A stretch of 64,000 nt of DNA, taken from Dehalococcoidia bacterium. GTDB taxonomy: Bacteria > Chloroflexota > Dehalococcoidia > Lucifugimonadales > Australimonadaceae. Positions within the stretch are counted from its first letter, which is position 1. Every line of letters begins with the position of its first letter. Made by a program: the position numbers and the translations under genes. The notes below the pieces were generated by a model, which worked only from the letters and a program-made list of their open reading frames with translations, searched no databases and was not told the origin of the DNA. Shown here piece by piece: positions 1 to 64,000 of this stretch. The stretch covers positions 1,754,737 to 1,818,736 of the forward strand of contig OZ252105.1 of assembly GCA_965248455.1 (NCBI GenBank), read 5' to 3'.

Positions 1-518
1 ACCACCTGGGTCGCGGCGATGAGGTAGGAGCAGCGTCCCGGGCCTGCGGCGTGTAAGGACTGCGCATCGCCCGCGAACAGTACATACTCGATGCCACCGA
101 GCCCCCGCTGCGTGGACGAGATATTGTTCCGCACCACGTCCGTCGTGACGGAGGGATTGGCAGCAAGGAACGCGTCTATCCGTTCGGGCTGGACTACCGC
201 CCACGCGATGACGCTCGTCGAACGCCTGTCCAGCACCGGGCCGAGCCCTGACGCCTCCGAACGAGCCCACGCCACGCGTGCGCCGCGCCACGCCTCTCGT
301 GCATCATTCATCACAGCGTCCGACGGGGCTGCGCAGAGTGCGTCCACCGCATCGCTCAGCGCAGCCGTCTCTGAGGCCAGCGCCTCGTAACTCGGCACAA
401 TGACGTCGTCCGTGATGCTGGCGATGACCTCAGTCTCGGCCGGTCCGCCGGAGCCGCAGGCGGCAGTCGCGGCCATCAAAGCCCCGAACAGCAACAGGGC
501 ACGCGATGCGCCGATCAT
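1..518 (-). CDS. Imelysin-like lipoprotein, N-terminal part only (gene runs off the window start)
   Basis: Minus-strand translation from ATG (518-516) gives the lipoprotein signal MIGASRALLLFGALMAATAAC-GSGG, then an open frame to position 1. It is absent from the ORF track because there is no stop in the window. Its start overlaps the stop of the upstream DUF1111 gene by 1 nt (TAATG). Its position matches the usual imelysin / DUF1111 / imelysin-like cluster layout. Confidence 0.55.
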   Translation of the reverse strand, partial: MIGASRALLLFGALMAATAACGSGGPAETEVIASITDDVIVPSYEALASETAALSDAVDALCAAPSDAVMNDAREAWRGARVAWARSEASGLGPVLDRRSTSVIAWAVVQPERIDAFLAANPSVTTDVVRNNISSTQRGLGGIEYVLFAGDAQSLHAAGPGRCSYLIAATQV

Positions 519-1927
519 TACAAGGACTCCAGGAAGCGCAGCAGCGCGGCCCGCTCGTCCGCGGAGAGCAGCGTGAACGCGTCACGGGAAGCCTGTGCCT
601 CGCCGCCGTGCCAGAGGATGGCCTCCTCCAGACCGCGTGCTCGCCCGTCGTGCAGGAACATCGTGTGGTCGCTCACCACCGGCACCAGCCCGATGCCCCA
701 GAGCGGCGGCGTGCGCCACTCGCTGCCAACGGCTTGGCCTTCCTGATGCTCGTCGGCCAGCCCCTCTCCCATGTCGTGCAGGAGCAGGTCGGTGTAGGGA
801 TAGATGGTCTGCCCCCGCAGCGGGCGTACCGGACGCGACGCGTGCGTTACGTGCTGTGGCGTGTGGCAGGCGATGCAGTTGGCCTGCGCGAAGAGTTGCG
901 CGCCTTCCCGCACCTGCGGGTCGTCCATGTCGCGCATGGCGGGCACGGCGAGCGTCTGCACGTAGAACGCGACGGTGGCAAGGCGTTCGTCCTCGACCTC
1001 AGGTTCCCCTCCATTGGGAGCGTCCCGGCAGGCCTGTTGCGCGTCCGAACAGTTCTGGTTCGGGAAGAGCACCGAGGTGACGCCGATATCGCCGAGGAAT
1101 GCCCCCGCGGACTGCTGTTCAACGGTGGGCTGACCCGCCTTCCACCCGAACCGGCCTAATGCGGCGTTCCCGCTGCGCAGGTCAGTGACCATGTTCGGGC
1201 GGCCCGATATGCCGTCGTTGTCCACGTCGTCGGGATCTGCTGCGGCCAGGATGCGCTCCTCCGGGATCGCTTCCAGCAGCCCCATGCCGATGGTGGCGGG
1301 CGCGATGCGCGGCGACATCGTAACGTCCGGGTGCAGCGGGCCGAAGGCCAGCTCTGCTATCGAGTACGTGGGCTTGCGGAGCGAATACGGCGTCCCGTCC
1401 GGGTACGTACCCGCTACTTCCTCGTAACGGATGCTGATGCGGCCTTCAGGGGGAACGCGGAGGATGCCGCGATCCTGCAATTGCCCGCCGTACACCGGGT
1501 CGTCCTCGGGGCCGTCTGGGCCGGGCACGCTAAGCCGCAGCAGCAGACCGCGCTCCGGATCGTCGTCGTTCTCAGGCGGTTTCGCGCGTCCGTCGTGGGT
1601 GTGACATGACGCGCAGGCGAGGGCGTTGAACGTCGGACCCAGGCCGTCGCGCGCCGTCGTGGAGGCCGGCGCGGTAACCCAGTTCTGATTGAAGAAGCTG
1701 TCTCCCACCTCGAACCTGCGGCGCTCCTCGTTCGTAAGATTGCGCGCCGACAACTCGAATGCGTTGGTGCCGCTGCTGAACGCGGTCGTCTCTCCGCCAA
1801 GCGCCTCTGCGAACAGCAGCGACTCGTCTATCCGATTGCCCTGCGAGCAGGCAGCGACCGAGGTGGCCAGCAGCGCTGCTGCGATGAACATCGCCGCCGC
1901 CGCCAGCCACCTCGGTACGCACTTCAT
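518..1927 (-). CDS. DUF1111-family di-haem cytochrome c (imelysin-associated thiol oxidoreductase/peroxidase-like) lipoprotein
   Basis: ORF 518..1951. Two CxxCH haem motifs (CASCH, CIACH). The likely start is MKCVPRW..., with lipobox VAAC. Adjacent to an imelysin gene. Confidence 0.85.
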   Translation of the reverse strand: MKCVPRWLAAAAMFIAAALLATSVAACSQGNRIDESLLFAEALGGETTAFSSGTNAFELSARNLTNEERRRFEVGDSFFNQNWVTAPASTTARDGLGPTFNALACASCHTHDGRAKPPENDDDPERGLLLRLSVPGPDGPEDDPVYGGQLQDRGILRVPPEGRISIRYEEVAGTYPDGTPYSLRKPTYSIAELAFGPLHPDVTMSPRIAPATIGMGLLEAIPEERILAAADPDDVDNDGISGRPNMVTDLRSGNAALGRFGWKAGQPTVEQQSAGAFLGDIGVTSVLFPNQNCSDAQQACRDAPNGGEPEVEDERLATVAFYVQTLAVPAMRDMDDPQVREGAQLFAQANCIACHTPQHVTHASRPVRPLRGQTIYPYTDLLLHDMGEGLADEHQEGQAVGSEWRTPPLWGIGLVPVVSDHTMFLHDGRARGLEEAILWHGGEAQASRDAFTLLSADERAALLRFLESL

Positions 1928-1960
1928 CCGTGTTACGTGACCGTCCCTCACTGCATCAGG

Positions 1961-3118
1961 TTAACTGACGCTGATGGTAATGCCGATAGCTTCCGCCGCC
2001 GAAACGATCGTGTCGGTCTGGTTTTCCAGCGCAACGATGGTGTTCAGGACTGCCATACGCCCGGCGGAGGCGTCCGACACACCCTCACGCAGATGCTGGT
2101 CGAACGGCGCGGGGATCGCATTGGCGAGGCTGACGCTCCGCCGTATCTCGTCCTCCAACTGCTGGGCGAGTTCCTCGTCCTCTGCAGCGATCAGATCCAT
2201 CACGCCGGGGCCGGAAACGCTGCCGTAGTCACCGGTGTACACCAGCCAGACGCCGGTGGCGTTGGCGATGATGTCAGCAGTGGTGTTGTCCGCGAAGCAG
2301 GAGTGCTCGTCCTCCTGCGAACGCGCCTCGTAGGCGACCGCCATTCGCTCGCCTGCGAGCTCGCCCCTGCTCATCTCACCGATGCCGGTGATTATTCGTC
2401 TGAGCGCTTCGTCCGGGTCAACGGATAGGAACTCCGCGCGGTAGTTCCCGCTTTCACCGGGCGCCCAGGCGTCAACCATGTCGCGCAGGTGACGCACAAG
2501 CACGTCCGACGCGGTGGCGAGGTAGGCAGCGCGCCGCTCTGCGTTGGCCTTCGTGGTGTAGTCCTCCAACGGGCGCAGGCCGGGGCCGTCGTCGTTCATG
2601 TCCTGTCCCCAGAGCAGGAACTCGATGGCATGCCAGCCCGTGGAGATGTTTGCCTCGCCGCCTTCCTCGTTGAGGGAGACGATCAGGTCTGCGTCGATAA
2701 CCGGGAAGTCGCCGGGGTTGTTGATGATGCCCGCGTCTGCATCGCCCTCGACGTAGTCGACGTACGCCTCGTCGAGAGGCCACGCGTTGACCAGCCCTTC
2801 AGGGCCGTCTTCCTCATTGTCTATCGGGCCGTCGTAGAACCGGTATATCTCGGTGGGGCCGTAGTCGTCGCGGGCGAGCAGCCACGCGCGCTTCGCAGCA
2901 TCGAGCCGCACCGCCGACGGGGCCGCGAGGAAGCGGTCGATGGCCGCATCCAGCGTCTCGGCGCTCGCGAGGCTCTTCGAGTACATCGCGTGCGCGCCGT
3001 CGGCGTAGTTTCGTACGACGTCCTGCTTCAGGTCGTCGTCTGCTCCTCCACCGCTGCAGGCCGCCACCAGGCCGCCAATAACCGTGAGGAGTACGCAGAG
3101 AATCGCTAACTTACGCAT
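1961..3118 (-). CDS. Imelysin family (peptidase M75-like, IrpA-like) lipoprotein
   Basis: ORF 1961..3202. The internal start MRKLAILCVLLTVIGGLVAAC-SGGG is preceded by GGAGG. Contains an HAIEFLLWGQD imelysin-type motif. Confidence 0.8.
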   Translation of the reverse strand: MRKLAILCVLLTVIGGLVAACSGGGADDDLKQDVVRNYADGAHAMYSKSLASAETLDAAIDRFLAAPSAVRLDAAKRAWLLARDDYGPTEIYRFYDGPIDNEEDGPEGLVNAWPLDEAYVDYVEGDADAGIINNPGDFPVIDADLIVSLNEEGGEANISTGWHAIEFLLWGQDMNDDGPGLRPLEDYTTKANAERRAAYLATASDVLVRHLRDMVDAWAPGESGNYRAEFLSVDPDEALRRIITGIGEMSRGELAGERMAVAYEARSQEDEHSCFADNTTADIIANATGVWLVYTGDYGSVSGPGVMDLIAAEDEELAQQLEDEIRRSVSLANAIPAPFDQHLREGVSDASAGRMAVLNTIVALENQTDTIVSAAEAIGITISVS

Positions 3119-3217
3119 CAGTCGTCCTCCATGAGTTGAATCGAAACCGGACAACGTGGTTGACCGGCTCGTGCTGGTTGGTGATGAGTGACACAAGGGC
3201 ATTTACGTCCCTTGCCC

Positions 3218-3688
3218 TCACTCTCGGATGTTCTGCGCGAGGTAGTGCTCGGTGCCGACTTGGCGGATGGTCTCCTGCTGTGTCTCCAGCCAGTCGACGT
3301 GTTCCTCCTCTTCGCGCACCATGTCCTCCAGTATCTCGCGCGTGCCGAAGTCGCCTACTTGCTCGCAGTGCGCGATGGCCTCTGCCAGCGTCTCCAACGC
3401 CGACATCTCGGACTCCAGGTCCAGTTGCAGGTTTTCCTCAACGCTCTCGCCGATCTTGATCGGACCCAGACGCTGGAGGTTCGGCAGTCCTTCGAGGTAG
3501 AGGATGTGCCGCACGAGCTTCTGCGCGTCGCGCATCTCATCCATGCTGGCCTCGCGCATCTTCTCGGCGGTGCGCAGGAATCCCCAGTTCCGCACCATCT
3601 CGGACTGGATGAAGTACTGATTGATCGCGGTCAGATCTATCGTGAGCAGCTCGTTGAGACGGTCTACTATTCCCTCCCTGGCTTTCAT
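3218..3688 (-). CDS. bfr: Bacterioferritin
   Basis: ORF 3218..3787 trimmed to MKAREGIVDRLNELL... (157 aa). Ferritin-like di-iron residues are present (E..EMRDAQKL..., EEEEHVDWLE). Confidence 0.9.
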   Translation of the reverse strand: MKAREGIVDRLNELLTIDLTAINQYFIQSEMVRNWGFLRTAEKMREASMDEMRDAQKLVRHILYLEGLPNLQRLGPIKIGESVEENLQLDLESEMSALETLAEAIAHCEQVGDFGTREILEDMVREEEEHVDWLETQQETIRQVGTEHYLAQNIRE

Positions 3689-3750
3689 GTGTCCTCCTTG
3701 TGAGCAGCGTATGCCCTGTGCGTGAACCATCGGGCGAGGTGCTCCTGTGC

Positions 3751-3802
3751 ATACTGAGTATATACATAAGTATTGACAACTATGCAAGATAGGGTGTACT
3801 AA
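3751..3802. promoter_or_regulatory. Divergent bfr/bfd control region: tandem palindromes plus a TTGACA-N17/18-TACTAA promoter for bfd
   Basis: ATACTGAGTAT (3751-3761) and ATACATAAGTAT (3762-3773) are adjacent palindromes in the only AT-rich patch of the intergenic region. TTGACA lies at 3773-3778 and GTACTA/TACTAA at 3796-3802. Confidence 0.3.
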
Positions 3803-3835
3803 CTACCACAAGCAATGCTGACGTAGGAAAACGCC

Positions 3836-4033
3836 ATGTACGTATGTGTGTGCAACAGGATCTCCGTCCGTGAGTTGGCTGCGTCCTGGGCGGAGACGAA
3901 CCCTGACCTGGACCGTTTGGCCGAGAGGCTGGGGCTCTACAACGAGGAGTGCTGCGGGCGCTGCGCGGACGAGTTGGACGAACTCGTCGACGTAGCCGAA
4001 TGTTCAGCCTTGTCTGCCGGAGCCGCGCGATGA
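3836..4033 (+). CDS. bfd: Bacterioferritin-associated ferredoxin (BFD-like [2Fe-2S] domain)
   Basis: 65 aa. MYVCVCNRIS...CCGRC gives the C-x-C...C-x-x-C pattern typical of Bfd. Divergent from bfr. Confidence 0.85.
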   Translation: MYVCVCNRISVRELAASWAETNPDLDRLAERLGLYNEECCGRCADELDELVDVAECSALSAGAAR

Positions 4034-4224
4034 AACTCGGATGGAAGCGTCCCGCCAAGCCAGCCCCGACCGGTGGTGCGCCGGGCGCTGAACCCTGCAA
4101 TCACCGGTTTGCCCGGCACATCCGCCGCAGGAGCTACTGGGTGCGTTCCACCTTGATGACGGACACCAGCGTCGTCTGCTCCAACTGCGGTCAGCCCATC
4201 AACGGCCAACGCTCCGCCCGTTAA
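4030..4224 (+). CDS. Possible small basic protein (64 aa) translationally coupled to bfd
   Basis: Its ATG overlaps the bfd stop (ATGA at 4030-4033). It is in frame with ORF 3949..4224 and ends ...CSNCGQPINGQRSAR. No recognisable family. Confidence 0.25.
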   Translation: MKLGWKRPAKPAPTGGAPGAEPCNHRFARHIRRRSYWVRSTLMTDTSVVCSNCGQPINGQRSAR

Positions 4225-4317
4225 GCCGGTGCCTCCGAGCGGTTCCTTCTATAAGGACTTCCCAGCGAAAAGTTCGCAGTACCGTACGCTCCGGCCCGCC
4301 ACTTCCATCGACCCAGA

Positions 4318-4530
4318 ACTCCTGCCCCCTGCGCTGTGCCCTGACTTCGCCTTCTAGTCCGGGTTGCGGCGTGGAAGCATGCTCGCCGTCCAAAGCTTGG
4401 CCGTGATGCGCAGCTTCTCCCCGGAGGAGAGCCGCACGCGCTCGCGGTAGACATCGAAGCCTCGCTGTTCCATGCGGTCGAGCAGCCGGCTGTAGAGGCC
4501 ATGGAGGATCGCCGAGCACGCGCGCGACCG
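4318..4530. repeat. Direct repeat, left copy (hpnD 3' end plus 36 bp of downstream flank)
   Basis: 213 bp aligning without indels to 6946..7158 (offset 2628 bp), with 9 mismatches by manual alignment. Confidence 0.95.
4354..4530 (-). pseudogene. Orphan 3' fragment of a presqualene diphosphate synthase (hpnD-like) gene
   Basis: ORF 4354..4662 ends ...RSRACSAILHGLYSRLLDRMEQRGFDVYRERVRLSSGEKLRITAKLWTASMLPRRNPD. This is nearly identical to the C-terminus of the intact gene at 6982..7860. The upstream part of the ORF is unrelated. Confidence 0.85.
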
Positions 4531-4685
4531 TCCCATACTCCCTAAGAGGCTGACGCTGCTCGGAAAACGGCTGGGTGTGCTCAGCAGTGCAGCGACGCTT
4601 AGACTACTCCCATGATGTCTAGCGCGCTCAGGCTCAGTCGTACACCATGGGTCCGGCGCCACAGCAAACGGGCAGGTGTAACGCG

Positions 4686-5312
4686 CTAGTTGACGCGGAG
4701 CACCCAGACTTGGTGTTCCACGTCCGGTTCACCTGTGGGCATCACGTGCTGCGGGTCAGTGGCTTCCACTATCGTCAACGCGTCCGTCGCTTCCAGTTCC
4801 GCGTGCTTTTCTCTGAAACCATTCTCCGCATACACGTCCGGGCGAAGGGAATAGACGATGTAGCCGCCGGACTTCGTCACACGCACCAACTCGTCCAGCG
4901 CGCTGGCGGGCGCGTGGCCCACCGTGAACACTCCAACGCTCACCACGGCGTCAAAGCTGTCCGTTGCGTAGTCCAGGGTTTCGCCCAACACCATCTGGTC
5001 GTAGCTCTCGTAAGCCTGGGTCTTCCTGGCCACGTCCAGCATGCCTTCCGAGAGGTCCATGGCCACCAGCGAATGGTAGCCCCTCTCCTTGAGGACGCGG
5101 CCCACTAGTCCCGTGCCGGCGCCGGCGTCCAGGATGCGCGCGCGCGGCGGCACGTACCTCTGGAGAACCCCTGCCGCCAGCTGGGGGGCGGTCCACCCAA
5201 AGTCGCGCTCCAGGTCTGAGTCATAGTCCTCCGCCCATATGTCATAGCGGGACCGCAACTCGGTGACATCCGCGGATGAGTATATCCACTGCACTCTATT
5301 GTCATCTGTCAT
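4686..5312 (-). CDS. Class I SAM-dependent methyltransferase
   Basis: 208 aa. Motif I is ILDAGAGTGLVG. The N-terminal YDIWAEDYDSD is typical of small-molecule methyltransferases. Confidence 0.8.
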   Translation of the reverse strand: MTDDNRVQWIYSSADVTELRSRYDIWAEDYDSDLERDFGWTAPQLAAGVLQRYVPPRARILDAGAGTGLVGRVLKERGYHSLVAMDLSEGMLDVARKTQAYESYDQMVLGETLDYATDSFDAVVSVGVFTVGHAPASALDELVRVTKSGGYIVYSLRPDVYAENGFREKHAELEATDALTIVEATDPQHVMPTGEPDVEHQVWVLRVN

Positions 5313-5359
5313 GGCGTCTGCCTTGAGATTGGTTGAATGTTCAGGAGGGATTCCATCGG

Positions 5360-6187
5360 TTAACCTGCCGCCTCCGCCACGTAGAGACCCCAGCCGAGCT
5401 CCTCCCGGTCTACGGCCTCCACCATCTTGCCGTAGGCGAACGACAAGGCGGTCAGTTTCTCCTCGAGCTCGCCACGGGCATGTTCCCTGGCCTTGGCTTC
5501 CAGCATCTGATAACTGCGCTTCAGGTACGCGGAGAGGTTCTCGGCTTCCAGGATGGTGAAGCCGGTTTCCCGCAGGTAATCCTGATAGCCGGTGAAGCTG
5601 AAAGGCGTGTCAAAGAGAAGCCGGTCATAGACGTACTGGCGGGACTCGGCGCTCACCTCCGGCTTGGGCTTCAGCAGGTCGTCCAAGACCAGCAGGCCGC
5701 CGTCCTGCAGTACACGGCGAACCCCCTGGATGGCCGCCTGCTTGTCAGGGATATGGTAGATGGTAGCTTGGCTCCATACATGAGTGAACTCGCCGTCCGC
5801 AAAGGGCAACTCGGTGGCGGAGCCATGCTGGAAGCGCAGCAACTGTTGCAACTCCTTCGGTTCCTCGGTTGCCATCTCCTGTGCGTTGGCGATGCGGACG
5901 CCGCTCAGGTCGATGCCTGTGACCCGGCACCCGTACGTTCTGGCCAGCCACAGAGACGTGTTGCCGTTCCCGCACCCCAGGTCCAATACGTGGGCGCCTG
6001 CGGTGATGCGGGCCTTCGCCGCCATCACCGCGTCGAGACGAGCGCAAGCCTTCAAGAAGTCCCCATCCGTAGTCTCGTCGAAGTAGCCCCAGTGCAGGCT
6101 GCCCTCCGCATCCCAGAAGGAGCGGTAGATGGCGTCTTCGATATCGTAGAACTGCTCGGTCTCGGCTTCGCTAAACTGGCTGTTCAT
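5360..6187 (-). CDS. SAM-dependent methyltransferase of the sarcosine/dimethylglycine-N-MT, sterol/tocopherol-MT-like group
   Basis: ORF 5360..6286 trimmed to MNSQFSEAETEQFYD... Shows FYD..YRSFWD..SLHWGYF, then VLDLGCGNGNTSLWLA, HVWSQATIYH and VLQDGGLLVLDD. This layout recalls SDMT-type enzymes from memory. Its start overlaps the panD stop. Confidence 0.75.
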   Translation of the reverse strand: MNSQFSEAETEQFYDIEDAIYRSFWDAEGSLHWGYFDETTDGDFLKACARLDAVMAAKARITAGAHVLDLGCGNGNTSLWLARTYGCRVTGIDLSGVRIANAQEMATEEPKELQQLLRFQHGSATELPFADGEFTHVWSQATIYHIPDKQAAIQGVRRVLQDGGLLVLDDLLKPKPEVSAESRQYVYDRLLFDTPFSFTGYQDYLRETGFTILEAENLSAYLKRSYQMLEAKAREHARGELEEKLTALSFAYGKMVEAVDREELGWGLYVAEAAG

Positions 6188-6551
6188 ACTTACGCGTCCT
6201 GATATTCGTCCTGAGGTAGTCCACGAATCGGTTGTCCTCGTCCACGAGGATCTGCTTGGGCTCCAGGGGCTCGTCGGTGAGCTCATAGGCCAGAATCACG
6301 ACACAGTCGCCCGGCTCGCACAGGCGCGCGCCCGGGCCCTGCACGGCGATGGATCCAGAGCCGTATGCTGCTGGCAGGACGTAGGTCTCCCAGCGGTTGC
6401 CGTTGTTGACGTTGCAGATGACGACCTGTTCGTACTCCCACAGGTCGCACTTCTCCATGAGCGCCCGATCGATTTCCACGCTGCCGACATAGTCCAGCCC
6501 TGTGCCGGTGACATACCCTCGGTGAATCTTGGATTTCAATACTGTGCGCAC
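6171..6551 (-). CDS. panD: Aspartate 1-decarboxylase (pyruvoyl-dependent)
   Basis: 126 aa. MRTVLKSKIHRGYVTGTGLDYVGSVEID carries the self-processing G-S site. GTG start preceded by AGGAGG. Confidence 0.9.
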   Translation of the reverse strand: MRTVLKSKIHRGYVTGTGLDYVGSVEIDRALMEKCDLWEYEQVVICNVNNGNRWETYVLPAAYGSGSIAVQGPGARLCEPGDCVVILAYELTDEPLEPKQILVDEDNRFVDYLRTNIRTRKYEQPV

Positions 6552-6797
6552 GGCATCCTCCTAGTAATTCGGTTAGATCGAAGCCTAGGGAAGACGGCAG
6601 AGTGACCAATCAGGGAGAGACGGTCCACAGCCCCAGGCCAGCAATCGTAAGTCTCGGAGCGGTCTATCAAGCTCTGCCGAGGTGCAAGAACGTAGCCGCA
6701 GCTGCTAGTTGGGCTGAACGGCGTACGGCACTACAGAACCGACGCTCCAATGGTTTAGCGGTAGCGGCATAGTAGGTGGGTCGGTGGGGGGTGTCAA
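6552..6797 (-). promoter_or_regulatory. Promoter (TTGACA-N17-TACTAT) and ~210-nt structured 5' leader of the panD-MT-MT cassette
   Basis: On the minus strand, TTGACA is at 6797-6792 and TACTAT at 6774-6769. The leader has long-range complements (CGGCAGAG/CUCUGCCG, GGAGCG/CGCUCC) and a CCCUAG segment able to pair with the CUAGGAGG SD. Confidence 0.4.
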
Positions 6798-6945
6798 GGA
6801 AAGGTGCTCGTTCCTTACATACGAGACGGCGGAATCTGCCCCCTGCTCGGGGAGGACAGTGCAGACGAGAGCACCCCTCTAGGGCTGTCGACCACCCCAC
6901 TCCTTCCCGCGGGGGAGGAGGTTGAGCGCGACCGCAGCAACGGCC

Positions 6946-7158
6946 ACTCCTGCCCCCTGCGCTGCGCCCTGATTGCGCCTTCTAGTCCGGGTTGCGGCGT
7001 GGAAGCAGGCTCGCCGTCCAAAGCTTGGCCGTGATGCGCAGCTTCTCCCCGGAGGAGAGCCGCACGCGCTCGCGGTAGACGTCGAATCCCCGCTGTTCCA
7101 TGCGGTCGAGCAACCGGCTGTAGAGGCCATGGAGAATCGCCGAGCACGCGCGCGACCG
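6946..7158. repeat. Direct repeat, right copy (inside and just downstream of intact hpnD)
   Basis: Pairs with 4318..4530. Confidence 0.95.
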
Positions 7159-7860
7159 GGGCGAGAGGTAGGCCAGCAGCGTCTCACCCGACCGGAAGTA
7201 CTCGCGGGCGCGCTCGGCTTCGAAACGCATCATCGCGGCGAAGGCGTCGTTCACGAGACCCCGCATCAAGTCGTCCTCGGTATAGCCGAACCTCTTCAAG
7301 TCCTCCTGCGGAAGATAGACCCGGCCCGCATCAGCGTCCTCCCGAACGTCCCGCATGATGTTGGTGAGCTGCATGGCAAGACCCAGGTCCACGGCTGCCG
7401 CCGGGGCTCGCGGGTCGGTATAACCGAATATTTCGATGGAGATGAGCCCCACCACCGACGCAACGTGGTAGCAATACTCGCGCAGCTCGTCGAAGGTCTC
7501 GTAGCGGCGCGGCGCAAGGTCCATCTCGACGCCGTCGATGAGCTCCTCGAAGAGCGCCGGGTCGATGCCGTACTCATCCGCCGCATGGGTCAGCGCAACC
7601 AGAACGGGCCCCTGGGGCTGTCCTGCGAACGCTTGCCGTAGGTCCGCGCGCAGCTCGCGGAGCAGCTCCGTCTTGTCGGCGTTCGACGCATCGCCGTCTG
7701 CGATGTCGTCGGCGAGCCGAGCGAAGGCGTAGGCCGCGTAGATGGCGCGCCGCCGCCGGGCAGGTAGCGTGACGAAGGCGAAGTAGAAGTTGCGCGCCTC
7801 CCGCTTCGTGACCGCCTGGCAGTAGTCGTAGGCAGCGGCGATAGCAGGGGCAGTGGTCAT
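6982..7860 (-). CDS. hpnD: Squalene/phytoene synthase family, HpnD-like presqualene diphosphate synthase
   Basis: ORF 6982..7908 trimmed to MTTAPAIAAAYDYC..., giving an ATGA overlap with the upstream gene. Shows YAFARLADDIAD and YCYHVASVVG...DVRED motifs. Confidence 0.8.
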   Translation of the reverse strand: MTTAPAIAAAYDYCQAVTKREARNFYFAFVTLPARRRRAIYAAYAFARLADDIADGDASNADKTELLRELRADLRQAFAGQPQGPVLVALTHAADEYGIDPALFEELIDGVEMDLAPRRYETFDELREYCYHVASVVGLISIEIFGYTDPRAPAAAVDLGLAMQLTNIMRDVREDADAGRVYLPQEDLKRFGYTEDDLMRGLVNDAFAAMMRFEAERAREYFRSGETLLAYLSPRSRACSAILHGLYSRLLDRMEQRGFDVYRERVRLSSGEKLRITAKLWTASLLPRRNPD

Positions 7861-8777
7861 GCGGCCCTCCGCAGCGCCAGCCGCAAGGCCGTGGACGCCA
7901 TGAGCCATAGCTTGCGGCCGGAGGTGACGACAGGACGGTTCGTCAACACGTCGTACTGCTGGCGGCGTATGGCTTCGAGGATGCTCATGCCGCCCTTGGT
8001 GAACAGGGCGATATCGAGCTTGAACCGGCCATCGAGGCGCTCGATGAGCGCGTAGCCCTGCTCGAATAGCTGCTGGGCGCGGTCCACCTCGAACGCCATC
8101 AGCTTCCGCAGATTGTCGTTAACCACGCCCGCTGCCAGGCTCTCTTCGGTGTAGCCGAAGCGCTCCATATCCTCCAGCGGCAGATAGATGCGGCCCATGT
8201 CGTGATCCCGCTTCACGTCCTGCCAGAAGTTGGCCAGTTGGAGTGCGGTACAGGTCGCATCGGATAGTTGATGGCTCTCCTCGGATCGATCTCCGAGCAC
8301 GTAGAGCACCATGTGCCCCACGGGGTTCGCCGAGTGGTCGCAGTAGTGCAGAAGGTCGTCATACGTGGGAAAGCGAACCTTCCCCTGATCCATGCGATTC
8401 GCCTGAATGAGCTTGCGGAACGGCGTATCGGGGATATCGAAGCGGCGAATGGTGTCCTGGAGCGCGACCACGATGAGGTGCGATGGCTGACCGCCGTAGG
8501 CTTGCGCGAGCGCCTCCTCCCACTCGCTGAGCTGGGCGAGCCTGTCGCCCGAGGCCTCGTCGCCGAGGTCGTCGGTCTGGCGGCAGAAGGCGTAGACGGC
8601 GTAGAAGTAGGGTCTCACGCTGCGAGGCAGCAGCAGCGAGCCGACGGTGAAGTTCTCGTAGTGGGCCTTGGCTAGACGCTCGCAGTGGGCGTATGCCTCG
8701 TCCAGACCGGGCGGCTTGCCGATGGCGCGATGCGTTGCCACGCTTGCTCCGGCAAGGGGAGTAGGGCTTACGGTCAC
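7857..8777 (-). CDS. hpnC: Squalene/phytoene synthase family, HpnC-like hydroxysqualene synthase
   Basis: 306 aa. AHYENFTVGSLLLPR and YAFCRQTDDLGDE are typical of HpnC. First gene of the hpnC-hpnD pair. Confidence 0.8.
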   Translation of the reverse strand: MTVSPTPLAGASVATHRAIGKPPGLDEAYAHCERLAKAHYENFTVGSLLLPRSVRPYFYAVYAFCRQTDDLGDEASGDRLAQLSEWEEALAQAYGGQPSHLIVVALQDTIRRFDIPDTPFRKLIQANRMDQGKVRFPTYDDLLHYCDHSANPVGHMVLYVLGDRSEESHQLSDATCTALQLANFWQDVKRDHDMGRIYLPLEDMERFGYTEESLAAGVVNDNLRKLMAFEVDRAQQLFEQGYALIERLDGRFKLDIALFTKGGMSILEAIRRQQYDVLTNRPVVTSGRKLWLMASTALRLALRRAA

Positions 8778-8878
8778 ATGAACACCGCTTGAGCGTGTCC
8801 AGGGCGACCGTTCAGACCGTGAGGCACGGCACTTACGCCACCCCTCGCCAATCTAGGTACGTCAGGCGGGAGTATACC

Positions 8879-9922
8879 TCACTTATCACGCGTGACGAAA
8901 TAATCCGCCATCGCCTGGATGCTCTCCTTCGCCTCGGACGGGAGCTGAAGCCCTTCGAGCGCATCCATCGCGCCGGAGGCTTGGCTGACCGCGGTCTGCT
9001 GCACAACCGCCTCGCTGTCGAGTTCAGCGAGCAAATCGAGAACGCGCTCGATGTCGTCGCCCGCCACCTCCTCCGCGGCGTAAGCGGTTCGGAGCCATTC
9101 GCGCTGCGCATCGTTCGCGCGTTGGAACAGGTGGACGATGGGCATGCTCTTCTTCTTGCGCTTGATATCGGAGCCGACCGGCTTACCCGTCGCCGCCGGG
9201 TCGCCCCAGATGCCGAGCAGGTCGTCGCGCACCTGGAATGCAAGCCCGAGCTTACGTCCGCACGCGCCGAACGCCTCCGCCGTCCTGGCGTCGCCGGTGG
9301 CCACCAGCGAGCCGAGGTACATGGCGCAGTCGATGAGCGCGCCCGTCTTGCGCGAGATCATGTCAAGGTAGGCGTCAGTCGTGACGTCGTCGGAGTCCTC
9401 GAAGGACATGTCCAGGTACTGGCCTTCGATCATCTCGACGTAGCGCGATGTCAGCGCGAGGGACGCCGCCATGACGGTGGACGCCGCAAGGCCGGTCTCC
9501 GACAGCGCCAGGAGCGTCTGATCGGCCACGACGCGCATCGCGTTGCCGGCGGCAATAGCCTCGTGGACGCCGAACACCGTCCACGCCGTCGACCGGCCTC
9601 GCCTTGTCGTATCCCTATCCTGGATATCGTCGTGGAGCAGTGAGAAGTTGTGGATAAGCTCCAGCGCCGCAGCGGCGGGGAGAGCGTCATGCCAGTCGCC
9701 GCCGTTGATCTCGCAGGACGCAAGCACGAGCACGGGGCGCAGCCCTTTGCCCGCGTCCTCGGCGGCGGGGTTGCCGTCGCGATCCTGCCACCCAAGGTGG
9801 TAGCGCAGCATGCTGAAGAGGCCGGTCTCGGAGTCGGGCACCGAGCGTCGAACCTGCTGCCTGATGTCAGCGGTGTACCGCTCGACGAGAGCTGCAACCC
9901 GACGTTCGGAGGAGACGGTCAA
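8879..9922 (-). CDS. Polyprenyl diphosphate synthase (FPP/GGPP synthase family)
   Basis: 347 aa. First aspartate-rich motif LLHDDIQDRD and second DDLLGIWGD. Confidence 0.9.
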   Translation of the reverse strand: MTVSSERRVAALVERYTADIRQQVRRSVPDSETGLFSMLRYHLGWQDRDGNPAAEDAGKGLRPVLVLASCEINGGDWHDALPAAAALELIHNFSLLHDDIQDRDTTRRGRSTAWTVFGVHEAIAAGNAMRVVADQTLLALSETGLAASTVMAASLALTSRYVEMIEGQYLDMSFEDSDDVTTDAYLDMISRKTGALIDCAMYLGSLVATGDARTAEAFGACGRKLGLAFQVRDDLLGIWGDPAATGKPVGSDIKRKKKSMPIVHLFQRANDAQREWLRTAYAAEEVAGDDIERVLDLLAELDSEAVVQQTAVSQASGAMDALEGLQLPSEAKESIQAMADYFVTRDK

Positions 9923-9948
9923 CCTGTCACCTGAGAGTGCCGCGTCGC

Positions 9949-11850
9949 CTATCCGGCTGCGGCTTCCCGATTCCTCTGCGGCGACGCTCCTGGGAAGAAG
10001 GCAGTCAGGATCTGCTGGACGATACCCTCTGCGTCCAGCTCCAACCGGTGCCTCTGAGCAGCCGCAGTGCTGTGCTCGATGAAAGAGTCAGGGAAGCCGA
10101 TGCGGTGAACCGACACATCCTCCATCCCAGCCTCGGCAAGCGCCTCGAGCACGGCGGAGCCGAACCCTCCAGCCAGCACGTTCTCTTCCACGGTAACGAT
10201 GCGCCGCGTGCTGCGGGCCGCGTCCAGCAGCAGTTCAGTGTCGAGAGGCTTCACGAAGAGCGGGTTCACGACGCCGCATACGATGCCGTACTCGGCGAGC
10301 TTGTCCGCCGCTTCCACAGCCGCGCTGCCCGGCTTGCCCAGAGCGAAGATAACGACATCGCGCCCCTCCCTGACCACCGCGCCGCGTCCGAGCGGCAGCT
10401 GCCGCAGGTTCTTGTCGAGCGGCGCGCCGGTGGCCGCGCCCCTCGGTATGCGGATGGCGAAGGGGCCCGGGTGCTTGTACGCGGTGTAGATGAGATGCTG
10501 CAGGTCGTTCTCGTCCATCGGAACCGCAACGATTGCGTTGGGGATGCACCGCAGGTACGAGATATCGAACGCGCCGTGGTGCGTCTTGCCGTCCTCGCCA
10601 ACGATACCGGCCCGATCGGCGATCAGCGTCACGGGCAGGTTCTGTAGGCAAACGTCATGCACGATCTGATCGAACGCCCGCTGGAGGAAGGTGGAGTAGA
10701 TCGAGACGAAGGGATGGAGGCCGGAGGAGGCCATGCCCGCCGCCATGCTGACGGCATGCTGCTCCGCGATGCCCACGTCGAAGACTCTGCTGGGGAACTC
10801 GTGCCGCACTTCCTCCAGCCCCGTGCCTTCGAGCATCGCCGCGGAGATACCGACGACGGATTCGTCGTCGCGCATGAGGCGCTGAATGGTCTGCGCGAAC
10901 ACCTTCGAGTAGGTGGGCGCTCCCGTCGAGGCCCCCAGAGGCGAACTTGGCTGGTGAAATCTGATGGGGTCGTCCTCGGCTGGCTCGTAGCCGTGCCCCT
11001 TGTGCGTCACAACGTGGATCAGAGGGACGGAGCCGGTGGGTATTCTGGCTTGCCGGAGCGTCTCTTCGAGCTGCTTGATATCGTGGCCGTCCACGGGACC
11101 GAGGTATTGGAATCCCAACTCGGTCCAGAACGTGGTGGGCACGATGATGCTGTCCAGCCCGCCACTGAACCTCTTGACGAGCCGGTAAACCATGTCGCCC
11201 GTAGGCACCCTCTTCGATAGCGCCTTCATGCGCCCGATCATCGCCTGGTACTCGGGGTGAGTGAGCACGCGTTTGCGCCAGTTGGTGAGGAAGCCGATGT
11301 TCTCGGAGATGGACATGCCGTTGTCGTTCAGAACGACAACGAACTTCTCCGGGTTGAGATGCACGATATTGTTCAGCGCCTCGAAGCTCGAGCCTGACGT
11401 CATCGCCCCGTCGCCCACCACCGCGATGGTCCAGGAGTCCGCCTTCCGGTTCGCCGCGCCTTGCGCTATGCCCAGAGCTATCGAAAGGCCCGTGCCGGCG
11501 TGCCCTGCCGCGAGAGTGTCATGTGGGCTTTCGCTCGGTTCCCCGAACCCGGACAGCCCGCCCTCCAGGCGGATGGCCTGGAACTCGTCGCGCCGCCCCG
11601 TCACCAGCTTGTGCGTGTAGCACTGGTTGGTCGTGTCCCAGACGATGCGGTCGATGGGGCTGTCGAAAACGCGGTGGAGCGCCAGCGTAATCTCAACGAC
11701 CCCCAGGTTCGACGCTAGGTGGCCGCCGCGCTCGGTTATCACAGAGATGATGGTGTCTCGAACCTCTTGCGCAACCTGAACCAGCTCCGCTCGAGTCAGA
11801 GCCTTCAGGTCGCTCGGTGCATCGATCTGGTCCAACAGACGGCTTACCAT
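9949..11850 (-). CDS. dxs: 1-deoxy-D-xylulose-5-phosphate synthase
   Basis: 633 aa. The N-terminus LLDQIDAPSDLKAL..., the GHAGTGLS TPP-binding region and the overall length are typical of Dxs. Confidence 0.95.
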   Translation of the reverse strand: MVSRLLDQIDAPSDLKALTRAELVQVAQEVRDTIISVITERGGHLASNLGVVEITLALHRVFDSPIDRIVWDTTNQCYTHKLVTGRRDEFQAIRLEGGLSGFGEPSESPHDTLAAGHAGTGLSIALGIAQGAANRKADSWTIAVVGDGAMTSGSSFEALNNIVHLNPEKFVVVLNDNGMSISENIGFLTNWRKRVLTHPEYQAMIGRMKALSKRVPTGDMVYRLVKRFSGGLDSIIVPTTFWTELGFQYLGPVDGHDIKQLEETLRQARIPTGSVPLIHVVTHKGHGYEPAEDDPIRFHQPSSPLGASTGAPTYSKVFAQTIQRLMRDDESVVGISAAMLEGTGLEEVRHEFPSRVFDVGIAEQHAVSMAAGMASSGLHPFVSIYSTFLQRAFDQIVHDVCLQNLPVTLIADRAGIVGEDGKTHHGAFDISYLRCIPNAIVAVPMDENDLQHLIYTAYKHPGPFAIRIPRGAATGAPLDKNLRQLPLGRGAVVREGRDVVIFALGKPGSAAVEAADKLAEYGIVCGVVNPLFVKPLDTELLLDAARSTRRIVTVEENVLAGGFGSAVLEALAEAGMEDVSVHRIGFPDSFIEHSTAAAQRHRLELDAEGIVQQILTAFFPGASPQRNREAAAG

Positions 11851-11890
11851 GTGAGGATCTCCTTATGGAGTGTCGGCTGCGACCCTGGCT

Positions 11891-12178
11891 TCACCATTTC
11901 GAGGACTCTTCCGAGTAAACGTGGTCGGGCAATGAGTAGCGGATTCCCTCCTCGTCGTACAGTGCAGAATCGAGCAAGGACGTGAATCTGCTGAAGTTGG
12001 TATCTTCGCGGCGGGTCCGAAGCAGCTTGCTCAGGATCTCGCCATAACGATTTTGCAGCTTGAACCACGGGACAGCGCCAAAGGAGGACAAAGGCGGATA
12101 TTCCAGTGCATTCGCAGTCTTATTTCCGATGAGTCCGCGGGAGACGCGGGCGCTGATCCGAGCCAGACGTTCCGTCAT
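11891..12178 (-). CDS. Hypothetical protein (95 aa)
   Basis: ORF 11891..12241 trimmed to MTERLARIS..., which is preceded by GGGAGG. Local GC is lower than the surroundings. No recognisable domain. Confidence 0.4.
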   Translation of the reverse strand: MTERLARISARVSRGLIGNKTANALEYPPLSSFGAVPWFKLQNRYGEILSKLLRTRREDTNFSRFTSLLDSALYDEEGIRYSLPDHVYSEESSKW

Positions 12179-12297
12179 AGGGCAGTCCTCCCGTCTCCTT
12201 ATAACTGAGGCCGTTCCCAAGTACCGGAGGTATCGCTCCAACTACGCAGTCCCGCAATAATAGCACGCCGCCTGTCTCGCAGTGTCCAGCCAACAGA

Positions 12298-12433
12298 GCG
12301 ACAAACGCCCATTGCGCCGACGCCGCGCCAGCCCATACAGTGGTTGGGCGCGTCGTTACGACGAAATCGCCCCGTCGTTCCCGCGAAGGCGGGAACCTCG
12401 CCCTCGGCCCCATCGCCCGCATAGACGAGAGGC
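12298..12433 (+). repeat. A-H element copy (promoter-like module A plus hairpin H) feeding into the tRNA-like array
   Basis: GCGACAAACGCCCATTGCGCCGACGCCGCGCCAGCCCATACAGTGG, with TTGCGC at 12312-12317, a 17-18 bp spacer and ATACAG/TACAGT at 12335-12341. Hairpin GTTCCCGC-GAAG-GCGGGAAC at 12377-12396. Ends in GACGAGAGG, where the iterons start in other copies. Confidence 0.8.
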
Positions 12434-12436
12434 TGT

Positions 12437-12508
12437 GGGCATTAGCTCAGTCAGTTAGAGCGTCGCGTCCACATCGCGGAAGCCAGAGGTTCGAGTCCCT
12501 ACCGCCCA
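12437..12508 (+). pseudogene. Degenerate tRNA-like sequence (anticodon-loop TCCACAT, Val-CAC-like)
   Basis: The D-arm GCTC-AGTCAGTTA-GAGC is intact. Defects: a 1-nt deletion in the 5' acceptor strand, acceptor mismatches, C at position 33, and the same aberrant T-arm as the other copies. No TATACT promoter in front. Confidence 0.4.
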
Positions 12509-12692
12509 TCACCGCTATCGGCCCAGGACTCCTGACCCCTGCGCTGCGGTTCAATTCCGCCTTCGAGTGCAACAACGGGACTCCGGCAGCGACGTACCAG
12601 CCTGAGCCGAAGCGAAGGTCAGCGGCTCTTCTCCCTCCGAACATCACGGGGCACGGAGGCCGAGCCTCAGCAGACATGCGGACGTGAACCGC

Positions 12693-12722
12693 TGGACTGC
12701 CCTGCGAGGCCAACCCTATACT
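12693..12722 (+). promoter_or_regulatory. Putative promoter of tRNA-like copy 2 (TGGACT-N18-TATACT)
   Basis: TATACT at 12717-12722, 11 nt upstream of the tRNA-like 5' end. The same module precedes copy 3. Confidence 0.35.
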
Positions 12723-12733
12723 CGAAAGACTGT

Positions 12734-12806
12734 GTGCGATTGGCCCAGCTGGCTAGAGCGTCGCGTTCACATCGCGGAGGCCAGAGGTTCGAGTCCCTAT
12801 CGCCCA
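12734..12806 (+). tRNA. tRNA-like gene, anticodon CAC (Val), non-canonical T-arm
   Basis: Manual cloverleaf. Acceptor GTGCGAT/ATCGCCC pairs 6 of 7 (U2-C71 mismatch). U8, A14, G18G19 and A21 are present. Anticodon stem TCGCG/CGCGG with loop TTCACAT. The T-loop TTCGAGT has only 4 nt (CCCT) on the 3' side of the stem, which requires a bulged A51. Confidence 0.5.
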
Positions 12807-12990
12807 TCACCGCTATCGGCTCAGGGCACCTGACCCCTGCGCTACGGTTCAATCGTGCCTTCGAGTGCAACGAGGGGATCCCGACAGCGACGTACCGTCC
12901 TGAGCCGAAGCGAAGGTCAGCGGCTCTTCTCCCTCCGAACATCACGGGGCACGGAGGCCAAGCCTCAACAGACATGTGGACGTGAACCGC

Positions 12991-13020
12991 TGGACTGCCT
13001 CGCGGGGCCAACCCTATACT
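12991..13020 (+). promoter_or_regulatory. Putative promoter of tRNA-like copy 3 (TGGACT-N18-TATACT)
   Basis: TGGACT at 12991-12996 and TATACT at 13015-13020. Confidence 0.35.
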
Positions 13021-13031
13021 CGAAAGACTGT

Positions 13032-13107
13032 GCGCGGTTGGTTCAGTTGGTTAGAGCGTCGCGTTCATATCGCGGAGGTCGGCGGTTCGAGTCCCTACCG
13101 CCCGCCA
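13032..13107 (+). tRNA. tRNA-like gene, anticodon CAT (Met/Ile2-type), encoded CCA, non-canonical T-arm
   Basis: Acceptor GCGCGGT/ACCGCCC pairs 6 of 7 (C2-C71). Anticodon loop TTCATAT. T-arm GGCGG-TTCGAGT-CCCT again needs a bulge (C51). G73 is followed by CCA. Confidence 0.5.
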
Positions 13108-13156
13108 CTTCCAGCCTAAGACAGTCGTGGAATTCAACCCAAGTGGAGGCAAATAT

Positions 13157-14019
13157 ATGTCCATCGATGATAAATTGAATAGTATCTCCACTCTAATCGA
13201 GGTAACCACGAGCACTGGTACTTTTCGGGGAACGGGGTTCTTCTACAATCAGTATGCGCCCACGGACAAACAGGGGCTTCAATACCGTCACATTGACGCA
13301 ATGTGGGTTGTGACCAATCGTCACGTATTGCTGCCCGGGCAGCAGGGTGTCGCATTTGCACCTTCAGCAGTGACGCTAAATATTCGCAAACTTACTGAAT
13401 CAGGTTTTATGGTTTGGGAACCGATCAAGTTATCGGCCGAAGAAGTCGAGACCCTTGCACGGTTTCATCCAAATAGGGCTGTAGATGTCGCCGCCATCAA
13501 TATCCTGGATCACTTTATTGAACGGTTCAATTCCAGTGATAAATACGTCGCGCCACATGCGCTTTCAGTTAAGGATCTCCCAGGAGACAATAGCGCAGAT
13601 ATAGAAGTGGCAAGTGACGTAATTATAGTAGGGTATCCAAGAGGCTTTTATGACAAGGTCAATCTCTTCCCCATTGTGAAGTCGGGAATCGTCGCTTCTC
13701 GTTGGGGTGTTGGTTTCGAAGGTAACCCATACTTCCTAATTGATTCCAAGCTGTTTCCAGGCTCTTCTGGGAGTGTGGTACTTTCAAAGCCTAACGATCT
13801 AATGATTAAGAACGGGCAAGTATGTATGCCGCAGAAAAGCATTTTTCGCTTTTGGGAATCTTTTCGGGTGAGCCCCAGTTTGAGGAACCTCCAGTGGAGA
13901 TCGGTGATCTCGTTGTCACACATAAGATCGGCTTTAATCTTGGAGTTGTTTGGTATGGCGAGTTGATTGAGGAGGTCATTTGCCAAGGCGTCCCTCCGAG
14001 CCAGGCATTGGCACCTTAA
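13157..14019 (+). pseudogene. Trypsin-like (S1/Trypsin_2-type) serine peptidase, frameshifted
   Basis: ORF 13127..13966 has an internal ATG at 13157 after GGAGG. It carries GTGFFY..VVTNRHV (His) and FPGSSGSVV (Ser). The reading frame switches near 13810-13835 into ORF 13822..14019 (...LLGIFSGEPQF...GVVWYGELIEEV). The region is visibly lower in GC. Confidence 0.7.
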
Positions 14020-14129
14020 GAACGGTACGCGGTGGAGCGAGCGATACCCAACCTCCACCCGATGCGCTGCTGGCACGGATCCCAGCCTCCCGCCCTCGCG
14101 GACGCGACGGGTTCGCCGAGCGCAATCCT

Positions 14130-14488
14130 GCGACAAACGCCCATTGCGCCGTCGCCGCGCCAGCCCTTACAGTGGTCGTATGCGTCGTTACGACGAAGGC
14201 ATATCGTCGTTCCCGCGAAGGCGGGGACCTCGCATCCCTGCCCCACGCAGACGAGAGGAATGAGACTGAATGAAACTAAATGAGACTGTTTTAAAAGTTC
14301 GTCACTCCTGGCCACTCGTGATGAAGCCAACCAAGGCCACAGCGAGGCCACGCTGGCTCAGCGCGTACGAGTGAACGGAGACCCAAACGAGACCACCCCG
14401 GCCTCATTTTCAGCCTCCCGACTAGGAGTGAATGGGGACAGATAGAGCCAAATGAGTCCTTGATTTGAAATTTACCCCTGAGGCGGCC
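14130..14488 (+). repeat. Complete A-H-B-C element (copy R1)
   Basis: Module A is 14130-14200, with TTGCGC at 14144-14149, N17, and TTACAG at 14167-14172. H hairpin at 14209-14228. Iterons AATGAGACTG / AATGAAACTA / AATGAGACTG at 14259-14288. TTTTAAAAGTTCGTCACTCCTGGCCACTC at 14289-14317. Module C runs to GAGGCGGCC at 14488. Confidence 0.9.
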
Positions 14489-14544
14489 CCCTACAGGTCC
14501 TTTCTCCCTCGGAGGACGGCTAAGATGAGAGTGAAGCCCCCAGC

Positions 14545-14610
14545 GCGTCTACGAGAGGAATGATCGGAAATGAGAGGAAATGAGAGGAAATTAAAAGTTT
14601 GCCACTCCTG
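14545..14610 (+). repeat. Solo B module 38 bp upstream of the enolase-superfamily gene
   Basis: CTACGAGAGG, then iterons AATGATCGGA / AATGAGAGGA / AATGAGAGGA (14559-14588), then AATTAAAAGTTTGCCACTCCTG. Confidence 0.85.
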
Positions 14611-14647
14611 AAAGCCCCGGAAGCGCTATCTCCGAAGGAACACCACC

Positions 14648-15745
14648 ATGAAGATCACCCACGTCGAACCGATCCTAGTCGCCCTCCCCTATGAGGACGG
14701 CGGCCCTGAACGAGAGACGACGCCCGGCCACAGCAGCGAGACCGTCCTTTCGCTGTTCGTCAAGGTCGAGACGGACGAGGGCGTCACCGGTTGGGGAGAG
14801 GCCTTCAGCTTCGCCACCGTGCCGGTCACCATCCCCGCCATCGCCGATGCGGTCGGACCGCTCGCCATCGGGCAGGACCCAACCGACATCGAAGCGGTCG
14901 CCGAGGACCTGCGTCGGCGCTATCAGAACATGATGCGCGGAGGGCCGGCGCGCTTCGCGCTCTCCGCCATCGAGATCGCCATGTGGGACATCAAGGGCAA
15001 GGTCGAGGGCAAACCCATCTGGCAACTCCTGGGAGGCGCGCCTAGGGAAAGCATCGAGGCCTACGCGAGTATGTTCCGCTACCACGAACCGGCGGTCGTC
15101 AAACAGATCGCCGCATCCGCCTGGCAGCGCGGCTACAGGAAGATCAAGCTCCACGAGCGAACCGTCGAAGCAGTCGCCGCCGCCCGAGATGCCCTCGGAT
15201 CCGGCGTGCCGCTCATGGTCGACGTCAACTGCGCCTGGTACCCCGACGAAGCCATCTCAATGGCGCAGCAGATGCAGCCCTACGACATCGCCTGGCTCGA
15301 AGAGCCGGTCTCGCCCCCCGACGACTACGACGGCTTGGCGCGAGTCCGTCGCGAGGGCGGAGTCCCGATCGCCAACGGTGAGAACATCGGCAATCCCTAC
15401 GATGTCAGATGGATGGCTGCCCGGGGCGCAGTCGATATCGTGCAGCCCTCCGTGGTCAAGCACGGCGGCATCAGCGACATCATGCGCATGGTCGAGATCG
15501 CCGAAAGCGCAGGCATGCGCGCCGTCCCCCATTGCCCCTTTGTCGGCCCCGGCCTGCTGGCGACCATCCACATCATCGCCGCGATGAAGACCGAGACGCC
15601 CTGCGAACACCGCTACTGCGACCTCAAAGCAAGCCCGCTCGGCGATGCCGTCGCCGCCGTGAACGGTCGTCTCAGCGTGCCGCAGGGCCCCGGCCTCGGC
15701 GTCGACCCGGATCTCGCCATCCTGGAACGCTACCGGGTTCGATAG
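14648..15745 (+). CDS. Enolase-superfamily enzyme (mandelate racemase/muconate lactonizing enzyme family)
   Basis: 365 aa. KIKLH, the metal ligands DVN...EEP...ENI, and an N-terminal capping domain layout. Confidence 0.85.
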   Translation: MKITHVEPILVALPYEDGGPERETTPGHSSETVLSLFVKVETDEGVTGWGEAFSFATVPVTIPAIADAVGPLAIGQDPTDIEAVAEDLRRRYQNMMRGGPARFALSAIEIAMWDIKGKVEGKPIWQLLGGAPRESIEAYASMFRYHEPAVVKQIAASAWQRGYRKIKLHERTVEAVAAARDALGSGVPLMVDVNCAWYPDEAISMAQQMQPYDIAWLEEPVSPPDDYDGLARVRREGGVPIANGENIGNPYDVRWMAARGAVDIVQPSVVKHGGISDIMRMVEIAESAGMRAVPHCPFVGPGLLATIHIIAAMKTETPCEHRYCDLKASPLGDAVAAVNGRLSVPQGPGLGVDPDLAILERYRVR

Positions 15746-15767
15746 AACGCTCGGTGCTCAGCAGGCG

Positions 15768-16133
15768 TCAGCCGTTCTCGCGACTGGGCCCGACCCTTTC
15801 GTCCTTGACGTTCGGGTCGTTGCCGGCAACATGGAGGATTTGCAGAGGTTCCGTCCCTGAGCTCTCGAACCAATACTTGAAGCCGTGGGGCATCACGATT
15901 CCCTCTTGCACCCCCAGCTCGGCCAGCACGACGTCACCCTCGCCGTAGAACTTCACGGAGCCTTGCAGAACCATGAAGAACCCATCGCTCACCGTGTGGC
16001 TGTGCAGCCTGTTCTCCCCGCCCTCTTTCACGAGCTGCATGTCCGCCGACACCCTGTCCGTCTTGCAGAGAACCGTCAAGTTCTTCGATCGATCGTTATC
16101 CGGACGCTGGTAACTGAACTGCTGGAGTTCCAT
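15768..16133 (-). CDS. Cupin domain protein
   Basis: 121 aa. The GGENRLHSH...GFFMVLQG...HGF pattern is typical of a cupin barrel. Confidence 0.7.
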   Translation of the reverse strand: MELQQFSYQRPDNDRSKNLTVLCKTDRVSADMQLVKEGGENRLHSHTVSDGFFMVLQGSVKFYGEGDVVLAELGVQEGIVMPHGFKYWFESSGTEPLQILHVAGNDPNVKDERVGPSRENG

Positions 16134-16474
16134 GCCGCATCAGCCTCCCTTTACCGCCTGCGGGTGCATCGCTCACCCTACGTATCGTGTCGAGACAACA
16201 GCCGGAGGGTTGAACCCTTCTCGCGGAGTATAGAGAAACGGTGGGTAGCATGCGAACCACGCGGTTAGCAGGAGCGCCCGGCAGCAGGCAACAGCAATCA
16301 CAGGTCGCGCTGCCTGCGGTAGACTACGCGGCGTCCCCACGTCTGCCCATCATCCGGGAACTTGCGAAAGGATACAGCTGATGGACATGCTCAGGCGGGT
16401 CGTCGGTGTGGTTCTTACGGTGCTGGCGGTCGTGCTGTCACACTGACCTGTGCGCGGATAGCCTGCCGCCTGCA

Positions 16475-17659
16475 TCAGCCGCCCTGCGTTGCGCCGACCT
16501 TGGTTCCGAAGCAGCGCTCGGCGTTCTCCCAGAACAGCTTGCGCTTGGCATCGGCGTCAATGCTGTCCCAGCCAAGGACGATGTCGACGGAGTCAGGGAA
16601 CCGCGACTCGGCGTGCGGGTAGTCCGACGAGAACATCAGCATCTCGTCGCCGCAGAGGCTGTTGACCATCCGCACCATGTCCTCGCCCTCGTGCAGCACG
16701 ACTGCGGCGAAGAACCGGCCTCCCGTCGTGTACTCCCACATGGACTGCTTGAGGTCGTCGGCGACGTAGCCCATGTAGGTAACTTGATCCTCCATGCGCT
16801 TGGCCCAGAACGGTATCCAGCCGAAGCCCGACTCCAGGATCGCGAGTTTCAGGTCCGGGTGGCGATCCATGATCCCCGATCCGAAGAACGCCCCCACCGT
16901 GCGCATCGCTCCCCATGGATGCGACGCCGTCCGGCCCAGGAACGGATTGTCCCAGAGGTCGCGCTCGCCGGGGTAGCCCGACGCACTGCTGTGGTGAACG
17001 ACGGTCAGGCCCTGCCGGCTGGCCTCGGCCCAGATCGGCTCCAGATCCGGGTGGTCAATCGGGTAGTCGAGCGGCAGATGCACAGTCATCGCAGTCGCCC
17101 AGGGCGCGCCTTCCCAACGCCGCATCTCCGTAACCGACCCCTCGACGTCCCTCGACGTGGTTTGCAGCATCGACGTGAACCGCCCGGGATACCTGCCGCA
17201 GACCTCATCCAGGTAGGCGTGGAGCGCACGGATGAACGCCATGTCTACGTCCGGGTCTTCGTGCGACCCGAAGGCGTTGCAGACGAGGAACTGCGTATCG
17301 ACGCCCTCCCGGTCCATCTCCTCGATGCGTTTGTCGATCAGGTCATCCTCGACGCCAACGGTGGGGTAGATCCGGCCCATGAACTGCTGGAAATGGCGCT
17401 CCTCGCCCTCTCGCGGCCCGGCCTCGCCGAGGCGGCGCGCCTGCCGCTGGCCCCATCCCTCCGCGCTGCCGCCGAACCGGTACCAGTTCTTGAAAGGCTC
17501 GGAGAGCTTCTGCCCTGCCCTGCCGGTCTTCACCGGACGTTTGAACGGCTCGAACTCCGCCAGCCGCGCTCGATATGCGGGCTCGAGGTACTCCACGATC
17601 GTCTCCACCGATGGCTGAAAATGGGTGTCCGCATCCCATACGCGGTAGCCTGCTCTCAC
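16475..17659 (-). CDS. Amidohydrolase-2 (ACMSD-like metal-dependent hydrolase/decarboxylase) family protein
   Basis: ORF 16475..18166 trimmed to the GTG at 17659, preceded by GGGAGGGG. Shows VWDADTH at the N-terminus and ...SSDYPHAE near the C-terminus. The long N-terminal extension in the track is Arg/Pro-rich junk. Confidence 0.8.
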   Translation of the reverse strand: MRAGYRVWDADTHFQPSVETIVEYLEPAYRARLAEFEPFKRPVKTGRAGQKLSEPFKNWYRFGGSAEGWGQRQARRLGEAGPREGEERHFQQFMGRIYPTVGVEDDLIDKRIEEMDREGVDTQFLVCNAFGSHEDPDVDMAFIRALHAYLDEVCGRYPGRFTSMLQTTSRDVEGSVTEMRRWEGAPWATAMTVHLPLDYPIDHPDLEPIWAEASRQGLTVVHHSSASGYPGERDLWDNPFLGRTASHPWGAMRTVGAFFGSGIMDRHPDLKLAILESGFGWIPFWAKRMEDQVTYMGYVADDLKQSMWEYTTGGRFFAAVVLHEGEDMVRMVNSLCGDEMLMFSSDYPHAESRFPDSVDIVLGWDSIDADAKRKLFWENAERCFGTKVGATQGG

Positions 17660-17727
17660 GATTCCCCTCCCAGGACGACTGCCTCGCCATGACTCGATGT
17701 CAGCCGATGATACCTCACGACGCGGGG
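17652..17727 (-). promoter_or_regulatory. Conserved 76-nt leader/RBS/start module, copy 1 (amidohydrolase)
   Basis: Minus-sense sequence CCCCGCGTCGTGAGGTATCATC...CGAGTCATGGCGAGGCAGTCGTCCTGGGAGGGGAATCGTGAGAGC. It is duplicated at 20619..20694. Confidence 0.6.
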
Positions 17728-17784
17728 CTTGGAGCGTATGGAACGGGTTCACACGGTTTTCAGGAGTGGCACGTCGCCCTGACG

Positions 17785-20580
17785 CTAGCGGACGGCGGCA
17801 ATCGTTTCGGGGATGGGTATCTCGATGCCGTACTCGCTTTCCGTTGCGCGGACATCGTAGGAGGAGCAGGCGTCCCGGTTGCCGACGTCGAACTGCCAGC
17901 GCATCTCGTACTGCGAGACCTCGTAGGTTCGTGTGCTGAGCGTGATGCTGATGCGCAGGGTCACGCTGCGCGCCCAGGAGGGCTGTAGGGCTTCCACGCC
18001 CGTGAGCGTTACCTTCAGCGTGGCCTCGCCGGGGGAAGGCCGCGTTAGCTCGACGGAGCCGGGGTCCGCGTAGCTGATGATGTTGACGAGCATATCGGCG
18101 GGGTTGGTGAAACCGTTCCGCCAGTTCGTAACGTCGGCGATAGCGCTGATGCTCGTCCCTCGCCATTCACTCGCGCGCTGCCGCCAGTAGCGCCATCCCA
18201 CACTTTCGGAGTAGCGGAAGATGAAACCCCGGGAGTTGCTGTCGAGACGAACAACGGCAGGGAAGCCGTAGCCGAGGTCCCCGATGGCATACCGGCCGTT
18301 GAAGGTGGCGTCGCGGCAGCCGCTTTGTCCTCCCCATCCGCCTCTGACGCGGAAGCGGGCGGAATCCGCCTCGAGCAGCGCAGCGTAGGCGCGTTCGGCG
18401 AGCCGGACGCCGTTCTCCTCAGCGACGGTGGGCGACGAGCCGCGCAGATTGTCGGCGAACACGATCAGCTCCTCGACCTCCTCCATCGTCATGCCGGGGC
18501 GGACGAGCGGGTGCGCGTGAAGGCGGAACAGCGCCTCGTCCAGCTCGCTCATCTCTGGCAGGCGCAGTGCGCTGTGAATGGACATCACACTGATGGGGGC
18601 AGGCCGGTGGTGTACTGCAGCGAGGGCATGGAGCGCCTCGTGGAGGGTTACGTGCCGAACCTCTGCGCGGAGTTCATCGGAGCCTCCCGTGCGGGTATCC
18701 AGCCACACGCTGATGGAGGCGTCGGTGACGGCGCCGTCCACGTAGAAGTCCGGCCCTCCGCACCCTGCCGCGTCCTGGCAGTATTCCTTGAACCCGATAT
18801 CCGCACTCCGGGTGGCCGGCACGCCAACGTACGCCTTGAGTTGCGCCTGGTCTCGTGTGTCCACCCACTCGAAATCGAGGTTCAGCAAGGGGGAGAGGCT
18901 ATCGAGCATCTCCTCCAGCACGCGGATGTACAGCGAATCGCCGGAGGGGTCTGCCCAGACCGTCACCGGCCCTTCCTGATCCCACTTGCGGATAGTTGGC
19001 GACGTCCACCCCCCACAGCCGCCGAGGAAGTCGTTGTCCAGAGTAGCTTCCCAATCGGGCCTGTCGCTGAAGCACTCCCAGACATCCCGATCGACGCCCA
19101 GGATGCGCTCCGGCACAGCAATGGGGGCCGATTCCGCTGCGCCATCGGCGAGGCTGGCGCGCAGGTCCGCGCCCATCGGCGCACGCACGCGCAGCACGTG
19201 CTCCGAAGGTCCGAATCCGTCCAGCAACCCCACGCTCTTCACCGCGCCGCCGCACCCACTCACCGGTTCGCCACTGTCTCCATGACAGCTCACGGCGATG
19301 TCATAGCTCTCCGTTGCAGGGCGGTAGCCGTCGTTGTTCAACGATAGCGCGAGTTCGACCTCCACCGTGCCGTCCGACCAGTAGCCGAGCACCTCCGCCG
19401 TCGCATCGAGCGCGAGTTCGACCGGCAGCTTGTCCAGTACGCGGATGACGTTCTGCGCGGTGTTGCGTTCGCCCCAACGGTAGCCGTCGTCCGGCGCTCC
19501 GGCGTAGGCGGTAACGAGCGTCTCGCCTTGCGGTAGGACGAGCATCAGGGTGGCATTCGCGCTGCTGCCTACTGGGATAGACCCTAGCGTTGCGGAGGAG
19601 GCGCAGACAGGAGGGGCGTCGTTGCAGAGCACGCCGACGGTCAGGGGGCCGCTTGGCCCGGCGCCCTCGTTCGCGACTCTCAGGGGTATCTCCACGATGC
19701 CGTCGCCGTCGCGATCGTAGCGGACTGTGCGCGCTGCACCGATGGCGAGGACGAGACCCACATATTCCACGAATACCGGCGCTGTGATGGCGTTGTCGTC
19801 GGTCAAGGCTTCAAGGCTTGTGGTCGCGGCGGAGAGCGTGATGTCGTACGCGCCGGTAGGGATGGGCAGGAGGAGCGTCGTGGTCTCGCTCGCGCCGGGT
19901 TCGATGCGCTCGATGATGACGGCTCGTTCGGCGCTGCCGGAGACGCCATCGTCATCGGGCAGCGCCGTCCATGCGGCGGAGAGCGCAACATCCTCTGCCG
20001 CGATGCTGCCCGCGTTGGTGACGCGCGCCTCGAACGCCATCGCACCGTCACCCGCAACGGCGTACTCCGTCAGCTCAAGCGCGAGGTCGGCTGCGTGAAC
20101 GCTCACGAACTCCGAACGCTCCGCGCCGCCGACGCTGAACGTGATGCGGTGCTCCCCAGGAGCGAGCGCCCGCACGATGGTGAGCGTTGCCGTTTCGCCT
20201 CCGGCCAGGCCGCTGATCATCCCGTCGTCCTGGAACGCTCCTCCGTCGACCGCGACACGGACGGCGACATCCTGTCCCGTCGCCTCGCCCTCGTTCGTCA
20301 CTGTAAGCGAGAGTTCGACCTGCACGGAGCCATCGCCCGCTCCGGTGAACTCAACGCCGTCGTAGGTGGCGCGATACGAGGCAGGCAGCGGCGTAGGCTT
20401 GGGCGTGGGCGATGGGGTCGGGGTTGGGGTTGGGGCCGACGTAGGCATCGAGGTAGCCGTCGGGGTAACCGGTGGGGTCGGCGTCGGGGCCGCGTTGCAC
20501 GCCAGCAGCGTCGCGACGGAGAGGATGCACGTCAGCGTAACGGCTGGGCGCCAGGCGGAGCGCACGAACACTCTACGCAA
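17785..20580 (-). CDS. Large secreted lipoprotein with Pro/Thr linker, CARDB-like repeats and a C-terminal HExxH zinc-metallopeptidase-like region
   Basis: 931 aa. Signal with lipobox LLAC. PTPTPPVTPTATSMPTSAPTPTPTPSPTPKPTP linker. Repeated ...VTNEG/VANEG...TL modules. HVTLHEALHAL motif. TTG start as given by the track. Confidence 0.7.
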   Translation of the reverse strand: MRRVFVRSAWRPAVTLTCILSVATLLACNAAPTPTPPVTPTATSMPTSAPTPTPTPSPTPKPTPLPASYRATYDGVEFTGAGDGSVQVELSLTVTNEGEATGQDVAVRVAVDGGAFQDDGMISGLAGGETATLTIVRALAPGEHRITFSVGGAERSEFVSVHAADLALELTEYAVAGDGAMAFEARVTNAGSIAAEDVALSAAWTALPDDDGVSGSAERAVIIERIEPGASETTTLLLPIPTGAYDITLSAATTSLEALTDDNAITAPVFVEYVGLVLAIGAARTVRYDRDGDGIVEIPLRVANEGAGPSGPLTVGVLCNDAPPVCASSATLGSIPVGSSANATLMLVLPQGETLVTAYAGAPDDGYRWGERNTAQNVIRVLDKLPVELALDATAEVLGYWSDGTVEVELALSLNNDGYRPATESYDIAVSCHGDSGEPVSGCGGAVKSVGLLDGFGPSEHVLRVRAPMGADLRASLADGAAESAPIAVPERILGVDRDVWECFSDRPDWEATLDNDFLGGCGGWTSPTIRKWDQEGPVTVWADPSGDSLYIRVLEEMLDSLSPLLNLDFEWVDTRDQAQLKAYVGVPATRSADIGFKEYCQDAAGCGGPDFYVDGAVTDASISVWLDTRTGGSDELRAEVRHVTLHEALHALAAVHHRPAPISVMSIHSALRLPEMSELDEALFRLHAHPLVRPGMTMEEVEELIVFADNLRGSSPTVAEENGVRLAERAYAALLEADSARFRVRGGWGGQSGCRDATFNGRYAIGDLGYGFPAVVRLDSNSRGFIFRYSESVGWRYWRQRASEWRGTSISAIADVTNWRNGFTNPADMLVNIISYADPGSVELTRPSPGEATLKVTLTGVEALQPSWARSVTLRISITLSTRTYEVSQYEMRWQFDVGNRDACSSYDVRATESEYGIEIPIPETIAAVR

Positions 20581-20618
20581 GGCTGGGAAACGTGCGGAAA
20601 AGCCGCTCTCGGTAATCC

Positions 20619-20694
20619 GCTCTCACGATTCCCCTCCAAGGTGACTGCCGCGCCACGACTCGGCGCCGGAGCGATGATACCCCACGACGCGGGG
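20619..20694 (-). promoter_or_regulatory. Conserved 76-nt leader/RBS/start module, copy 2 (lipoprotein)
   Basis: Same sequence family as 17652..17727. Here its GTG opens a 17-codon uORF (VRADYRERLFRTFPSLA*) whose stop overlaps the TTG start at 20580. Confidence 0.6.
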
Positions 20695-20818
20695 CGGGTG
20701 CCGAGCGGGCTGCCGCTACGCTCAACCGAGGGAGCCATACCGTAGTTTTCAGCGTTCTGTCCGTTTATCGGTCATTTCCCTCGATCGCTCAAACTTCTGG
20801 CGCGCGCGGTTGTTATAG

Positions 20819-21199
20819 GGCCGCCTCAGGAGTGAAATTTCAAATAGGGGACTCATTTGGCTCTATTTGGCTCCATTCACTCCTAGCCGGGAGGCTGAAA
20901 ATGAGGCCGGGGTGGTCTCGTTCTGCTTTCCGGTCACTCGTACGCGCTGAGCCAGCGTGGCCTCGCTGTGGCCTCGTTTGGCCTCGGTTACGGATCCGTA
21001 GGCGGGGCTGGGAGTGGCCAAGAGTGGCGAAACTTTTAAAACGGTCTCATTTAGTCTCATTCAGTCTCATTCCTCTCGTCTACGCGGGCCAAGGATGCGA
21101 GGTTCCTGTCTTCGCGGGAACGACGAGGGGCCTTCGCCGTAACGACGCACACAACCACTGTAAGGGCTGGCGCGGCGACGGCGCAATGGGCAATTGTCG
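20819..21199 (-). repeat. Complete A-H-B-C element (copy R2), inverted relative to R1
   Basis: On the plus strand the order is C (20819-20995), B core GAGTGGCCAAGAGTGGCGAAACTTTTAAAA, iterons 21042-21071 (reverse complement AATGAGACTG / AATGAGACTA / AATGAGACCG), H at about 21095-21125, then A to 21199. Reverse complement of TTACAG at 21158-21163 and of TTGCGC at 21181-21186. Confidence 0.9.
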
Positions 21200-21380
21200 T
21201 GGGGTACGCGTAGGGGTTGGTCTCGCCTCTGCTCTCGTCGCCCCAAGGGGCAGTTATGCGAATTAGGGGTTTATCGGGTTTCGCTAAACCATCCTAAACT
21301 TCCTATAAACCCGTCACTCGCCTCGGTTGCCAGTTGTCAAAAGGAGGTCGTTCGATCCCTCGCCGCCATTAGGTGAGGCG

Positions 21381-22643
21381 CTAGTCGTGGCGGCCCAGTA
21401 GGCGGGATAGCTCCGCCATGGCGGGGCTGCCGGCGGATGCGGCGGACGGCATACTCTCGTATCGTTCCAGCAATGCCGACTCTGAAAACTGCTGTGGCCA
21501 GTCCAGGTTAACGGCGGTCCATTCCTCAGTGCGCTTTACGGCAGACAGGTTGAGCAACTCGACCATATCCCGCACCATCGCACGGTCGGGGTGCTTGAGA
21601 TCTCTGTAATGTACGTAGTTTCGTGTGTAGAGGTCGCGAAGGCTGAGTTCCCCTGCATCCAACAGGAGGTCGAGAATCCGCAGTTGCCGTTCGGCGAGCG
21701 CCCTGCGCCTGCTGTTGCGTAGCTTCCCGAACAGCGACCGTGCGAACTCGCGGTAGAGCACCCGCTTCTGATGATTGACGATCTGCGCGACGAGCGCGTT
21801 GCAGCTCTCTGCGACGGCTGGCAATGCGAACAGCAGGAACGGGGTGAGGTCGTGCTCATTCCGGCGAGACTCGTACAGCGCCGCCCGGTACTCTTCTGCG
21901 TGCTCGTAGTAGTAGTTGGAGAGGCTGACCATGACCATCTCGTTGACGTGGGCCTCTCGCAGCATGAGGGCTTCCAGCGCGCGGGCGGTGCGCCCGTTGC
22001 CGTCGCCGAAAGGATGCATCGCACCGATATGGTAGTGGGCGGCCATCGCCTGGATGATGCGGTCATGCTGCGGGAACTCCGTGGTGATTGCATCCGCCAG
22101 CCTGTTGAAAGCGGCTCGGCAACCATCGCCTCCTGCGATGCCCCGACAGCGCGGCATCCCAAAGATGACGTTGTCTCCGGCGGATCGTGTTGCGCCGGGT
22201 TCGCAACGGTCGTCGTCACAGCCGGTGACGATGCGCCGGTGAATGTCCAGAATCAACTCGGCAGTAACCGGCTGGTCGGTTTGCAGTGAACGCAACCAGC
22301 GGTACGTGGCGTTGGCTGATCGCAACTGCCGTTGGGAGTGCGTCAGATCGGTACGCGCAGAAGCGTCGGGAGCAAAGGCTTCGTCCCGTTCACGCTGGGT
22401 AAACTCAGCCCCCTCTATGCGTGCAGTGCCGACTGCCTCCAGCCGCAGTTGCTCCTCGTGGGCCTGTTCGATCCACTGGGGCAGGTAGGGCATCCGGTTC
22501 AGGACACCGGCTGCGGTTCTGGCTTCGATCAGCGGACCCGCAACGGCCGCAATGTCGTAGCGCACCCACTGCCGCGGGACGACGTAGTGGCTCACAGGCT
22601 GCGTAGTCATGTACGGGTCGCTTCGCCGCATTTCAAAGTTCAT
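21381..22643 (-). CDS. Fic family protein (AMPylase-type; class II with internal inhibitory helix)
   Basis: 420 aa. Fic motif HPFGDGNGRTARAL. N-terminal TARIEGAEF matches the (S/T)xxxE(G/N) inhibitory motif. TATAAT and AGGAG lie upstream at about 22655-22675. Confidence 0.9.
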   Translation of the reverse strand: MNFEMRRSDPYMTTQPVSHYVVPRQWVRYDIAAVAGPLIEARTAAGVLNRMPYLPQWIEQAHEEQLRLEAVGTARIEGAEFTQRERDEAFAPDASARTDLTHSQRQLRSANATYRWLRSLQTDQPVTAELILDIHRRIVTGCDDDRCEPGATRSAGDNVIFGMPRCRGIAGGDGCRAAFNRLADAITTEFPQHDRIIQAMAAHYHIGAMHPFGDGNGRTARALEALMLREAHVNEMVMVSLSNYYYEHAEEYRAALYESRRNEHDLTPFLLFALPAVAESCNALVAQIVNHQKRVLYREFARSLFGKLRNSRRRALAERQLRILDLLLDAGELSLRDLYTRNYVHYRDLKHPDRAMVRDMVELLNLSAVKRTEEWTAVNLDWPQQFSESALLERYESMPSAASAGSPAMAELSRLLGRHD

Positions 22644-22805
22644 TTCGTGTTTCTACTCCTAAATTATACCGGTTTCCCAATTCCATTTCAAGTTCGTTTC
22701 AGATTGGTTTCCATGCTGCTCGTCAGCGCCCCGTAGCCTCCACGCCTGCACCATCCCACTCGATGAGTGACGGGCGCCCCTACACCCACCATCCGTGTCT
22801 CGAAT

Positions 22806-22960
22806 GCGACAACAGCCTATTGCGCCGTTGACACTTCAACCTTTACCATCATTTGCATACGTCAGCCTGCCGCGCGGGCGGAACCTCGCATCACGAGGAA
22901 ACGGAACGAAATGGAACTGAATGGAACCAATTTAACAGTTTGCCACTCCTACGCACTCCT
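22806..22960 (+). repeat. A-H-B element copy (divergent)
   Basis: GCGACAACAGCCTATTGCGCC (TTGCGC at 22820-22825)...TTTACCA. Hairpin-like CCTGCCGCGCGGGCGGAACCTCGC. Iterons AACGGAACGA / AATGGAACTG / AATGGAACCA at 22900-22929. ATTTAACAGTTTGCCACTCC. Confidence 0.8.
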
Positions 22961-23181
22961 GAGAGTCTCACCACGCGTGGAATCGCATAGCAATGAGCAA
23001 GAACGAGCACGAGCTTCAGCAGGCGCGGGAATGGCCCCTTGTCTCTATCGTGTCCCTTCCAGAACGGATCCGGGTGCGGCACGAAACATCGGGCGCGTCG
23101 ACCTCAGCGAGGATACCCTGCGCGAGATGCGAGACGCAGGGCGACCGTGATCGTCGTCAGCCCGCGCGACGGGAGCGACCC

Positions 23182-26109
23182 CTAGCGCAGCGCTTCCGCC
23201 AGGTACTCGGCGACGTGGCGAGGGGTCTTGGACGTGAAGTGGCCTATCTGCTGGCGACAGGAGATGCCCGAGACGGCGACCGGCCAGCCGCGCTTCTCCT
23301 CCGCTTCGATCGCGGGGAAGAGCTTGAGCGCGCCCATCGCGTGAGAGATGTCGTAGTGCTCCTTCTCGAACCCGAACGTGCCCGCCATGCCGCAGCACGC
23401 CGAGTCGATCAGCTCCGGCTCGTAGCCCGCGACGCGCAACGCCTCCAGCGTCGGCCCTGCGCCCACAATCGCCTTCTGGTGGCAGTGCCCGTGCACCTGC
23501 ACCGAGGCCTTCCCGCCCTCCGCGAACGCCGCCTGCACCGCCTCCGGCTCGTCCTTGGCCAGCTGCGTGATCAGCTCGTCGAGCATCAGCGCCTGGCTCG
23601 CCACAGACTTTGACGCATCGTCGCGCAGCAACTCCGGGTACTCGTCGCGCAGGGTCAGGAGGCATGACGGCTCCGTGCCGACGATGAGCGTGCCGCGCTC
23701 CGCATACGGCGCGAGTACGTCCACGTTCGCCCGGGCCCAGCCCTTCGCCTTCGCGAGCTGGCCCTTGGAGATAAGCGGCCTACCACAGCATCCGCGCTGC
23801 GATTCGACGGTCACGTTGTAGCCCAGCGCTTCCAGGACGCGGACGGCAGCGTGGCCGACCTCCGGGTGCATGTACTCGGTGAACGTATCGTTGAAATAGA
23901 GGACGTCGCCGCGCGTCCCTTTCACCGACGGAGCGCGCCGCGAGAACAGCGAGGAGAACCTGCGACGCGCGAACCGTGGCAGCGGCCGCTTACGCGATAT
24001 GCCGAGCACGCGCTCAGTGATGAGCTTGGTGGCCGGCAGGCTGCCCATGAAGTTCGTCACCGGCGCGACCGCCTGCCCTATGCGGCTGAGGCGGGCGACC
24101 TCGCCGAACAGCCTGGCACGCAGCGGCACGCCGTGCTTCTCGTAGTACTTGCTGAGCACCTCGGACTTCAGCTTTGCCATGTCCACATTGGAGGGGCACT
24201 CCGCCTTGCAGGCCTTACACTCCACGCAGAGGTCCATCGTCTCGTAGAGCCGCTTGCCGGTGAGTTCCTCGGCGGGCAGCTTGCCGCTGATCACCATGCG
24301 CAGCATCGTGGCGCGGGCGCGGGTCGAGTGCTCCTCCTCCCGCGTCGCCATGAACGAGGGGCACATCCCCCCGTCGAGCTTGCGGCATGCGCCCTGGCTG
24401 TTGCACATCTCCACGTGGCCCGCGAATCCGCCGTCCTCGCTGAAGTCGAGGTACGTCGAAACGTCGAGCACCTCGACGCCGGGGCCGATGCGCAGATTCT
24501 CGCGGATGCCGGGCGTCTCGATGATCTTGCCCGGGTTCATGATCGAGTCAGGGTCGAACGTCTGCTTGAGCTGCTTGAACGCCTGGTACAGCTCGGAGCC
24601 GAACATCTTCTCCGTGAACACGCCGCGGACGATGCCGTCGCCGTGCTCGCCGGTGAGGCTGCCGCCGAACTCCAGCACGAGGTCGGAGATCTCCTCGGCG
24701 ATAGCCGCCATCTTCTCGACGCCCTCATGCTGCTTCATGTTGACGACGGGGCGGATATGCAGGCAGCCGGTGGAAGCATGGCCGTAGTAGGCCGCCACGG
24801 TGTCATACCGCGCGACGACCTCCTCGAACCGGCGCACGTACTCCGGCAGTTGCTCAGGGGAGACTGCCGTGTCCTCGACGTACGGGAGCGGCTTGGCGTC
24901 GCCCTTGAGGGCCATCGCCAGCCCAAGCCCGGCCTCGCGGAGCGCGTACCACCGCCGCTGCTGGTCGGGGTCGTTCGTGATCATCGTGGCGTAGCCGAGG
25001 CGGCGGCGCTCCATGTCCGCCTTGAGCGCTTCGAGTTTCGCCTGGACTTCACGGGGGGAATCACCGTAGAACTCGACGAACAGCAGCTCGCGGGGGTCTC
25101 CGATGAACTGGTCGAGCATGTGGCGGTAGCCGGGGTTCACCTTGCAGTTGTCGATGATCATGTGGCCGACGAGCTCGACGGCGGAAGGGCTGTGCTCGAG
25201 TATCGGCACCGACGCCTCCATACATTCGATGAGGTCGGTGAAGTGCAGCACGCCGAGTCCCTTATGCTGCGGCAACGGCACGAGGTTCACCCGCGCCTCC
25301 GTAACGGCGACCAGCGTCCCTTCCGAGCCGACGACCGCGCGGGTGAGGTTCATGGGGCCGCTGCCGGTGAAGTCGTCGAGGTTGTAGCCCATAACGCGGC
25401 GCAGGATGCGCGGGAAGCGTTGGGCAATCTCGTCGGCGTGCTCCCACGCCAGGCGGCGCGTCTCGCGGTAGATCGCGCCCTCCAGGTCGTTCTGCGCAAG
25501 CTTGTCCTCCAGCCCCTCGCCTACCGTGGGAGCGAAGTGGACGCGGCTGCCGTCCGACAGGATGGCGTCGACCTCCAGGATGTGGTCGAGCGTCTTGCCG
25601 TAGATCACGGAGTGCGGCCCGCAGGAGTTGTTGCCGATGCCTCCGCCGACAGTGGCGCGGGCGCTGGTGACGGGATCCGGGGCGTACATCAGCCCGTGCT
25701 GGCGCACAGCGGCGGAGAGGTGGTTGTTGACGATGCCGGGCTGCACCCGCGCCCACCGTTCCTCCGGCGAGACCTCCAGGACGTTGCGCATGTACTTCGA
25801 GAAGTCCATGACGATGGCGTGGTTGGTGGTTTGCCCCGCGAGCGCGGTGCCGCCGCCGCGAGGCATGACAGGCACGCCGTGCTCGCGCGCGACACGGATG
25901 GTGGCCTCCACGTCATCGGCGCTCCGAGGCACCACGGCGCCCACGGGCATCATCTGGTACATGGAGGCGTCCGTGGAGTACATGAGGCGGTTGTAGCGGT
26001 CCATCCGAATCTCGCCCGCGATCTGCCCGCGCAGCTTGTCGGCTATCGCGCTGACCTCGGACGCGGAGATGTTGGCGGCTTTACGCGCAGTCTCGTACAG
26101 CAGTGGCAT
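23182..26109 (-). CDS. FAD-binding oxidase fused to an Fe-S/CCG domain (GlcD-GlcF-type fusion; D-lactate/glycolate oxidase-like)
   Basis: 975 aa. N-terminal FAD_binding_4-type region (PRGGGTALAGQ). Central 2x[4Fe-4S] motifs (CNSQGACRK..., CVECKACKAECPS). C-terminal cysteine-rich CCG repeats (GCCG, ACCGMAG). Confidence 0.9.
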   Translation of the reverse strand: MPLLYETARKAANISASEVSAIADKLRGQIAGEIRMDRYNRLMYSTDASMYQMMPVGAVVPRSADDVEATIRVAREHGVPVMPRGGGTALAGQTTNHAIVMDFSKYMRNVLEVSPEERWARVQPGIVNNHLSAAVRQHGLMYAPDPVTSARATVGGGIGNNSCGPHSVIYGKTLDHILEVDAILSDGSRVHFAPTVGEGLEDKLAQNDLEGAIYRETRRLAWEHADEIAQRFPRILRRVMGYNLDDFTGSGPMNLTRAVVGSEGTLVAVTEARVNLVPLPQHKGLGVLHFTDLIECMEASVPILEHSPSAVELVGHMIIDNCKVNPGYRHMLDQFIGDPRELLFVEFYGDSPREVQAKLEALKADMERRRLGYATMITNDPDQQRRWYALREAGLGLAMALKGDAKPLPYVEDTAVSPEQLPEYVRRFEEVVARYDTVAAYYGHASTGCLHIRPVVNMKQHEGVEKMAAIAEEISDLVLEFGGSLTGEHGDGIVRGVFTEKMFGSELYQAFKQLKQTFDPDSIMNPGKIIETPGIRENLRIGPGVEVLDVSTYLDFSEDGGFAGHVEMCNSQGACRKLDGGMCPSFMATREEEHSTRARATMLRMVISGKLPAEELTGKRLYETMDLCVECKACKAECPSNVDMAKLKSEVLSKYYEKHGVPLRARLFGEVARLSRIGQAVAPVTNFMGSLPATKLITERVLGISRKRPLPRFARRRFSSLFSRRAPSVKGTRGDVLYFNDTFTEYMHPEVGHAAVRVLEALGYNVTVESQRGCCGRPLISKGQLAKAKGWARANVDVLAPYAERGTLIVGTEPSCLLTLRDEYPELLRDDASKSVASQALMLDELITQLAKDEPEAVQAAFAEGGKASVQVHGHCHQKAIVGAGPTLEALRVAGYEPELIDSACCGMAGTFGFEKEHYDISHAMGALKLFPAIEAEEKRGWPVAVSGISCRQQIGHFTSKTPRHVAEYLAEALR

Positions 26110-26226
26110 GCGACCATCCCTCTGGGGAAGTTATCCGGCCCGGAGCGTACCGGGCGCCCCTTCATATTACGACACCACCGCCATGTGGGGCTTGAATGTA
26201 TCTGCACAGACTGGCAGGCTATAGCC

Positions 26227-27135
26227 ATGGCACAAGCGGCGCTGGTTCCCCAATGGCCCCTTGACTCTGAAAACCCCCTCTTCGGAGGGCTACATACGAT
26301 CTACCACGCCGATGCGTTCGAGTGGCTGGAAGCGGCGCCACCCCATTCCATCCACGCAGTGGTAACGGATCCACCCTACGGGCTGGTCGAGTATACGAAC
26401 GCGCAGCTGGCCAAGCTCAGAGCTGGCTCCGGCGGCGTGTGGCGCATGCCTCCGGTACTTGACGGCTACAGGCGCAAACCAGTGCCGCGCTTCACGGTGT
26501 TGACCGAGGCCGATAAACAGAACCTACGAGGATTCTTCACGAGGCTAGCCTCTTCCCTGCTTCGCGTGCTGACACCCGGAGCACACGTTTTCATCGCTAC
26601 CAACCCACTGCTCTCTTACCTCGTTTACGAGCCGTTCATCAACGCCGGTTTCGAGAAGCGCGGGGAGATTATCCGGACGGTAACCACACTGCGCGGAGGC
26701 GACAGGCCAAAGAACGCGCACGACGAGTTCACGGACATCACCGTGATGCCACGATCCTCCTGGGAGCCTTGGGGCCTCTTTCGCAAACCCATAGAGGCTC
26801 GCGTACAAGACAACCTGAGGAAATGGAAAACGGGAGCGCTCCGCCGCCCATCCCCCAGTGAACCGTTCCGAGACCTCATCCAATCTTCTCCCACGCCGGC
26901 GCGGGAACGGGCGATAGCGCCCCATCCCTCATTGAAACCCCAGCATTTCATCCGGCAGATCACGCATGCATCCCTTCCCCTTGGCGAAGGGGTCATCCTC
27001 GACCCTTTCATGGGCGCCGGTTCGACAATCGCAGCCGCCGACGCCTTGGGACTGCACAGCATTGGATTGGAAATAAACGAGGATTTCTTCAACTTGGCCA
27101 GCAGGGCGATTCCTGCCCTAGGTGCTCTGGCCTAA
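26227..27135 (+). CDS. DNA methyltransferase, beta-class N6-A/N4-C (PF01555-like)
   Basis: This is the in-frame tail of the artefactual 1094-aa ORF 23851..27135, with the true start at MAQAALVPQW. Motif IV VVTDPPYG comes before motif I ILDPFMGAGST. Confidence 0.85.
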   Translation: MAQAALVPQWPLDSENPLFGGLHTIYHADAFEWLEAAPPHSIHAVVTDPPYGLVEYTNAQLAKLRAGSGGVWRMPPVLDGYRRKPVPRFTVLTEADKQNLRGFFTRLASSLLRVLTPGAHVFIATNPLLSYLVYEPFINAGFEKRGEIIRTVTTLRGGDRPKNAHDEFTDITVMPRSSWEPWGLFRKPIEARVQDNLRKWKTGALRRPSPSEPFRDLIQSSPTPARERAIAPHPSLKPQHFIRQITHASLPLGEGVILDPFMGAGSTIAAADALGLHSIGLEINEDFFNLASRAIPALGALA

Positions 27136-27141
27136 GCTAAC

Positions 27142-27750
27142 ATGGTCAAGCGCACAGACTTCGACACGGGTGTGCCGTTGCCTCCGGGCCTTACCGTGCA
27201 AGCACTCAGCCGGGCCGTCGAATACGTTGAGCGAGAGCTCGCTGAGCTTATAGAAATCTATTTCGAGCAGGCGAACGTGTTCAGCGCTCTCGTTGGAATG
27301 TACGGCGCGAAAGCGCTCGATTCGTTCAGCGTTTATGAGAAGAGCAAGCACACGGACATAGCTCAACAACGCTTTCCTGACCTCAAGAGGAGGGGCAGCC
27401 CTGACCCTCCGCCTCCAGAACAATCCCTCGAATCAAAGGCCAGCAAGCGTCCTTGGGAACTCCAAGCACATTACGACCATCCCGGCTGGTATATCGTTTG
27501 GCGCTACCTGGTCGACCCCACGATGTCGTTCGAACCGAACTGCCCACTCATTGTCTGGCGAGTCGACGTCGCATTCCTGAACAAGAACGACTGGAAGTAC
27601 GAGCGCAGCACGGCCGGCAATCAAGGCGGTGGGCGAACGCACACCTTTGGCCTGATCAAGGCCGCCAAGCGACTGGCCAACACCCACGTCTATAAACGCA
27701 GCGACGTCCGTCTGGTCGGCGGCAAGCCTGGCCCCGCTAACGGGCATTAG
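27142..27750 (+). CDS. Putative PD-(D/E)XK restriction endonuclease
   Basis: 202 aa, starting 6 nt after the methyltransferase stop. FPDL...(16 aa)...LESKAS fits PD-(D/E)xK. No other recognisable domain. Confidence 0.5.
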   Translation: MVKRTDFDTGVPLPPGLTVQALSRAVEYVERELAELIEIYFEQANVFSALVGMYGAKALDSFSVYEKSKHTDIAQQRFPDLKRRGSPDPPPPEQSLESKASKRPWELQAHYDHPGWYIVWRYLVDPTMSFEPNCPLIVWRVDVAFLNKNDWKYERSTAGNQGGGRTHTFGLIKAAKRLANTHVYKRSDVRLVGGKPGPANGH

Positions 27751-27773
27751 CCGCTCAACTCTACTCATGCAGG

Positions 27774-27968
27774 CTAACGACGCTGCGCTTTGCTGCGCCA
27801 TGGACCGGGAGGTCCGTCGAGGGGCGCGCAGACCTTGCACGGACGGAAGCCCGCCGCACGAGCCTCGGACTCCGATTCGAACGCTACGCGATGCTCCGGC
27901 TTCGTGCGGCGTCCTGGTGGGCAGTTGGGGCGGCAGAAGATACGGGTGGTTACGCAGCCGTTGAACAT
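27774..27968 (-). CDS. Stand-alone Ada-type zinc-binding domain protein
   Basis: 64 aa. TTRIFCRPNCPPGRR...RVAFESESEARAAGFRPCKVC matches the Ada N-terminal Cys4 Zn domain pattern. Confidence 0.7.
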   Translation of the reverse strand: MFNGCVTTRIFCRPNCPPGRRTKPEHRVAFESESEARAAGFRPCKVCAPLDGPPGPWRSKAQRR

Positions 27969-28058
27969 ACCGTGATGATACTCGCGCCGTGAGTCCCATG
28001 AACAGATGGGCTGGCTCAGGCGTTCAGCAGGTGCTCAGGTGGTAGGCTTACGCACGAG

Positions 28059-28910
28059 ATGAACCGCATCGTGCTTGCCGACAATATGGCGGTGCTCCCG
28101 ACTATCGAGCCGGGCACGGCCAACCTCATCTACATCGACCCGCCGTTCAACACCGGCAAGGCGCAGCAGCGCGACCGTCTGCGAACCGTGCGCGACGACG
28201 AAGGCGGCGACCGCACCGGCTTCCAGGGCAAGCGCTACCGCACGCTAAAGCTCGGCTCGCAGTCGTTCGCGGATGCGTTCGACGATTTCATGGCGTTCAT
28301 CGAGCCCCGGCTGATGGAGGCGCACCGCATCCTCGCGCCGGACGGCTCGCTCTTCCTCCATATCGACTACCGCGAGGCGCACTACTGCAAGGTGATGCTC
28401 GACGCGCTCTTTGGCCGGGAATGTTTCATGAACGAGATCATCTGGGCGTACGACTACGGCGGACGACCGAAGAATCGCTGGCCCGCCAAGCATGACTCGC
28501 TGCTCTGGTACGTGTGCGACCCTGAACGCTACACGTTCAACTACGAGGCGGTCGACCGCATATCGTACATGGCGCCGGGGCTGGTGGGCGCCGAGAAGGC
28601 AGCGCGAGGCAAGACGCCCACCGACGTCTGGTGGCAGACCATCGTGCCTACGAACGGGCGCGAGCGCACCGGCTACCCGACACAGAAGCCGCTCGCGATT
28701 CTCGACCGCATCGTCAAGGTGCACTCGAACCCCGGCGACCTCGTGATGGACTTCTTCGCGGGGTCGGGCACGACGGGGGAGGCGGCGGCGCGCAACGACA
28801 GGCGCTACTACCTCATCGACAGCAGCATCGAGGCCGCGCAGGTCATGGCGCAGCGCCTCGCCTTCAGCGCTCCTGAGTGCGTGGGGTTCACGCCCGCTCA
28901 GTGTCGGTAG
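28059..28910 (+). CDS. DNA methyltransferase, beta-class N6-A/N4-C (second copy, different sequence)
   Basis: 283 aa. Motif IV IYIDPPFNTG and motif I VMDFFAGSGTTGEAA. Confidence 0.85.
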   Translation: MNRIVLADNMAVLPTIEPGTANLIYIDPPFNTGKAQQRDRLRTVRDDEGGDRTGFQGKRYRTLKLGSQSFADAFDDFMAFIEPRLMEAHRILAPDGSLFLHIDYREAHYCKVMLDALFGRECFMNEIIWAYDYGGRPKNRWPAKHDSLLWYVCDPERYTFNYEAVDRISYMAPGLVGAEKAARGKTPTDVWWQTIVPTNGRERTGYPTQKPLAILDRIVKVHSNPGDLVMDFFAGSGTTGEAAARNDRRYYLIDSSIEAAQVMAQRLAFSAPECVGFTPAQCR

Positions 28911-29508
28911 GCGCTCGGCCAGCGAGGGGCGCGGTTACGAGCCTGGTGTAGCGTGCGCCGGTCGGTAGCAACTCGCTGCGGTACAGTCCAACGTCCTCGA
29001 CCGCTAACGGCACGGGGGTCACGTCCATGTCGGCGACGGCGCGACGCAGCGCGTCTGATCCGGTGCGCGCGTCCGACGATGCCCCCGGACGTATCCTGCA
29101 CACCGTCAGATGCGGGCTGAACGACAGCTCCTGCTTGCCGCAGCCCATTGCCACGAGCGCAGCCGACACATCGCGCTGTAGCAGCCTCAGCGCATCGAGG
29201 TCTCCTCCTACGCCAACCCAGAGCACACGCGGCGCGCCCCGCGACGGGAAGACGCCTGCGCCCGCCAACGATAGCTCGAACGGGGCGTGCCTCGACGACG
29301 CCTGCGTGAGCGCCGCGTCAATCATCGCAACGTCATCGGCAGGGCGGTTGCCGATGAACTGCAGCGTGAGGTGCGCACCGGCCACGTCCATCCAGCGGGT
29401 GCCGTCCGGCGCGAACGTCCCCATCGACCCTCCCACGCGGCGCAGCTCTTCGCGGGCGGACTCGGGCAGGCCTATGGCCGCGAACAGGCGCAGGTCTCCA
29501 TCAGCCAT
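28888..29508 (-). CDS. thpR: RNA 2',3'-cyclic phosphodiesterase (2H phosphoesterase, LigT/ThpR)
   Basis: 206 aa. Two HxT motifs (HLTLQF and HLTVCR). Its 3' end overlaps the convergent methyltransferase gene by 23 bp. Confidence 0.85.
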   Translation of the reverse strand: MADGDLRLFAAIGLPESAREELRRVGGSMGTFAPDGTRWMDVAGAHLTLQFIGNRPADDVAMIDAALTQASSRHAPFELSLAGAGVFPSRGAPRVLWVGVGGDLDALRLLQRDVSAALVAMGCGKQELSFSPHLTVCRIRPGASSDARTGSDALRRAVADMDVTPVPLAVEDVGLYRSELLPTGARYTRLVTAPLAGRAPTDTERA

Positions 29509-30061
29509 GACTCTCCTCCTTCACGCGCGCAACGAGAGCCGCGAGAAGGCGATACCACGACGTTATGTCGTCGAGCGAGTAGGAGGCGTTCGCTGGGCTG
29601 GGGTTCGGCGCGACGAATACGCGGCTCTCCCCGATGCGCTCCGTCTGCTCACCGAGGGTTACCTCTTTCCGCTTATCGCCCTCCGCGTACTGAAGGAACC
29701 ACTTGTAGCCGGTGATGCCGTTGAAGCAGACGACGAGCGGGGCTGCCGATGCGAGGTTCTCTTTCGTGACCGGCGCCCATCGGCGGAAGTCAGCGGCGCG
29801 CAGGCTGGACGCGCTGTTGCTCGCGCGCTTCACCACGTCCGTGAAACCGACGCCCCGCTCGACGAGCCATGCCTCGTCTCCGGGAATCAGGTCGCGTTCG
29901 GCGGTCACGAGGCCGGAGCGGCTGAGCGCGCGCCAGAACCGGTTCTGCGGAGTCGCGAAGTACCTGCCAACGGATGCCGAGTACGCGCCAGGGTTGATGC
30001 CCACGAACACGACATCGAGGCCCGGCCGCAGGTAGTCCGGCAGCGTGGGAGCGTCAGCCAT
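29501..30061 (-). CDS. Mismatch-specific uracil/thymine DNA glycosylase (Mug/TDG, UDG family 2-like)
   Basis: ORF 29501..30445 trimmed to MADAPTLPDYLRPGLDVVFVGINPG... (186 aa). Shows GINPG and ...NPSPAN motifs. Overlaps both neighbouring genes by 8 nt. Confidence 0.8.
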   Translation of the reverse strand: MADAPTLPDYLRPGLDVVFVGINPGAYSASVGRYFATPQNRFWRALSRSGLVTAERDLIPGDEAWLVERGVGFTDVVKRASNSASSLRAADFRRWAPVTKENLASAAPLVVCFNGITGYKWFLQYAEGDKRKEVTLGEQTERIGESRVFVAPNPSPANASYSLDDITSWYRLLAALVARVKEESHG

Positions 30062-30914
30062 CGGCCAGACCCAGTAGGCGCGCAGCGTTCCCGCCAAGCA
30101 CCGCCTGCGCATCACGGGCGTCGAGCGTATCCCGCGCCTGCGCGATGACACGTCCGGCCCGCAGCAGCGGGTAATCCGAGCCAAACAGGATGCGCTCCGC
30201 GCCCGCCGCCCTCGACGCGACGCTGAACACATCCGCGTCGTAGAGAAACGGCGACGCCGCGCTGTCGAAGTACGCATTCGCAAGCGCCTCCCGCACCTCC
30301 GGCATGAGAGCGTAGAAAGGCAGACCGCCTCCCCAGTGCGCGAATACCCACGTAACGTCCGGGAAGCGCAACGCAGCCGCGAGCAGCTGATCCGGAGTCG
30401 TCCCGCCCTTACCGGCGTAGGCGTGGCCGACGGGCTCAGAGCCATGGACGACGATAGGCAGGCCCCTCGCTACCGCGAACTGCGCGATGGGCTCGACGGA
30501 TGCGCCGGATGCTAGGTCCACGCCCTGCGAGGTCGGGTGCAACTCGCCGATGCCTCTCGCGCCTGCATCCGCGCAACGCTCGATCTCGCGCAGGGCATCG
30601 TCGCCCCAGGCCGGATGGACGGCGCAGAACGCGATGATGCGACGAGGGAATCGAGACGCCGCATCCAGGAGGCAATCGTTCGCCTCGCGGGCTACAGCGA
30701 GGTCGCACCAGCCATAGCCGAGGGCGACCGAGACGTCCACGCCGTCCTCATCCATCGCCGCGACGAGTTCCTCCGCTGTGGTCATCCTCCCGCCCTCGCT
30801 GAAGAGCGCGGCGAACGTCGCATCGCGCCCGGCGATCTCATCGCGGCGTTCGCGGAACGAGGCCGGCAGCAGGTGCGTATGCCAATCGACAATCACGAGA
30901 TGTCCATGCTGCAA
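30054..30914 (-). CDS. Amidohydrolase-family TIM-barrel metal hydrolase
   Basis: 286 aa. VDWHTHL N-terminal metal motif and ...GSDYPL near the C-terminus. Confidence 0.75.
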   Translation of the reverse strand: MQHGHLVIVDWHTHLLPASFRERRDEIAGRDATFAALFSEGGRMTTAEELVAAMDEDGVDVSVALGYGWCDLAVAREANDCLLDAASRFPRRIIAFCAVHPAWGDDALREIERCADAGARGIGELHPTSQGVDLASGASVEPIAQFAVARGLPIVVHGSEPVGHAYAGKGGTTPDQLLAAALRFPDVTWVFAHWGGGLPFYALMPEVREALANAYFDSAASPFLYDADVFSVASRAAGAERILFGSDYPLLRAGRVIAQARDTLDARDAQAVLGGNAARLLGLADG

Positions 30915-30969
30915 GGTACGAGCATGCGTTCAGAGACGACATTCCGGCAGTGGGCAGGGTCCGTAGACG

Positions 30970-31345
30970 TGGCCAGGCGTGTGAGGGAGTGAAACCTCTG
31001 TCTCATTTTGATTCATTCTGATTCATTTTTTCTTATCCGCAAGGCGAGGAGCGGGACGGTTCGCAAGCGGCCCTCCGCCCAGGCAGAGGGCCTCCCAACC
31101 AAAGGGATGCGTCGTTCCCGCGCAGGCGGGAACGACGGAGGGCGTTCTGCTCAGCCTCTCGTTCATTTCTGTTGCTATCCCGCTTTTGGTACGGCTGTCA
31201 GGAATGCGTAGGAGTCGCAAACTTTTTATTTGGTTCCATTTGCTTCCATTTCGTCCCATTTCTACCGTATGCACGGGGCCTGCACGGGGAATAACTAACG
31301 TATGCAAACAATGTAGGGGTTGGCGCGACGATGGGGCAATGGGCA
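30970..31345 (-). repeat. Stacked element copies: B (30970-31030), H (31111-31136), B (31211-31265), A (31285-31345)
   Basis: Reverse-complement iterons AATGAATCAG / AATGAATCAA / AATGAGACAG at 30998-31027. Hairpin GTCGTTCCCGC-GCAG-GCGGGAACGAC. Reverse-complement iterons AATGGGACGA / AATGGAAGCA / AATGGAACCA at 31231-31260, next to AATAAAAAGTTTGCGACTCC. Module A reads GCGACAGATGCCCATTGCCCC...CCTACATTG. Confidence 0.8.
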
Positions 31346-31388
31346 TCTGTCGCAGATACGTTGAGGCCGTGATTACAGACAGCCCTTC

Positions 31389-32129
31389 GTGGGTTTCTCC
31401 GCTATGCTCAAGGAGACCTTTGCATCCAGCGCAGGCTATCCTCTGTCTCTCATCCTGTTCGTAGGCGGTACTATGCTGCGACCCACCGACGCCCTGCCGA
31501 CGTACCTCCGCGATTACCGCGAGATGCGCCATAGCCACGACCGCGACCTCCTTGGCGTGTTCAGAGCAGTCCGCGACCTCATCGGCGTCCAGCGCGTCGT
31601 CTATCCCGGCAGCTACGTACACCTCACTCCGTCGCTAGTGTTCCCGCGCGTGTGCTACGTGGACTCGGTCAAGGGATTCGGCGCCGCTATGGAGTCCGGC
31701 GACCTACCCGCGTGGCTCGACGCACACAAGGAGTACGCGGAGCAGGTCAAGGTTACCGCAGTCGAGGCCGCCTACGATCGGCTCCCGTCCACGCTGCTCG
31801 CGGGATTCGGCCTGATGATCTCGCTCAACGCGGGCGCCATCTCTCAAGAGTGCAAGCCGCTGCTGGCTGCTGGCTCTCACCTCCTCGCAAACGACGGCCA
31901 CTACGACGCAGCCCGCGCCCACGTGGACGCCGACTACACCCTCGTAGCAGCACTCAGCGCCGACGGCGCCGTCGAAACGGGCGAGGAAGCGTTGCGCGGG
32001 TACTTCGTCAGCAAACAGGGGCAGCCGCTGACACGCGAGATGCTGGCTGAGAATGCGCAGCGCTCCCCAAGCAAGGCTCGGTACAAGACGGCCCGCACGG
32101 CGGATGCTTTCCTGTTCCGGTTCAAGTAG
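31389..32129 (+). CDS. Hypothetical protein (start uncertain; MLRPTDALPTYL at 31473 is an alternative)
   Basis: 246-aa ORF with coding-like composition. No motif I can name. Confidence 0.45.
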   Translation: MGFSAMLKETFASSAGYPLSLILFVGGTMLRPTDALPTYLRDYREMRHSHDRDLLGVFRAVRDLIGVQRVVYPGSYVHLTPSLVFPRVCYVDSVKGFGAAMESGDLPAWLDAHKEYAEQVKVTAVEAAYDRLPSTLLAGFGLMISLNAGAISQECKPLLAAGSHLLANDGHYDAARAHVDADYTLVAALSADGAVETGEEALRGYFVSKQGQPLTREMLAENAQRSPSKARYKTARTADAFLFRFK

Positions 32130-32157
32130 GTGCTCTCATCCCTGCCGCGGCGGGGCG

Positions 32158-32640
32158 CTATCGGGGCACGGCGGCGGCTTCGGGGTGCTGGGCAGCGGCC
32201 CTATCCTCCACCACCAAGGAACGCCCAACGACTTCGAGGGCCTTTTCGACTGACGCAATGTGGGATCGATGCCCCGGATCGAGAAGCCGGCGGACTGCGT
32301 TCTCCTGTAGGCCCAGCCGGGCGGCAAGGGCGACATTGGTGATGTCCTGTTCCCGCATCGCCGCATAGAGGGCAATCTTCGCTGCGACGATGGGCACCAC
32401 GGAGATCAGCACCTGGCCCTCCGCCAGAAGGCTGGGAGCGGGGATGTCTTCACGGGCCTTGACGCACATGCCCAAGGCGACTCCCAAGCAGTCCTTGGCC
32501 ATCTCCAGTGTCTCTTCCCATGACCATCCGCCTGTGTTGGCCCCGTACACGTCCGGAAAGGTCGCGTTGTAGGCTTCCCTTCCAGTCGTTCGTTCTTCCT
32601 CCACATCACGGACGATACTGCACGGGTAGGCGTAGCGCAT
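32158..32640 (-). CDS. hicB: HicB-family antitoxin (HicB fold plus C-terminal HTH)
   Basis: Internal ATG at 32640, preceded by GGGAG. MRYAYPCSIVRDVEE...TNVALAARLGLQENAVRRLLDP. Confidence 0.8.
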   Translation of the reverse strand: MRYAYPCSIVRDVEEERTTGREAYNATFPDVYGANTGGWSWEETLEMAKDCLGVALGMCVKAREDIPAPSLLAEGQVLISVVPIVAAKIALYAAMREQDITNVALAARLGLQENAVRRLLDPGHRSHIASVEKALEVVGRSLVVEDRAAAQHPEAAAVPR

Positions 32641-32868
32641 GACCTGTAGCTCCCTTCTGTCGACGTGCAAGTCCTTCAGCATCGAAGCCAGTGTGCCCGT
32701 AGGAATCTCGCCATGAGGGACGGTAGTCCTGTAGAGCCCAAGCCGTACCTCTCCGTGGCTGCCCTTCCCGCGGCTGGGGGTGTAGTCGAAGTCCATCCTA
32801 TGCGTGCGTGCGTACCGCCGGGCACGCCTGAGAAACTCCCTGTCGTTCACGAATCCATTCCAGCACAT
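32641..32868 (-). CDS. hicA: HicA-family toxin reading frame, no stop codon before hicB
   Basis: MCWNGFVNDREFLRRARRYARTHRMDFDYTPSRGKGSHGEVRLGLYRTTVPHGEIPTGTLASMLKDLHVDRRELQV. It then continues in frame into hicB as one 265-aa ORF (32158..32955 in the track). Confidence 0.65.
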
Positions 32869-33079
32869 ATTTGTGCGATTATCAAGGGCACTCCCCTGGG
32901 GGCACTCCGGAGCAGGCAGGCTTTCCTTTTCCAAGGAGCCATCTCGATTCAGCACGGAGCGCCGCCGCTACCGCCGCGTTCCCTCGGCACGTGGACTGCC
33001 AAGCCTATGCTGGTACAATCAGAAGTACGAACGCGCCAGGGTACCGTTGTTAGCGACAGGCGCGCACCGAGGGCGCAGT

Positions 33080-34240
33080 ATGGCACTTCAAACCGCAGCT
33101 CCCGGCGCCGAGAGGCAAGACTCCCCGCTGCGCTATCAGCGGATCGTCGTCAAGGCGGGGACGAACGTCCTCACGCGCCTCAGCTCCAATCTCGACCGAT
33201 CCGTGATGGCCTCGATTACGAATCAGCTGGCGGACGTTGTCGCGCTGGGCGCGCAGGCCGTCCTCGTTACCTCGGGGGCTATCGCGGCCGGGCGTGAGGC
33301 CGCGCCGCAGATCGCCTCCGGCAAGGGCATCGCCGCAAGCCAGATGCTCGCGGCGATAGGCCAGAGCCGCCTGATGAATGCCTACCAGGAGCTCCTCGGC
33401 GAGCGCGGGCTGATAGCCGCGCAGGCGCTCCTCACCGCGCGTGATATGGACGAACGCGCCCGCTATCTGAACATCCGCAACACGCTTCGCGGCCTGCTCG
33501 ACCGGGGCATCGTACCCATCGTCAACGAGAACGACGTCGTGGACACGGCGGAGATCGACGGCGCGCATTTCGGCGACAACGATACGCTGTCAGCGATCGT
33601 GGCGAACGTCGTCGACGCCGACCTGCTGCTCATCCTGACGGACACGGGCGGGCTGTTCACCGCCGATCCTAAAAGCGACCCCTCCGCCGCGCTGATCCCC
33701 GAGGTAACGCACATCGACGAGTCCGTGATGGCCCTCGCGGGAGAGCATCATGGCACCGGGCGCGGCGGTATGGCCTCCAAGCTGGAGGCCGCACGATACG
33801 CGGCGGCGCTCGGCATCACCGTTGTGTTCGGCCCGGGCAACGCGCCAGATGCGGTGATGCGTGCGGCTCGCGGAGAGCCGATCGGCACGACGTTCCCGCC
33901 GTCAGCGCCGCGCGTCGAGAGCAGGAAGCGCTGGCTGTTGAGCGGCATGACGAAAAACGGCGGCGCGCTGGTGATAGACGACGGAGCGCAGCGCGCACTC
34001 GTCGACGGCGAGCGGAGCCTGCTGCCCGCCGGGGTGCGCACAGTGCGGGGCCGGTTCGTGCGCGGCGATGTCGTGGAGGTTGTGGCTGAGAGCGGCAAGC
34101 GGCTGGCCTATGGGCTGGCGAACTACGATTCGTCGGAGTTGCGCAAGATCGCGGGCGTCCGTTCCGACCGCATCGGCGATCTGCTTGGGCATCATCACGG
34201 CGACGAGGCCATCCACCGGAACAATCTGGTGATGGTTTGA
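33080..34240 (+). CDS. proB: Glutamate 5-kinase (with PUA domain)
   Basis: ORF 32804..34240 trimmed to MALQTAAPG...RIVVKAGTNVLT. Typical ProB core and C-terminal PUA region. Confidence 0.9.
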   Translation: MALQTAAPGAERQDSPLRYQRIVVKAGTNVLTRLSSNLDRSVMASITNQLADVVALGAQAVLVTSGAIAAGREAAPQIASGKGIAASQMLAAIGQSRLMNAYQELLGERGLIAAQALLTARDMDERARYLNIRNTLRGLLDRGIVPIVNENDVVDTAEIDGAHFGDNDTLSAIVANVVDADLLLILTDTGGLFTADPKSDPSAALIPEVTHIDESVMALAGEHHGTGRGGMASKLEAARYAAALGITVVFGPGNAPDAVMRAARGEPIGTTFPPSAPRVESRKRWLLSGMTKNGGALVIDDGAQRALVDGERSLLPAGVRTVRGRFVRGDVVEVVAESGKRLAYGLANYDSSELRKIAGVRSDRIGDLLGHHHGDEAIHRNNLVMV

Positions 34241-34269
34241 ACCTAGGGGCGGTTGAGAGAGAGGAAGCA

Positions 34270-35544
34270 ATGGCGACTATGACAGGGGAACTCATCACCA
34301 AGGCACGGGCGGCGCAGGCGGCTTCACGCGATATCCGCACGGCCTCGACGGACAGGAAGAACGCCGCGCTGGAGGCCATCGCAACCGCGCTCGAATCGAA
34401 CATAGGGCCCATCATCGAGGCGAACACACTCGACATGGACGCCGGGCGTCAGGCAGGGGTCGGCGAAGCGATGCTGGGGCGGCTGCTCCTGAACGAATCG
34501 AGCCTGCAGGGCATGGCCAGCGACGTGCGCTCTATCGCGCAGTTGCCCGATCCTATCGGGGAGCGGTTCGACTCGCGGACGCTGCCGAACGGCATCCGCA
34601 TCGAGCGCCGCCGGGTGCCGCTGGGGGTGATCGGCTGCGTCTACGAGAGCCGCCCCAACGTGACGATCGATATCGCGTCGCTCTGCATCAAGTCCGGCAA
34701 CGCGGTGGTGCTGCGTGGCGGGAAAGAGGCTATCCATTCCAATACGGCGCTGGCCTCGTTGGTGAGGGACGCGCTTGGCGAGGCGGGGATCACGCCGGAG
34801 GCCGTTCAGTTCGTCAGCGACACCGACCGCGCCATCGTCGATCAGATGATCAAGCTGAACGACTACCTCGACCTGTTCATCCCGCGCGGCAGCGAGACGC
34901 TCATCAAGTACGTTCGCGACAACGCTACCGTCCCGGCCATCACCGGAGGCGTCGGCGTGGTGCATGTCTACGTGGATGCCTCCGCCGACGTGGAGAAGGC
35001 GAACGGCATCATCTTCAACGCCAAGACGCAGCGTCCTGACGTCTGCAACGCGTTGGACACGCTGCTGGTCCACTCGGCGGTGGCTCCGGCGCTCCTTCCT
35101 CCGGCGGCGGCGAGGCTCACGTCGGCGGGCGTCGAGTTGCGCTGCGACCAGCGCGCGCTGTCGCTGATCGGGCCAGTGCTGGAGAGCCAGGTGCGCGCCG
35201 CCGACCCCACGGACTTCGGCCAGGAGTTCCTGTCGCTCACGATGTCAGTGAAAGTGGTGGACACGCTGGACAGCGCGGTGGAGCACATCGAGGAGTTCGG
35301 GTCAGGCCATACCGAGGCGATCGTGACGGAGGACTACTCCGCGGCGATGCGGTTCACCGACGAGGTGGACGCGGCGGTGGTGCTGGTGAACGCCAGCACG
35401 CGCTTCAACGACGGCGGGCAGCTGGGCCTCGGCTCCGAGGTGGCGATCAGCACGAACAAGCTCCACGCCCGGGGGCCGATGGGCCTTCGCGAGCTGACCA
35501 GCTACAAGTGGGTGGGGCTTGGGGACGGACAGGTTCGCGCCTAG
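34270..35544 (+). CDS. proA: Gamma-glutamyl phosphate reductase
   Basis: ORF 34237..35544 trimmed to MATMTGELITKARAAQ after GAGAGAGGAAG. Aldehyde dehydrogenase-type catalytic region ...NASTRFNDGGQLG. Confidence 0.9.
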   Translation: MATMTGELITKARAAQAASRDIRTASTDRKNAALEAIATALESNIGPIIEANTLDMDAGRQAGVGEAMLGRLLLNESSLQGMASDVRSIAQLPDPIGERFDSRTLPNGIRIERRRVPLGVIGCVYESRPNVTIDIASLCIKSGNAVVLRGGKEAIHSNTALASLVRDALGEAGITPEAVQFVSDTDRAIVDQMIKLNDYLDLFIPRGSETLIKYVRDNATVPAITGGVGVVHVYVDASADVEKANGIIFNAKTQRPDVCNALDTLLVHSAVAPALLPPAAARLTSAGVELRCDQRALSLIGPVLESQVRAADPTDFGQEFLSLTMSVKVVDTLDSAVEHIEEFGSGHTEAIVTEDYSAAMRFTDEVDAAVVLVNASTRFNDGGQLGLGSEVAISTNKLHARGPMGLRELTSYKWVGLGDGQVRA

Positions 35545-35587
35545 CGAGCCAGTGGACAGGCGGCGGTAAGCAAAGGAGATCTGAAAG

Positions 35588-35899
35588 ATGCTGCGTTTCG
35601 AGCGGGAGTGCCGCACGCCCTACTCCGAGGTGTATACGATCTATGACGACGACCAGCCGCAGGGACGGTTCGACGTTCACTTCTGCGGCACCATCATCCA
35701 CGCCACTCTGTGCGTGTCGGAGCGGTTCACGACGGACGAGATTCACGACCTAATCGAGGATCTGGACGATGACGTGCTGGACGCCATCGGGCTGGTGCGG
35801 GACGACTTCGTCGTGCACGTCCACCAGGGGCGAGAGGTAGGCGTCTTCTCCAACAGCACCTATGCCGAGGAAGACGAACAGCCCACCTCCGAGAACTGA
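35588..35899 (+). CDS. Hypothetical acidic protein (103 aa)
   Basis: AAGGAG RBS 8 nt upstream. Coding-like composition. No recognisable domain. Confidence 0.5.
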   Translation: MLRFERECRTPYSEVYTIYDDDQPQGRFDVHFCGTIIHATLCVSERFTTDEIHDLIEDLDDDVLDAIGLVRDDFVVHVHQGREVGVFSNSTYAEEDEQPTSEN

Positions 35900-35955
35900 C
35901 GGCGGATGCGAAGGGGCGTCCGCGTGCTGCGGACGCCCCCTCATCTCTCTGCGCC

Positions 35956-37284
35956 CTACGCGGCGCTCTTCACGTTGAACTGCAGCGCGGTGTGCGTGGC
36001 GGAGCGCGGGCTGCCGGTGCGCTCCGCGAAAGCGATGCGCATGCTGACGACCATGACGTTCTTGCGCCGCTGGATGTCCCGCTCCGTCTCGATCAGCAGC
36101 TCACGCTTGACGCCCTTGCGCCACTGCGTCCTGTTCACGAGCAGCAACCGCCCTCTGTCCGCGACGTTGCCTGCCGCGGTGACCTTGCCGTCGCTATCCG
36201 CCGGGCTCAGCTGCTCTGACACGATGAGCGGCACGCCCTCTATCGCGCCCAACTGGCCGGTGAGCAACGTCGCGTGCGGACCCAGCTTGTCGACCGTCTG
36301 GAAGCTCTCTACGGCCTGCACCGCGACGTAGGTGCCGATGTCCGTTACGAACGCCAACTCGGAGGGGCGGAGTCCGTACTTGCCCATCTTGCGTCGCAGC
36401 GCGTTGAACATGGACGCGGCGGGCGCGGCGTTGTAGTCGCTCCCCATCGCGGTGTTGTTCGCCAGGGGCTGGTGGATCAGGCCATCGAACCCTATCAGGT
36501 AGTGCGCTTTGCCCGCGGTGGACGGGGCCAACGCCGCACCGTCGTGGTTGATGTTGTTGGTCGTTGTCGTGTCGGCGTTGAGCAGAACGTCGTCGAGCAC
36601 CTGCGCGGCGTTCCGCACGAGGGTCGAGCGCACCTCCGCCATCATAGCGATGACGGCGTCCTCTTCCAGCTCGTAGGCCCATGGCACCATGCCGACCAGT
36701 TCATACGCCTTGAGCGTCTGCTTGGCCGTCGTCAGGTCGGTGGACGCGGCAACCGTATTGGTGGCGCCCGGGTACCAGTTGACGTCGCCCAGCTCGAGCG
36801 GCACGTCGAACGGGTTGGACGGCATGGTGACGGTCTCGAACAGAGAGGCCACGGCAGCCTCGGTATTCACGTCGGCCCACAGCTGGCGCGCCTCCTCCTG
36901 CGGCACGAGTTCGTCTCCCGCCCCGGCAGTCGTCGAATCCATCGCCTTGGCGACGCTCTCGCCCCAGGCACGGAGCATACGCGGGTCGTAGTCCTGCGGA
37001 CGCGCCTGCTGCGCCGCGAACAGGCTCCTGGCGATGGCGAGGTCCACCAGGTCGAATCCGTCCAGCTTGCCGCCGTGCACCCGGACGCGGTCGTTGGTGG
37101 TTCGGCTCAGAACGGCGTCGCGCCGCGAGGAGCGATCACGCTCCAGCGCACGGCGCACCTCTCCCGCGAGCCGCTCCTGCTCCTCACGCATGAGGGCCAA
37201 CTCCTTCGTGATGGGGTTGAGGCGTTCGCGGACGAACTCTTGGGTCTGCACGATCTCACGCTGTATCTCTTCCACTTCTGACAT
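35956..37284 (-). CDS. HK97-family phage major capsid protein
   Basis: 442 aa. N-terminal coiled-coil delta-like region (MSEVEEIQREIVQTQEFVRERL...). C-terminal ...LLLVNRTQWRKGVKRELLIETERDIQRRKNVMVVSMRIAF is typical of HK97-fold capsid proteins. Confidence 0.85.
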   Translation of the reverse strand: MSEVEEIQREIVQTQEFVRERLNPITKELALMREEQERLAGEVRRALERDRSSRRDAVLSRTTNDRVRVHGGKLDGFDLVDLAIARSLFAAQQARPQDYDPRMLRAWGESVAKAMDSTTAGAGDELVPQEEARQLWADVNTEAAVASLFETVTMPSNPFDVPLELGDVNWYPGATNTVAASTDLTTAKQTLKAYELVGMVPWAYELEEDAVIAMMAEVRSTLVRNAAQVLDDVLLNADTTTTNNINHDGAALAPSTAGKAHYLIGFDGLIHQPLANNTAMGSDYNAAPAASMFNALRRKMGKYGLRPSELAFVTDIGTYVAVQAVESFQTVDKLGPHATLLTGQLGAIEGVPLIVSEQLSPADSDGKVTAAGNVADRGRLLLVNRTQWRKGVKRELLIETERDIQRRKNVMVVSMRIAFAERTGSPRSATHTALQFNVKSAA

Positions 37285-37320
37285 CTCTCTCTTCCTCCTT
37301 TGGAATGTTCCCTTTGACGC

Positions 37321-37563
37321 TTAGCCCTGCATCACCGGCGCGGCCTCTATAGCCTGTGCGAGCTCCTCGCCGAACCGGCGCGCGCCCGCCGCGAGCGCGT
37401 CACGCTCCGCTGCGGTCAGGCCATCCGGCGCAGCCTTGCGCACGGCTTTCACCAGCCGCGCGCCGCTCTGCAGCACGTCCACGGCTTCCGGCGCCAGCCG
37501 GTACAGGTCGCTCACGACGCCGGCGGCACGCAATCCCACTCTCACTGCTTCCACGACCCGCAT
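37321..37563 (-). CDS. Hypothetical small protein (80 aa) between protease and capsid
   Basis: AAGGAGGAG RBS. Ala/Arg-rich and helical-looking. Confidence 0.4.
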   Translation of the reverse strand: MRVVEAVRVGLRAAGVVSDLYRLAPEAVDVLQSGARLVKAVRKAAPDGLTAAERDALAAGARRFGEELAQAIEAAPVMQG

Positions 37564-37653
37564 CGCTCTCTCCTCCTTCTTTCTCTTTCCTGTGTTCTGC
37601 TGACGAAAACCGGCGCTCCGGCGCTCCCGTCCTGTGCAGGAGCGGCGAGGCTG

Positions 37654-37757
37654 CCAGGAGTGGCCAGGCGTGGCGAACTTTTAATTTCCGCTCATTTCCG
37701 CTCATTCGCCCGAACCTTCACCCTCTCCCTCGCCTGGATTCCAGCCTCCGCTGGAAT
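37654..37757 (-). repeat. H-B element copy inside the phage head module
   Basis: Hairpin ATTCCAGC-CTCC-GCTGGAAT at 37738-37757. Reverse-complement iterons AATGAGCGGA x2 at 37687-37706. Reverse complement reads AATTAAAAGTTCGCCACGCCTGGCCACTCCTGG. Confidence 0.8.
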
Positions 37758-37773
37758 GACGGGGCAGGGGCTA

Positions 37774-38469
37774 TTACTCCGCTACGATCTGGCGGAGCCT
37801 CCGCAGCTCGGCGATGACCTTCTGCGCCGACGACGGGTCGATGCAGGCCGCCGGGAGGTCGAACGTCAGCACGGACCGCAGCCTCGGCACGTCCAGCCCT
37901 CCATCGAGCGCCCTTGCGAGCGCGTGCGGGTTCGCCGGCACCGGCACGGCGCTCACCTCCAGCAGCTCCTGCCGGGTGTACTCCACGCCCTCTATGGCTC
38001 CGCCCTTGCCTTTGCGGAACGTGAAGGCGTGAGCCCTGAAGCCGACGCTCACCGCGCGCAGAAAGCGCTGCCGGTACAGCGTCTCCACCTCTCTCGCGAA
38101 ACCGGTCGGCGCGAACTCCAGGGTGGCGAGCAGGCGCTTGCCCTCGACCCCAACCCAGGAGCTGCGTCCGATGGGGGTGCGGGTGTAGTCGTGCGCCCAC
38201 AGGAAGACCGGGTTGTGCTTGTATGCATTGAGATCCCAGCCGCTGACCCGCACGATGTCGCCGAGCCTGTCCTCCGATTCGTCCGAGGCCACGACGGTGA
38301 GCGGGCGGGCGTCGTTCGGGAGCGCCGCGCGGCCTATGGCGAACTTCTGCACGAGCGGCGCATCCGCCAGCCCCCGGCGGTACGCATCCAACGATTCGAG
38401 GAGCCGTTCGCGCTCCCAACGCTCACGCTCGTTCACGCCCTCAACTGCTTCGGTAGTGGTCATCTGCAC
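37774..38469 (-). CDS. HK97-family prohead serine protease (S78)
   Basis: 231 aa. NPVFLWAHDYTRTPIGRS...VSVGF...LEVSAVPVPANP. Confidence 0.85.
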   Translation of the reverse strand: MQMTTTEAVEGVNERERWERERLLESLDAYRRGLADAPLVQKFAIGRAALPNDARPLTVVASDESEDRLGDIVRVSGWDLNAYKHNPVFLWAHDYTRTPIGRSSWVGVEGKRLLATLEFAPTGFAREVETLYRQRFLRAVSVGFRAHAFTFRKGKGGAIEGVEYTRQELLEVSAVPVPANPHALARALDGGLDVPRLRSVLTFDLPAACIDPSSAQKVIAELRRLRQIVAE

Positions 38470-38533
38470 GTCCTCTCTTGATGGGGAGACGCCCCGCCGA
38501 GTCCGCTGAGCGGAACCCGGTTCGGTTTGGCGG

Positions 38534-38577
38534 AAGCAAAGAAAGAGCCCCGGCCCTTCTCTCAGGACCGGGGCTCT
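38534..38577 (-). terminator. Rho-independent terminator after the TerL/small-membrane-protein unit
   Basis: A 10-bp stem (AGAGCCCCGG / CCGGGGCTCT) is followed on the minus strand by TTCTTTGCTT. Confidence 0.6.
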
Positions 38578-38695
38578 TCCCCGGGTGTCTTACCCATTGC
38601 GCTTGCTGCGCTATTGATGTTGACGCCAGCATAAGCGCATGCGCGTCATCCACGCAACCGTCATGTGTCGCTATTTTGCCTTCTTCGGTTCGCGC

Positions 38696-38899
38696 CTATG
38701 AATCGCCTGCCGCGCCGGCCCGACCACGCGAGGCGCGCAGCCTCGCGGCCAGCCATACGTACCAGCTGACGCCCCACGCCGCCGCCAGCGCGACGCTCTC
38801 CCACGCCAGCCCCACGTAACTCGCCGCGAGGATCGGCCCCAGCGGAGCCAGCCCAATCGCGACGAACAGAGTTATCAGTTCGATGGTTGCCTTGCTCAT
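38696..38899 (-). CDS. Small membrane protein (67 aa, two predicted TM helices)
   Basis: Hydrophobic stretches ELITLFVAIGLAPLGPILAASYVGL and VALAAAWGVSWYVWLAA. Confidence 0.45.
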   Translation of the reverse strand: MSKATIELITLFVAIGLAPLGPILAASYVGLAWESVALAAAWGVSWYVWLAARLRASRGRAGAAGDS

Positions 38900-38921
38900 A
38901 CCCTGCTCTCCTTCTTCATGT

Positions 38922-40253
38922 TCAAACCCACAGATCCATCGAGCGCGGCTCCAGGAAGGCGAGCGACAGCGCGTCCGCCTTGTCCGGCGAGGGCAGCCCC
39001 CGCTTCCGAAACTCCTGTTTGCTCTTCAGGTGTATCCGTTCGGGTTCCGCTATCACGTACCGGATCGCGAGCAGCTGGCTGATGAGCTCGTCGTCCTTGG
39101 GGATCGCGATGCTGCCTTCCCTGAACCTGCGCTTCAGCTCCCAGAAGAGCTCCGCACGCTTGTTGCCGTACTGCTCCGGGCGGGACGCTTTCACGCCGGC
39201 CTGCACGCCGATGACCGGCATGCCGTCCTTCTTCAGCTGATCCACGACGCCCCCGCCGACGCCGGTCTCGTCGACGAACACCGCCGGTATCCCCAGCCTC
39301 CTCACCTGCTCCTCGATCTCCTCCGCCACCTCGACCGTATCGGCCTTACGCATCTCTATCATGCGTTCCACGCGGTCTCCGCGACGGAGGCACAGCACCG
39401 TCTTATCGTCTCCGTACCGCGCGACATCGACGCCCATGCGCCATGGGTCCTGCCGGCGAGGCTCCTCCCGTTCCCAGCGCTCCACTGCCCGGTCGACGTC
39501 CGACCGCGAGATGAGTGAGTCCTCCAGCGCGTCGGGGAACTGCCCCAGCACCGATGCCACGTAGAGCGCATCCTTATCGCCCCAGTCCCGCAGCCGCTCC
39601 TCCACGTCCTCGGGCGTCACCATCCCCGGCGTTGCGTCGGCCCGGTTCTCGATGAGGTTGGGCGTATCGAACGCAGAGATCGCGATGCGCGTGTAGAGGT
39701 AACTCTTCGAGTGATGCGATTCGAAGAACTCTCCCTCCAGGGTCAGCGGGTTGCCGGTCAACAGCATCCGCGCCGGATTCAGACGCTTGAGCGCGTCCAT
39801 GTGCAGCTGTCCGACCGCATGCGCCTCCGTAACCACCACCAGCAGTTGCGGCGAGTGGAAGCCCTGCAGGTTGTACGGATGATTCGTCGAGAACCCCAGC
39901 GCGAACCGCTCGTCGTTCACGACGTACTTCGAGGCGTACATCTCTCCATGCAACGCCTGGCCAGCCATGGCGTAGGCCACCCGCATCTCCCGCCAGATGA
40001 CATCCTCCACCTGACGCTGCGTGGGCCCGGTTACGATCGCTTTCGACCGCTCCCGCGTCTCGATCCACCACAGCACCGCGCGGGCCGCGGCCCAGTCCTT
40101 CCCCGAGGCGTTGCATCCCACGACCGTCACCCTCCGATCGGCGGCAAGCGCGGACAGCGCTTCCGCCTGCTTGGAATACGGCACGCCGCCTTCCGGTAGA
40201 ACGTGGGTCACGAACCCCACCGGATCGGCAGCGTACTCGCTGAGCGTCTCCAT
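38922..40253 (-). CDS. Phage terminase large subunit
   Basis: ORF 38922..40271. The preferred start is METLSEY after GGAGGAGGAGG. Walker A-like VVGCNASGKD and Walker B LLVVVTEAH. C-terminal RNaseH-like nuclease acidic residues (GVDVARYGDD, VDETGVGGGV, PDKADAL). Confidence 0.8.
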   Translation of the reverse strand: METLSEYAADPVGFVTHVLPEGGVPYSKQAEALSALAADRRVTVVGCNASGKDWAAARAVLWWIETRERSKAIVTGPTQRQVEDVIWREMRVAYAMAGQALHGEMYASKYVVNDERFALGFSTNHPYNLQGFHSPQLLVVVTEAHAVGQLHMDALKRLNPARMLLTGNPLTLEGEFFESHHSKSYLYTRIAISAFDTPNLIENRADATPGMVTPEDVEERLRDWGDKDALYVASVLGQFPDALEDSLISRSDVDRAVERWEREEPRRQDPWRMGVDVARYGDDKTVLCLRRGDRVERMIEMRKADTVEVAEEIEEQVRRLGIPAVFVDETGVGGGVVDQLKKDGMPVIGVQAGVKASRPEQYGNKRAELFWELKRRFREGSIAIPKDDELISQLLAIRYVIAEPERIHLKSKQEFRKRGLPSPDKADALSLAFLEPRSMDLWV

Positions 40254-40295
40254 GCCTCCTCCTCCCAACATCCACCCCCCCTTCTCCTCCGATGC

Positions 40296-40496
40296 CTACG
40301 CCACGCCAGCCTGGCGAACCTGTTGCCGATGGCGCTCCGTGGGGCTGGCGTCGGCGCGTCCCTCCTCGCACCACGTGTGCTTGCAGAATGGGCACATGAG
40401 CACCGCATGGCCCTCCTCAGGAAGCTTGCTGAGCTCCCGCGCGCCCCGCGCTGAGCATCGCGGGCAGCGCACCTGTTCGTGAACGATAGCTGGCAT
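40296..40496 (-). CDS. Small zinc-ribbon protein (66 aa)
   Basis: CPRC...(24 aa)...CPFC. AAGGAGGAGG RBS. Confidence 0.5.
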   Translation of the reverse strand: MPAIVHEQVRCPRCSARGARELSKLPEEGHAVLMCPFCKHTWCEEGRADASPTERHRQQVRQAGVA

Positions 40497-40664
40497 ACAC
40501 CCTCCTCCTTTTCTGTCAGAGACACGACTGGTTCAAATCGTGTCATATCATTGACATAGTGCGGGAGACGCCGCGCAACGCACAAGCGGGTGATGTCGCA
40601 ATTCGGTGGGGGCGGGGCCGGGAGGGGGGCGTGGGGGCTAACCGCTCCGCCTATACGAGCAGAC

Positions 40665-40708
40665 GCAAAAAGAGGACGGCAACCCTGCCGTCCTCTTCTC
40701 TTTCTCTC
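40665..40708. terminator. Bidirectional hairpin terminator downstream of fba
   Basis: A 10-bp stem (AGAGGACGGC / GCCGTCCTCT). It is followed by T5 on the minus strand and by a TCTCTTTCTCTCTT tract on the plus strand. Confidence 0.65.
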
Positions 40709-40734
40709 TTCGTCCGGGGAGCCAGGCGATGCCG

Positions 40735-41775
40735 CTAACCGGCGGCGGCCAACTCCTTCTCCATCGCCGCTGAGTACATGCCCTGCCGCGCCGCGCTGGT
40801 GAGCTTGCAGCGGTGCAGGAACGCCTTCTGCGCAGCCGGAACGTTCGCCACCTCGCCGAGCCATACGCCCAGCGGCAACCCCTGAAGCCCGCGACCGAAC
40901 GAGTAACTGAGCTCCCACGGCGCGTTGAGCTCTGCGCCGCGCCTGGCGATCTCGTGCATGTTCAGCGTCGCCTCGTCGTCCGGCTGCCCGCCGGAGAGGA
41001 AGACGATGCCCGGCACAGCGGCGGGTACGGCGTGGAGGAACGTGTCCACCGTGCGCACAGCGACTTCCGACGCAGGCGCGCGGTCGGCGGCAGTCGAGCC
41101 GGATGTCACCATGTTGGGCTTGAGCAGGATGCCCTCGGGCGCAACACCGTACAGCGCGAGCGTAGCGAAAACCTCCTGCAGCGTCCGCTCTGTGACTTCG
41201 TAGTCAACCTCGATGCTGTGGCTTCCGTCTATCAGCACCTCAGGCTCGACGATGGGAACGAGTCCCGCCTCCTGGCTGAGGGAGGCGTAGCGCGCGAGGC
41301 CGTGGGCGTTCGCGGCGATGCATTTCGCGCTGGGGATACCGTCGCCGATGGTGATGACCGCCCGCCATTTCGCAAAGCGCGCGCCGAGCTGGTAGTACTC
41401 CTCCAGCCGGCTCCGCAGGCCATCCAACCCCTCCGTGACCAACTCGCCGGGGGAACCCGCAAGCGGCATCGCGCCGGTGTCCACCTTGATGCCCGGGATG
41501 ATTCCGCGATCCTGCAGCACGTTCACGAGCGGCGTGCCGTCAGCGGCCTGCTGCTTCAGAGTTTCGTCGTAGAGGATGACGCCGCTGACGTAGTTCTCCG
41601 CACCCTCGGCGCGGAAGAGCATCTCGCGATAGTCGCGCCTGCTCTGCTCGGTGCTCTCGACGCCTATCTGGTCGAATCTGCGCTTGATGGTTCCAGAACT
41701 CTCGTCCGCTGCCAGGATGCCTTTCGCGGGCGCTACGAGCGCTCGCGCGGTCTGCGCCAGTGCGTTGATGTTCAT
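40735..41775 (-). CDS. fba: Fructose-bisphosphate aldolase, class I
   Basis: 346 aa. The N-terminus KGILAADESSGTIKRRF is typical of class I aldolases. Confidence 0.9.
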   Translation of the reverse strand: MNINALAQTARALVAPAKGILAADESSGTIKRRFDQIGVESTEQSRRDYREMLFRAEGAENYVSGVILYDETLKQQAADGTPLVNVLQDRGIIPGIKVDTGAMPLAGSPGELVTEGLDGLRSRLEEYYQLGARFAKWRAVITIGDGIPSAKCIAANAHGLARYASLSQEAGLVPIVEPEVLIDGSHSIEVDYEVTERTLQEVFATLALYGVAPEGILLKPNMVTSGSTAADRAPASEVAVRTVDTFLHAVPAAVPGIVFLSGGQPDDEATLNMHEIARRGAELNAPWELSYSFGRGLQGLPLGVWLGEVANVPAAQKAFLHRCKLTSAARQGMYSAAMEKELAAAG

Positions 41776-41908
41776 CGTTCTGCCTCCGTTCCCAACCTGT
41801 TCTGCGTGGCTTACCGGCCCTATGATAACCTTAGCAACCGACCTCAGGCCACACTAAGCACAGCGCAGCGGCACTGCTGCGCTGTGCCCACGAAAGGCGC
41901 AACCGCCC

Positions 41909-42916
41909 ATGGACAACCTCGCCGTAGCCGTTCCCGTATTTCTCGCCAGCGCGATCGTCGTTGTGCTTGCGGGCATAGCGCTGGCAAGGCTTGGCGACGC
42001 GGTCGCCGACATCACCGGCTGGGGCGCGCTCTGGGTCGGCACGATACTCGTGAGCATCGCGACGTCGCTGCCGGAGCTGGTCACGAACATCACGGCGGTT
42101 CGCATCTCCGCGCCGGGTCTTGCATTGGGGAACGTGTTCGGCGCTGACATGATCAACATCTTCACCATCTCCATGGTGGCCATCGTGTTCGGCATCGGCA
42201 ACGTGTTCGGCAGGCAACCGAGGGACACCCAGACGCTCGTGATTGTGGCCGTCGTCATGGGCATCATCGCGTTCGGCTTCGGCGTGCTTGGCGATTGGGC
42301 GCTGGGGCCCACGAGCGTGAGCGCGCTCGTGATAGCGGTGGCCTACATCGTAGGGATGAAGATGGTCTACGGCGCAGGCAAGGAGGCGCGGGAGGTGGAA
42401 GCGAGCGCAGACTCTACCGGCGAGGGCGGGGCAGGCCACAGCGCCACCAAGGTTTGGTTGGGGTTCCTGGGCGCGGGGCTGGTGGTGCTCGTCGCAGCGT
42501 ACTGGCTGGCGCTGAGCGCCGACGGCATCGCTGAGGCGTCGGGCCTTGGCCGAAGTTTCGTCGGCGTGCTACTCGTCTCCATCGTAACGACGCTGCCGGA
42601 AGCGTCCGTAACGGTAACCGCTGCGATGCGCAAGTCGTACGGGATCGTCATCGGCAACATCTACGGCAGTTGCGCGTTCAACCTCTTCGTGATTCCCATC
42701 GCGGGGCTGTTCTTCGCGGGCGGACCGCTGCTCCAGGAGATGGAGGATTCCCACGTCGTGGCAGCGGGCGCCGCGATAGGGCTCATGGCGGCAGGGTTCC
42801 TGATCATCCGCAGCTTCAAGACGCCGGGGCTTGCCGCGCTGCGGCACCTGACGTTCGCGCTGCCGCCGGCCTACGTAGTGGCGCTCTTCTTCGTCTTCCG
42901 CCTCTCGCAGGCGTAG
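41909..42916 (+). CDS. CaCA-family sodium/calcium (cation) antiporter
   Basis: 335 aa, polytopic. Two alpha-repeats with ATSLPEL and VTTLPEA signatures. Confidence 0.85.
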   Translation: MDNLAVAVPVFLASAIVVVLAGIALARLGDAVADITGWGALWVGTILVSIATSLPELVTNITAVRISAPGLALGNVFGADMINIFTISMVAIVFGIGNVFGRQPRDTQTLVIVAVVMGIIAFGFGVLGDWALGPTSVSALVIAVAYIVGMKMVYGAGKEAREVEASADSTGEGGAGHSATKVWLGFLGAGLVVLVAAYWLALSADGIAEASGLGRSFVGVLLVSIVTTLPEASVTVTAAMRKSYGIVIGNIYGSCAFNLFVIPIAGLFFAGGPLLQEMEDSHVVAAGAAIGLMAAGFLIIRSFKTPGLAALRHLTFALPPAYVVALFFVFRLSQA

Positions 42917-43045
42917 CGTAGCCTCATCTTGCCATCTCCTGTCGAGGGAGAAGGGGGCGCACCGCAACCCTGCCCGAGTCGGTGGTAAGTTCAGAGAATC
43001 ACCGCGAGCCTTTTCGACAGCGGCGGAGCGCAGTGGAGGGAGCAG

Positions 43046-44062
43046 ATGCCCGAACCTACGGATGCACAGTGGCGAGACCTGTACTCAGCGTTCGAGGATT
43101 TCTGCCGGATGGAGCCATGGCGCTGGCTGAGCGACGCTGACGTCGTAGCCATCAAGCATCCATCCGGAGAAGAGATCGGCTACTGCGCGGTTCTGGGCAA
43201 TGCAGGGTTCGAGTACGGCTTGGGCGTGTACGTCGGCGACGAGGGGCTGGCGAGCTACCTTGCCCTCGCCACCGATGAGGTCGAGCCCGAGTCGGATGCG
43301 GCTCTAGAAACGACTCACGCGCTATCGGCCATTCTTGCCGACAGGGAAGACTTGTACGCAATGGACCGCGCCACCATTCGGAGGTTAGGCATCAGGTACC
43401 GAGGGCGAGGCGGATGGCCTCTGTTTCTCAGCACTCATCCGGGCCACGTGCCGTGGCGCCTGGACGCAGATGAATCGATCTTCCTGACAACGGCGTTGCG
43501 AAACATGGCGGATGTCGCATTGAGAGTCGCTAGCGGTGAACTGTCGCTCTACACGGGGCGCGAACCCGGCTCGATGCTGACCCGTGTCTTTCGGGACGGC
43601 GCATGGCAGGACGAGTGGGGAATGTTCAGGCTGCCGCAACCGCCCGCGCCCATCCCCGACTACCCCGATTCGGAGAAGCTCCGGCGATTGGCTCAATCGA
43701 AACACAGGGAGCCGATGGCCTGGGAGGTCGGCATCTTCCTTCTCCACACGCCCATCCAGGAGAAGAAGGACGAGCGGCCGTTCTTCCCAACCATGTCCCT
43801 TGTCGTCGATAGCGCCTCGTCCCACATACTGAGCATGAAGATCCTGGGAGCAGCGCCCTCGCCGCTCGAACTTCAGGAGGCGTTGGTCGAACAGCTGGAC
43901 ACTCTGGACATGCTGCCGGCCGAGTTGGTTGTCGATTCGAGGCGCACCGCCTCTCTGGTGGAGTCGGTCGCCAAGGGCCTTGGGATCGAGGTCTCGTTGG
44001 GGGAGACACCGGCGCTGGACGATGCGAAAGAAGCAATGACGGCGTTCGCCGACTTCGAGTGA
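43046..44062 (+). CDS. Hypothetical protein (338 aa)
   Basis: Coding-like composition with GGAGGGAG upstream. No motif I can name with confidence. Confidence 0.5.
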   Translation: MPEPTDAQWRDLYSAFEDFCRMEPWRWLSDADVVAIKHPSGEEIGYCAVLGNAGFEYGLGVYVGDEGLASYLALATDEVEPESDAALETTHALSAILADREDLYAMDRATIRRLGIRYRGRGGWPLFLSTHPGHVPWRLDADESIFLTTALRNMADVALRVASGELSLYTGREPGSMLTRVFRDGAWQDEWGMFRLPQPPAPIPDYPDSEKLRRLAQSKHREPMAWEVGIFLLHTPIQEKKDERPFFPTMSLVVDSASSHILSMKILGAAPSPLELQEALVEQLDTLDMLPAELVVDSRRTASLVESVAKGLGIEVSLGETPALDDAKEAMTAFADFE

Positions 44063-44117
44063 ACCTTCGCAGGGCACGACGGGGGCGCTCCCCCCGTCCC
44101 CAGCACCCTCATCCTAA

Positions 44118-44143
44118 CCTTCTCCCCTCAAGGGAGAAGGGAT
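44118..44143. repeat. CCTTCTCCCCTCAAGGGAGAAGGGAT hairpin repeat between convergent genes
   Basis: An 8-bp stem (CTTCTCCC / GGGAGAAG). Related copies lie at 42934-42956, 62450-62468 and 62624-62644. Confidence 0.7.
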
Positions 44144-44153
44144 CTGAGAGCGC

Positions 44154-45545
44154 TTAGCGAGACTGTTGCGGCTTGCGGGCGGCGCGCCATGGCTTGCGCG
44201 TGAAGCGGTGGCCGAGTCCGCGCTCAATCTCACGCCATTTCCGCTCTTCCTCCGGCGTGATGAACGTTACCGCCTCTCCGGAGCGGCCCATGCGGCCCGT
44301 TCGTCCTATGCGATGGGTGAAGAGTTGCTCTGAGTCCGGCAGGTCGTAGTTGATGACCTGGCCGATGCCTTCAACGTCCAGGCCCCGGGCCGCCACGTTC
44401 GTCGCCACGAGGATCGGCGCAGCGCCGGAGCGGAAGTCAATCATCACGCGCTCGCGTGCGCCCTGGCTAAGATTCCCCTGGAGCGCTCCGACCGGATAGC
44501 CCAATGTGTCGAGTTGCGTTGCCAGCTTCTTAACGCCGTGCTTGGTCTTGCCGAAGACAAGGATCGGAGCGTCCCCGCGCTGGTCCAACAGCGTTTGGAG
44601 GGCCTTCAGCTTGTCGCCCTTCTCTATGGAGTAGACCAGGTGCTCCACCGTGGGAGGCGCTTGCAGACCTGCGTCTACCTCCACCGTTACGGGATTGCGC
44701 AGGTACTGCTCAGCGGTCTTCGCCACCCACTCCGGCATGGTTGCGGAGAAGAGCGCGGTCTGCCGCCCTGAAGGCGTCCGGCCAAGGATGGCCTCGACGT
44801 CGTGGGCAAAGCCTCTGTCCAGCATCTCGTCCGCCTCATCGAGGACGAGGAACCGCACCGACCGCAGGTCGAGCGTGCCCCGGCGCAGGTGGTCCAGCGT
44901 GCGGCCCGGCGTGCCGATGATGATCTGCGCGCCGTTCTTCAGCGCCGCGCTCTCGGGCGACAACGATCGTCCGCCGTACAGTAACGTCACGCGCAAGCGC
45001 CGCGACGAGGCCAATGCCTCCGTGACACCTCCCACCTGGATGGCCAACTCCCGTGTGGGCACCAGCACGAGCGCCTGAATCTTCCGGAGCGACGGGTCGC
45101 ACTGCTCCACCAGGGGCGCGGCAAACGCCAGCGTCTTACCGGATCCGGTGCGCGCCTGTCCTATCACGTCGCGTCCCGCCAGCAGGTGGGGGATGGCCTT
45201 CTCCTGAATGGGAGTGGGCTCCGATATGTTCATCCGGGCGATGGCCGCTCGTGTGCTGGCCTTCAGGGTCATTCCGGGAAACACGGACGCGTTGGCGGAG
45301 GAGTCATCAGCAGCGGTCTCTTCCGCAGCGAATGGCTCCCTTACAGGCGCAGCGGCTGCGAAGGGAAGGCCGTTGCGGCGCACCCCGAAGCACGGGGAGC
45401 AGTACACCGGCCGGCCCTGGGTTGGCCGAAAGCGGACCGTCGTGGACGCTCCGCAGTCAGCACATGTGGTCGAGAAACGTTGTGTGTAGCGAGGCTGGAT
45501 GCGGCTGGATGAACGTGGGCGAGTAGATAGGGATTCGATGGGCAT
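44154..45545 (-). CDS. DEAD-box ATP-dependent RNA helicase with N-terminal CxxC...CxxC zinc ribbon
   Basis: 463 aa. Q-motif, AQTGSGKT, DEAD, SAT and HRIGRTGR. The N-terminus CADCGASTTVRFRPTQGRPVYCSPC forms the zinc ribbon. Confidence 0.9.
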   Translation of the reverse strand: MPIESLSTRPRSSSRIQPRYTQRFSTTCADCGASTTVRFRPTQGRPVYCSPCFGVRRNGLPFAAAAPVREPFAAEETAADDSSANASVFPGMTLKASTRAAIARMNISEPTPIQEKAIPHLLAGRDVIGQARTGSGKTLAFAAPLVEQCDPSLRKIQALVLVPTRELAIQVGGVTEALASSRRLRVTLLYGGRSLSPESAALKNGAQIIIGTPGRTLDHLRRGTLDLRSVRFLVLDEADEMLDRGFAHDVEAILGRTPSGRQTALFSATMPEWVAKTAEQYLRNPVTVEVDAGLQAPPTVEHLVYSIEKGDKLKALQTLLDQRGDAPILVFGKTKHGVKKLATQLDTLGYPVGALQGNLSQGARERVMIDFRSGAAPILVATNVAARGLDVEGIGQVINYDLPDSEQLFTHRIGRTGRMGRSGEAVTFITPEEERKWREIERGLGHRFTRKPWRAARKPQQSR

Positions 45546-45693
45546 AGGGGAACGGATTACCTCGGTCTATTGGGTGATGCAGTGATTCAAGGCGCAGGCG
45601 GAAGACGAGAAAGGTGGGGCACATGACGATTCGCCGCTATGCGGGCCTATGAGACGCCGATCAAACTGCACCTCAGTATTGTAGCAGATATGC

Positions 45694-46533
45694 CTACGGA
45701 GTGTCGCGCCCTTCACGTGCGAGTTGCACCTTCTCCTCGTGCTGTACAGCGTAGTAGAGCGTGAGCAGGAGCGTCGCGGCAACGACGAACGACCCCGGTA
45801 TCCACATGATAACGCCGCCTATCTGCTGATCTTCGAGTGCCGTGATGCCGTAGGCAGGAACAGTCAGCTCGTAGTGCGGGTACCAGGCGTTCGGAGCGAA
45901 CGTGAGGAACGCGCCGAGGATGAAGTTCGGCACGATGGTGATGAACACGAACGGCACGCGGGCCAGGTACGAGAGGCTGGCGCGCAGAGGCGCGGGGTCT
46001 ATCACGTTCCACCACCACAGATATGCGCCGAGGGCAAAGGTCAGATGCTCGGCGATGTGTATAGCCTCGTTGGCCAGCGCAGCCTCGAACGCAACCGGGA
46101 AGTGCCAGCCCATGAGAATACCCACGAACAACGGCCACGCGACGAGCGGGTGAAAGAGGCCTCTGAGCAGCGCGCGCACCGGCGGCGACTTGAAGATCGG
46201 TATGACGACGCGCCGCCGGATCGGTCTCGGGATGCCGCGCATGATCGGGATGACGGGCGCGCCCAGCTGTATCGCCGGGACGACCACGAACAGCAGCAGC
46301 ATGTGCTGACCCATGTGCGCTAGGAAGAGATCATCGGCCAGCGCGTCGAGCGGGCTGGCGAGCGCGATGAAGACGGCGCCGAGCCCGAAGTAGAACGAAA
46401 ACGTACGCCAACCGCGGTGGATGCGCCGGCGTTGGAGGCTGCGCAGGCCGCTCGCGTAGAGGAAGGCAGCCAGCGGGATGCCGATGAGTACGGTGGGGTC
46501 CGCGCTCCATGCCAGCCAGAGCGAACCGGTCAC
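45694..46533 (-). CDS. ctaG: Cytochrome c oxidase assembly protein CtaG (caa3-type, membrane)
   Basis: 279 aa, polytopic. Lies directly downstream of the oxidase subunit genes. Confidence 0.75.
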   Translation of the reverse strand: MTGSLWLAWSADPTVLIGIPLAAFLYASGLRSLQRRRIHRGWRTFSFYFGLGAVFIALASPLDALADDLFLAHMGQHMLLLFVVVPAIQLGAPVIPIMRGIPRPIRRRVVIPIFKSPPVRALLRGLFHPLVAWPLFVGILMGWHFPVAFEAALANEAIHIAEHLTFALGAYLWWWNVIDPAPLRASLSYLARVPFVFITIVPNFILGAFLTFAPNAWYPHYELTVPAYGITALEDQQIGGVIMWIPGSFVVAATLLLTLYYAVQHEEKVQLAREGRDTP

Positions 46534-46594
46534 GATATCCCCAAAGCGAAGAGACGCGCGGGAAAGGCGATAGGCATCAAGCGGAAGCGGAGCG

Positions 46595-46903
46595 CTAGCG
46601 CGTCAGGTTGAAGAAGAGGGCCATCAGCACAGCGGCGAGGCTGATCATGATGAAGAAGGGCGCGAAGAACAGCAGCGAGAAGCGTGCGTCGTCGAACTTC
46701 AAGTGCATGAAGTAGCCGACCACGAGCATGAACTTCGACCCGGAGAGCGTCAGGATGACCCACGTCATCAGCGCAGGGTCCAGCGTGAGGTAGAAGACGC
46801 CAAACTCGATCCCCGTCAGGACGGCAAGAATCGTGCCGATGATGATGTATTGCCGCGCTCCCGGGTGGTGGTGTTCTTCTATGTGGGCGTGATCAGTGGT
46901 CAT
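46595..46903 (-). CDS. ctaF: Cytochrome c oxidase subunit IV (prokaryotic)
   Basis: 102 aa with three TM helices. Sits after subunit III. Confidence 0.75.
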   Translation of the reverse strand: MTTDHAHIEEHHHPGARQYIIIGTILAVLTGIEFGVFYLTLDPALMTWVILTLSGSKFMLVVGYFMHLKFDDARFSLLFFAPFFIMISLAAVLMALFFNLTR

Positions 46904-46915
46904 GGCCTCGCTCCG

Positions 46916-47569
46916 TTAGATGAGAGACGCCGCGCGCGCAGCGTGCTCCGCTCCTTCGAGGATGCGATCGTTCGCGCCGTATGCGCCGATGAGGTAAACG
47001 ACACCGAAGATGACGATCCAAACGATGTCCACGAAGTGCCAGTACAGCCCCGCGATCTCCACCTGCAGCGCGTTGCCCTGGTGAATCTTGCCTTTGTAGG
47101 ACGCGAAGAGGATCGACCACATCCACAGGATGCCGACGGTAACGTGCGCCCCGTGGAAGCCCGTCATCACCAGGAACGTGCTGCCGAAGAGGTTCGTGCG
47201 GGGAGTCAGTCCTATGTGGGCGAACTCCGCGAACTCGAACATCTGGAAGCCGATGAAGATGGAGCCGAACACGGCCACGACGGTGAGCCATAGCCGGAAA
47301 CTGCCCATGTTGCCGCGCTGGATGGCCGCCAACGCCAGCACCATCGCCAGACTGCTCATCAGCAACACGAACGTGCTGATCGTCGTGATGGGGATGCTGA
47401 GTATCTCCTCCTGCGGGCCGGAGATCGACCTGTTGCGGTAGATGAGGTGCGTGCCGATCAGCGTACCGAAGAACATGATGTCGGAGCCGAGGAAGGCCCA
47501 CATCAGCAACTTGCGGTTGTCGAGCCCTGTCGACGTTCGATGGTCGTCTATGCCGGTAACGTACTGCAT
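46916..47569 (-). CDS. ctaE: Cytochrome c oxidase subunit III
   Basis: 217 aa. The ...FHGAHVTVG...YWHFVDIVW motifs are typical of subunit III. Confidence 0.9.
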   Translation of the reverse strand: MQYVTGIDDHRTSTGLDNRKLLMWAFLGSDIMFFGTLIGTHLIYRNRSISGPQEEILSIPITTISTFVLLMSSLAMVLALAAIQRGNMGSFRLWLTVVAVFGSIFIGFQMFEFAEFAHIGLTPRTNLFGSTFLVMTGFHGAHVTVGILWMWSILFASYKGKIHQGNALQVEIAGLYWHFVDIVWIVIFGVVYLIGAYGANDRILEGAEHAARAASLI

Positions 47570-47607
47570 CCGATTCCTTGCGTTCCTCTGTGATCCTTCG
47601 CGAGGCC

Positions 47608-49470
47608 TTAGGCGTGAACCGCGTGAGCGTGTTCTTCGACCTCAGCCGCCAGAGGTTCGAATACCCAACCATAGATGCCGCGTATGCCGATGAAACCGAA
47701 CACTGAGATAACGGCCAGCCCCAGGAAGCTGTTCGCCTGCCAGATGAGCAACCCGCCGGCGGACATCGTCATGCCGAGCGCAACGACGATCGGCCAATAG
47801 GACGGGCTGGGCATGTGCGGCTCTCCGTGCTCAGGCAGCGGGGGCGGCTCGACGGCGTTCGCTTCCTCGTCCCACAGTGGGTGCTGACTGCGCACCGTGG
47901 GGACGACGGCGAAGTTGTAGTGCGGCGGCGGCGAGGGTATCGACCATTCGAGGGTCGAGGCCTCCCAGGGGTTCATTCCCGCGATCTCGCCCTTCCTGAG
48001 GGAACGAGCGATGTTGATGATGAGCAGTACGATAGAGATGGCGATGACGAACGCGCCGATGCTGACGAACAGGTTGATGCCCGCCCAGTTCTGATCCGTC
48101 GAGTAGGTGTATATCCGGCGCGGCATACCGAGCACTCCGAGGATGTGCATGGGCATGAACGCCATGTTGAAACCGATGAACATCACCCAGAAATGCATCT
48201 TGCCGATCTTCTCGCTCAGCATCCGCCCGGTCATCTTGGGGAACCAGTAGTAGATGCCCGCGGTGAGTCCGAAGATGCTGCCTCCGAAGAGCACGTAATG
48301 GAAGTGCGCGACGATGAAATAGGTGTCCTGCTGCTGTGTGTCCACCGGCACGGCGGCGTGCATGACGCCGCTGAGCCCGCCCAGCATGAACATGCTGATG
48401 AAGCCGAGCGCGAACAGCATCGGCGTAGCGAAGCGTATGGTTCCGCCCCACATGGTGGCCAACCAATTGAATATCTTCACGCCCGTGGGCACGCCGATGG
48501 CCATCGTCGCGCCTGCAAAGGCGGCGGTCGCCCAGGCGCCGAGGCCCGTCGTGAACATGTGATGCGCCCAGACGCCGAAACCGAGGAACGCGATGACCGC
48601 GCCCGCGAACACGACCGTCGTGTAGCCGAACAGCGGCTTACGCGAGAAGGTCGGCAGCACGTCCGACACGATGCCCATCGCGGGCAGGATGAGGATGTAC
48701 ACCTCTGGGTGACCGAATATCCAGAACAGGTGCTGCCAGAGCAGCGGGTCTGCCCCTGCGCCGATGGTGTTGAAGAAGTTGGTATCGAAGAAGCGGTCGA
48801 ACAGCAGGAACGTCAACGCAATCGTGAGAGGCGGGAACGCGAAGATGATGAGGAAGGAGACGATGAGCGTCATCCACGCGAACAGCGGCATGCGCATCAA
48901 CGTCATACCCGGCGCGCGAAGATTCAGGATCGTGATGACGAAGTTGAACCCCGCGGCGGTCGTGCCGACGCCCATGATCAGCAGGCCCAGCACCCAGTAG
49001 TCGGTGCTGCTGGAGAGCGTGTACTCGGAGGTCGTCAGCGGCGCGTACCCGAACCATCCCACGTCGGGGAAGGCTGCCTTGAAGAAGCTGAAGTTCATCA
49101 GAAGCGCGCCGAAGAGGAACACCCAGTAGCTCAGTGCGTTCAGCCGGGGGAACGCAACGTCCCGCGCGCCAAGCATGAGAGGTATCAGGAAGTTGAAGAA
49201 CGCCGCTCCTGCCGGCATCACCACCATGAACACCATCGTGGTGCCGTGCATCGTGAAGAGCGCGTTGAAGGTTCCCGCGTCGACGAACGTGCCGTTCGGC
49301 TGGGCGAGTTGCACGCGCATGAGCAGCGCCTCAATCCCGGCGATGAGGAAGAAGACGAACGCGGTTACTCCGTAGAGAATGCCGATGCGCTTGTGGTCGA
49401 CGGTGGTTATCCACCCCCAAACGCCCGAAGTCGATACGGGGCGGCGCAGGATTCCTATGCTTGCTGCCAT
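47608..49470 (-). CDS. ctaD: Cytochrome c oxidase subunit I
   Basis: 620 aa. WFFGHPEVY-type motif (LFWIFGHPEVYILILP) and HHMF...HFHYV haem/CuB ligands. Confidence 0.95.
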   Translation of the reverse strand: MAASIGILRRPVSTSGVWGWITTVDHKRIGILYGVTAFVFFLIAGIEALLMRVQLAQPNGTFVDAGTFNALFTMHGTTMVFMVVMPAGAAFFNFLIPLMLGARDVAFPRLNALSYWVFLFGALLMNFSFFKAAFPDVGWFGYAPLTTSEYTLSSSTDYWVLGLLIMGVGTTAAGFNFVITILNLRAPGMTLMRMPLFAWMTLIVSFLIIFAFPPLTIALTFLLFDRFFDTNFFNTIGAGADPLLWQHLFWIFGHPEVYILILPAMGIVSDVLPTFSRKPLFGYTTVVFAGAVIAFLGFGVWAHHMFTTGLGAWATAAFAGATMAIGVPTGVKIFNWLATMWGGTIRFATPMLFALGFISMFMLGGLSGVMHAAVPVDTQQQDTYFIVAHFHYVLFGGSIFGLTAGIYYWFPKMTGRMLSEKIGKMHFWVMFIGFNMAFMPMHILGVLGMPRRIYTYSTDQNWAGINLFVSIGAFVIAISIVLLIINIARSLRKGEIAGMNPWEASTLEWSIPSPPPHYNFAVVPTVRSQHPLWDEEANAVEPPPLPEHGEPHMPSPSYWPIVVALGMTMSAGGLLIWQANSFLGLAVISVFGFIGIRGIYGWVFEPLAAEVEEHAHAVHA

Positions 49471-49540
49471 CGTCCTCTCACCTTCGTTGCCTGGCCACGG
49501 CGCTTCTGCGCCCCGGCATCCTCCTTCGTCGTAGCGTTCA

Positions 49541-50632
49541 CTATTGTAACTTCTGACTCTTCAGATAGGTAACGATCTGGTCAACCTGGCCCTCGCTGAG
49601 AATGTCGACGCTCGGGTCGCCTATGTGGAAGGTCGGCATCATATTCGCTATCTCAGGGACGGGCTTGATCGAACGCAGGTTGGAGACCCACGCCTTCACG
49701 TTCTCGTCCGTGCTTTCGAGGATACCTGCTCCAACGGTGCCCCTGTCGCCGAACAGCGTCAGGTTCGGGCCGGTATCGCCGTCGGATACGCCCTGGATAG
49801 TGTGGCAGGTGGCGCACTGCGCAATGAATATGCGGGAGCCCGCTTGCTCCGGGCTGCCATCAACCGGAGCCGTTGGCTCGGCGTTCATGGCGGCAACCCA
49901 CCTGTCGAAGTCGGCGTGGGATTCGACGTGTACGCGGAAGCGCATGAGCGCGTGGGCGGAGCCGCAGAACTCGGCGCACTGCCCATAGAACGAGCCTATC
50001 TCCGTAGGCGTGAACTTCTCGAGTATGTTGACCCTTCCGGGCACCATGTCCGTCTTGCCGACGAGTTGCGGCACCCAGAACGAATGGATGACGTCCTTCG
50101 CCTCGAGCGTGATCGCCACCTGGCGCCCTATGGGAACGCGGAGCTCGTTCGCGGTGACCAGGTCACCGCCGTCCGGGCCGAGGCCGGGGTAGCGGAACTC
50201 GAACCACCACTGGTGGCCGATGGCCTCTACGTTCAGCACGTCCGGATCCGGGTCTTCGGTCGTGCCCGCGATCCAGATGATGGTAGGAATGGCGATGGCG
50301 ATAAGGATAAAGATGGGCAGAATGGTCCAAGCCACTTCCAGCTTGGCGTTCCCGTGGATCTGCTGGGGGACACGCCCCGGGCGGTCGCGGTACTTCAGCA
50401 GGATGTAGGCCATCGCAAGGAACACGAGAAAGCCCACGATGCTGGCCGCGACAATGACGAAGATGTAGATGGTATGGATGCGCTGGGCAGCGTCCGAGCG
50501 GGGCTCGAAGGTGGTTTGCGGGGTGTCGCAGGAAGCGAGTACGACAAGCAGCGACGCTATCGTGAGCGCAGCAAGGCCGATGCCGAGAATCCTGGCAAGC
50601 CGACTATGTGAAGAGGGCGTTCGTGTGGACAC
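49541..50632 (-). CDS. ctaC: Cytochrome c oxidase subunit II with fused C-terminal cytochrome c (caa3-type)
   Basis: 363 aa. CuA site CAEFCGSAHALM. C-terminal CATCH haem c motif. Confidence 0.9.
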   Translation of the reverse strand: MSTRTPSSHSRLARILGIGLAALTIASLLVVLASCDTPQTTFEPRSDAAQRIHTIYIFVIVAASIVGFLVFLAMAYILLKYRDRPGRVPQQIHGNAKLEVAWTILPIFILIAIAIPTIIWIAGTTEDPDPDVLNVEAIGHQWWFEFRYPGLGPDGGDLVTANELRVPIGRQVAITLEAKDVIHSFWVPQLVGKTDMVPGRVNILEKFTPTEIGSFYGQCAEFCGSAHALMRFRVHVESHADFDRWVAAMNAEPTAPVDGSPEQAGSRIFIAQCATCHTIQGVSDGDTGPNLTLFGDRGTVGAGILESTDENVKAWVSNLRSIKPVPEIANMMPTFHIGDPSVDILSEGQVDQIVTYLKSQKLQ

Positions 50633-50831
50633 TGTGAGTAAACCCGCGCCGTTCCCGCGCCGTTCAGACGCTTGTTACAAATATCACAGAGTGAGCGTGA
50701 GGGTCAAGCAGCCACGCCTGCTCCCCGACGCAACGAGGCGGCGAGGCGCTTCCACACGCGCATGCCGCCTCGTTGTTCCCTGTGTCAGGCGAGACCTCGC
50801 GCCCGTCGCCCCGCGACGGGCATCCCTCAAC

Positions 50832-51084
50832 CGACGACAACGGCCCCTTGTCCCAGCGCCGCGCCGCCCCCTACATTGTCTACATGCGCCGTCCGGCACA
50901 GGCTCGCCAGCGACCTACCCCGTCCCCGGATGGCCGATCCGCAACCAGCGCCACACGAGGCCGGAAATGAGGCACCTCTCAGTCCGCGTACGAGTGAACG
51001 GAGCGCAGAACGAGGCCACCCTGGCCTCATTTCCGGTTCGCGGCCAGGAGTAAACAAGGCCAAATAGGGCCAGGGTTTGGGGGG
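50832..51084 (+). repeat. A-C element copy (no B module) just upstream of the 23S promoter
   Basis: TTGTCC at 50848-50853, N18, TACATT at 50872-50877. Module C reads ...CGCGTACGAGTGAACGGAGCGCAGAACGAGGCCACCCTGGCCTCATTTCC...GGAGTAAACAAGGCCAAATAGGGCC. Confidence 0.75.
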
Positions 51085-51256
51085 CACCACTTCTGATCAC
51101 TCCTGACCAACCGTGCGCCGAAGGTGGGATAAGCGACAGGAACGGGGGGATGACCCCCGCCGGAGTCCCATCACCGTCGGGAGGCGAGGCATGAGGCCTG
51201 CAGCCGGTGCGATCGGACGGGCCGCGCGAGTTCAAGGCAACGCGGCGGCATTGGCG

Positions 51257-51285
51257 TTGACAAGCCCCGGCAGGGTGCCTATACT
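51257..51285 (+). promoter_or_regulatory. Strong sigma70-type promoter of the 23S rRNA unit (TTGACA-N17-TATACT)
   Basis: TTGACA at 51257-51262 and TATACT at 51280-51285, about 185 nt upstream of the mature 23S 5' end. Confidence 0.7.
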
Positions 51286-51468
51286 CACTTGGCTAGGTTG
51301 GAGACGAAGGCACGATTGGTGCCATCGAACCGACCGGTTGTATGATTGCTACCGACAAGGCGGTGGCTGGCATGAGCAAGCCGCCGCTGTTTGCACGTTA
51401 ACAAGGGAATATCGAGCGAGTACGAGCCAAGGTGATCCACCGTTCGCGGTGGATCCCAGTAAGCGTTA

Positions 51469-54461
<2,993 letters not shown>

Positions 54462-54538
54462 ACTCTTAGGTTTCCTCTGCTCGCTCGATTTCCCTTGTTA
54501 GCGTGCAAACGCTTTCCCTCCTTTCCTATGTCATCCGT

Positions 54539-54613
54539 TGCGGGGTGGAGCAGTGGCAGCTCGTCGGGCTCATAACCCGAAGGTCCCAGGTTCGAGTCCT
54601 GGCCCCGCTACCA
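54539..54613 (+). tRNA. Initiator tRNA-Met (CAT), encoded CCA
   Basis: Canonical cloverleaf. Three consecutive G-C pairs close the anticodon stem (GGG-CTCATAA-CCC). The 1:72 position is unpaired (U1/U72). T-arm CCAGG-TTCGAGT-CCTGG. Confidence 0.9.
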
Positions 54614-54630
54614 ACTATCGTCCTCTCTGT

Positions 54631-54656
54631 GCGCCCCTCCTGCGGGGCGCTTCTTG
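54631..54656 (+). terminator. Rho-independent terminator after 23S-tRNA
   Basis: GCGCCCC-TCCTGC-GGGGCGC followed by TTCTTG. Confidence 0.6.
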
Positions 54657-54743
54657 CGTAAATCCGGCATGGCGTACACAGCGCCTCCCGGCAAAGCGTT
54701 GTGCTACTCTGTCGTCTATCCTTTGGCATAAGGAGCCGCAGCC

Positions 54744-55202
54744 ATGGAATACGCAGGCCGGAGACGCCGCTTCTTTGGATTCGTGATTGACCTGATCGTC
54801 GTGCTCATCCTGGTGGGAATCCTCAACGCCGTTGGACTAATCGACACTTTCGCCTCCGAAGAAGGCGAGGTTGTGTCAACCGTGGACGGCCTCGTGCAGG
54901 CTGGCGTCGGTTTCGGTTACTACTTCGTGCTCACCGCCCTCATGGGAGCAACGCTTGGCAAGATGGCGCTCGGCATGAAAGTAGTAGGCGCCGATGGCAA
55001 CAAGGCCCGGCCCGGTGCCGTGCTAGTCAGAGAGCTCATCGCGAGAGCGTTAGGAGCAATCCTCAGCGCCGTCATCGGCGCGGCCATCGGCGGTATTGTC
55101 GGCGTGGCTGTCGCCATCATCATCATCATCATGATCCTGTTCGATGACAAGCGACAGGGCCTGCACGACAAGATCGGCGGCACGTTCGTGGTGAGAGCGT
55201 AG
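54744..55202 (+). CDS. RDD family membrane protein
   Basis: 152 aa. N-terminal R..FFGFVIDLIVV and C-terminal DDKRQGLHDKIGGTFVV. Confidence 0.8.
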   Translation: MEYAGRRRRFFGFVIDLIVVLILVGILNAVGLIDTFASEEGEVVSTVDGLVQAGVGFGYYFVLTALMGATLGKMALGMKVVGADGNKARPGAVLVRELIARALGAILSAVIGAAIGGIVGVAVAIIIIIMILFDDKRQGLHDKIGGTFVVRA

Positions 55203-55363
55203 TAGAAGCAACAGCGTCCCCTCGCGGGACGGAGCGCGTGGATATCGAGGCGGTGGCGCGTTCGCGCATCGAGAGTGCCACCGCTTCGTGGCGTCCATGG
55301 TGTCTGCTGAACCCTTCTGCGGGGTAGAATCTGCGCACCTGTAACACCGCCCGGGAGGTTCTC

Positions 55364-55966
55364 ATGCCTGATTTCTTCGATGTCGTTCGCAGTCAGCGCG
55401 GCACCGCCCTCTACAAGCCCGACCCCATACCCGCTGAGGATCTGACCCGCATAATGGAGGCTGCCACCCGCGCGCCCAGCGGCAGCAACCGCCAGCCTTG
55501 GCGGTTCGTCGTCGTCCAGGACCGCGAGACGAAGCGCACCCTCGGCGAGCTCTACCGCGAAGGCCAGCGACGCTCCCGGGGCTCAGCCCCCGACGCTCCC
55601 CCAGCCAACGAACCTCGGCGCTTCAACGATTCGATGGAGGATGTCCCCGTCGTCGTCATGGCCTGCGTCGAGAAGTGGACCGTCGTAGGGAACGACATCT
55701 ACCGCGGAGCGTCGATCTACCCCGCTGTCCAGAACCTCATGCTCGCCGCAGCCGCCCTTGGCATCGGCACCCGCCTCACCACCATCTGGCAGCACTGCTA
55801 CGACGAGACCGCCGCCCTCCTGGGCGTGCCTCACGATTGGCAGATGATGGCGCTGATCCCCATGGGCTATCCGCAAGCGCCGGATCACCTCGGGGGCAGC
55901 CGGCGCAAACCGCTCAGCGAGGTCGTCTACCGCGACTGCTGGGGCAACGCGGAGCCGGACGCCTAG
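55364..55966 (+). CDS. Nitroreductase family protein
   Basis: 200 aa. RAPSGSNRQPWRFVVV motif. Confidence 0.85.
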   Translation: MPDFFDVVRSQRGTALYKPDPIPAEDLTRIMEAATRAPSGSNRQPWRFVVVQDRETKRTLGELYREGQRRSRGSAPDAPPANEPRRFNDSMEDVPVVVMACVEKWTVVGNDIYRGASIYPAVQNLMLAAAALGIGTRLTTIWQHCYDETAALLGVPHDWQMMALIPMGYPQAPDHLGGSRRKPLSEVVYRDCWGNAEPDA

Positions 55967-56013
55967 CGCAGTAATTCCTCAACCGCAAGTCTGTCCTCAT
56001 CAGGAGTGCCGCC

Positions 56014-56409
56014 ATGACATACGCCGGCTTCGGAATCAGATTCGCCGCACTTATCATCGACGCCGTCGTCCTAGGGATCGTCGTCGCCATCCTCTCGCTC
56101 GTGAACATCACGAGCATCACCGACCCGAGTGCGTCAGGCACCATCATCCAAACGCTTATCAGTTTCGCCTACTACATCATATTCACAGCAACAACCGGAC
56201 AGACCCTCGGCAAGATGGCCCTGGGAATCATGGTCGTTGACGCGAACGGCGGCAAGCTAGCCATCGGAAAGGTGATCCTGCGCGAGACCATCGGGAAGTT
56301 CGTGTCTTTTGTGACACTGTTCATCGGTTTCATCATCGTCAGGTTCGATGCGAAGAACCAAGGCTTCCACGACAAGATCGCCTCGAGCTACGTCATCAAG
56401 TGTAGATAG
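56014..56409 (+). CDS. RDD family membrane protein (second, divergent)
   Basis: 131 aa. YAGFGIRFAALIIDAVVL...DAKNQGFHDKIASSYVIK. Confidence 0.8.
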   Translation: MTYAGFGIRFAALIIDAVVLGIVVAILSLVNITSITDPSASGTIIQTLISFAYYIIFTATTGQTLGKMALGIMVVDANGGKLAIGKVILRETIGKFVSFVTLFIGFIIVRFDAKNQGFHDKIASSYVIKCR

Positions 56410-56423
56410 CCGCGAGCAGGCAC

Positions 56424-56513
56424 ACGCAAGGGGCGGTTCACCTCGGCGGCAGCCGCCTCAAACCACTCAACGAGGTCGCCTACCGCGACCGCTGGGGCAA
56501 CGCGGGGGAGTGA
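56424..56513 (+). pseudogene. Orphan 3' fragment of a nitroreductase paralogue
   Basis: About 90 nt align to 55872..55966 at roughly 80% identity by eye. The corresponding frame reads ...VHLGGSRLKPLNEVAYRDRWGNAGE*, against ...DHLGGSRRKPLSEVVYRDCWGNAEPDA* in the intact gene. Confidence 0.7.
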
Positions 56514-56621
56514 GAGGAGACATACTTCGGAGTAGCGATTGCTCACCGGTCTTACCCCTGCCCTCGGAAAGTTTATCGGAGCGCGGCGGCAGAACCGTGA
56601 GGATTGCATGGAGATGCTGTA

Positions 56622-57167
56622 ATGACTGATGCACACCAACAACGCATCCTTGAGGGGATTGCCACACGGTACGACCAGCGAGTGATAGCCAATGTCCGGC
56701 GCAGCGACTACGTGGAGAGCATGGTCGCCGTGGCATTGGGGAGCGGATGGCAATGGGAGGGGGATTGGGAGTTGTGGGATCTGGCATGTCGTTCTGACGG
56801 CGTCCGCGTGGAAGTGAAGCAATCAGCGGCAATGCAGACGTGGTCCTTACCGGATGAAACCCCTAAACCTTCGTTCGATATCGCTCCTCGCCAAGGTGAT
56901 GAGAAACCCAAACGGCACGCCGACATCTATGTTTTTGCTTGGCACCCTCTCCGTGAGGAAAGCGCAGATCATCGGTGCGTGGAGCAGTGGGAGTTCTACG
57001 TCGTGGCTGAAAAGGATCTTCCGGCGAACCAGAAAACCATACGCCTTGGTCCGCTTACGCGACTCAAAGGCGCCCGTAAGGCCACATTCACCAACCTCTC
57101 TCGCGTGATATCCACGACGACCAAGGGCTTGCTCAGCCGCAAGGGAGGGGCGGAGTCCCCAACCTGA
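56622..57167 (+). CDS. Hypothetical protein with PD-(D/E)XK nuclease-like motif
   Basis: ORF 56604..57167 trimmed to MTDAHQQRIL. ...ELWDLAC...VRVEVKQS fits D...ExK. GC is lower than the surroundings by eye. Confidence 0.45.
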   Translation: MTDAHQQRILEGIATRYDQRVIANVRRSDYVESMVAVALGSGWQWEGDWELWDLACRSDGVRVEVKQSAAMQTWSLPDETPKPSFDIAPRQGDEKPKRHADIYVFAWHPLREESADHRCVEQWEFYVVAEKDLPANQKTIRLGPLTRLKGARKATFTNLSRVISTTTKGLLSRKGGAESPT

Positions 57168-57251
57168 GGGTTCAGTAAGCGAGTGAGGCTTCAACAAGCA
57201 TCAACAGGCATTGGTTCTACGAACGCGGGAGAGTGAGGCCGGGTGGGGAGG

Positions 57252-58394
57252 CTACTCCGCCATCGCGTCTGCTACGACTTGCACCTCTTCCAGGAGGGCG
57301 CTGAGCATGTCCGCCTCCTCTACTACGCGAGCCTTCTGCCCTTTGCGGAAGATGACGGCGCGACCATTGCCCGCCGCTATGCCCACGTCCGCGTCCTTCG
57401 CCTCGCCGGGGCCGTTCACTTCGCAGCCCATCACCGCCACCTTCACCGGCGAGTCCATGCCTTTCAGCATCTCGTCCACCGTATTCGCCAGCTTGCGTAT
57501 GTCCACGTCCGCCCGGCCGCACGATGGGCAGGCGACCATCTGTATGCCCTTCTTGCGCAAATCCAACGCCTTCAGTATCTCGTAGCCAACCTCCACCTCT
57601 TCGCGCGACTCATCGCTGAGCGAGACGCGGATCGTGTCGCCGATGCCGTCGTACAGCAGCGCGCCGAGTCCGATGGCGCTGCGTATCGAGCCTGAGCGCG
57701 CCGTCCCCGCCTCCGTGATGCCCAGGTGGAACGGATAGGGCACCATCCGCGCCAGTTTGCGATACGCCTCCACCGTGGTGTCTATGTCGTATGCCTTCAG
57801 CGATATCTTGATGAGGTCAAAATCCAGCTCTTCGAGCAGCTGTATCTCCCACAGCCCTGTCGCGACCATGTGATCGACGACCGAGACCTCCTCGCCCTCG
57901 CCGGAGGCGGTCGCGCCCTTGACGAGGCGGTTCACGCCGTCTGCATGGCGGTGCTGCCCGCGCGTTACGCCGATAGCCCCCACGGGAGGCAGGCTGCCGA
58001 AATTCACGCCGATGCGGATGGGCACCTGGCGCGCCTTCGCCTCTCGCACGACCACTCGCACCTTCTCAGGATCGCGGATGTTGCCAGGGTTCAGGCGCAG
58101 GCAATCGACGCCCTGATTCAATGCCTCCAGCGCGAGTTGGTAGTGGAAGTGGATGTCCGCGACGACGGGGATCGAAACCTGGCTCTTGATGGGGCCGAGC
58201 GCCTGCGCAGCCTCCATGTCCGGCACGGCGCAGCGGATGATCTCGCAACCCGCCTCTTCCAGCTCGTGGATCTGGCGAACGGTCGCCTCCACGTCGCGTG
58301 TATCCGTCTTCGTCATGGACTGAACGCTGATGGGAGCGTCGCCGCCCACCTTTACATCACCCACCCATACCGGCTTCGTCACTCGGCGTTGCAT
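57252..58394 (-). CDS. ispG: 4-hydroxy-3-methylbut-2-en-1-yl diphosphate synthase
   Basis: 380 aa. ...APISVQSMTKTDTRDV..., with the C-terminal Fe-S cysteines CPSCGR...GCEVNGPGE. Confidence 0.95.
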   Translation of the reverse strand: MQRRVTKPVWVGDVKVGGDAPISVQSMTKTDTRDVEATVRQIHELEEAGCEIIRCAVPDMEAAQALGPIKSQVSIPVVADIHFHYQLALEALNQGVDCLRLNPGNIRDPEKVRVVVREAKARQVPIRIGVNFGSLPPVGAIGVTRGQHRHADGVNRLVKGATASGEGEEVSVVDHMVATGLWEIQLLEELDFDLIKISLKAYDIDTTVEAYRKLARMVPYPFHLGITEAGTARSGSIRSAIGLGALLYDGIGDTIRVSLSDESREEVEVGYEILKALDLRKKGIQMVACPSCGRADVDIRKLANTVDEMLKGMDSPVKVAVMGCEVNGPGEAKDADVGIAAGNGRAVIFRKGQKARVVEEADMLSALLEEVQVVADAMAE

Positions 58395-58446
58395 GTCCCG
58401 CTCCTTCGATTCGCAGCCAGGCCGTTCTCCTTGCGGGCGAGCCTCC

Positions 58447-59751
58447 TTAGAAGAAGTCCGCGCCCGAGACCAGCCGCCGGATGTCGTTCACTGAGATAAT
58501 GATAACCGTCCCGATGAGTAAGGCGAATCCCGCCAGATGGACGATACGCTCTTTCTGAGGCGCAAGCCGCCGGCCGCCGCGCGCCAACTCCAGCAATACG
58601 AACGTGATGCGCCCTCCGTCCAGCGCGGGTATAGGCAGCAGGTTCACGATGGCGAGGTTGATGGAGAGCAACGCCGTCCACGTGATGAGCGGACTCAGAC
58701 CCGCCCGCGCAACGTCTCCCGTGATCTGCGCGATGCCCACCGGCCCCGCGAGCTGGATGCCGGACGAACCCGCTATCCATCTCGATACCTCGTTGCGGAA
58801 GACGAGGAGTATCTCGCCTATCTGCCTGAAGCTCGAGCCGAACGCTGAGATCGGCCCCTGCGAGCGCGACTCCTCCGGGCGCACGTCGACGGCGAGTCCA
58901 TCGAGCGCCCCCGATCCTGTATCGATGTCCAACGTCATTATGCTGCCTCTGCGCAGCACTTCCACGCGCACCGGTTCCCCCGGTTCCTCCATCACTGCGA
59001 GATCGCTTTCATGCAGAACCCGCTGTCCGCAACCGTCGTCCCAGCAGCTCGCCGGGCCTGCGCGCAGGAACAGATCACCCGACGCGAGCCCTGCACGAGC
59101 AGCCGCCGAGCCGCTCGCCGCCGACCCCACGCTCACCCGTGCATCGCTCAGCAGGAAGCCTATGGCCCCCTGCCCTTCGGGCGGAGCCACTCGCGCCTCA
59201 GCGATATGCAGTTCCCTCAGGCGCCCGCCTCTCTCGACGGTCAGCGCTACGTCCGCGCCCAGCCTGAGCTGGATGGCCCTCAGCAGGTCGGTCGAGTTAT
59301 CGATACGCCTCCCGTTCGCGATGCGCACGAAGTCGCCCGGCATGACGCCCGCAGCCTGCGCAGGAGAGTCCGGCTCGACCTGCCGCACGACGACATCCGT
59401 TATCAACACCGGCTGCGGGAGCATGAACGCCAACGTGAGCAGGAGAACCGGCAGGACGGCGTTCATCCCAGACCCTGCAACCAGGATGGCGAGCCGCTGC
59501 CATGCGCTCTTGCCTGCGAAACTGCCCGGGTGAGATGGATCCTCTTCGCCGAGCATGCGCACGAAGCCGCCGAGCGGCAGCAGGTTGAGCGTATAGTCTG
59601 TGTCGCCGCGCCTGAATCCGAACACCCTCGGCGGAAAGCCGATGCCGAACTCCAGCACCCTTACCCCCATCAGTTTCGCCACGGTGAAGTGGCCGAGCTC
59701 GTGCACGATAACGAGTACGCCAAGGACGGCGAGGAAGATGAGGATGGTCAT
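58447..59751 (-). CDS. rseP: RIP site-2 metalloprotease (M50, RseP-like) with PDZ domains
   Basis: 434 aa. HELGHF zinc motif at the N-terminus and the NLLPIPALDGG motif near the C-terminus. Confidence 0.9.
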   Translation of the reverse strand: MTILIFLAVLGVLVIVHELGHFTVAKLMGVRVLEFGIGFPPRVFGFRRGDTDYTLNLLPLGGFVRMLGEEDPSHPGSFAGKSAWQRLAILVAGSGMNAVLPVLLLTLAFMLPQPVLITDVVVRQVEPDSPAQAAGVMPGDFVRIANGRRIDNSTDLLRAIQLRLGADVALTVERGGRLRELHIAEARVAPPEGQGAIGFLLSDARVSVGSAASGSAAARAGLASGDLFLRAGPASCWDDGCGQRVLHESDLAVMEEPGEPVRVEVLRRGSIMTLDIDTGSGALDGLAVDVRPEESRSQGPISAFGSSFRQIGEILLVFRNEVSRWIAGSSGIQLAGPVGIAQITGDVARAGLSPLITWTALLSINLAIVNLLPIPALDGGRITFVLLELARGGRRLAPQKERIVHLAGFALLIGTVIIISVNDIRRLVSGADFF

Positions 59752-59761
59752 GTTCGACCTG

Positions 59762-60892
59762 CTACGTGGAACCTACCGCCGCCGCCGTCTGACGGCGCGC
59801 CCATGCGTCGGCCTCGAACACAGCCTCGGGCGTCGCCACGTCGAACGGCTCATGCTTGTCGAGTACGTCCTGCACGATGCGGTGGATGTCTCCGAAGGCG
59901 ATGCGTCCATCGAGGAAGAGGTGCACGGCCTCCTCGTCTACCGCACTGAGCACTGCCGGGTAGCTCCGTTCCTTGCTCCCCGCCTCGATCGCTGTCGCGA
60001 AGCACGGGTAACGCGCTTCGTCCAGCGCCTCGAACGTGAGCGACGGGGTCGTGATCGGGTCGTACCGGGGCAGTGTGCCGTTGGGCAGCCGCGTCGGGTA
60101 CGCAAGAGCGACCTGGATGGGCATGCGCATATCCGGCAGGCCCATCTGTGCCTTGACCGAGCCGTCGGCGAACTCGACCATCGAGTGGATGATGCTCTGC
60201 GGGTGAACGACCACCTCTATCTGCTCGAACGGGATGTCAAAGAGCCAGCGGCTCTCGATGACCTCGAACCCCTTGTTCATCAGCGTGGAGGAGTCGATCG
60301 TGATCTTCCTGCCCATCACCCACGTGGGGTGGGCCAGCGCCTCCTTCGGCGTGACGGATGGAATCTCCGCGAGGGGGCGCGTGCGGAACGGCCCGCCTGA
60401 CGCCGTGATGATGAGCCTGCGCACCGGTTCGTCCTCGCCGCGCAGGCATTGCCATATCGCGGACGGCTCGCTGTCCACCGGCAGCACCGGAGCGCCGTAC
60501 TCGACGGCGGTGCGCATCACCAGCTCGCCGGCCATCACGACGACTTCCTTGTTCGAGAGCGCCACGGCCTTGCGCTCGCGCAGTGCGTTGAGCGTCGGCA
60601 GCAGGCCCGTGCGTCCCGTGGTGGCGACCATCACGATATCGACGTCCGGCTCCGTGACCATCGCTTCCATGGGAGTGAGCGCTGCGTTGCCCAGCACAGG
60701 CGTCAGCTTGTCCGGCGGCGCGTCCGCCCAGACCATGCGCGGCGCGAACTCCGCGATCTGCGCCGCCAGCAGGTCCAGGTTGCGCCCCGCCGAAAGCCCA
60801 ACGACGCGGAACTCGTCCGGCAGCGCGCGCACGACGTCCAGCGTCTGCGTACCGATGGAGCCGGTGGATCCAAGAACTACGAGGCCTTTCAT
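59762..60892 (-). CDS. dxr: 1-deoxy-D-xylulose 5-phosphate reductoisomerase
   Basis: 376 aa. MKGLVVLGSTGSIGTQTLDVV N-terminus. Confidence 0.95.
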   Translation of the reverse strand: MKGLVVLGSTGSIGTQTLDVVRALPDEFRVVGLSAGRNLDLLAAQIAEFAPRMVWADAPPDKLTPVLGNAALTPMEAMVTEPDVDIVMVATTGRTGLLPTLNALRERKAVALSNKEVVVMAGELVMRTAVEYGAPVLPVDSEPSAIWQCLRGEDEPVRRLIITASGGPFRTRPLAEIPSVTPKEALAHPTWVMGRKITIDSSTLMNKGFEVIESRWLFDIPFEQIEVVVHPQSIIHSMVEFADGSVKAQMGLPDMRMPIQVALAYPTRLPNGTLPRYDPITTPSLTFEALDEARYPCFATAIEAGSKERSYPAVLSAVDEEAVHLFLDGRIAFGDIHRIVQDVLDKHEPFDVATPEAVFEADAWARRQTAAAVGST

Positions 60893-60971
60893 GCGGTTAT
60901 TGTACTCGCAGCAACAGTTCGCAGTCAGAACCAGCGGGACGCACGTAACTGTTCAGCAACTGTGTTGAAAG

Positions 60972-62150
<1,179 letters not shown>

Positions 62151-62177
62151 GTCCGCCGCTGCGCGGGAACGAAGGGG

Positions 62178-62805
62178 GGTCAACCCCTGGCCCCATTTGG
62201 CCCTGTTCGGCCCTGTTTACTCCTAGCGGCGAGGCTGGAAATGAGGCCAGAGTGGCCTCGTTTGGCACACCGCTTACTCGTAGGCACTGTACCAGGGTGG
62301 TCCCGTTTGTGGCCACGTTGGCCTCATCATGAGTGGCCAAGAGTGGCGAAACTTTTAAATCAGTTGCATTTCGTTGCATTTCGTTGCATTCCTTGTCGTT
62401 GTTGGTTTGGGGTTCACCCCGCTGGGGGTGAACCTCACCTCATCCTCGCTTTCTCCCCTCAAGGAGACCTTGCGTAACTGTGCCTGACGGACGTAGTTCT
62501 TCCCACCCACCCGCCCAGTATGCTTGTGGGGGACACCCCCACGCCCCCGGCAGTGGGGCATCGCCCCCTCTGCACTCCCCCATTCGAGGGGCTACGCGAG
62601 CCGCCCCTATGAGTTAAGCAACGGTCCCTCAAGGGAGAAGGGATTTGCCCGCATTCGCGGGAACGACGGGTGTTTTCGCTTAAACGACGCATACAATCAA
62701 TGTAAGGGTTGGGGCGGCGACGGCGCAATGGGCAGTTGTCGTTGGTTTGGCGTTTGGGTATGGGGGCAGGGGCAGGGATGCGAGGTTCCCGCCTGCGCGG
62801 GAACG
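62178..62805 (-). repeat. Largest A-H-(insert)-B-C element copy
   Basis: On the plus strand: C at 62178-62330; B core GAGTGGCCAAGAGTGGCGAAACTTTTAAAT with iterons at 62361-62390 (reverse complement AATGCAACGA x2 / AATGCAACTG); a ~245-bp insert containing CCCTCAAGGGAGAAGGGAT hairpins; H at 62645-62672; A at 62690-62740 (reverse complement TTGCGC at 62723-62728 and TTACAT at 62700-62705); and a second H at 62778-62805. Confidence 0.85.
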
Positions 62806-62837
62806 ACGGACGCCTCTCGAAGTCTGAACAGTTACCG

Positions 62838-63206
62838 TCAGTTGATGCCGCTTGCGCGTTGCAAGGCGCGAACGTACTCGATTATCTCGCTCACCTGCTC
62901 CTCGGAGACGGACGGCACCGGCGGCATGTCGCCGAAGAACCAGTGGTGGGCAGGGACGCCCTCCCGCACGGCGCGTTGGAAGGCGGCGTCTCCGTGGTGG
63001 CCAGGCCGGTAGATGGGACTTATGAGCGTCGGCCCTTTGTCGGAGCCTGCTGCGTTTGCGCCGTGGCAGCCCGCGCAGTTCACAGCGAACAGCTGCTCGC
63101 CTCCCTCCGCCTGGGATGGGAGGTTCGACTGGATCAGCCACCAGAGGCCCGCCGAAGCGAGAAACACCGCGACCAACATGCCCGCTATCAGGTAACGCCC
63201 GCTCAT
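62838..63206 (-). CDS. Membrane-anchored class I c-type cytochrome
   Basis: 122 aa. N-terminal TM helix, then the CAGCH haem motif. Confidence 0.8.
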   Translation of the reverse strand: MSGRYLIAGMLVAVFLASAGLWWLIQSNLPSQAEGGEQLFAVNCAGCHGANAAGSDKGPTLISPIYRPGHHGDAAFQRAVREGVPAHHWFFGDMPPVPSVSEEQVSEIIEYVRALQRASGIN

Positions 63207-63242
63207 ACACCGCCTCCTCTCGTTCTGCTTACCATCGAAGGC

Positions 63243-64000
63243 TCACCACGCAAGGCTCGCGTAGTAGACGAGGGGGAACACCGGCACGAGGCTATCGAGG
63301 CGATCGAGGAGCCCGCCGTGGCCGGGGATGAGGCGTCCGGAGTCTTTGACGTTTGCCAGGCGTTTCATCTTCGATTCCAGCAGATCGCCGGCCTGCGAAA
63401 CGACGCCGATGCCCACACCAAGCCCCACCGCGAGCCAAACGCGGCTCTCTATGCCGTCCAGCAGGTACACGAGGCCGATCGTCGCGCCAACCGCCCCTGC
63501 CAAGCCGCCTATCGAGCCCTCCCACGTCTTGCCCGGTGATATGGACGGCACGAGCTTGTGCCGTCCGATGGCCTTGCCGACGACGTAGGCGCTCGTGTCC
63601 GTGGCGAACGTGGCAAGGAACGCCAGCAGCACCCATTGCAGGCCTGCGTCGCCCAGCCTCGTGAGCACGAGTGCGGCAAGCGACAGGGCAACGTAGCAGA
63701 CGCCCAGCGTCGCGAGCGACCATCCACGCCATGCGCCGCCCGGGCCGCGCGCAACGATCGCCGTGAGCCCCAGGACGAGGGCGCCTGCAGCGAGCGCGGC
63801 CAGCATCAGGAGCCCGTCCACAATGGCGAGCGCGACCACGATGCCACCCCAGAGCGCGGCTCCCCTCACGAACGAGGGTTGCCAGCCCGCCTGACGTTGG
63901 AGCGTGAGCAGTTCGTTGGAGGCGATCAGCGCGGCTATCGCGGCAGCGCCCGCTATCCACGGCCCGCCCGCCCAGAGGATCAGCGCGAGCAGCGGCAGGC
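63243..64000 (-). CDS. cdsA: Phosphatidate cytidylyltransferase (partial, N-terminus beyond the window end)
   Basis: ORF 63243..63869 carries SPGKTWEGSIGG and GDLLESKMKRLANVKDSGRLIPGHGGLLDRLDS. The same frame stays open and hydrophobic up to position 64000 (...LPLLALILWAGGPWIAGAAAIAALIASNELL...). Confidence 0.85.
   Translation of the reverse strand, partial: LPLLALILWAGGPWIAGAAAIAALIASNELLTLQRQAGWQPSFVRGAALWGGIVVALAIVDGLLMLAALAAGALVLGLTAIVARGPGGAWRGWSLATLGVCYVALSLAALVLTRLGDAGLQWVLLAFLATFATDTSAYVVGKAIGRHKLVPSISPGKTWEGSIGGLAGAVGATIGLVYLLDGIESRVWLAVGLGVGIGVVSQAGDLLESKMKRLANVKDSGRLIPGHGGLLDRLDSLVPVFPLVYYASLAW

Follow-up and report, generated by a model that had tools for sequence, protein, structure and literature searches.

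Several known systems offer close parallels to the locus described here. In Escherichia coli, phage 21 and e14 integrate into the 3' end of icd. In Streptococcus thermophilus, the 3' end of fda is where ICEs and CIMEs accrete; islands are likewise found in tandem at tRNA genes. Campbell-type or unequal homologous recombination, by comparison, takes place between dispersed direct repeats, of which rrn operons and IS copies are examples. Here we describe a locus in an uncultured Dehalococcoidia species group, where gene modules are arrayed behind hpnD, with direct copies of the hpnD 3' end (R) between them. The locus was analyzed in a 64,000-nucleotide stretch of one Dehalococcoidia contig, which we call the window. 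Co-occurring strains appear to gain, lose, and stack modules at this shared homology, and would do so by ordinary recombination without an integrase.

As with phage 21 and e14 at icd, the 3' end of a coding gene is duplicated at hpnD, an orphan fragment lies on the far side of the insert, and the functional end of the intact gene differs mostly at synonymous sites. However, phage 21 and e14 bring an integrase of their own and recombine at a single fixed att core, whereas the hpnD locus has no recombinase, its repeats vary in length, what is inserted consists of small metabolic modules, and the duplication is older than the cassette. The likeness to fda is that modules are stacked in tandem behind one gene, with direct repeats of its 3' end in between, and that some carry no integrase. 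In contrast, CIMEs lie between att sites that are short and identical, and they depend on a cognate ICE integrase; at hpnD, neither an integrase of this kind nor a constant core was found, the copies are long and differ in length, and a truncated gene forms one of the module boundaries. The hpnD locus is also like recombining rrn operons or IS copies in that alleles differ by exactly the material between repeats, breakpoints fall within the repeat, the parental configurations occur together, and the junction shows mosaic divergence. The difference is that the hpnD repeat, unlike an rRNA operon or IS, is a piece of a biosynthetic gene present in single copy, and it acts as portable homology by which strains swap metabolic modules. 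An integron gene-cassette array was rejected: the junctions are hpnD fragments rather than imperfect inverted-repeat attC sites, and no integrase was found.

A duplicated hpnD end on both sides of a panD cassette

The initial annotation described a cassette bracketed by 213-nt direct repeats with nine mismatches, and a repeat search of the window recovered exactly this pair (R1 and R2, Table 1), ungapped and identical at 204 of 213 positions (96%). Chance can be excluded, because the runner-up repeat within the surrounding 6 kb is only 28 nt long at 79% identity. Each copy consists of the terminal 177 nt of hpnD and 36 nt of downstream flank. Six mismatches lie in the coding part (five synonymous and one Leu-to-Met on the orphan side) and three in the 36 nt past the TAG. 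The right copy was rightly assigned to an intact gene and the left to an orphan: the 308-amino-acid open reading frame scores 297.3 bits, above the NCBIfam equivalog cut-off of 278.6 for TIGR03465, and the hpnD homology of the left copy ends sharply at 4530. In relatives, hpnD is called as a 292-amino-acid form with its start at 7860. HpnC scores 322 bits (TIGR03464 cut-off, 250). In more distant relatives (L001-L010 and others), tblastn places hpnE, which is usually the third gene, directly behind hpnD; the same search gave no hpnE match anywhere in the window.

The 2,415 nt between the copies hold a promoter-like site, a leader, a panD-like gene, and two S-adenosylmethionine (SAM) methyltransferase genes (MT1 and MT2), as originally annotated; profile matches and the promoter-like sequence bear this out.

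Table 1. Features of the hpnD locus, in window coordinates
Feature	Position	Strand	Basis or remark
Module B, part in window, exits at left end	1..4317	.	directly behind hpnD in empty-site relatives
Di-heme oxidoreductase (DHOR)	518-1951	-	module B
Imelysin/Peptidase_M75	1961-3202	-	module B
Bacterioferritin	3218-3700	-	module B
bfd-like	3836-4033	+	module B
R2, left repeat copy	4318..4530	-	orphan hpnD 3' end 4354-4530 plus alpha36 4318-4353
hpnD final 17 nt, GCCGCAACCCGGACTAG	4354..4370; second copy 6982-6998	-	sole orphan relic in type I
Spacer s	4531..4652	.	promoter region plus first 14 codons of truncated HTTM-family gene (4612-4653, +)
MT2, class I SAM methyltransferase, 208 aa	4686..5312	-	profile match
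MT1, class I SAM methyltransferase, 276 aa	5360..6190	-	start overlaps panD end
panD-like aspartate 1-decarboxylase, 126 aa, GTG start	6171..6551	-	Pfam Asp_decarbox
Leader upstream of panD, ~210 nt	6552..6768	-	kept with cassette
Promoter-like site, TTGACA-17 nt-TACTAT	6797-6769	-	sequence match
Spacer alpha2, 148 nt	6798..6945	-	only in cassette-bearing alleles
R1, right repeat copy	6946..7158	-	hpnD end with TAG 6982-7158 plus alpha36 6946-6981
hpnD (presqualene diphosphate synthase), intact, 308 aa	6982..7908	-	Pfam SQS_PSY; NCBIfam TIGR03465
hpnC (squalene synthase HpnC), upstream neighbor of hpnD	7857..8777	-	TIGR03464

Four allele types built from three modules

Three modules occur behind hpnD in this species group. 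Module A is the cassette (promoter-leader-panD-MT1-MT2), module B has the order bfd-bacterioferritin-imelysin-DHOR-imelysin-HTTM, and module C encodes a 293-amino-acid protein and a 505-amino-acid nitroreductase-like protein. The type II allele (L188, L186, and L083) reads hpnD-R, B, spacer s-R, C, and the type 0 allele (L099) reads hpnD-R, A, HTTM remnant-s-R, C. Type I, the dominant allele, is type 0 minus MT2, s, and all of R but 19 nt: past the MT1 stop come 17 to 19 nt from the very end of hpnD and then the module C flank (L081 and at least 15 other contigs). Judged by this structure, type I is a deletion derivative of type 0. The window itself is type III, hpnD-R, A, HTTM remnant-s-R, B and onward, an arrangement found in no other assembly examined and thus known from a single assembly.

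The empty site predicted by the initial annotation, hpnD followed directly by the window's left flank, was found in four close relatives (L083/L187, L186, and L188), the flank being 98 to 99% identical. In L083, positions 5979-10962 correspond to window 11932-6946 (96.8%) and positions 10751-15279 to window 4530-1 (98.5%); L188 1-4502 matches window 29-4530 at 99.1%; and L186, a 2.96-Mb contig labeled circular by its suffix _c, has the same arrangement as L083. The insert, absent from the hpnD-flank junction in all of these, is therefore a discrete presence/absence unit, as had been proposed. Had the hpnD end and its downstream region been duplicated in place long ago, fixed, and left to decay slowly without mobility, the two copies might well be 4% apart and the extra copies (R2 and the att3 copy described below) old and widespread in the species group, as they are. 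The annotation had pointed to an arrangement shared by all relatives as the sign of such a history. Instead, relatives that are 96 to 99% identical differ by whole modules exactly at the repeats, the window's intact copy has more private changes than its orphan, and divergence in the flanks is mosaic. An old in-place duplication, contradicted by the empty-site and type 0 alleles, is in our view very improbable.

The orphan end predates the cassette

The repeat had been read as the footprint of the cassette's own integration. This reading does not hold, since cassette-free relatives already have the same orphan hpnD end and upstream spacer, where they bound module B. Spacer s is homologous to the region before the orphan in these genomes (L083 17201-17501 equals window 4652-4353 at 94.7%). 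L083 has three same-strand hpnD-end copies, at 10910, 17484, and 20273, which bound modules B and C, and extra copies are found in seven of eight loci with module B and in most type I loci. The first duplication of the hpnD end is thus older than the arrival of the cassette. There are no repeats at the cassette's own edges, one of which is the truncated HTTM gene. The 14-codon HTTM remnant beside the orphan suggests that the cassette earlier replaced module B; it may have taken this slot by illegitimate replacement, leaving those codons behind.

Another event is recorded in a third, shorter hpnD-end copy (att3), which lies further on in relatives. It is joined to the 27 nt at the 3' end of tRNA-Val(gac), with an identical junction in 10 loci, and the hpnD sequence at this junction (CTCGACC) resembles the tRNA T-arm (CTCGAACC). 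This hybrid junction shows that a site-specific system touched the region at least once, and it raises the possibility that a tRNA-targeting element acted aberrantly when the hpnD end was first duplicated.

The window as a recombinant of type 0 and type II

A type 0 precursor had been predicted before L099 turned up. L099 2618-10413 and window 12149-4354 are colinear (96.0%) over a stretch that takes in MT2, s, and the orphan, after which L099 continues into module C. The window agrees exactly with type 0 as far as the stop codon of the orphan and, starting at the orphan's first base, exactly with type II; it is therefore a recombinant, with the exchange inside the 177- to 213-nt repeat. Compared with L188, the window is 99.1% identical on the module B side and 95.5 to 96.2% on the hpn side, with the change located at the repeat. 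R2 itself is a hybrid. Its upstream side is as in type 0 and type II orphans, and its downstream side is as in the intact hpnD end of type II genomes; the first ∼145 nt of the orphan follow the type 0 orphan, and the last ∼30 nt and the flank are identical to L188. Among 11 copies compared from this species group, R1 has three synonymous changes private to the window. The orphan has two private changes, GAT (synonymous) and ATG (Leu to Met). We infer that the 4% difference between the window's two copies is mainly the divergence of two parental lineages, plus these two orphan changes. Across strains, copies at different R positions share polymorphisms, which suggests ongoing exchange; sites in R that are informative for mapping crossovers are few.

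Could type III instead be a chimeric assembly, with type 0 and type II strains of one sample joined through the hpnD-end sequence? One sample, ERZ25071132, does yield types I (L081), 0 (L099), and II (L186), type III is known from the window alone, and the abrupt change of identity at the repeat is what joining two co-occurring strains would give. However, such a join would rest on just 177 to 213 shared nt. The relatives are long-read style contigs, for which so short an overlap would normally not be accepted, and single long reads would be expected to span the 2.6-kb unit. In addition, proteins identical to the window's panD and MT2 products are recorded on a 2.8-Mb contig, and the two private orphan substitutions, one of them Leu to Met, are expected for a real, unconstrained copy. 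The left repeat as such is no assembly artefact, a possibility that the annotation had raised, given that like orphans occur in many independent assemblies. Altogether, we regard a chimera as distinctly improbable and treat the window as a type 0 by type II recombinant.

Probable homologous recombination between hpnD-end copies

How, then, do modules come and go at this locus? The best explanation, which we hold to be probable, is RecA-type homologous recombination (Campbell-type or unequal) between dispersed hpnD-end copies. R copies within and between strains are 177 to 213 nt long with 94 to 98% identity, and 177 to 213 nt at 96 to 98% identity is ample for RecA-type recombination. Long similar repeats, both parental configurations, and a change of ancestry across the junction, all marks of homologous recombination, are present. 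Following DNA transfer, two chromosomes could have exchanged sequence by a double crossover out of register; alternatively, a circle that had looped out between two copies of R could have been inserted by the Campbell route. A dedicated integrase would be unnecessary for either. The Campbell-type integration through a duplicated hpnD end that was first suggested thus stands in the broad sense of recombination through the repeat, but the repeat was not made by the arrival of the cassette. The absence of an integrase was also noted correctly: the cassette holds only panD and two methyltransferases, and no recombinase was found in modules B and C or in 10 further large open reading frames scanned in the window. 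An IS110 transposase is present in the window, 54 kb away.

It is tempting to see the hpnD 3' end as an attachment site, with integrase-less modules moved by a recombinase encoded elsewhere, for example in tRNA-Val-associated islands. Such modules would be akin to the cis-mobilizable elements (CIMEs) that accumulate beside ICEs at a gene's 3' end. Every copy is in direct orientation, modules are gained and lost as precise units, and the locus shares with integrase islands the 3'-end direct repeats and the empty site in relatives. The inferred crossover zone, the last ∼30 nt of hpnD, overlaps the 17- to 19-mer kept in type I, which is compatible with a specific core. The att3 copy is joined to a classical integrase target, and its junction resembles a T-arm. 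Some relatives carry island genes (AlpA, VapE, and PriCT_2) downstream of module C, and L091 has a tyrosine integrase upstream of the hpn cluster. The ends of one scaffold, L090, overlap by 54 nt, and its sequence can be read as a circle linking the cassette, module C, and R. However, this circle may also be an assembly-graph loop through the repeat, and no recombinase lies in or adjoining any module. The copies measure 213, 177, ∼125, and 19 nt and differ in their outer boundaries at both the 5' and 3' ends, so that a constant att core with the same boundaries was not found, and the tRNA-island-like mechanism named in the annotation is not indicated. Furthermore, a microhomology deletion is a simple way to account for the type I 19-mer, the cassette edges lack a repeat, with one edge a truncated HTTM gene, and the length and identity of the repeats suffice for RecA. 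We therefore consider movement by a recombinase in trans unlikely. Similarly unlikely is its specific form, in which the last ∼20 to 30 nt of hpnD would be an attachment site served by a candidate tRNA-Val(gac)-island integrase, with modules excised as circles and stacked. If true, it would make the locus an integron-like or CIME-like platform in the Chloroflexota that captures osmolyte, iron-storage, and nitroreductase modules.

With homologous recombination as the preferred reading, the locus would be a natural example of strains of an uncultured, slow-growing lineage swapping and stacking small metabolic modules without mobile-element machinery. Pieces of the 3' end of a core gene would serve as the portable homology, and hpnD itself stays intact. 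Parental alleles coexist with several deletion derivatives, some in one sample; therefore, the locus can serve as a marker for recombination among co-occurring strains in long-read metagenomes. It also carries a warning for annotation, in that orphan gene ends beside an insert may not mark that insert's own integration.

Predicted function of the cassette

Cassette A is a conserved panD-MT1-MT2 operon, widely kept in Dehalococcoidia and marine relatives. The gene order is found in ∼70 of 80 metagenomic loci, at 51 to 60% identity, and also in L082; in none of these 80 loci does it stand beside hpnC or hpnD. The promoter-like site is conserved in other genomic contexts (L084 and L082), and the leader travels with the cassette (∼92% nucleotide identity over 6797-5358 in L084, and partly in L082). 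The leader has no Rfam family match, and its single-sequence fold is unremarkable. Spacer alpha2 does not belong to the cassette at its other location (L084), and its first 60 to 85 nt also follow att3 in some relatives. MT2 is gone in type I and has independently been cut to a 58-nt remnant in L084.

The panD-like product matches PF02261 (Asp_decarbox, E ∼1e-36 to 4e-36) and has the Gly-Ser self-cleavage motif LDYVGS in its translation, and it scores 95.7 bits against the TIGR00223 equivalog, below the cut-off of 106. An identical protein is found on 14 contigs. MT1 has 920 homologs at E ≤ 1e-20, and the solved structures closest to it are those of MitM, an SDMT-like protein, and PEAMT; its nearest characterized relatives include small-molecule N-methyltransferases. 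MT2 is nearest to METTL27-like proteins and scores 23 bits against the sarcosine/dimethylglycine N-methyltransferase equivalog.

Glycine betaine is made by glycine/sarcosine and sarcosine/dimethylglycine N-methyltransferases (GSMT and SDMT). The cassette is similar in that it has two small-molecule SAM methyltransferases in one operon, along with an enzyme that makes the presumed amine substrate, β-alanine. The SDMT equivalog is MT1's best NCBIfam model, yet MT1 scores 107 bits against a cut-off of 550, and so we reject MT1 as an SDMT; the METTL27-like affinity of MT2 is a further difference from the GSMT/SDMT route. From family resemblance and gene order, the cassette is predicted to convert aspartate to β-alanine, probably, and possibly to N-methylate it to β-alanine betaine, a compatible solute. 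Plants are known to make β-alanine betaine (see review PMC6657504). The literature searched yielded no bacterial panD-linked pathway to this compound. If the cassette does make β-alanine betaine, it would be a genetic source for that osmolyte in bacteria.

A second orphan at the nitroreductase gene

The initial annotation saw the same pattern at a nitroreductase gene (55872-56513). An orphan nitroreductase 3' end is indeed present, behind a second RDD-family gene, but the likeness is partial: the orphan (56425-56505) is 81 nt long and 88% identical, and it looks like what remains of an RDD-nitroreductase pair that was long ago duplicated in tandem and then underwent internal deletion.

The hpnD repeat and the surrounding genes

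A repeat search found that positions 4318-4530 and 6946-7158 form a direct repeat of 213 nt, without gaps and at 96% identity, the next-best repeat in the surrounding 6 kb being no longer or better than 28 nt at 79%. In both copies, R1 at the end of the intact gene and the orphan R2, the final 177 nt of hpnD with its TAG are joined to 36 nt of flank. Five of the nine mismatches are synonymous, one changes Leu to Met in the orphan, and three lie in the 36-nt flank. R1 has three private changes, all synonymous, and the orphan has two, one of them non-synonymous; with six coding differences and polarising outgroups 12% away, a synonymous/non-synonymous test has too little power to tell two functional alleles from decay in place. 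The initial annotation's description of the repeat and its locus was correct throughout, as judged by repeat search, alignment and gene calls. At two sites, the R1 copies of some strains and the R2 copies of others share polymorphisms, which suggests that the R copies may have undergone repeated exchange or conversion.

Features of the window discussed in the text
Feature	Position	Strand	Remark
hpnC	7857-8777	minus	
hpnD	6982-7908	minus	above the NCBIfam equivalog cut-off for HpnD
R1, intact hpnD end and flank	6946-7158		
Promoter-like TTGACA-17-TACTAT	6797-6769	minus	
Leader, ~210 nt		minus	between promoter-like site and panD
panD-like gene	6171-6551	minus	
MT1, class I SAM methyltransferase	5360-6190	minus	
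MT2, class I SAM methyltransferase	4686-5312	minus	
Spacer s	4531-4652		
R2, orphan hpnD fragment	4318-4530		after MT2
bfd-like gene, bacterioferritin, imelysin, di-haem oxidoreductase			in that order beyond the orphan
tRNA array	12436-13106		298-nt tandem repeat
Intergenic repeat family	12147-12420, 14070-14610, 20818-21217, 50936-51130, 62130-62810		
23S rRNA gene, then tRNA-Met	51469-54613		
RDD/nitroreductase region	54744-56505		
IS110-family transposase gene	60972-61931		within 60947-62142

Allele types downstream of hpnD

About 30 contigs, gathered through MT1 homologues, members of the MT1, HpnD and PanD clusters, and the window's bfd protein, are 94-99% identical to the window and fall into discrete arrangements. 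These are built from the panD cassette (promoter, leader, panD, MT1 and MT2), a module B and a module C. In the table, handles beginning with L denote contigs or loci of related genomes and metagenomes, and beta is the flank that follows the orphan in types 0 and II.

Arrangements downstream of hpnD
Type	Found in	Order
I (dominant)	L081, L087-L098, L100-L103	hpnD, 36-nt flank, 148-nt spacer (alpha2), promoter, panD, MT1
II	L083/L187, L186, L188; truncated in L184, L185, L189	hpnD, the window's left flank, module B (bfd, bacterioferritin, imelysin, DHOR, imelysin, HTTM), s, orphan 177-nt hpnD end, beta, module C (293-aa protein and 505-aa nitroreductase-like protein)
0	L099	hpnD, cassette with MT2, 14 HTTM codons and s, orphan hpnD end, beta, module C
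III	the window	as type 0 through the orphan's TAG; as type II from the orphan's first base

In type I, the MT1 stop codon is followed at once by the last 17-19 nt of hpnD (ACGCCGCAACCCGGACTAG), then by beta and module C. Type II is the empty site, with hpnD directly before the flank at 4318, that the initial annotation had proposed to look for in relatives, and it exists in the untruncated type II loci. Among these, L083 10751-15279 matches window 4530-1 at 98.5%, and L188 matches window 29-4530 at 99.1%. What remains in type I, taken together with the window, had led to the prediction of type 0, which was later found in a contig that is colinear with window 12149-4354 at 96.0%. Types 0, I and II occur together in one sample. 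This polymorphism contradicts an ancient fixed duplication.

Origin of the window's arrangement

The initial annotation read the repeat as the footprint of the cassette's own integration. That reading is not borne out: genomes without the cassette already have the orphan together with the spacer upstream of it, so insertion of the panD cassette did not create the second hpnD end. The spacer s contains the start of HTTM, the last gene of module B, with its promoter region and 14 codons, which argues that type 0 came from a type II-like ancestor in which the cassette would have replaced most of module B; the edges of this replacement carry no repeat. Type I is a further deletion, with an 'AC' microhomology, that took out MT2 and s and left 19 nt of the orphan. 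The window itself is simply explained as a recombinant between the orphan of a type 0 chromosome and the end of the intact hpnD on a type II one.

Compared with L188, the window is 95.5-96.2% identical on the hpn side and 99.1% identical on the module B side, with the switch exactly at the repeat. The orphan is a mosaic, its first ~145 nt matching type 0 orphan alleles and its last ~30 nt and flank being identical to L188; this brackets the crossover point, and does so only for an L188-like parent. The identity switch, the mosaic and the co-occurrence of types 0, I and II together argue for a real exchange at the repeat. Could the window instead be a chimeric assembly of two co-occurring strains? 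Such a join would depend on about 200 nt, the orphan carries private substitutions, and a 2.8-Mb contig is on record with identical proteins; we consider a chimera possible but unlikely. With a real exchange, the 4% divergence between the two copies probably mostly reflects the roughly 4% divergence of the parental lineages. The exchange may have taken place by an out-of-register double crossover following DNA transfer, or by Campbell insertion, two R copies having first released the DNA between them as a circle.

As the mechanism, RecA-type homologous recombination is probable, given that the copies share 177-213 nt at 94-98% identity, that they are unequal in length and boundaries, and that no recombinase gene was found in any module or among the ORFs scanned. 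The initial proposal of homology-driven recombination holds in this respect, and the locus shows what was looked for as signs of homologous recombination, ectopic or Campbell-type, among dispersed repeats. The anatomy is like that of phage 21/e14 at icd and of ICE/CIME accretion at a gene 3' end. However, neither the integrase nor the constant att core that define those systems was found at the hpnD locus, and the analogy drawn earlier with tRNA-targeting islands does not hold. An integron was rejected because the junctions are hpnD fragments and no integrase was found; an IS-mediated origin was also considered and rejected. Fragments of a single-copy biosynthetic gene may thus serve strains as recombination anchors for swapping metabolic modules, which would be a variant of already known recombination. 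We regard the locus as a testable population-genomic case and a candidate osmolyte operon, without a new principle.

A third hpnD-end copy and a circle-like scaffold

Most strains carry a third hpnD-end copy, att3 (about 125 nt), past module C. At its 5' edge it is fused with the 27 nt that form the 3' end of an oppositely oriented tRNA-Val(gac), and the junction (TGGTGGGCGGTAGGGGACTCGAAC followed by CTCGACCGCAT) is identical in ten loci (L083 20137-20289; L087, L090, L092-L095, L097, L099 and L102). From there to the complete tRNA-Val gene lie variable defense-type genes (BrnT/A, HEPN, AAA/HNH, Pnkp-Hen1). The hybrid junction appears to show that an att-like event once took place here, a sign that would fit modules being moved by a site-specific recombinase acting in trans, as would the overlap of the crossover window with the 19-mer kept in type I. 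The same applies to L090, a 4480-nt short-read scaffold (ENA ERZ23495149 scaffold_21658) whose 54-nt exact terminal overlap allows it to be read as a circle of panD, MT1, module C, hpnD copy, spacer and promoter, linking module C, an hpnD copy and the cassette. Excision of a circle, duplication in tandem or an assembly loop via the repeat could each have given this scaffold, and an assembly-graph loop accounts for its circular signature equally well. A recombinase in trans is unlikely in our view, and RecA-type recombination remains the favored reading.

Remodeling downstream of hpnD

Relatives were sought with HpnD, taking one genome per species. The closest are uncultured Dehalococcoidia, three (L001-L003) at 88-89% amino acid identity and one (L004) at 70%. 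In these four and about 40 more distant genomes, hpnE follows hpnD immediately, and synteny with the window ends ~10 nt or less past the hpnD stop codon. Many other bacteria, like the more distant Dehalococcoidia, have hpnE directly 3' of hpnD (in L001-L010, at about 10925-12260). No hpnE was found in the window (1-64000) or in any of the loci of strain-level relatives. Its absence from the window, together with the end of synteny, indicates that the region downstream of hpnD was remodeled throughout in the window's lineage. Over ~45 nt, beta is about 65-70% identical to the 5' end of outgroup hpnE, a short match, so that the sequence after the orphan in types 0 and II looks like a possible decayed hpnE 5' end. 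This weak, short alignment suggests that the orphan before module C may mark the original hpnD/hpnE junction. The hpnE neighborhood of L001-L004 yielded no source for the 36-nt flank or the alpha2 spacer.

The panD-MT1-MT2 cassette

The order panD-MT1-MT2 is kept in L082, a related locus with an MT1 80% identical and a fourth methyltransferase, and, at 51-60% identity, in some 70 of 80 loci from metagenomes, most of them marine; in no case is hpnC/D a neighbor there. In another relative (L084), the cassette adjoins a methylmalonyl-CoA mutase gene, and its MT1 protein is also recorded on the 2.89-Mb contig of L002. Between the -35 box (6797) and the stop codon of MT1, its cassette is 91.7% identical to the window's, while the hpn genes are lower, at 86%. 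Only a 58-nt remnant of MT2 is left there (L084 10835-10892), and MT2 has been lost twice independently, the other loss being the type I deletion that left 19 nt of the orphan end (e.g., L081). Since the dominant allele has only panD and MT1, the end product of the pathway may differ between strains.

PanD has the Gly-Ser self-processing motif. The best models and structures for MT1 are amine or small-molecule methyltransferases, far below every equivalog cut-off, and MT2 resembles METTL27. We infer, at about even confidence, that the operon produces beta-alanine, which is then N-methylated in the direction of beta-alanine betaine. In the literature searched, no bacterial pathway of panD plus an N-methyltransferase was described, and DVU_1556, taken up as a lead, led nowhere.

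Neither gathering nor permissive thresholds gave an Rfam match for the leader, and its single-sequence fold is unremarkable (z = -0.19). In the marine relatives, a conserved ~170-nt non-coding element lies about 90-270 nt upstream of panD (L109, L112, L117, L123, L141, L146 and others), with the motif CCAACCGCATAACCCC, a CGCCA...TGGCG hairpin and the motif ACCGATATAGAAACTTGCGGTCAAAA. With no Rfam match and almost no covariation, this element is a candidate for an operator or a cis-regulatory RNA, of uncertain homology to the window's leader.

Other features of the window

The initial annotation saw the same pattern at the nitroreductase gene. An orphan 3' end is indeed present there, but it looks like the product of a gene-pair duplication, not an insertion polymorphism: an RDD-family gene, a 200-aa nitroreductase gene and a second RDD-family gene are followed by an 81-nt nitroreductase 3'-end orphan (88% identical). 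This looks like an old tandem pair duplication in which the second nitroreductase would have been mostly deleted.

The tRNA array, whose repeat units are 90% identical, holds three tRNA genes, namely two tRNA-Val(CAC) and a third, closely related to them (83-87%), whose anticodon is CAT and which is called as tRNA-Met; an anticodon switch following duplication is possible. The array stands in place of the MMPL and MPAB genes found upstream of dxs in most relatives. Neither 16S nor 5S rRNA had a match anywhere in the 64-kb window, and the rRNA genes thus appear unlinked.

Members of the intergenic repeat family (about 60-380 nt, 75-92% identical) also edge variable regions in relatives' loci (e.g., L083 579-947 and L091 2115-2483). 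The IS110-family copy is 99.7% identical to one in L092 (16466-17660), within the variable region downstream of module C, an identity from which the element is presumably recently active or shared.

Follow-up and report, generated by a model that had tools for sequence, protein, structure and literature searches.

Why should a gene for an aspartate 1-decarboxylase lie next to genes for two methyltransferases? The question is raised by a panD-like gene and two genes for class I S-adenosylmethionine (SAM)-dependent methyltransferases, here termed MT1 and MT2, that form a cassette of about 1.9 kb (positions 4686-6551, minus strand) in a 64-kb stretch of Dehalococcoidia DNA, the whole of which is called the window. 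An earlier note on this DNA had proposed that PanD feeds two N-methyltransferase-like enzymes that yield a methylated beta-alanine. This proposal is backed by specific synteny, by a fusion protein of Symploca cyanobacteria and by MT1-MT2 fusions found beside panD and metK. The product that best fits is beta-alanine betaine, made as a compatible (protective) solute; the assignment is considered probable, and there are as yet neither chemistry nor metabolite data to support it.

Gene arrangement

The three genes are found where the earlier note had placed them (Table 1), and its reading of their order and overlap stands. The overlap of panD and MT1 is exactly 17 nt, between the panD stop codon (6171-6173) and an MT1 ATG start at 6187 that is backed by homologues of 275 amino acids. 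MT2 is the second class I methyltransferase that was said to follow; its start lies 47 nt past the MT1 stop. The co-transcription stated in the note is putative: no intergenic gap is longer than this, and no terminator-like site was found in positions 3000-9000. The panD gene, only one copy of which is present in the window, is away from panB and panC, as noted; its immediate upstream neighbours are hpnD and hpnC instead.

Table 1. Coordinates of the cassette and of the sequences that bound it
Feature	Position	Strand	Details
panD-like aspartate 1-decarboxylase	6171-6551	-	126 aa, GTG start; Pfam Asp_decarbox PF02261
MT1, class I SAM methyltransferase, SDMT/RebM/PEAMT-like group	5360-6187	-	275 aa
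MT2, class I SAM methyltransferase, METTL27/PmtA-like	4686-5312	-	208 aa
Leader and promoter-like region, part of cassette	6552-6797	-	TTGACA-17-TACTAT at 6797..6769; RBS AGGAGG at 6557-6562, ahead of panD GTG start
hpnD (presqualene diphosphate synthase), context only	6982-7908	-	TIGR03465 297 bits, cutoff 278.6
hpnC, upstream neighbour of cassette	7857-8777		
Direct repeat copy A, upstream boundary of cassette	6946-7158		hpnD 3' end (177 nt coding) plus 36 nt downstream
Direct repeat copy B, downstream boundary of cassette, past MT2	4318-4530		Orphan hpnD 3' fragment

The decarboxylase

Is the window protein a PanD of the usual kind? It passes the Pfam threshold for PF02261 with ease (123.8 bits, cutoff 25), and its best PDB match is the Mycobacterium tuberculosis enzyme (2c45, E 4.8e-24). 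The self-cleavage site G24-S25 and the catalytic or substrate residues K9, H11, Y22, R54, T57 and Y58 (E. coli numbering) are kept in it, and in 70-72 of the 72 members of the methyltransferase-linked subfamily. The conserved Asn72, however, is absent: Gln replaces it in the window PanD (as Q71 in its own numbering) and in 71 of 72 methyltransferase-linked PanDs. Asp stands in place of H21 in 61 of the 72. The score against the NCBIfam equivalog TIGR00223 is 95.7 bits, under that model's cutoff of 106. With this score and the Gln at position 72, one cannot exclude a shifted substrate.

A control set of 120 PanD loci from metagenomes, about 113 of which have the canonical Asn72, gives a measure of how specific this subfamily is. 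MT1 or MT2 adjoins none of the approximately 113 canonical genes, whilst Q72 is present in two control loci, one of which (L097) reads panD-MT1-MT2. The set stems from a motif scan of metagenomes with PanD E56, a candidate marker for isolating the methyltransferase-linked subfamily. E56 proved to be common in canonical PanDs and the marker was rejected; the scan was therefore used as a negative control and not as a converse test.

The two methyltransferases

The earlier note had likened MT1 to sarcosine/dimethylglycine N-methyltransferases (SDMT) on the basis of its motifs, all of which are present: FYDIEDAIYRSFWDAEGSLHWGYF, VLDLGCGNG, WSQATIYH and VLQDGG. The likeness holds in kind but not in degree. 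The best NCBIfam model is that of sarcosine/dimethylglycine N-methyltransferase (NF041675), and the top TM-score (0.85) is to a putative Galdieria SDMT, 2o57, yet the model score, 107.3 bits, is far below the cutoff of 550. The AF2 model of MT1 (pLDDT 90) displays an SDMT-type fold with an N-terminal lid motif. By sequence, the best PDB match is MitM (1.8e-28), and 2o57 is matched at 5e-18. AtmM, MitM, RebM and SpnF match the fold as well as 2o57 does. The nearest structures share 23-33% identity and comprise N-, O- and C-methyltransferases; a cyclase, too, is found among the closest solved relatives of MT1, beside enzymes of the O- and C-type (AtmM, RebM, TleD, SpnF). The fold therefore does not fix the chemistry. 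Firm clustering with characterised C- or O-methyltransferases, which the earlier note had said would refute its proposal, was not seen. Fold comparison as an arbiter between N-, O- and C-methylation had to be set aside, as it discriminates for neither MT1 nor MT2.

MT2 is of a different kind. It matches Pfam Methyltransf_11 (63 bits), its best PDB match is human METTL27/WBSCR27 (7qcb, E 1e-19), and Foldseek ranks WBSCR27 first and a phosphatidylethanolamine N-methyltransferase (PmtA, 8ys9) second. Enzymes of the 8ys9 type are triple N-methylating. No resemblance to GSMT or GNMT appears among 25 PDB matches, or among the best 25 of 34 NCBIfam matches. In the analogy drawn earlier with the GSMT plus SDMT pair, MT1 is thus no more than SDMT-like, and MT2 is not GSMT-like but resembles METTL27 and PmtA. 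There is no informative characterised relative of MT2, and the METTL27 substrate is absent from the PDB entry description.

Linkage across genomes

A scan of a genome collection gave 337 MT1 relatives, mostly in Dehalococcoidia. From these, 80 species-representative genomes were examined for linkage. Complete metagenome-assembled chromosomes that carry the module include OZ244559.1, OX638292.1 and OZ220670.1. Beside MT1, panD is present in 70 of the 80 and MT2 in 67; both are present in 61. At least three methyltransferase genes are found in 18 genomes, with arrangements such as panD-MT1-MT2-MT2' and panD-MT1-MT1'-MT2. Gene order is kept where MT1 identity has fallen to 53% and flanking genes are unrelated, and the only conserved families in the MT1 neighbourhoods are panD, MT1 and MT2. 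No conserved transporter, regulator or ligase lies beside the Dehalococcoidia module. The pairing of panD with the methyltransferases is not a matter of chance, as the same order recurs in 61 of 80 genomes with unrelated flanks. The 80 loci are almost all from one class, and part of the synteny represents shared ancestry.

An adjacent panD is missing in 10 of the 80 genomes (with or without MT2), and panD-MT1 occurs without MT2 in nine, the closest relatives of the window among them; in two of these relatives, L003 and L004, a remnant of only 58 nt is left of MT2. The module can therefore exist without all three of its parts. The lineages that lack MT2 suggest that MT1 is able to act alone, and the end product may vary among lineages, as panD or MT2 is missing in some.

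Fusion proteins

Fusions offer independent support for a functional coupling of panD, MT1 and MT2. Marine Symploca cyanobacteria have a single protein (P0288) that consists of PanD, a GSMT-like methyltransferase and an MT1-like methyltransferase. It is always 674 amino acids long, in three named Symploca metagenome-assembled genomes and in three further metagenome contigs; one accession of the Symploca protein is NER48858.1. PDB matches to its middle domain are to GSMT and GNMT only, and its C-terminal domain is 34% identical to MT1 (E 1e-50). A GSMT-like partner of an MT1-like domain is found in this fusion only; in the window the partner is MT2.

MT1 and MT2 are also fused to each other, in proteins of about 466 amino acids; in one of them (P0243) the second domain is 33% identical to MT2 (E 5e-26). 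What lies beside these fusions differs. Some adjoin panD and metK, the SAM synthetase gene (as in L206). Others adjoin a gamma-butyrobetaine-hydroxylase-like dioxygenase (GBBH-like_N plus TauD) or a class III aminotransferase, and in further cases MT1-MT2 is fused to TauD and located beside a PLP decarboxylase.

Proposed pathway and alternatives

How might the three proteins work together? PanD, a pyruvoyl enzyme, would cleave itself at Gly23-Ser24 and is inferred to convert L-aspartate to beta-alanine and CO2. MT1 and MT2 would then use SAM to methylate the beta-alanine amino group stepwise, through N-methyl- and N,N-dimethyl-beta-alanine to N,N,N-trimethyl-beta-alanine, i.e. beta-alanine betaine. 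Beta-alanine as the substrate, and three as the number of methyl groups, are inferred from gene linkage and fusions only. The assignment of steps is likewise an inference: by analogy with GSMT/SDMT, and from the way the domains are ordered in the Symploca protein, MT1 would take the later methylations, with MT2 as its partner in some of the three N-methylation steps. The betaine would most likely be a compatible solute, a physiological role that is inferred as well.

Could beta-alanine be methylated without the product being a bulk osmolyte? It might be a mono- or dimethyl end product, or an intermediate for further processing, e.g. a hydroxylation like that which turns gamma-butyrobetaine into carnitine; it might also store nitrogen or methyl groups, or act as a signal. 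This is improbable but remains the most serious alternative. MT2 has been lost in the close relatives L003, L004 and L083, and neither a betaine transporter nor a mechanosensitive channel nor an osmoregulator is conserved near the Dehalococcoidia module. The coupling of some MT1-MT2 fusions to TauD/GBBH-like dioxygenases implies further processing in those lineages, whereas the Dehalococcoidia loci themselves have no conserved gene for a dioxygenase or another tailoring enzyme. The commonest state is two to three methyltransferases per module, which does not favour partial methylation or a minor product, and a metK neighbour, as in L206, is in keeping with high-flux methylation.

Somewhat less likely again is that MT1 and MT2 act on another amine or acid (glycine, to give glycine betaine, GABA, or another), with the adjacency of PanD unrelated, e.g. 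a panD of the CoA pathway. The best curated MT1 match is to an enzyme of the glycine pathway, and the loci without panD fit this notion, as do the related MT1-MT2 fusions beside a PLP decarboxylase or a class III aminotransferase; several omega-amino acids may be substrates for the family. But an unrelated panD would hardly share a translational overlap of 17 nt with MT1, stay adjacent in 70 of 80 genomes while the flanking genes turned over completely, be duplicated in tandem with it as whole panD-MT1 units (loci L047 and L049), or become covalently joined to two methyltransferases. The distinct Q72 PanD subfamily, moreover, is the one tied to the methyltransferases; canonical PanD is never beside them in the control set. 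Methylation of beta-alanine, with beta-alanine betaine as the product, remains the preferred reading.

The hopanoid neighbourhood

There remain the neighbours. In the window and in the related contig L083, but nowhere else among the loci examined, the module adjoins hpnC and hpnD, immediately after hpnD and in the same orientation; a screen of the 82 other loci found neither HpnC nor HpnD encoded within 8 kb of MT1. How did the cassette come to be here? It lies between two direct repeats of 213 nt that are 96% identical, with boundaries confirmed by alignment. Copy A is the end of hpnD itself. Copy B translates to HpnD residues 238-308, gives a partial TIGR03465 match and is 98% identical to the hpnD end in L083. 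L003 and L004, in which the cassette has different, non-hopanoid neighbours, share with the window the 245 nt ahead of panD at 88% identity, and this homology begins at the -35 box of a sigma-70-like promoter match (10 of 12 positions). The cassette reached the side of hpnD by a recombination event and has its own promoter-like site; it is therefore not bound in function to squalene synthesis. Its squalene/hopanoid neighbours are incidental, as hpnC and hpnD flank it in the window's own lineage only.

A riboswitch or structured leader ahead of panD was also considered. It was rejected: there is no Rfam match, folding is no better than that of shuffled sequences (z = 0.16), and the leader is conserved in the closest relatives only.

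The alternative raised in the earlier note, that the methyltransferases modify a terpenoid or hopanoid from the neighbouring dxs, polyprenyl synthase, hpnC and hpnD genes, draws on this neighbourhood and on weak MT1 matches to CMAS, to geranyl-diphosphate C-methyltransferase and to a chain labelled 24-sterol C-methyltransferase (6f5z, E ~3e-8), and can hardly be maintained when the hpn genes are missing from the 82 other loci, the hpnD duplication bounds a cassette whose promoter-like site and leader recur in a non-hopanoid context, the Pfam Sterol_MT_C domain is absent and PanD is left without a role.

Significance

Literature searches found no description of a bacterial panD-methyltransferase or beta-alanine betaine pathway, and the only gene found for beta-alanine betaine synthesis is that of the plant BANMT. 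The compound itself is mentioned in literature on marine microbial communities and plankton. Trimethylamine may derive from it, and it is the nitrogen analogue of DMSP. If the proposed pathway is correct, the conserved bacterial module would provide gene markers for microbes that make this nitrogen-rich osmolyte, and the pathway would have arisen a second time, by convergence. The module would also reveal a repurposed PanD subfamily, a point of relevance to annotation, as the genes of the module currently carry plain labels such as 'aspartate 1-decarboxylase' and 'class I SAM-dependent methyltransferase/UbiE'. At about 1.9 kb, and with no need for choline or oxygen, the three genes would be of use in the engineering of stress tolerance. 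For METTL27, an orphan methyltransferase of humans, the relationship to MT2 may also point to small-molecule amines as substrates.

A broader idea can be put forward only tentatively, as the odds do not favour it: that MT1 and MT2 constitute a widespread, unrecognised 'omega-amino-acid betaine synthase' pair. Together with PanD the pair would make beta-alanine betaine de novo (70 of the 80 MT1 genome species examined, and the three-domain protein of Symploca). With other amine-generating enzymes and gamma-butyrobetaine-hydroxylase-like dioxygenases it would make hydroxylated betaines, and carnitine-like compounds might be reached in this way independently of lysine. The genes would then be the first markers for the betaine that is the nitrogen counterpart of DMSP.

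Comparison with known systems

With the canonical PanD of E. coli, M. tuberculosis and B. subtilis, the window protein shares membership of PF02261 (a double-psi beta-barrel family), a Gly-Ser site for self-cleavage and the catalytic residues K9, Y58, R54 and T57. It differs in falling under the TIGR00223 cutoff and in belonging to a subfamily marked by N72 to Q and H21 to D. Whereas the canonical enzyme is part of pantothenate/CoA biosynthesis, the window PanD lies beside methyltransferase genes and not pan genes, and PanDs of its type are in some genomes duplicated together with MT1.

PEAMT/PfPMT and bacterial PmtA are structural neighbours of the two methyltransferases (PEAMT of MT1, TM-score ~0.75-0.81; PmtA 8ys9 of MT2, at rank 2), and these enzymes N-methylate a primary amine three times in succession. 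Their substrates are phosphoethanolamine and phosphatidylethanolamine, however, identity is only 17-23%, and the module has no linked lipid or phospho-base genes.

Glycine betaine synthesis by GSMT and SDMT is documented in Halorhodospira halochloris, Actinopolyspora halophila, Aphanothece halophytica and Methanohalophilus portucalensis, and in the last of these the gsmt-sdmt genes cluster with that for SAM synthetase (PMC3176816). Linkage to SAM synthetase is thus common to both systems, as L206 shows for MT1-MT2. Both have two class I SAM methyltransferases per operon, by which a small amino acid is N-methylated three times in succession to give a betaine, as is proposed for the module. MT1 is SDMT-like in sequence and fold, and P0288 joins a GSMT-like to an MT1-like domain; the glycine betaine methyltransferases of A. 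halophila are also fused. Unlike the glycine system, the module has a dedicated PanD to supply its substrate and an expected product that is beta-alanine betaine, and its MT2 is METTL27/PmtA-like and unrelated to GSMT/GNMT beyond the common fold.

Betaines of other amino acids are also known. The homoserine betaine of Trichodesmium arises by SAM-dependent N-trimethylation and is the main compatible solute of this marine bacterium, according to the account of Pade et al. (2016, PNAS) given in PMC6753628. As in the proposed pathway, a non-glycine amino-acid betaine is formed by N-trimethylation. The Trichodesmium route reportedly relies on a single methyltransferase that acts on homoserine, with no linked decarboxylase.

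The closest parallel in chemistry is in plants. The BANMT of Limonium latifolium trimethylates beta-alanine with SAM to the osmoprotectant beta-alanine betaine, as one trifunctional enzyme (Raman and Rathinasabapathi, 2003, as described in PMC9699165). Chemistry and product are the same as those proposed for the bacterial module. BANMT is a member of the plant O-methyltransferase family PF00891 (Methyltransf_2), to which neither MT1 nor MT2 has a match at E <= 0.01; the bacterial route is convergent, if the function is the same. Where the plant has a single trifunctional protein, the bacterial module adds a linked gene for the supply of beta-alanine.

The locus and its conservation

The panD-like gene and two class I methyltransferase genes, MT1 and MT2, form a minus-strand module. 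The three-gene layout claimed in the earlier note is borne out, including the panD/MT1 overlap, and all the MT1 motifs it quoted are found in the sequence.

Features of the locus and of the rest of the window (window coordinates)
Feature	Position	Strand	Remarks
dxs	9949-11850	minus	first in strand order
polyprenyl synthase	8879-9922	minus	after dxs
hpnC	7857-8777	minus	after polyprenyl synthase
hpnD	6982-7908	minus	after hpnC; then 430-nt spacer
panD-like gene	6171-6551	minus	after spacer
MT1	5360-6187	minus	start overlaps panD stop by 17 nt
MT2	4686-5312	minus	start 47 nt past MT1 end
orphan hpnD fragment			between MT2 and bacterioferritin
bacterioferritin	3218-3787	minus	last
hpnC to bacterioferritin	3218-8777		hpnC, hpnD, inserted cassette, bacterioferritin
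direct repeats	4318-4530, 6946-7158		213 nt, 96% identical
tRNA genes Val-CAC, Val-CAC, Met-CAT	12436-13106		tandem ~298-nt units
low-GC stretch after tRNAs	13100-14500		0.49-0.53 vs ~0.63; ORF 13127-13966
complete 23S rRNA, then tRNA-Met	51469-54613

Elsewhere in the window, the tandem tRNA units carry overlapping open reading frames with near-identical translations, and the low-GC stretch beside them is possibly an integrated element. No 16S rRNA gene is present in the 51 kb upstream of the 23S gene and no 5S match anywhere in the window, which suggests that the rRNA genes are unlinked.

How widely is the module kept? A search of a one-genome-per-species collection with an MT1 profile yielded 337 relatives. 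The best 80 of these, which were examined, are almost all from Dehalococcoidia/Chloroflexota MAGs of soil-like, groundwater, marine and sponge samples. Adjacent to MT1 are panD in 70 and MT2 in 67 of the 80; the co-occurrence that the earlier note proposed to survey, with both partners beside MT1, is seen in 61. The arrangements are panD-MT1-MT2 (41/80), panD-MT1 (9/80), panD-MT1-MT2-MT2' and panD-MT1-MT1'-MT2 (8/80 each), MT1-MT2 (6/80), MT1 alone (4/80), and panD-MT2-MT1 and panD-MT1-panD-MT1-MT2 (2/80 each). When all open reading frames of these neighbourhoods were clustered, only MT1, MT2 and PanD were conserved; the flanking genes are wholly turned over, and among them no transporter, regulator, ligase or terpenoid gene is conserved.

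By Pfam the PanD-like protein belongs clearly to PF02261 (124 bits), but its score of 95.7 bits for the NCBIfam equivalog is slightly short of the cutoff of 106. In an alignment with the E. coli and M. tuberculosis enzymes and 71 homologues from related loci, the Gly-Ser pair cleaved in self-processing and K9, H11, Y22, R54, T57 and Y58 (E. coli numbering) are essentially invariant, and the methyltransferase-linked PanDs form a subfamily in which N72 is replaced by Q (71/72) and H21 by D (61/72). From published PanD structures, we take the distal carboxylate to be bound by R54. With R54 and the catalytic residues retained, L-aspartate is inferred still to be the substrate, in the absence of an enzyme assay.

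As a control, 120 metagenome PanD genes were drawn with a PanD motif. About 113 of 120 have canonical N72, and neither MT1 nor MT2 adjoins any of these ~113. Two of the 120 have Q72: one (L097) is a panD-MT1-MT2 cluster, and the other (L180) has no methyltransferase in the ~570 nt after panD. Given this control and the turnover of the flanks, the methyltransferase linkage is specific to the Q72-type PanD subfamily. It is kept by selection, not by ancestry alone, with the reservation that the 80 loci were picked via MT1 and are mostly of one class.

Origin of the hopanoid context

The cassette (leader, panD, MT1 and MT2; ~2.4 kb) lies between the direct repeats, each consisting of the last 177 nt of hpnD and 36 nt downstream. 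The orphan copy resembles hpnD of L083, a locus of the same lineage, more closely (98%) than it does the hpnD end of the window itself. From a promoter-like -35 box (6797) to panD, the leader is 88% shared with two related loci, L003 and L004, where a methylmalonyl-CoA mutase gene precedes the cassette instead. The hpnD junction is shared by L083 only, of the loci examined, and HpnC/HpnD occur within 8 kb in none of 82 other loci screened. Since the repeats bracket the cassette, the leader is shared elsewhere and hpn genes are absent from the other loci screened, the hopanoid context is a recent accident of insertion. The insertion looks like the outcome of recombination, homologous or duplicative, and not of transposition; the cassette is inferred to have been placed by a Campbell-type or duplicative recombination event. 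The alternative raised in the earlier note from the squalene-synthesis neighbours, methylation of a terpenoid, is rejected in view of the lineage-limited junction and the cassette boundaries. Directly downstream of hpnD, in the 3218-8777 stretch, no hpnE-like gene was noticed.

The methyltransferases and their fusions

The top curated family for MT1 is sarcosine/dimethylglycine N-methyltransferase (SDMT), at 107 bits, far below the cutoff of 550. Among solved structures it is closest to MitM (an N-methyltransferase), to AtmM and RebM (both sugar O-methyltransferases), and to SpnF, Galdieria SDMT and PEAMTs. With this score and these mixed relatives, MT1 is by sequence comparison SDMT-like, not an SDMT, and fold alone is insufficient to fix which atom it methylates. 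MT2 is nearest to human METTL27/WBSCR27, its closest solved structure (E 1e-19; printed alignment, query residues 21-159), and next to bacterial phosphatidylethanolamine N-methyltransferase. If MT2 methylates a small amine, this similarity may be a clue to what class of substrate the orphan human METTL27 uses. The plant O-methyltransferase domain PF00891, to whose family plant beta-alanine N-methyltransferase (BANMT) belongs, was found in neither MT1 nor MT2 by Pfam profile search.

MT1 was compared exhaustively by HMMER with 1.84 billion representative proteins, and 69 matched at E <= 1e-30, several with more than one domain. One (P0288, 674 aa) joins a PanD domain, a middle methyltransferase domain that matches, among solved structures, only glycine/sarcosine and glycine N-methyltransferases, and a C-terminal domain with 34% identity to MT1. 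Its length is identical in six independent assemblies, three named Symploca MAGs and three more metagenome contigs; in Symploca sp. SIO1A3 (NER48858.1; L204 4596-6620) its sole annotation is 'aspartate 1-decarboxylase'. Judged from its domains, it is a covalent decarboxylase, GSMT-like and SDMT-like enzyme. Proteins of ~466 aa are MT1-MT2 fusions: one shares an operon with PanD and SAM synthetase, another is overlapped by a gene for a GBBH-like_N+TauD dioxygenase, of the family hydroxylating gamma-butyrobetaine, and a class III aminotransferase comes after a further one. A 790-aa protein fuses MT1, MT2 and TauD, with a PLP-dependent decarboxylase alongside.

Coupling of MT1-MT2 fusions to gamma-butyrobetaine-hydroxylase-like/TauD dioxygenases was observed at L208 210-2743 (overlapping genes), L207 4641-9322 (an AT-rich contig, also with a PLP-dependent decarboxylase and a protein kinase) and L211 3518-8192. 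The dioxygenase is fused in P0252, and on a Minicystis contig it adjoins the fusion, beside an MscS channel. Hydroxylated betaines or carnitine-like compounds could be made this way.

Proposed pathway and known systems

From the fusions and extended contexts taken together, the MT1/MT2 pair is inferred, without biochemistry, to act on a small omega-amino acid from the linked enzyme and yield a trimethylammonium compound; with PanD as supplier, this would by the same inference be beta-alanine betaine. PanD would convert Asp to beta-alanine, and three SAM-dependent N-methylations would be divided between MT1 and MT2. That MT1 performs the later ones is suggested by how the domains are ordered in the Symploca fusion and by analogy with GSMT/SDMT. 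A compatible solute role is inferred from the product chemistry and by analogy with other betaines.

Is MT2 always required? The window's nearest relatives, L003, L004 and L083 (MT1 identity 95%, 94% and 97%), lack it, which complicates giving MT1 the later steps. A 58-nt MT2 remnant directly follows MT1 in L003 and L004 (8835-8892 in both; window 4867-4924), and the similarity of L083 to the window breaks off precisely at the stop of MT1. This clade is losing MT2 repeatedly. In view of these relatives, MT1 may be able to do all steps, or the product of the lineages without MT2 may bear fewer methyl groups; whether it is mono-, di- or trimethylated may differ among lineages.

Full-text literature searches turned up neither a panD-methyltransferase pathway in bacteria nor bacterial genes for beta-alanine betaine synthesis; the only synthesis enzyme found cited is plant BANMT. 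The chemistry, in which an amino acid is N-methylated step by step to a betaine, is well known, so this is not a new category of system. In Methanohalophilus, gsmt-sdmt are linked to SAM synthetase (PMC3176816), a linkage echoed by the PanD-linked MT1-MT2 fusion operon.

Follow-up and report, generated by a model that had tools for sequence, protein, structure and literature searches.

Module A, the promoter-like sequence that begins at position 12298 of the 64-kb stretch of DNA analysed here (the window), is best read as the first, 5′-most module of a mosaic repeat that is young and restricted to one lineage. It probably is a genuine promoter of the housekeeping (sigma70) type that the repeat carries with it, an interpretation that we consider about evenly balanced between right and wrong. 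The initial annotation had described a sigma70-type promoter aimed at the next transcription unit and followed by an attenuator. The promoter anatomy held and was joined by a matching evolutionary signature, while the aim and the attenuator did not withstand analysis.

Repeat finding and an iterated nhmmer profile located seven copies of Module A in the window (Table 1). Locus 12298 reads GCGACAAACGCCCA-TTGCGC-(18 nt)-TACAGT, followed by Modules H, B and C and then by tRNA-Val(CAC), and its first 30 nt recur at 14144(+) and 21186(−) with at most two mismatches, compared with 0 matches in shuffled sequences. TTG-type and TACnnT hexamers are present in all seven copies at the positions first proposed for them. 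The spacing had been given as 17–18 bp; the TACnnT register yields 18 nt and not 17, and this length is found in 19 of 21 copies. A further copy listed for the genes at 37563 proved to be without Module A, the only repeat sequence there being an iteron/D module at 37653–37707. As originally described, the 12298 copy ends at GACGAGAGG, immediately 5′ of the tRNA-Val, and the “tRNA-like array” that follows consists of three tRNAs that score above threshold with both ARAGORN and Rfam.

Table 1. Positions of Module A copies, associated repeat modules and neighbouring promoters in the window.
Feature	Position	Strand	Sequence or structure	Context
Module A copy	12298/12299	+	TTGCGC-18-TACAGT	between divergent genes
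Upstream box	12299..12311	+	CGACAA-N2-GCCCA	immediately 5′ of the −35-like hexamer
−35-like hexamer	12312..12317	+	TTGCGC	7 of 96 cells differ from the family consensus
Spacer	12318..12335	+	18 nt	sequence variable, 81/288 mismatches
−10-like hexamer	12336..12341	+	TACAGT	predicted start ~12348
Module H	12351..12363	+	CGTCG-TTA-CGACG	from the alignment of copies
Module B, CGTC-tagged REP	12373..12400	+	CGTC/GTTCCCGC/GAAG/GCGGGAAC/CTCG	8-bp stem, 4-nt loop
Module C	12424..12432	+	GACGAGAGG	here the junction to the tRNA array; iterons come next elsewhere
tRNA-Val(CAC)	12436..12510	+		first of three tRNAs; without its own TGGACT-N18-TATACT promoter
Module A copy	14131..14199 (from 14130)	+	−35 at 14144, −10 at 14168	then H, B, C, D+E
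D+E	14252..14472	+	E hairpin and ATTTTC at 14389-14411	3′ of the 14131 copy
D+E	20836..21077	−	E hairpin 20897-20919	3′ of the 21199 copy
Module A copy	21132..21199	−	−35 at 21186, −10 at 21162	
Module A copy	22807..22869 (from 22806)	+	TTGCGC-N18-TACCAT, spacer fully diverged	faces the 3′ end of a convergent FAD-oxidase gene
Module A copy	31293..31352	−	TTGCCC-N18-TACATT	divergent intergenic region
Module A copy	50835..50898	+	TTGTCC-N18-TACATT	380 nt 5′ of the real rRNA promoter
E only	50956..51072	+	hairpin from 51012	3′ of the 50835 copy
Native 23S promoter	51257..51285	+	TTGACA-17-TATACT	between the repeat and the 23S gene; 11/12 match
Proximal dxr promoter	60899..60928	−	CTGACT-N18-TACAAT	6 nt before the ATG
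D+E	62178..62393	−	hairpin 62237-62259	3′ of the 62741 copy
Module A copy	62675..62741	−	TTGCGC-N18-TACATT	

Mismatches to the family consensus affect 20 of 192 hexamer cells and 81 of 288 spacer cells (10% vs 28%; Fisher p = 2e-6), and the key positions TTG and TA..T carry just 3 in 96 (p = 1e-8), both p-values being generous in that the copies are related by descent and their independence is overstated. The spacer differs at 8–12 of its 18 positions in at least five sublineages (22807, L018, L019_17259, L023_11070 and the CATAGCCCC... subfamily). The −10-like hexamer begins with TAC in every copy scored and has its last T in 15 of these 16, the variable positions being 4 and 5, at which sigma70 tolerates change in real −10 elements; over 21 copies the first T, the A and the last T are near-invariant. 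Every copy with a degraded −35 (TTACGY, TTGTGC or TTGCAC) has TGn 5′ of the −10 (TTGCTACATT), copies with TTGCGC have no TGn there, and one subfamily lacks the G of TTG. This pairing of −35 decay with TGn amounts to one subfamily event, yet it follows promoter logic.

The host's own promoters offer a standard for comparison. Extended −10 elements precede rpsB (TGcTACAAT) and rpsO (TGaTATACT), and TGaTAGAAT was also seen; TACACT is likewise among the native −10s, which often carry TGn. The −10 of Module A (TACAGT or TACATT, and TGcTACATT in one subfamily) resembles these host elements and the −10s of dxr (TACAAT), 23S and the tRNAs (TATACT); in strength, the −35 of Module A falls short of the native TTGACA. 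In L017, a sequence like A, ACGCCCATTCG...CCGTACAGT, is found ~40 nt 5′ of the start of the Band_7 gene. Given the conservation of both hexamers and of the fixed 18 nt, the near-random spacer sequence and a TGn subfamily that is like host promoters, promoter function of Module A appears plausible, with the chances for and against it roughly equal.

It is very improbable that Module A is an inert spacer, like the RS of a NIME array, that owes its conservation to recent descent and gene conversion. The family is indeed confined to one species-level lineage, many copies are 85–95% identical and iterons are homogenised within a copy, evidence of concerted evolution, but recent descent cannot yield a near-saturated 18-nt spacer beside near-invariant boxes, at exact length and in five sublineages.

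Promoter likeness as such is not what sets these loci apart. The bare pattern TTGnnn-N16-18-TAnnnT occurs 20 times in the window, Module A accounting for 7 of these, and 25.8 ± 4.7 times in shuffled sequences; the non-random feature is the repeat family, not the promoter match. Measured against the E. coli consensus, TTGCGC scores 3/6 and TACAGT 4/6, and with 7/12 in total Module A is not flagged by a consensus scan. Moreover, the CGACAA of the upstream box is identical in 18 of 18 non-redundant copies and its GCCCA almost so, a degree of conservation that is beyond what sigma70 contacts explain. Together with the invariant C at position 3 of the −10, which sigma70 does not need either, the CGACAA/GCCCA box suggests that a second protein may read this DNA.

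Taken further, these features would make Module A a bipartite binding site for a recombinase, transposase or nucleoid protein, with an incidental likeness to a promoter, an explanation that we regard as somewhat unlikely. Invariance over the 20-nt box CGACAA-N2-GCCCATTGCGCC and at TAC is more than a promoter needs, the variable islands start right after A+H at the CGTC tag, Module A is found in tandem arrays and its orientation to genes is random. IS110 copies also lie within 0–40 nt of A in L017, L019/L023 and L025, and NIME arrays, the nearest analogue, have been proposed as recombinase substrates (PMC1797815). However, a binding site predicts neither the degradation of the −35 with a gained TGn nor the tolerance at −10 positions 4–5, no protein that could fill this role turned up in association with the repeats, and A is without inverted or terminal repeats. 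The promoter and protein-binding roles are compatible rather than exclusive. Terminal inverted repeats of Module A, as in a MITE or Correia-type element, were also considered and rejected: none exist, and the far end of the composite has no inverted A.

The hexamers are intact in copies that have no gene to drive (22807, L019_9769, L039_2305 and L042_4815), so any function would be tied to the element and not to its neighbour. The initial annotation had proposed a non-random orientation toward the next transcription unit, and six of the seven copies in the window are indeed followed by a unit co-oriented with them. For half of these six (12298, 31352 and 50835) this is uninformative, as they are flanked by divergent genes and would face a gene in either direction; orf246 at 31389 has a clear coding signature. 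The 23 loci comprise 12 in divergent, nine in tandem and two in convergent settings, a small sample (~0.3 Mb) that was mostly reached via IS110 insertions. Among the tandem loci, four copies have a co-oriented gene ahead (14131, 21199, 62741 and L021_3996) and five do not (22807, L019_9769, L023_9769, L023_11070 and L023_15519), and neither of the convergent copies (L039_2305 and L042_4815) has one. Over all settings, 16 of 23 loci face a co-oriented gene, where 16.5 are expected from setting alone, and in the informative settings (tandem plus convergent) four are co-oriented and seven are not. The repeat has a preference for 5′ intergenic DNA and none for direction, and the proposed aim was accordingly abandoned.

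These counts bear directly on whether the units downstream of Module A (the tRNA array, the MR_MLE gene, the lipoprotein gene, the amidohydrolase operon, 23S and the dxr operon) use it as their working promoter and as a regulatory leader, complete with attenuator hairpins, which we consider quite improbable. Apart from the six co-oriented copies in the window, this explanation can draw on the MR_MLE gene at 14648, for which no canonical proximal promoter was seen, on the tRNA at 12436, which has no other promoter, and on dxr, which the repeat has split from its ancestral operon and which would thus need a new one. It has to contend with the four-to-seven count in informative settings and with the 12 of 23 loci that are divergent. 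Furthermore, the distance from the −10 to the start codon is mostly 400–600 nt, occupied by other repeat modules, and 3′ of the repeat the 23S, dxr, rpsB, rpsO, DUF433 and L019-2469 genes have canonical proximal promoters of their own. For most of the listed units the claim of a Module A promoter thus fell away.

The same genes appear to manage without the repeat in the relative L040, where rpsB has an equivalent promoter (TGtTAGAAT) and dxr lies 40 nt after cdsA, within the operon. This arrangement indicates that a cytochrome c gene and the repeat were inserted between cdsA and dxr in the lineage of the window. Other host promoters in the style of Module A are TTGAAA-17-TATAAT, which belongs to the Fic gene, and TGGACT-18-TATACT, which precedes each of the second and third tRNAs. 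Since tRNA-Val is without the promoter of its two sister tRNAs, Module A is its sole candidate promoter.

The attenuator, for which mutually exclusive hairpins had been proposed, fared no better. Rather than a hairpin, H is mostly a direct, degenerate repeat of B's 5′ arm (CGTCGTT-N4-CGAA); only 5 of 14 aligned copies form the fourth pair of its stem, and none shows a compensatory change. Pairing in the outer stem amounts to 57%, and although 12298 and 14130 covary there, the strain orthologue L013 has lost this stem; the alternative ACGACG/CGTCGT pairing is found only in copies 12298 and 14130. For hairpin B, 82% of cells are paired, again with no compensatory change among 14 copies, the 5′ arm CCGTCGTTCCCGCGAA being invariant and the 3′ arm decaying. 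The 12298 leader folds at −39.1 kcal/mol, as against −34.2 ± 3.1 for shuffles (z = −1.55), and in its lowest-energy fold H and B coexist and are not alternatives. No U-tract follows B, where CTCGCATCCC comes next, and no terminator-like site is reported there; Rfam 15 covariance models run over 12250–14660 (E ≤ 1) matched the three tRNAs only. The lack of conserved and covarying hairpins, the missing U-tract and the unremarkable folding energy also weigh against Module A as a regulatory leader of the genes downstream. A small leaderless ORF that would start at the ATG in ATGCGTCG was also rejected, as indels between copies disrupt its frame and the start codon is missing from some of them.

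Module A always has other modules 3′ of it in the same orientation, namely the half-REP H, the CGTC-tagged REP B, C, iterons/D and E. Module B gave 64 strand hits, or ~32 perfect sites, in 275 kb, of which 23 have the CGTC tag. It has the form of a CGTC-tagged REP, with an unpaired CGTC end, a stem, a loop and many copies, while the location of the A–B composites, mostly 5′ of genes or divergent (12 of 23 divergent, 2 of 23 convergent), is not that of CGTC REPs. Module D consists of GACGAGAGG, three 10-bp iterons, TTTAAAAGTT and CACTCCTGGCCACTC; as a sigma70, sigma54 or ECF promoter it was dismissed, as no register fitted when the sequences were read. Module E (~130 nt) contains GAGGCCAC iterons and a terminal hairpin, GAGGCC...GGCCTC, with ATTTY. 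All 9 copies aligned retain the hairpin and ATTTY, a single compensatory change was seen, and only 3–4 T follow the hairpin. Compensatory pairs are few across the D–E region, where the available sequences are few and closely related. All 17 intact E modules have a Module A 120–350 nt upstream in the same orientation.

Module A is present at 23 independent loci, one of them a tandem array, in ~0.3 Mb of the same species-level lineage. Related sequences were reached through exact-protein look-ups with DXS (98% identity, leading to L013/14) and Dxr (97%, leading to L039), and the IS110 transposase of the window and two near-identical variants led to L017–L026 and L041–L043. The Module A profile found no copy in relatives at 92% (L027/28 and L040) or 87% (L015/16) DXS identity, which implies that the family is young and confined to approximately one species. 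Exact-pattern scans with CCATTGCNCCNNCGNCGCNCCANCCC of genome, metagenome and viral contigs returned only chance or coding matches, and a plasmid search (PLSDB) gave no match. Exact look-ups with the window's Dxr and P0150 likewise gave no match, and that with P0266 returned only a conjugative element from the same samples, without Module A. Dxr homologues at 64–80% identity are named Chloroflexi, Dehalococcoidia or SAR202, which places the lineage among the uncultured Chloroflexota.

Within the lineage, the repeat varies in copy number and in what it borders. In L039, six 216-nt A+REP units stand in tandem before rpsB, where L021 has one unit at the same locus; L013 has four D units in tandem, and module order varies among arrays. 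The 12298 copy and L013_6457 have a common upstream flank and diverge right after H, at the CGTC tag; beyond it come the tRNA array and a trypsin-like gene of low GC in the window and a DUF433 gene in L013. At CGGAGTGNCAAACGAGGCCACC, E is joined by three tyrosine-integrase islands, and the 62-kb copy contains an inserted IS110 and a 166-bp MITE with inverted ends (62463–62628). IS110 was considered as the mover of the repeat and set aside, since all that its insertion sites have in common is a short motif in the left flank (..CGCCTCAT), and only some loci have A nearby.

The sequences themselves show the conservation pattern, the confinement to one lineage, the linkage of A to E, the absence of orientation bias and the native promoters. 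For Module A as a promoter carried by the repeat, which is the reading that we prefer, we infer initiation at A, termination in E and a means of spread. The module would then most likely drive transcription of the repeat itself, a selfish or structural mosaic. RNA polymerase would start ~7 nt past the −10, at the purine of (A/G)TGCGTCG, and transcription would run through the repeat body to the conserved hairpin and T-tract with which E ends. In copies that lack the body, whatever is downstream would be transcribed instead, which at 12298 would be tRNA-Val, the first of the tRNAs. Copies would spread with the repeat by tandem amplification, by recombination and possibly by some transposition step, and would settle mainly in 5′ intergenic DNA, facing either way, with the downstream genes retaining their own promoters. 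As a counterpoint, the six A units in tandem in L039 have the appearance of an amplified satellite more than of promoters under selection. A more extensive proposal, which we hold to be unlikely, is that A-to-E is a self-contained, self-transcribed non-coding RNA gene with Module A as its promoter and iterons in its body, whose terminator hairpin is also the attachment site of the integrase islands and which, in hundreds of copies in one Chloroflexota species, can split operons (cdsA/dxr), bracket exchangeable gene cassettes and form a NIME-like scaffold for recombination and expression outside Neisseria.

Repeats built from a few modules in variable combinations are familiar from the REP/BIME mosaics of enterobacteria and the BOX elements of pneumococcus, and those described here are likewise few modules variably combined. 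The main sites of classical REPs are the 3′ sides of genes and the gaps between convergent genes, whereas 12 of the 23 loci here are divergent and only two convergent. Insertion sequences have outward-facing promoters that read into adjacent DNA; they share with Module A the dispersal of promoter-bearing DNA and differ from it in that the repeat here has neither defined ends nor a transposase gene.

The closest systems appear to be the NIME arrays in architecture and the Correia elements (CREE) as dispersed repeats with sigma70 promoters. In NIME arrays, dRS3 inverted repeats (ATTCCC-N8-GGGAAT) surround RS units of 50–150 bp (PMC1797815). Module B, with GTTCCC-N8-GGGAAC and a CGTC tag, has the dRS3/CGTC-1 REP form, a likeness of form alone as compared with the published consensus, and it fits the description of the CGTC-1 REP class of Di Nocera et al. 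2013 (PMC3733652), in which CGTC REPs are not listed for Chloroflexi. Both systems are mosaic arrays of unrelated 50–150-bp modules between REPs, of strain-variable length, that flank differences in gene content and gather insertion sequences, small repeats and integrating elements (PMC1797815, PMC3733652). The present repeat differs in its Chloroflexota host, NIME arrays having been stated in 2007 to be absent outside Neisseria, and in that its modules are fixed in order and orientation (A...E), one of them being promoter-shaped.

Correia elements are dispersed, mostly 5′ of genes, carry or create functional sigma70 promoters, and contain hairpins and an IHF-type site; native promoters are often found between a Correia element and its gene (PMC2649163). 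The present repeats are similarly small, dispersed and mostly 5′ of genes, and they too often have native promoters between element and gene. CREE, however, are MITEs with 51-bp terminal inverted repeats whose promoters lie at the ends and are partly formed from flanking DNA, whereas Module A is without an inverted partner and has both hexamers inside the module.

If Module A fires, one species would possess hundreds of extra promoters spread by a repeat. Pervasive intergenic and antisense transcription would arise from them, and operons that are broken, as at cdsA/dxr, would find promoters ready-made. NIME/Correia-type biology, so far mainly a matter of Neisseria, would moreover extend to an uncultured soil Chloroflexota, in which the repeats are hot spots where IS110, a MITE and integrase islands insert and cassettes are exchanged. 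A separate observation concerns annotation: the repeats yield spurious ORFs in public gene calls, such as a 342-aa ‘gene’ that covers the L039 tandem array.

Variable islands border on modules of the repeat. Comparison of the window with L013, a strain of 98% DXS identity in which a DUF433 gene occupies the place of the tRNA/peptidase island, places the island junction exactly at the CGTC tag (the 5' edge of the REP module B) following the promoter-shaped Module A and the half REP, H. The three island tRNAs resemble one another at 83-87% and have weak Rfam scores (33-39 bits), and TGGACT-N18-TATACT is present in each of units 2 and 3. The trypsin-like peptidase gene 3' of these units is of low GC, with a GC3 of 0.49 vs ~0.8 in the host. 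On the other side of Module A, L013 carries MMPL and MPAB genes between the module and DXS (6458-10000), which are absent from window positions 11851-12297; in their place is a 116-aa ORF whose coding signature is doubtful (GC123 0.52/0.48/0.68). No 5S or 16S rRNA was found in the whole 64-kb window at Rfam gathering scores.

Coordinates of the repeat composites, inserted elements and neighbouring features
Feature	Location	Strand	Remarks
Tandem array, six 216-nt units	L039 3183-4303		upstream of rpsB
Composite pair, 340 nt each	window 14131-14473; 20835-21199		inverted to one another
D modules	window 14252-14310; 14552-14610; 22898-22966; 31183-31266; 37653-37707; 62331-62393
dxr promoter/start region	window 60890-60928	-	compared with L040 9930-10010
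Tyrosine-integrase islands, n=3	L024 2937-4280; L026 8313-9680; L019 1566-2110
IS110-family element, ~1.19 kb	window 60947-62136	-
tRNAs Val-CAC, Val-CAC, Met-CAT	window 12436-13966		island incl. peptidase gene; 298-nt tandem units
MITE-like insert, 166 bp	window 62463-62628; L025 ~11100-11290	- (window)	inverted ends GGGACCGTTGCTTAAC / GGAGACCTTGCGTAAC
23S rRNA, then tRNA-Met(CAT)	window 51469-54613

All three tyrosine-integrase islands join module E, the 3' module, at one identical point (..TTGCTGAGTCAGAANCGGAGTGGCAAACGAGGCCACC), which indicates that E's 3' hairpin is used for attachment in several places of the genome. An identical IS110 transposase occurs on at least 22 contigs, and seven of eight insertion sites lie 30-130 nt upstream of the next gene and in its orientation. 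Their left flanks have ..CGCCTCAT in common, often together with a half REP, and the element adjoins Module A in L017, L025 and L019/L023. The MITE-like insert interrupts a further repeat hairpin, CCCTTCTCCC-TTGA-GGGGAGAAGG, within its loop; the orthologous L021 and L039 copies lack the insert.

Each D module comprises three 10-bp iterons followed by TTTAAAAGTT and CACTCCTGGCCACTC. The last 5-6 iteron bases vary between copies (AATGAGACTG, AATGGAACNA, AATGCAACGA, AATGAGCGGA) and are similar within one copy. This putatively att-site-like layout recalls an arrangement of arm sites, IHF site and core. D-only modules lay 38-115 nt upstream of start codons in all seven cases inspected.

The two 340-nt composites share 90% identity and flank 6.4 kb of DNA, with the outermost gene on either side directed inward. 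Each unit of the array upstream of rpsB consists of Module A, REP B and a second REP-like hairpin; the public gene call places a spurious 342-aa ORF over this array.

At the dxr locus, the gap from cdsA to dxr is 40 nt in L040, a relative without the repeat (92% DXS identity); in the window's lineage the two are separated by a gene for cytochrome c and by the repeat. Because TACAAT lies only 6 nt upstream of the dxr ATG in the window, the dxr mRNA may be leaderless.
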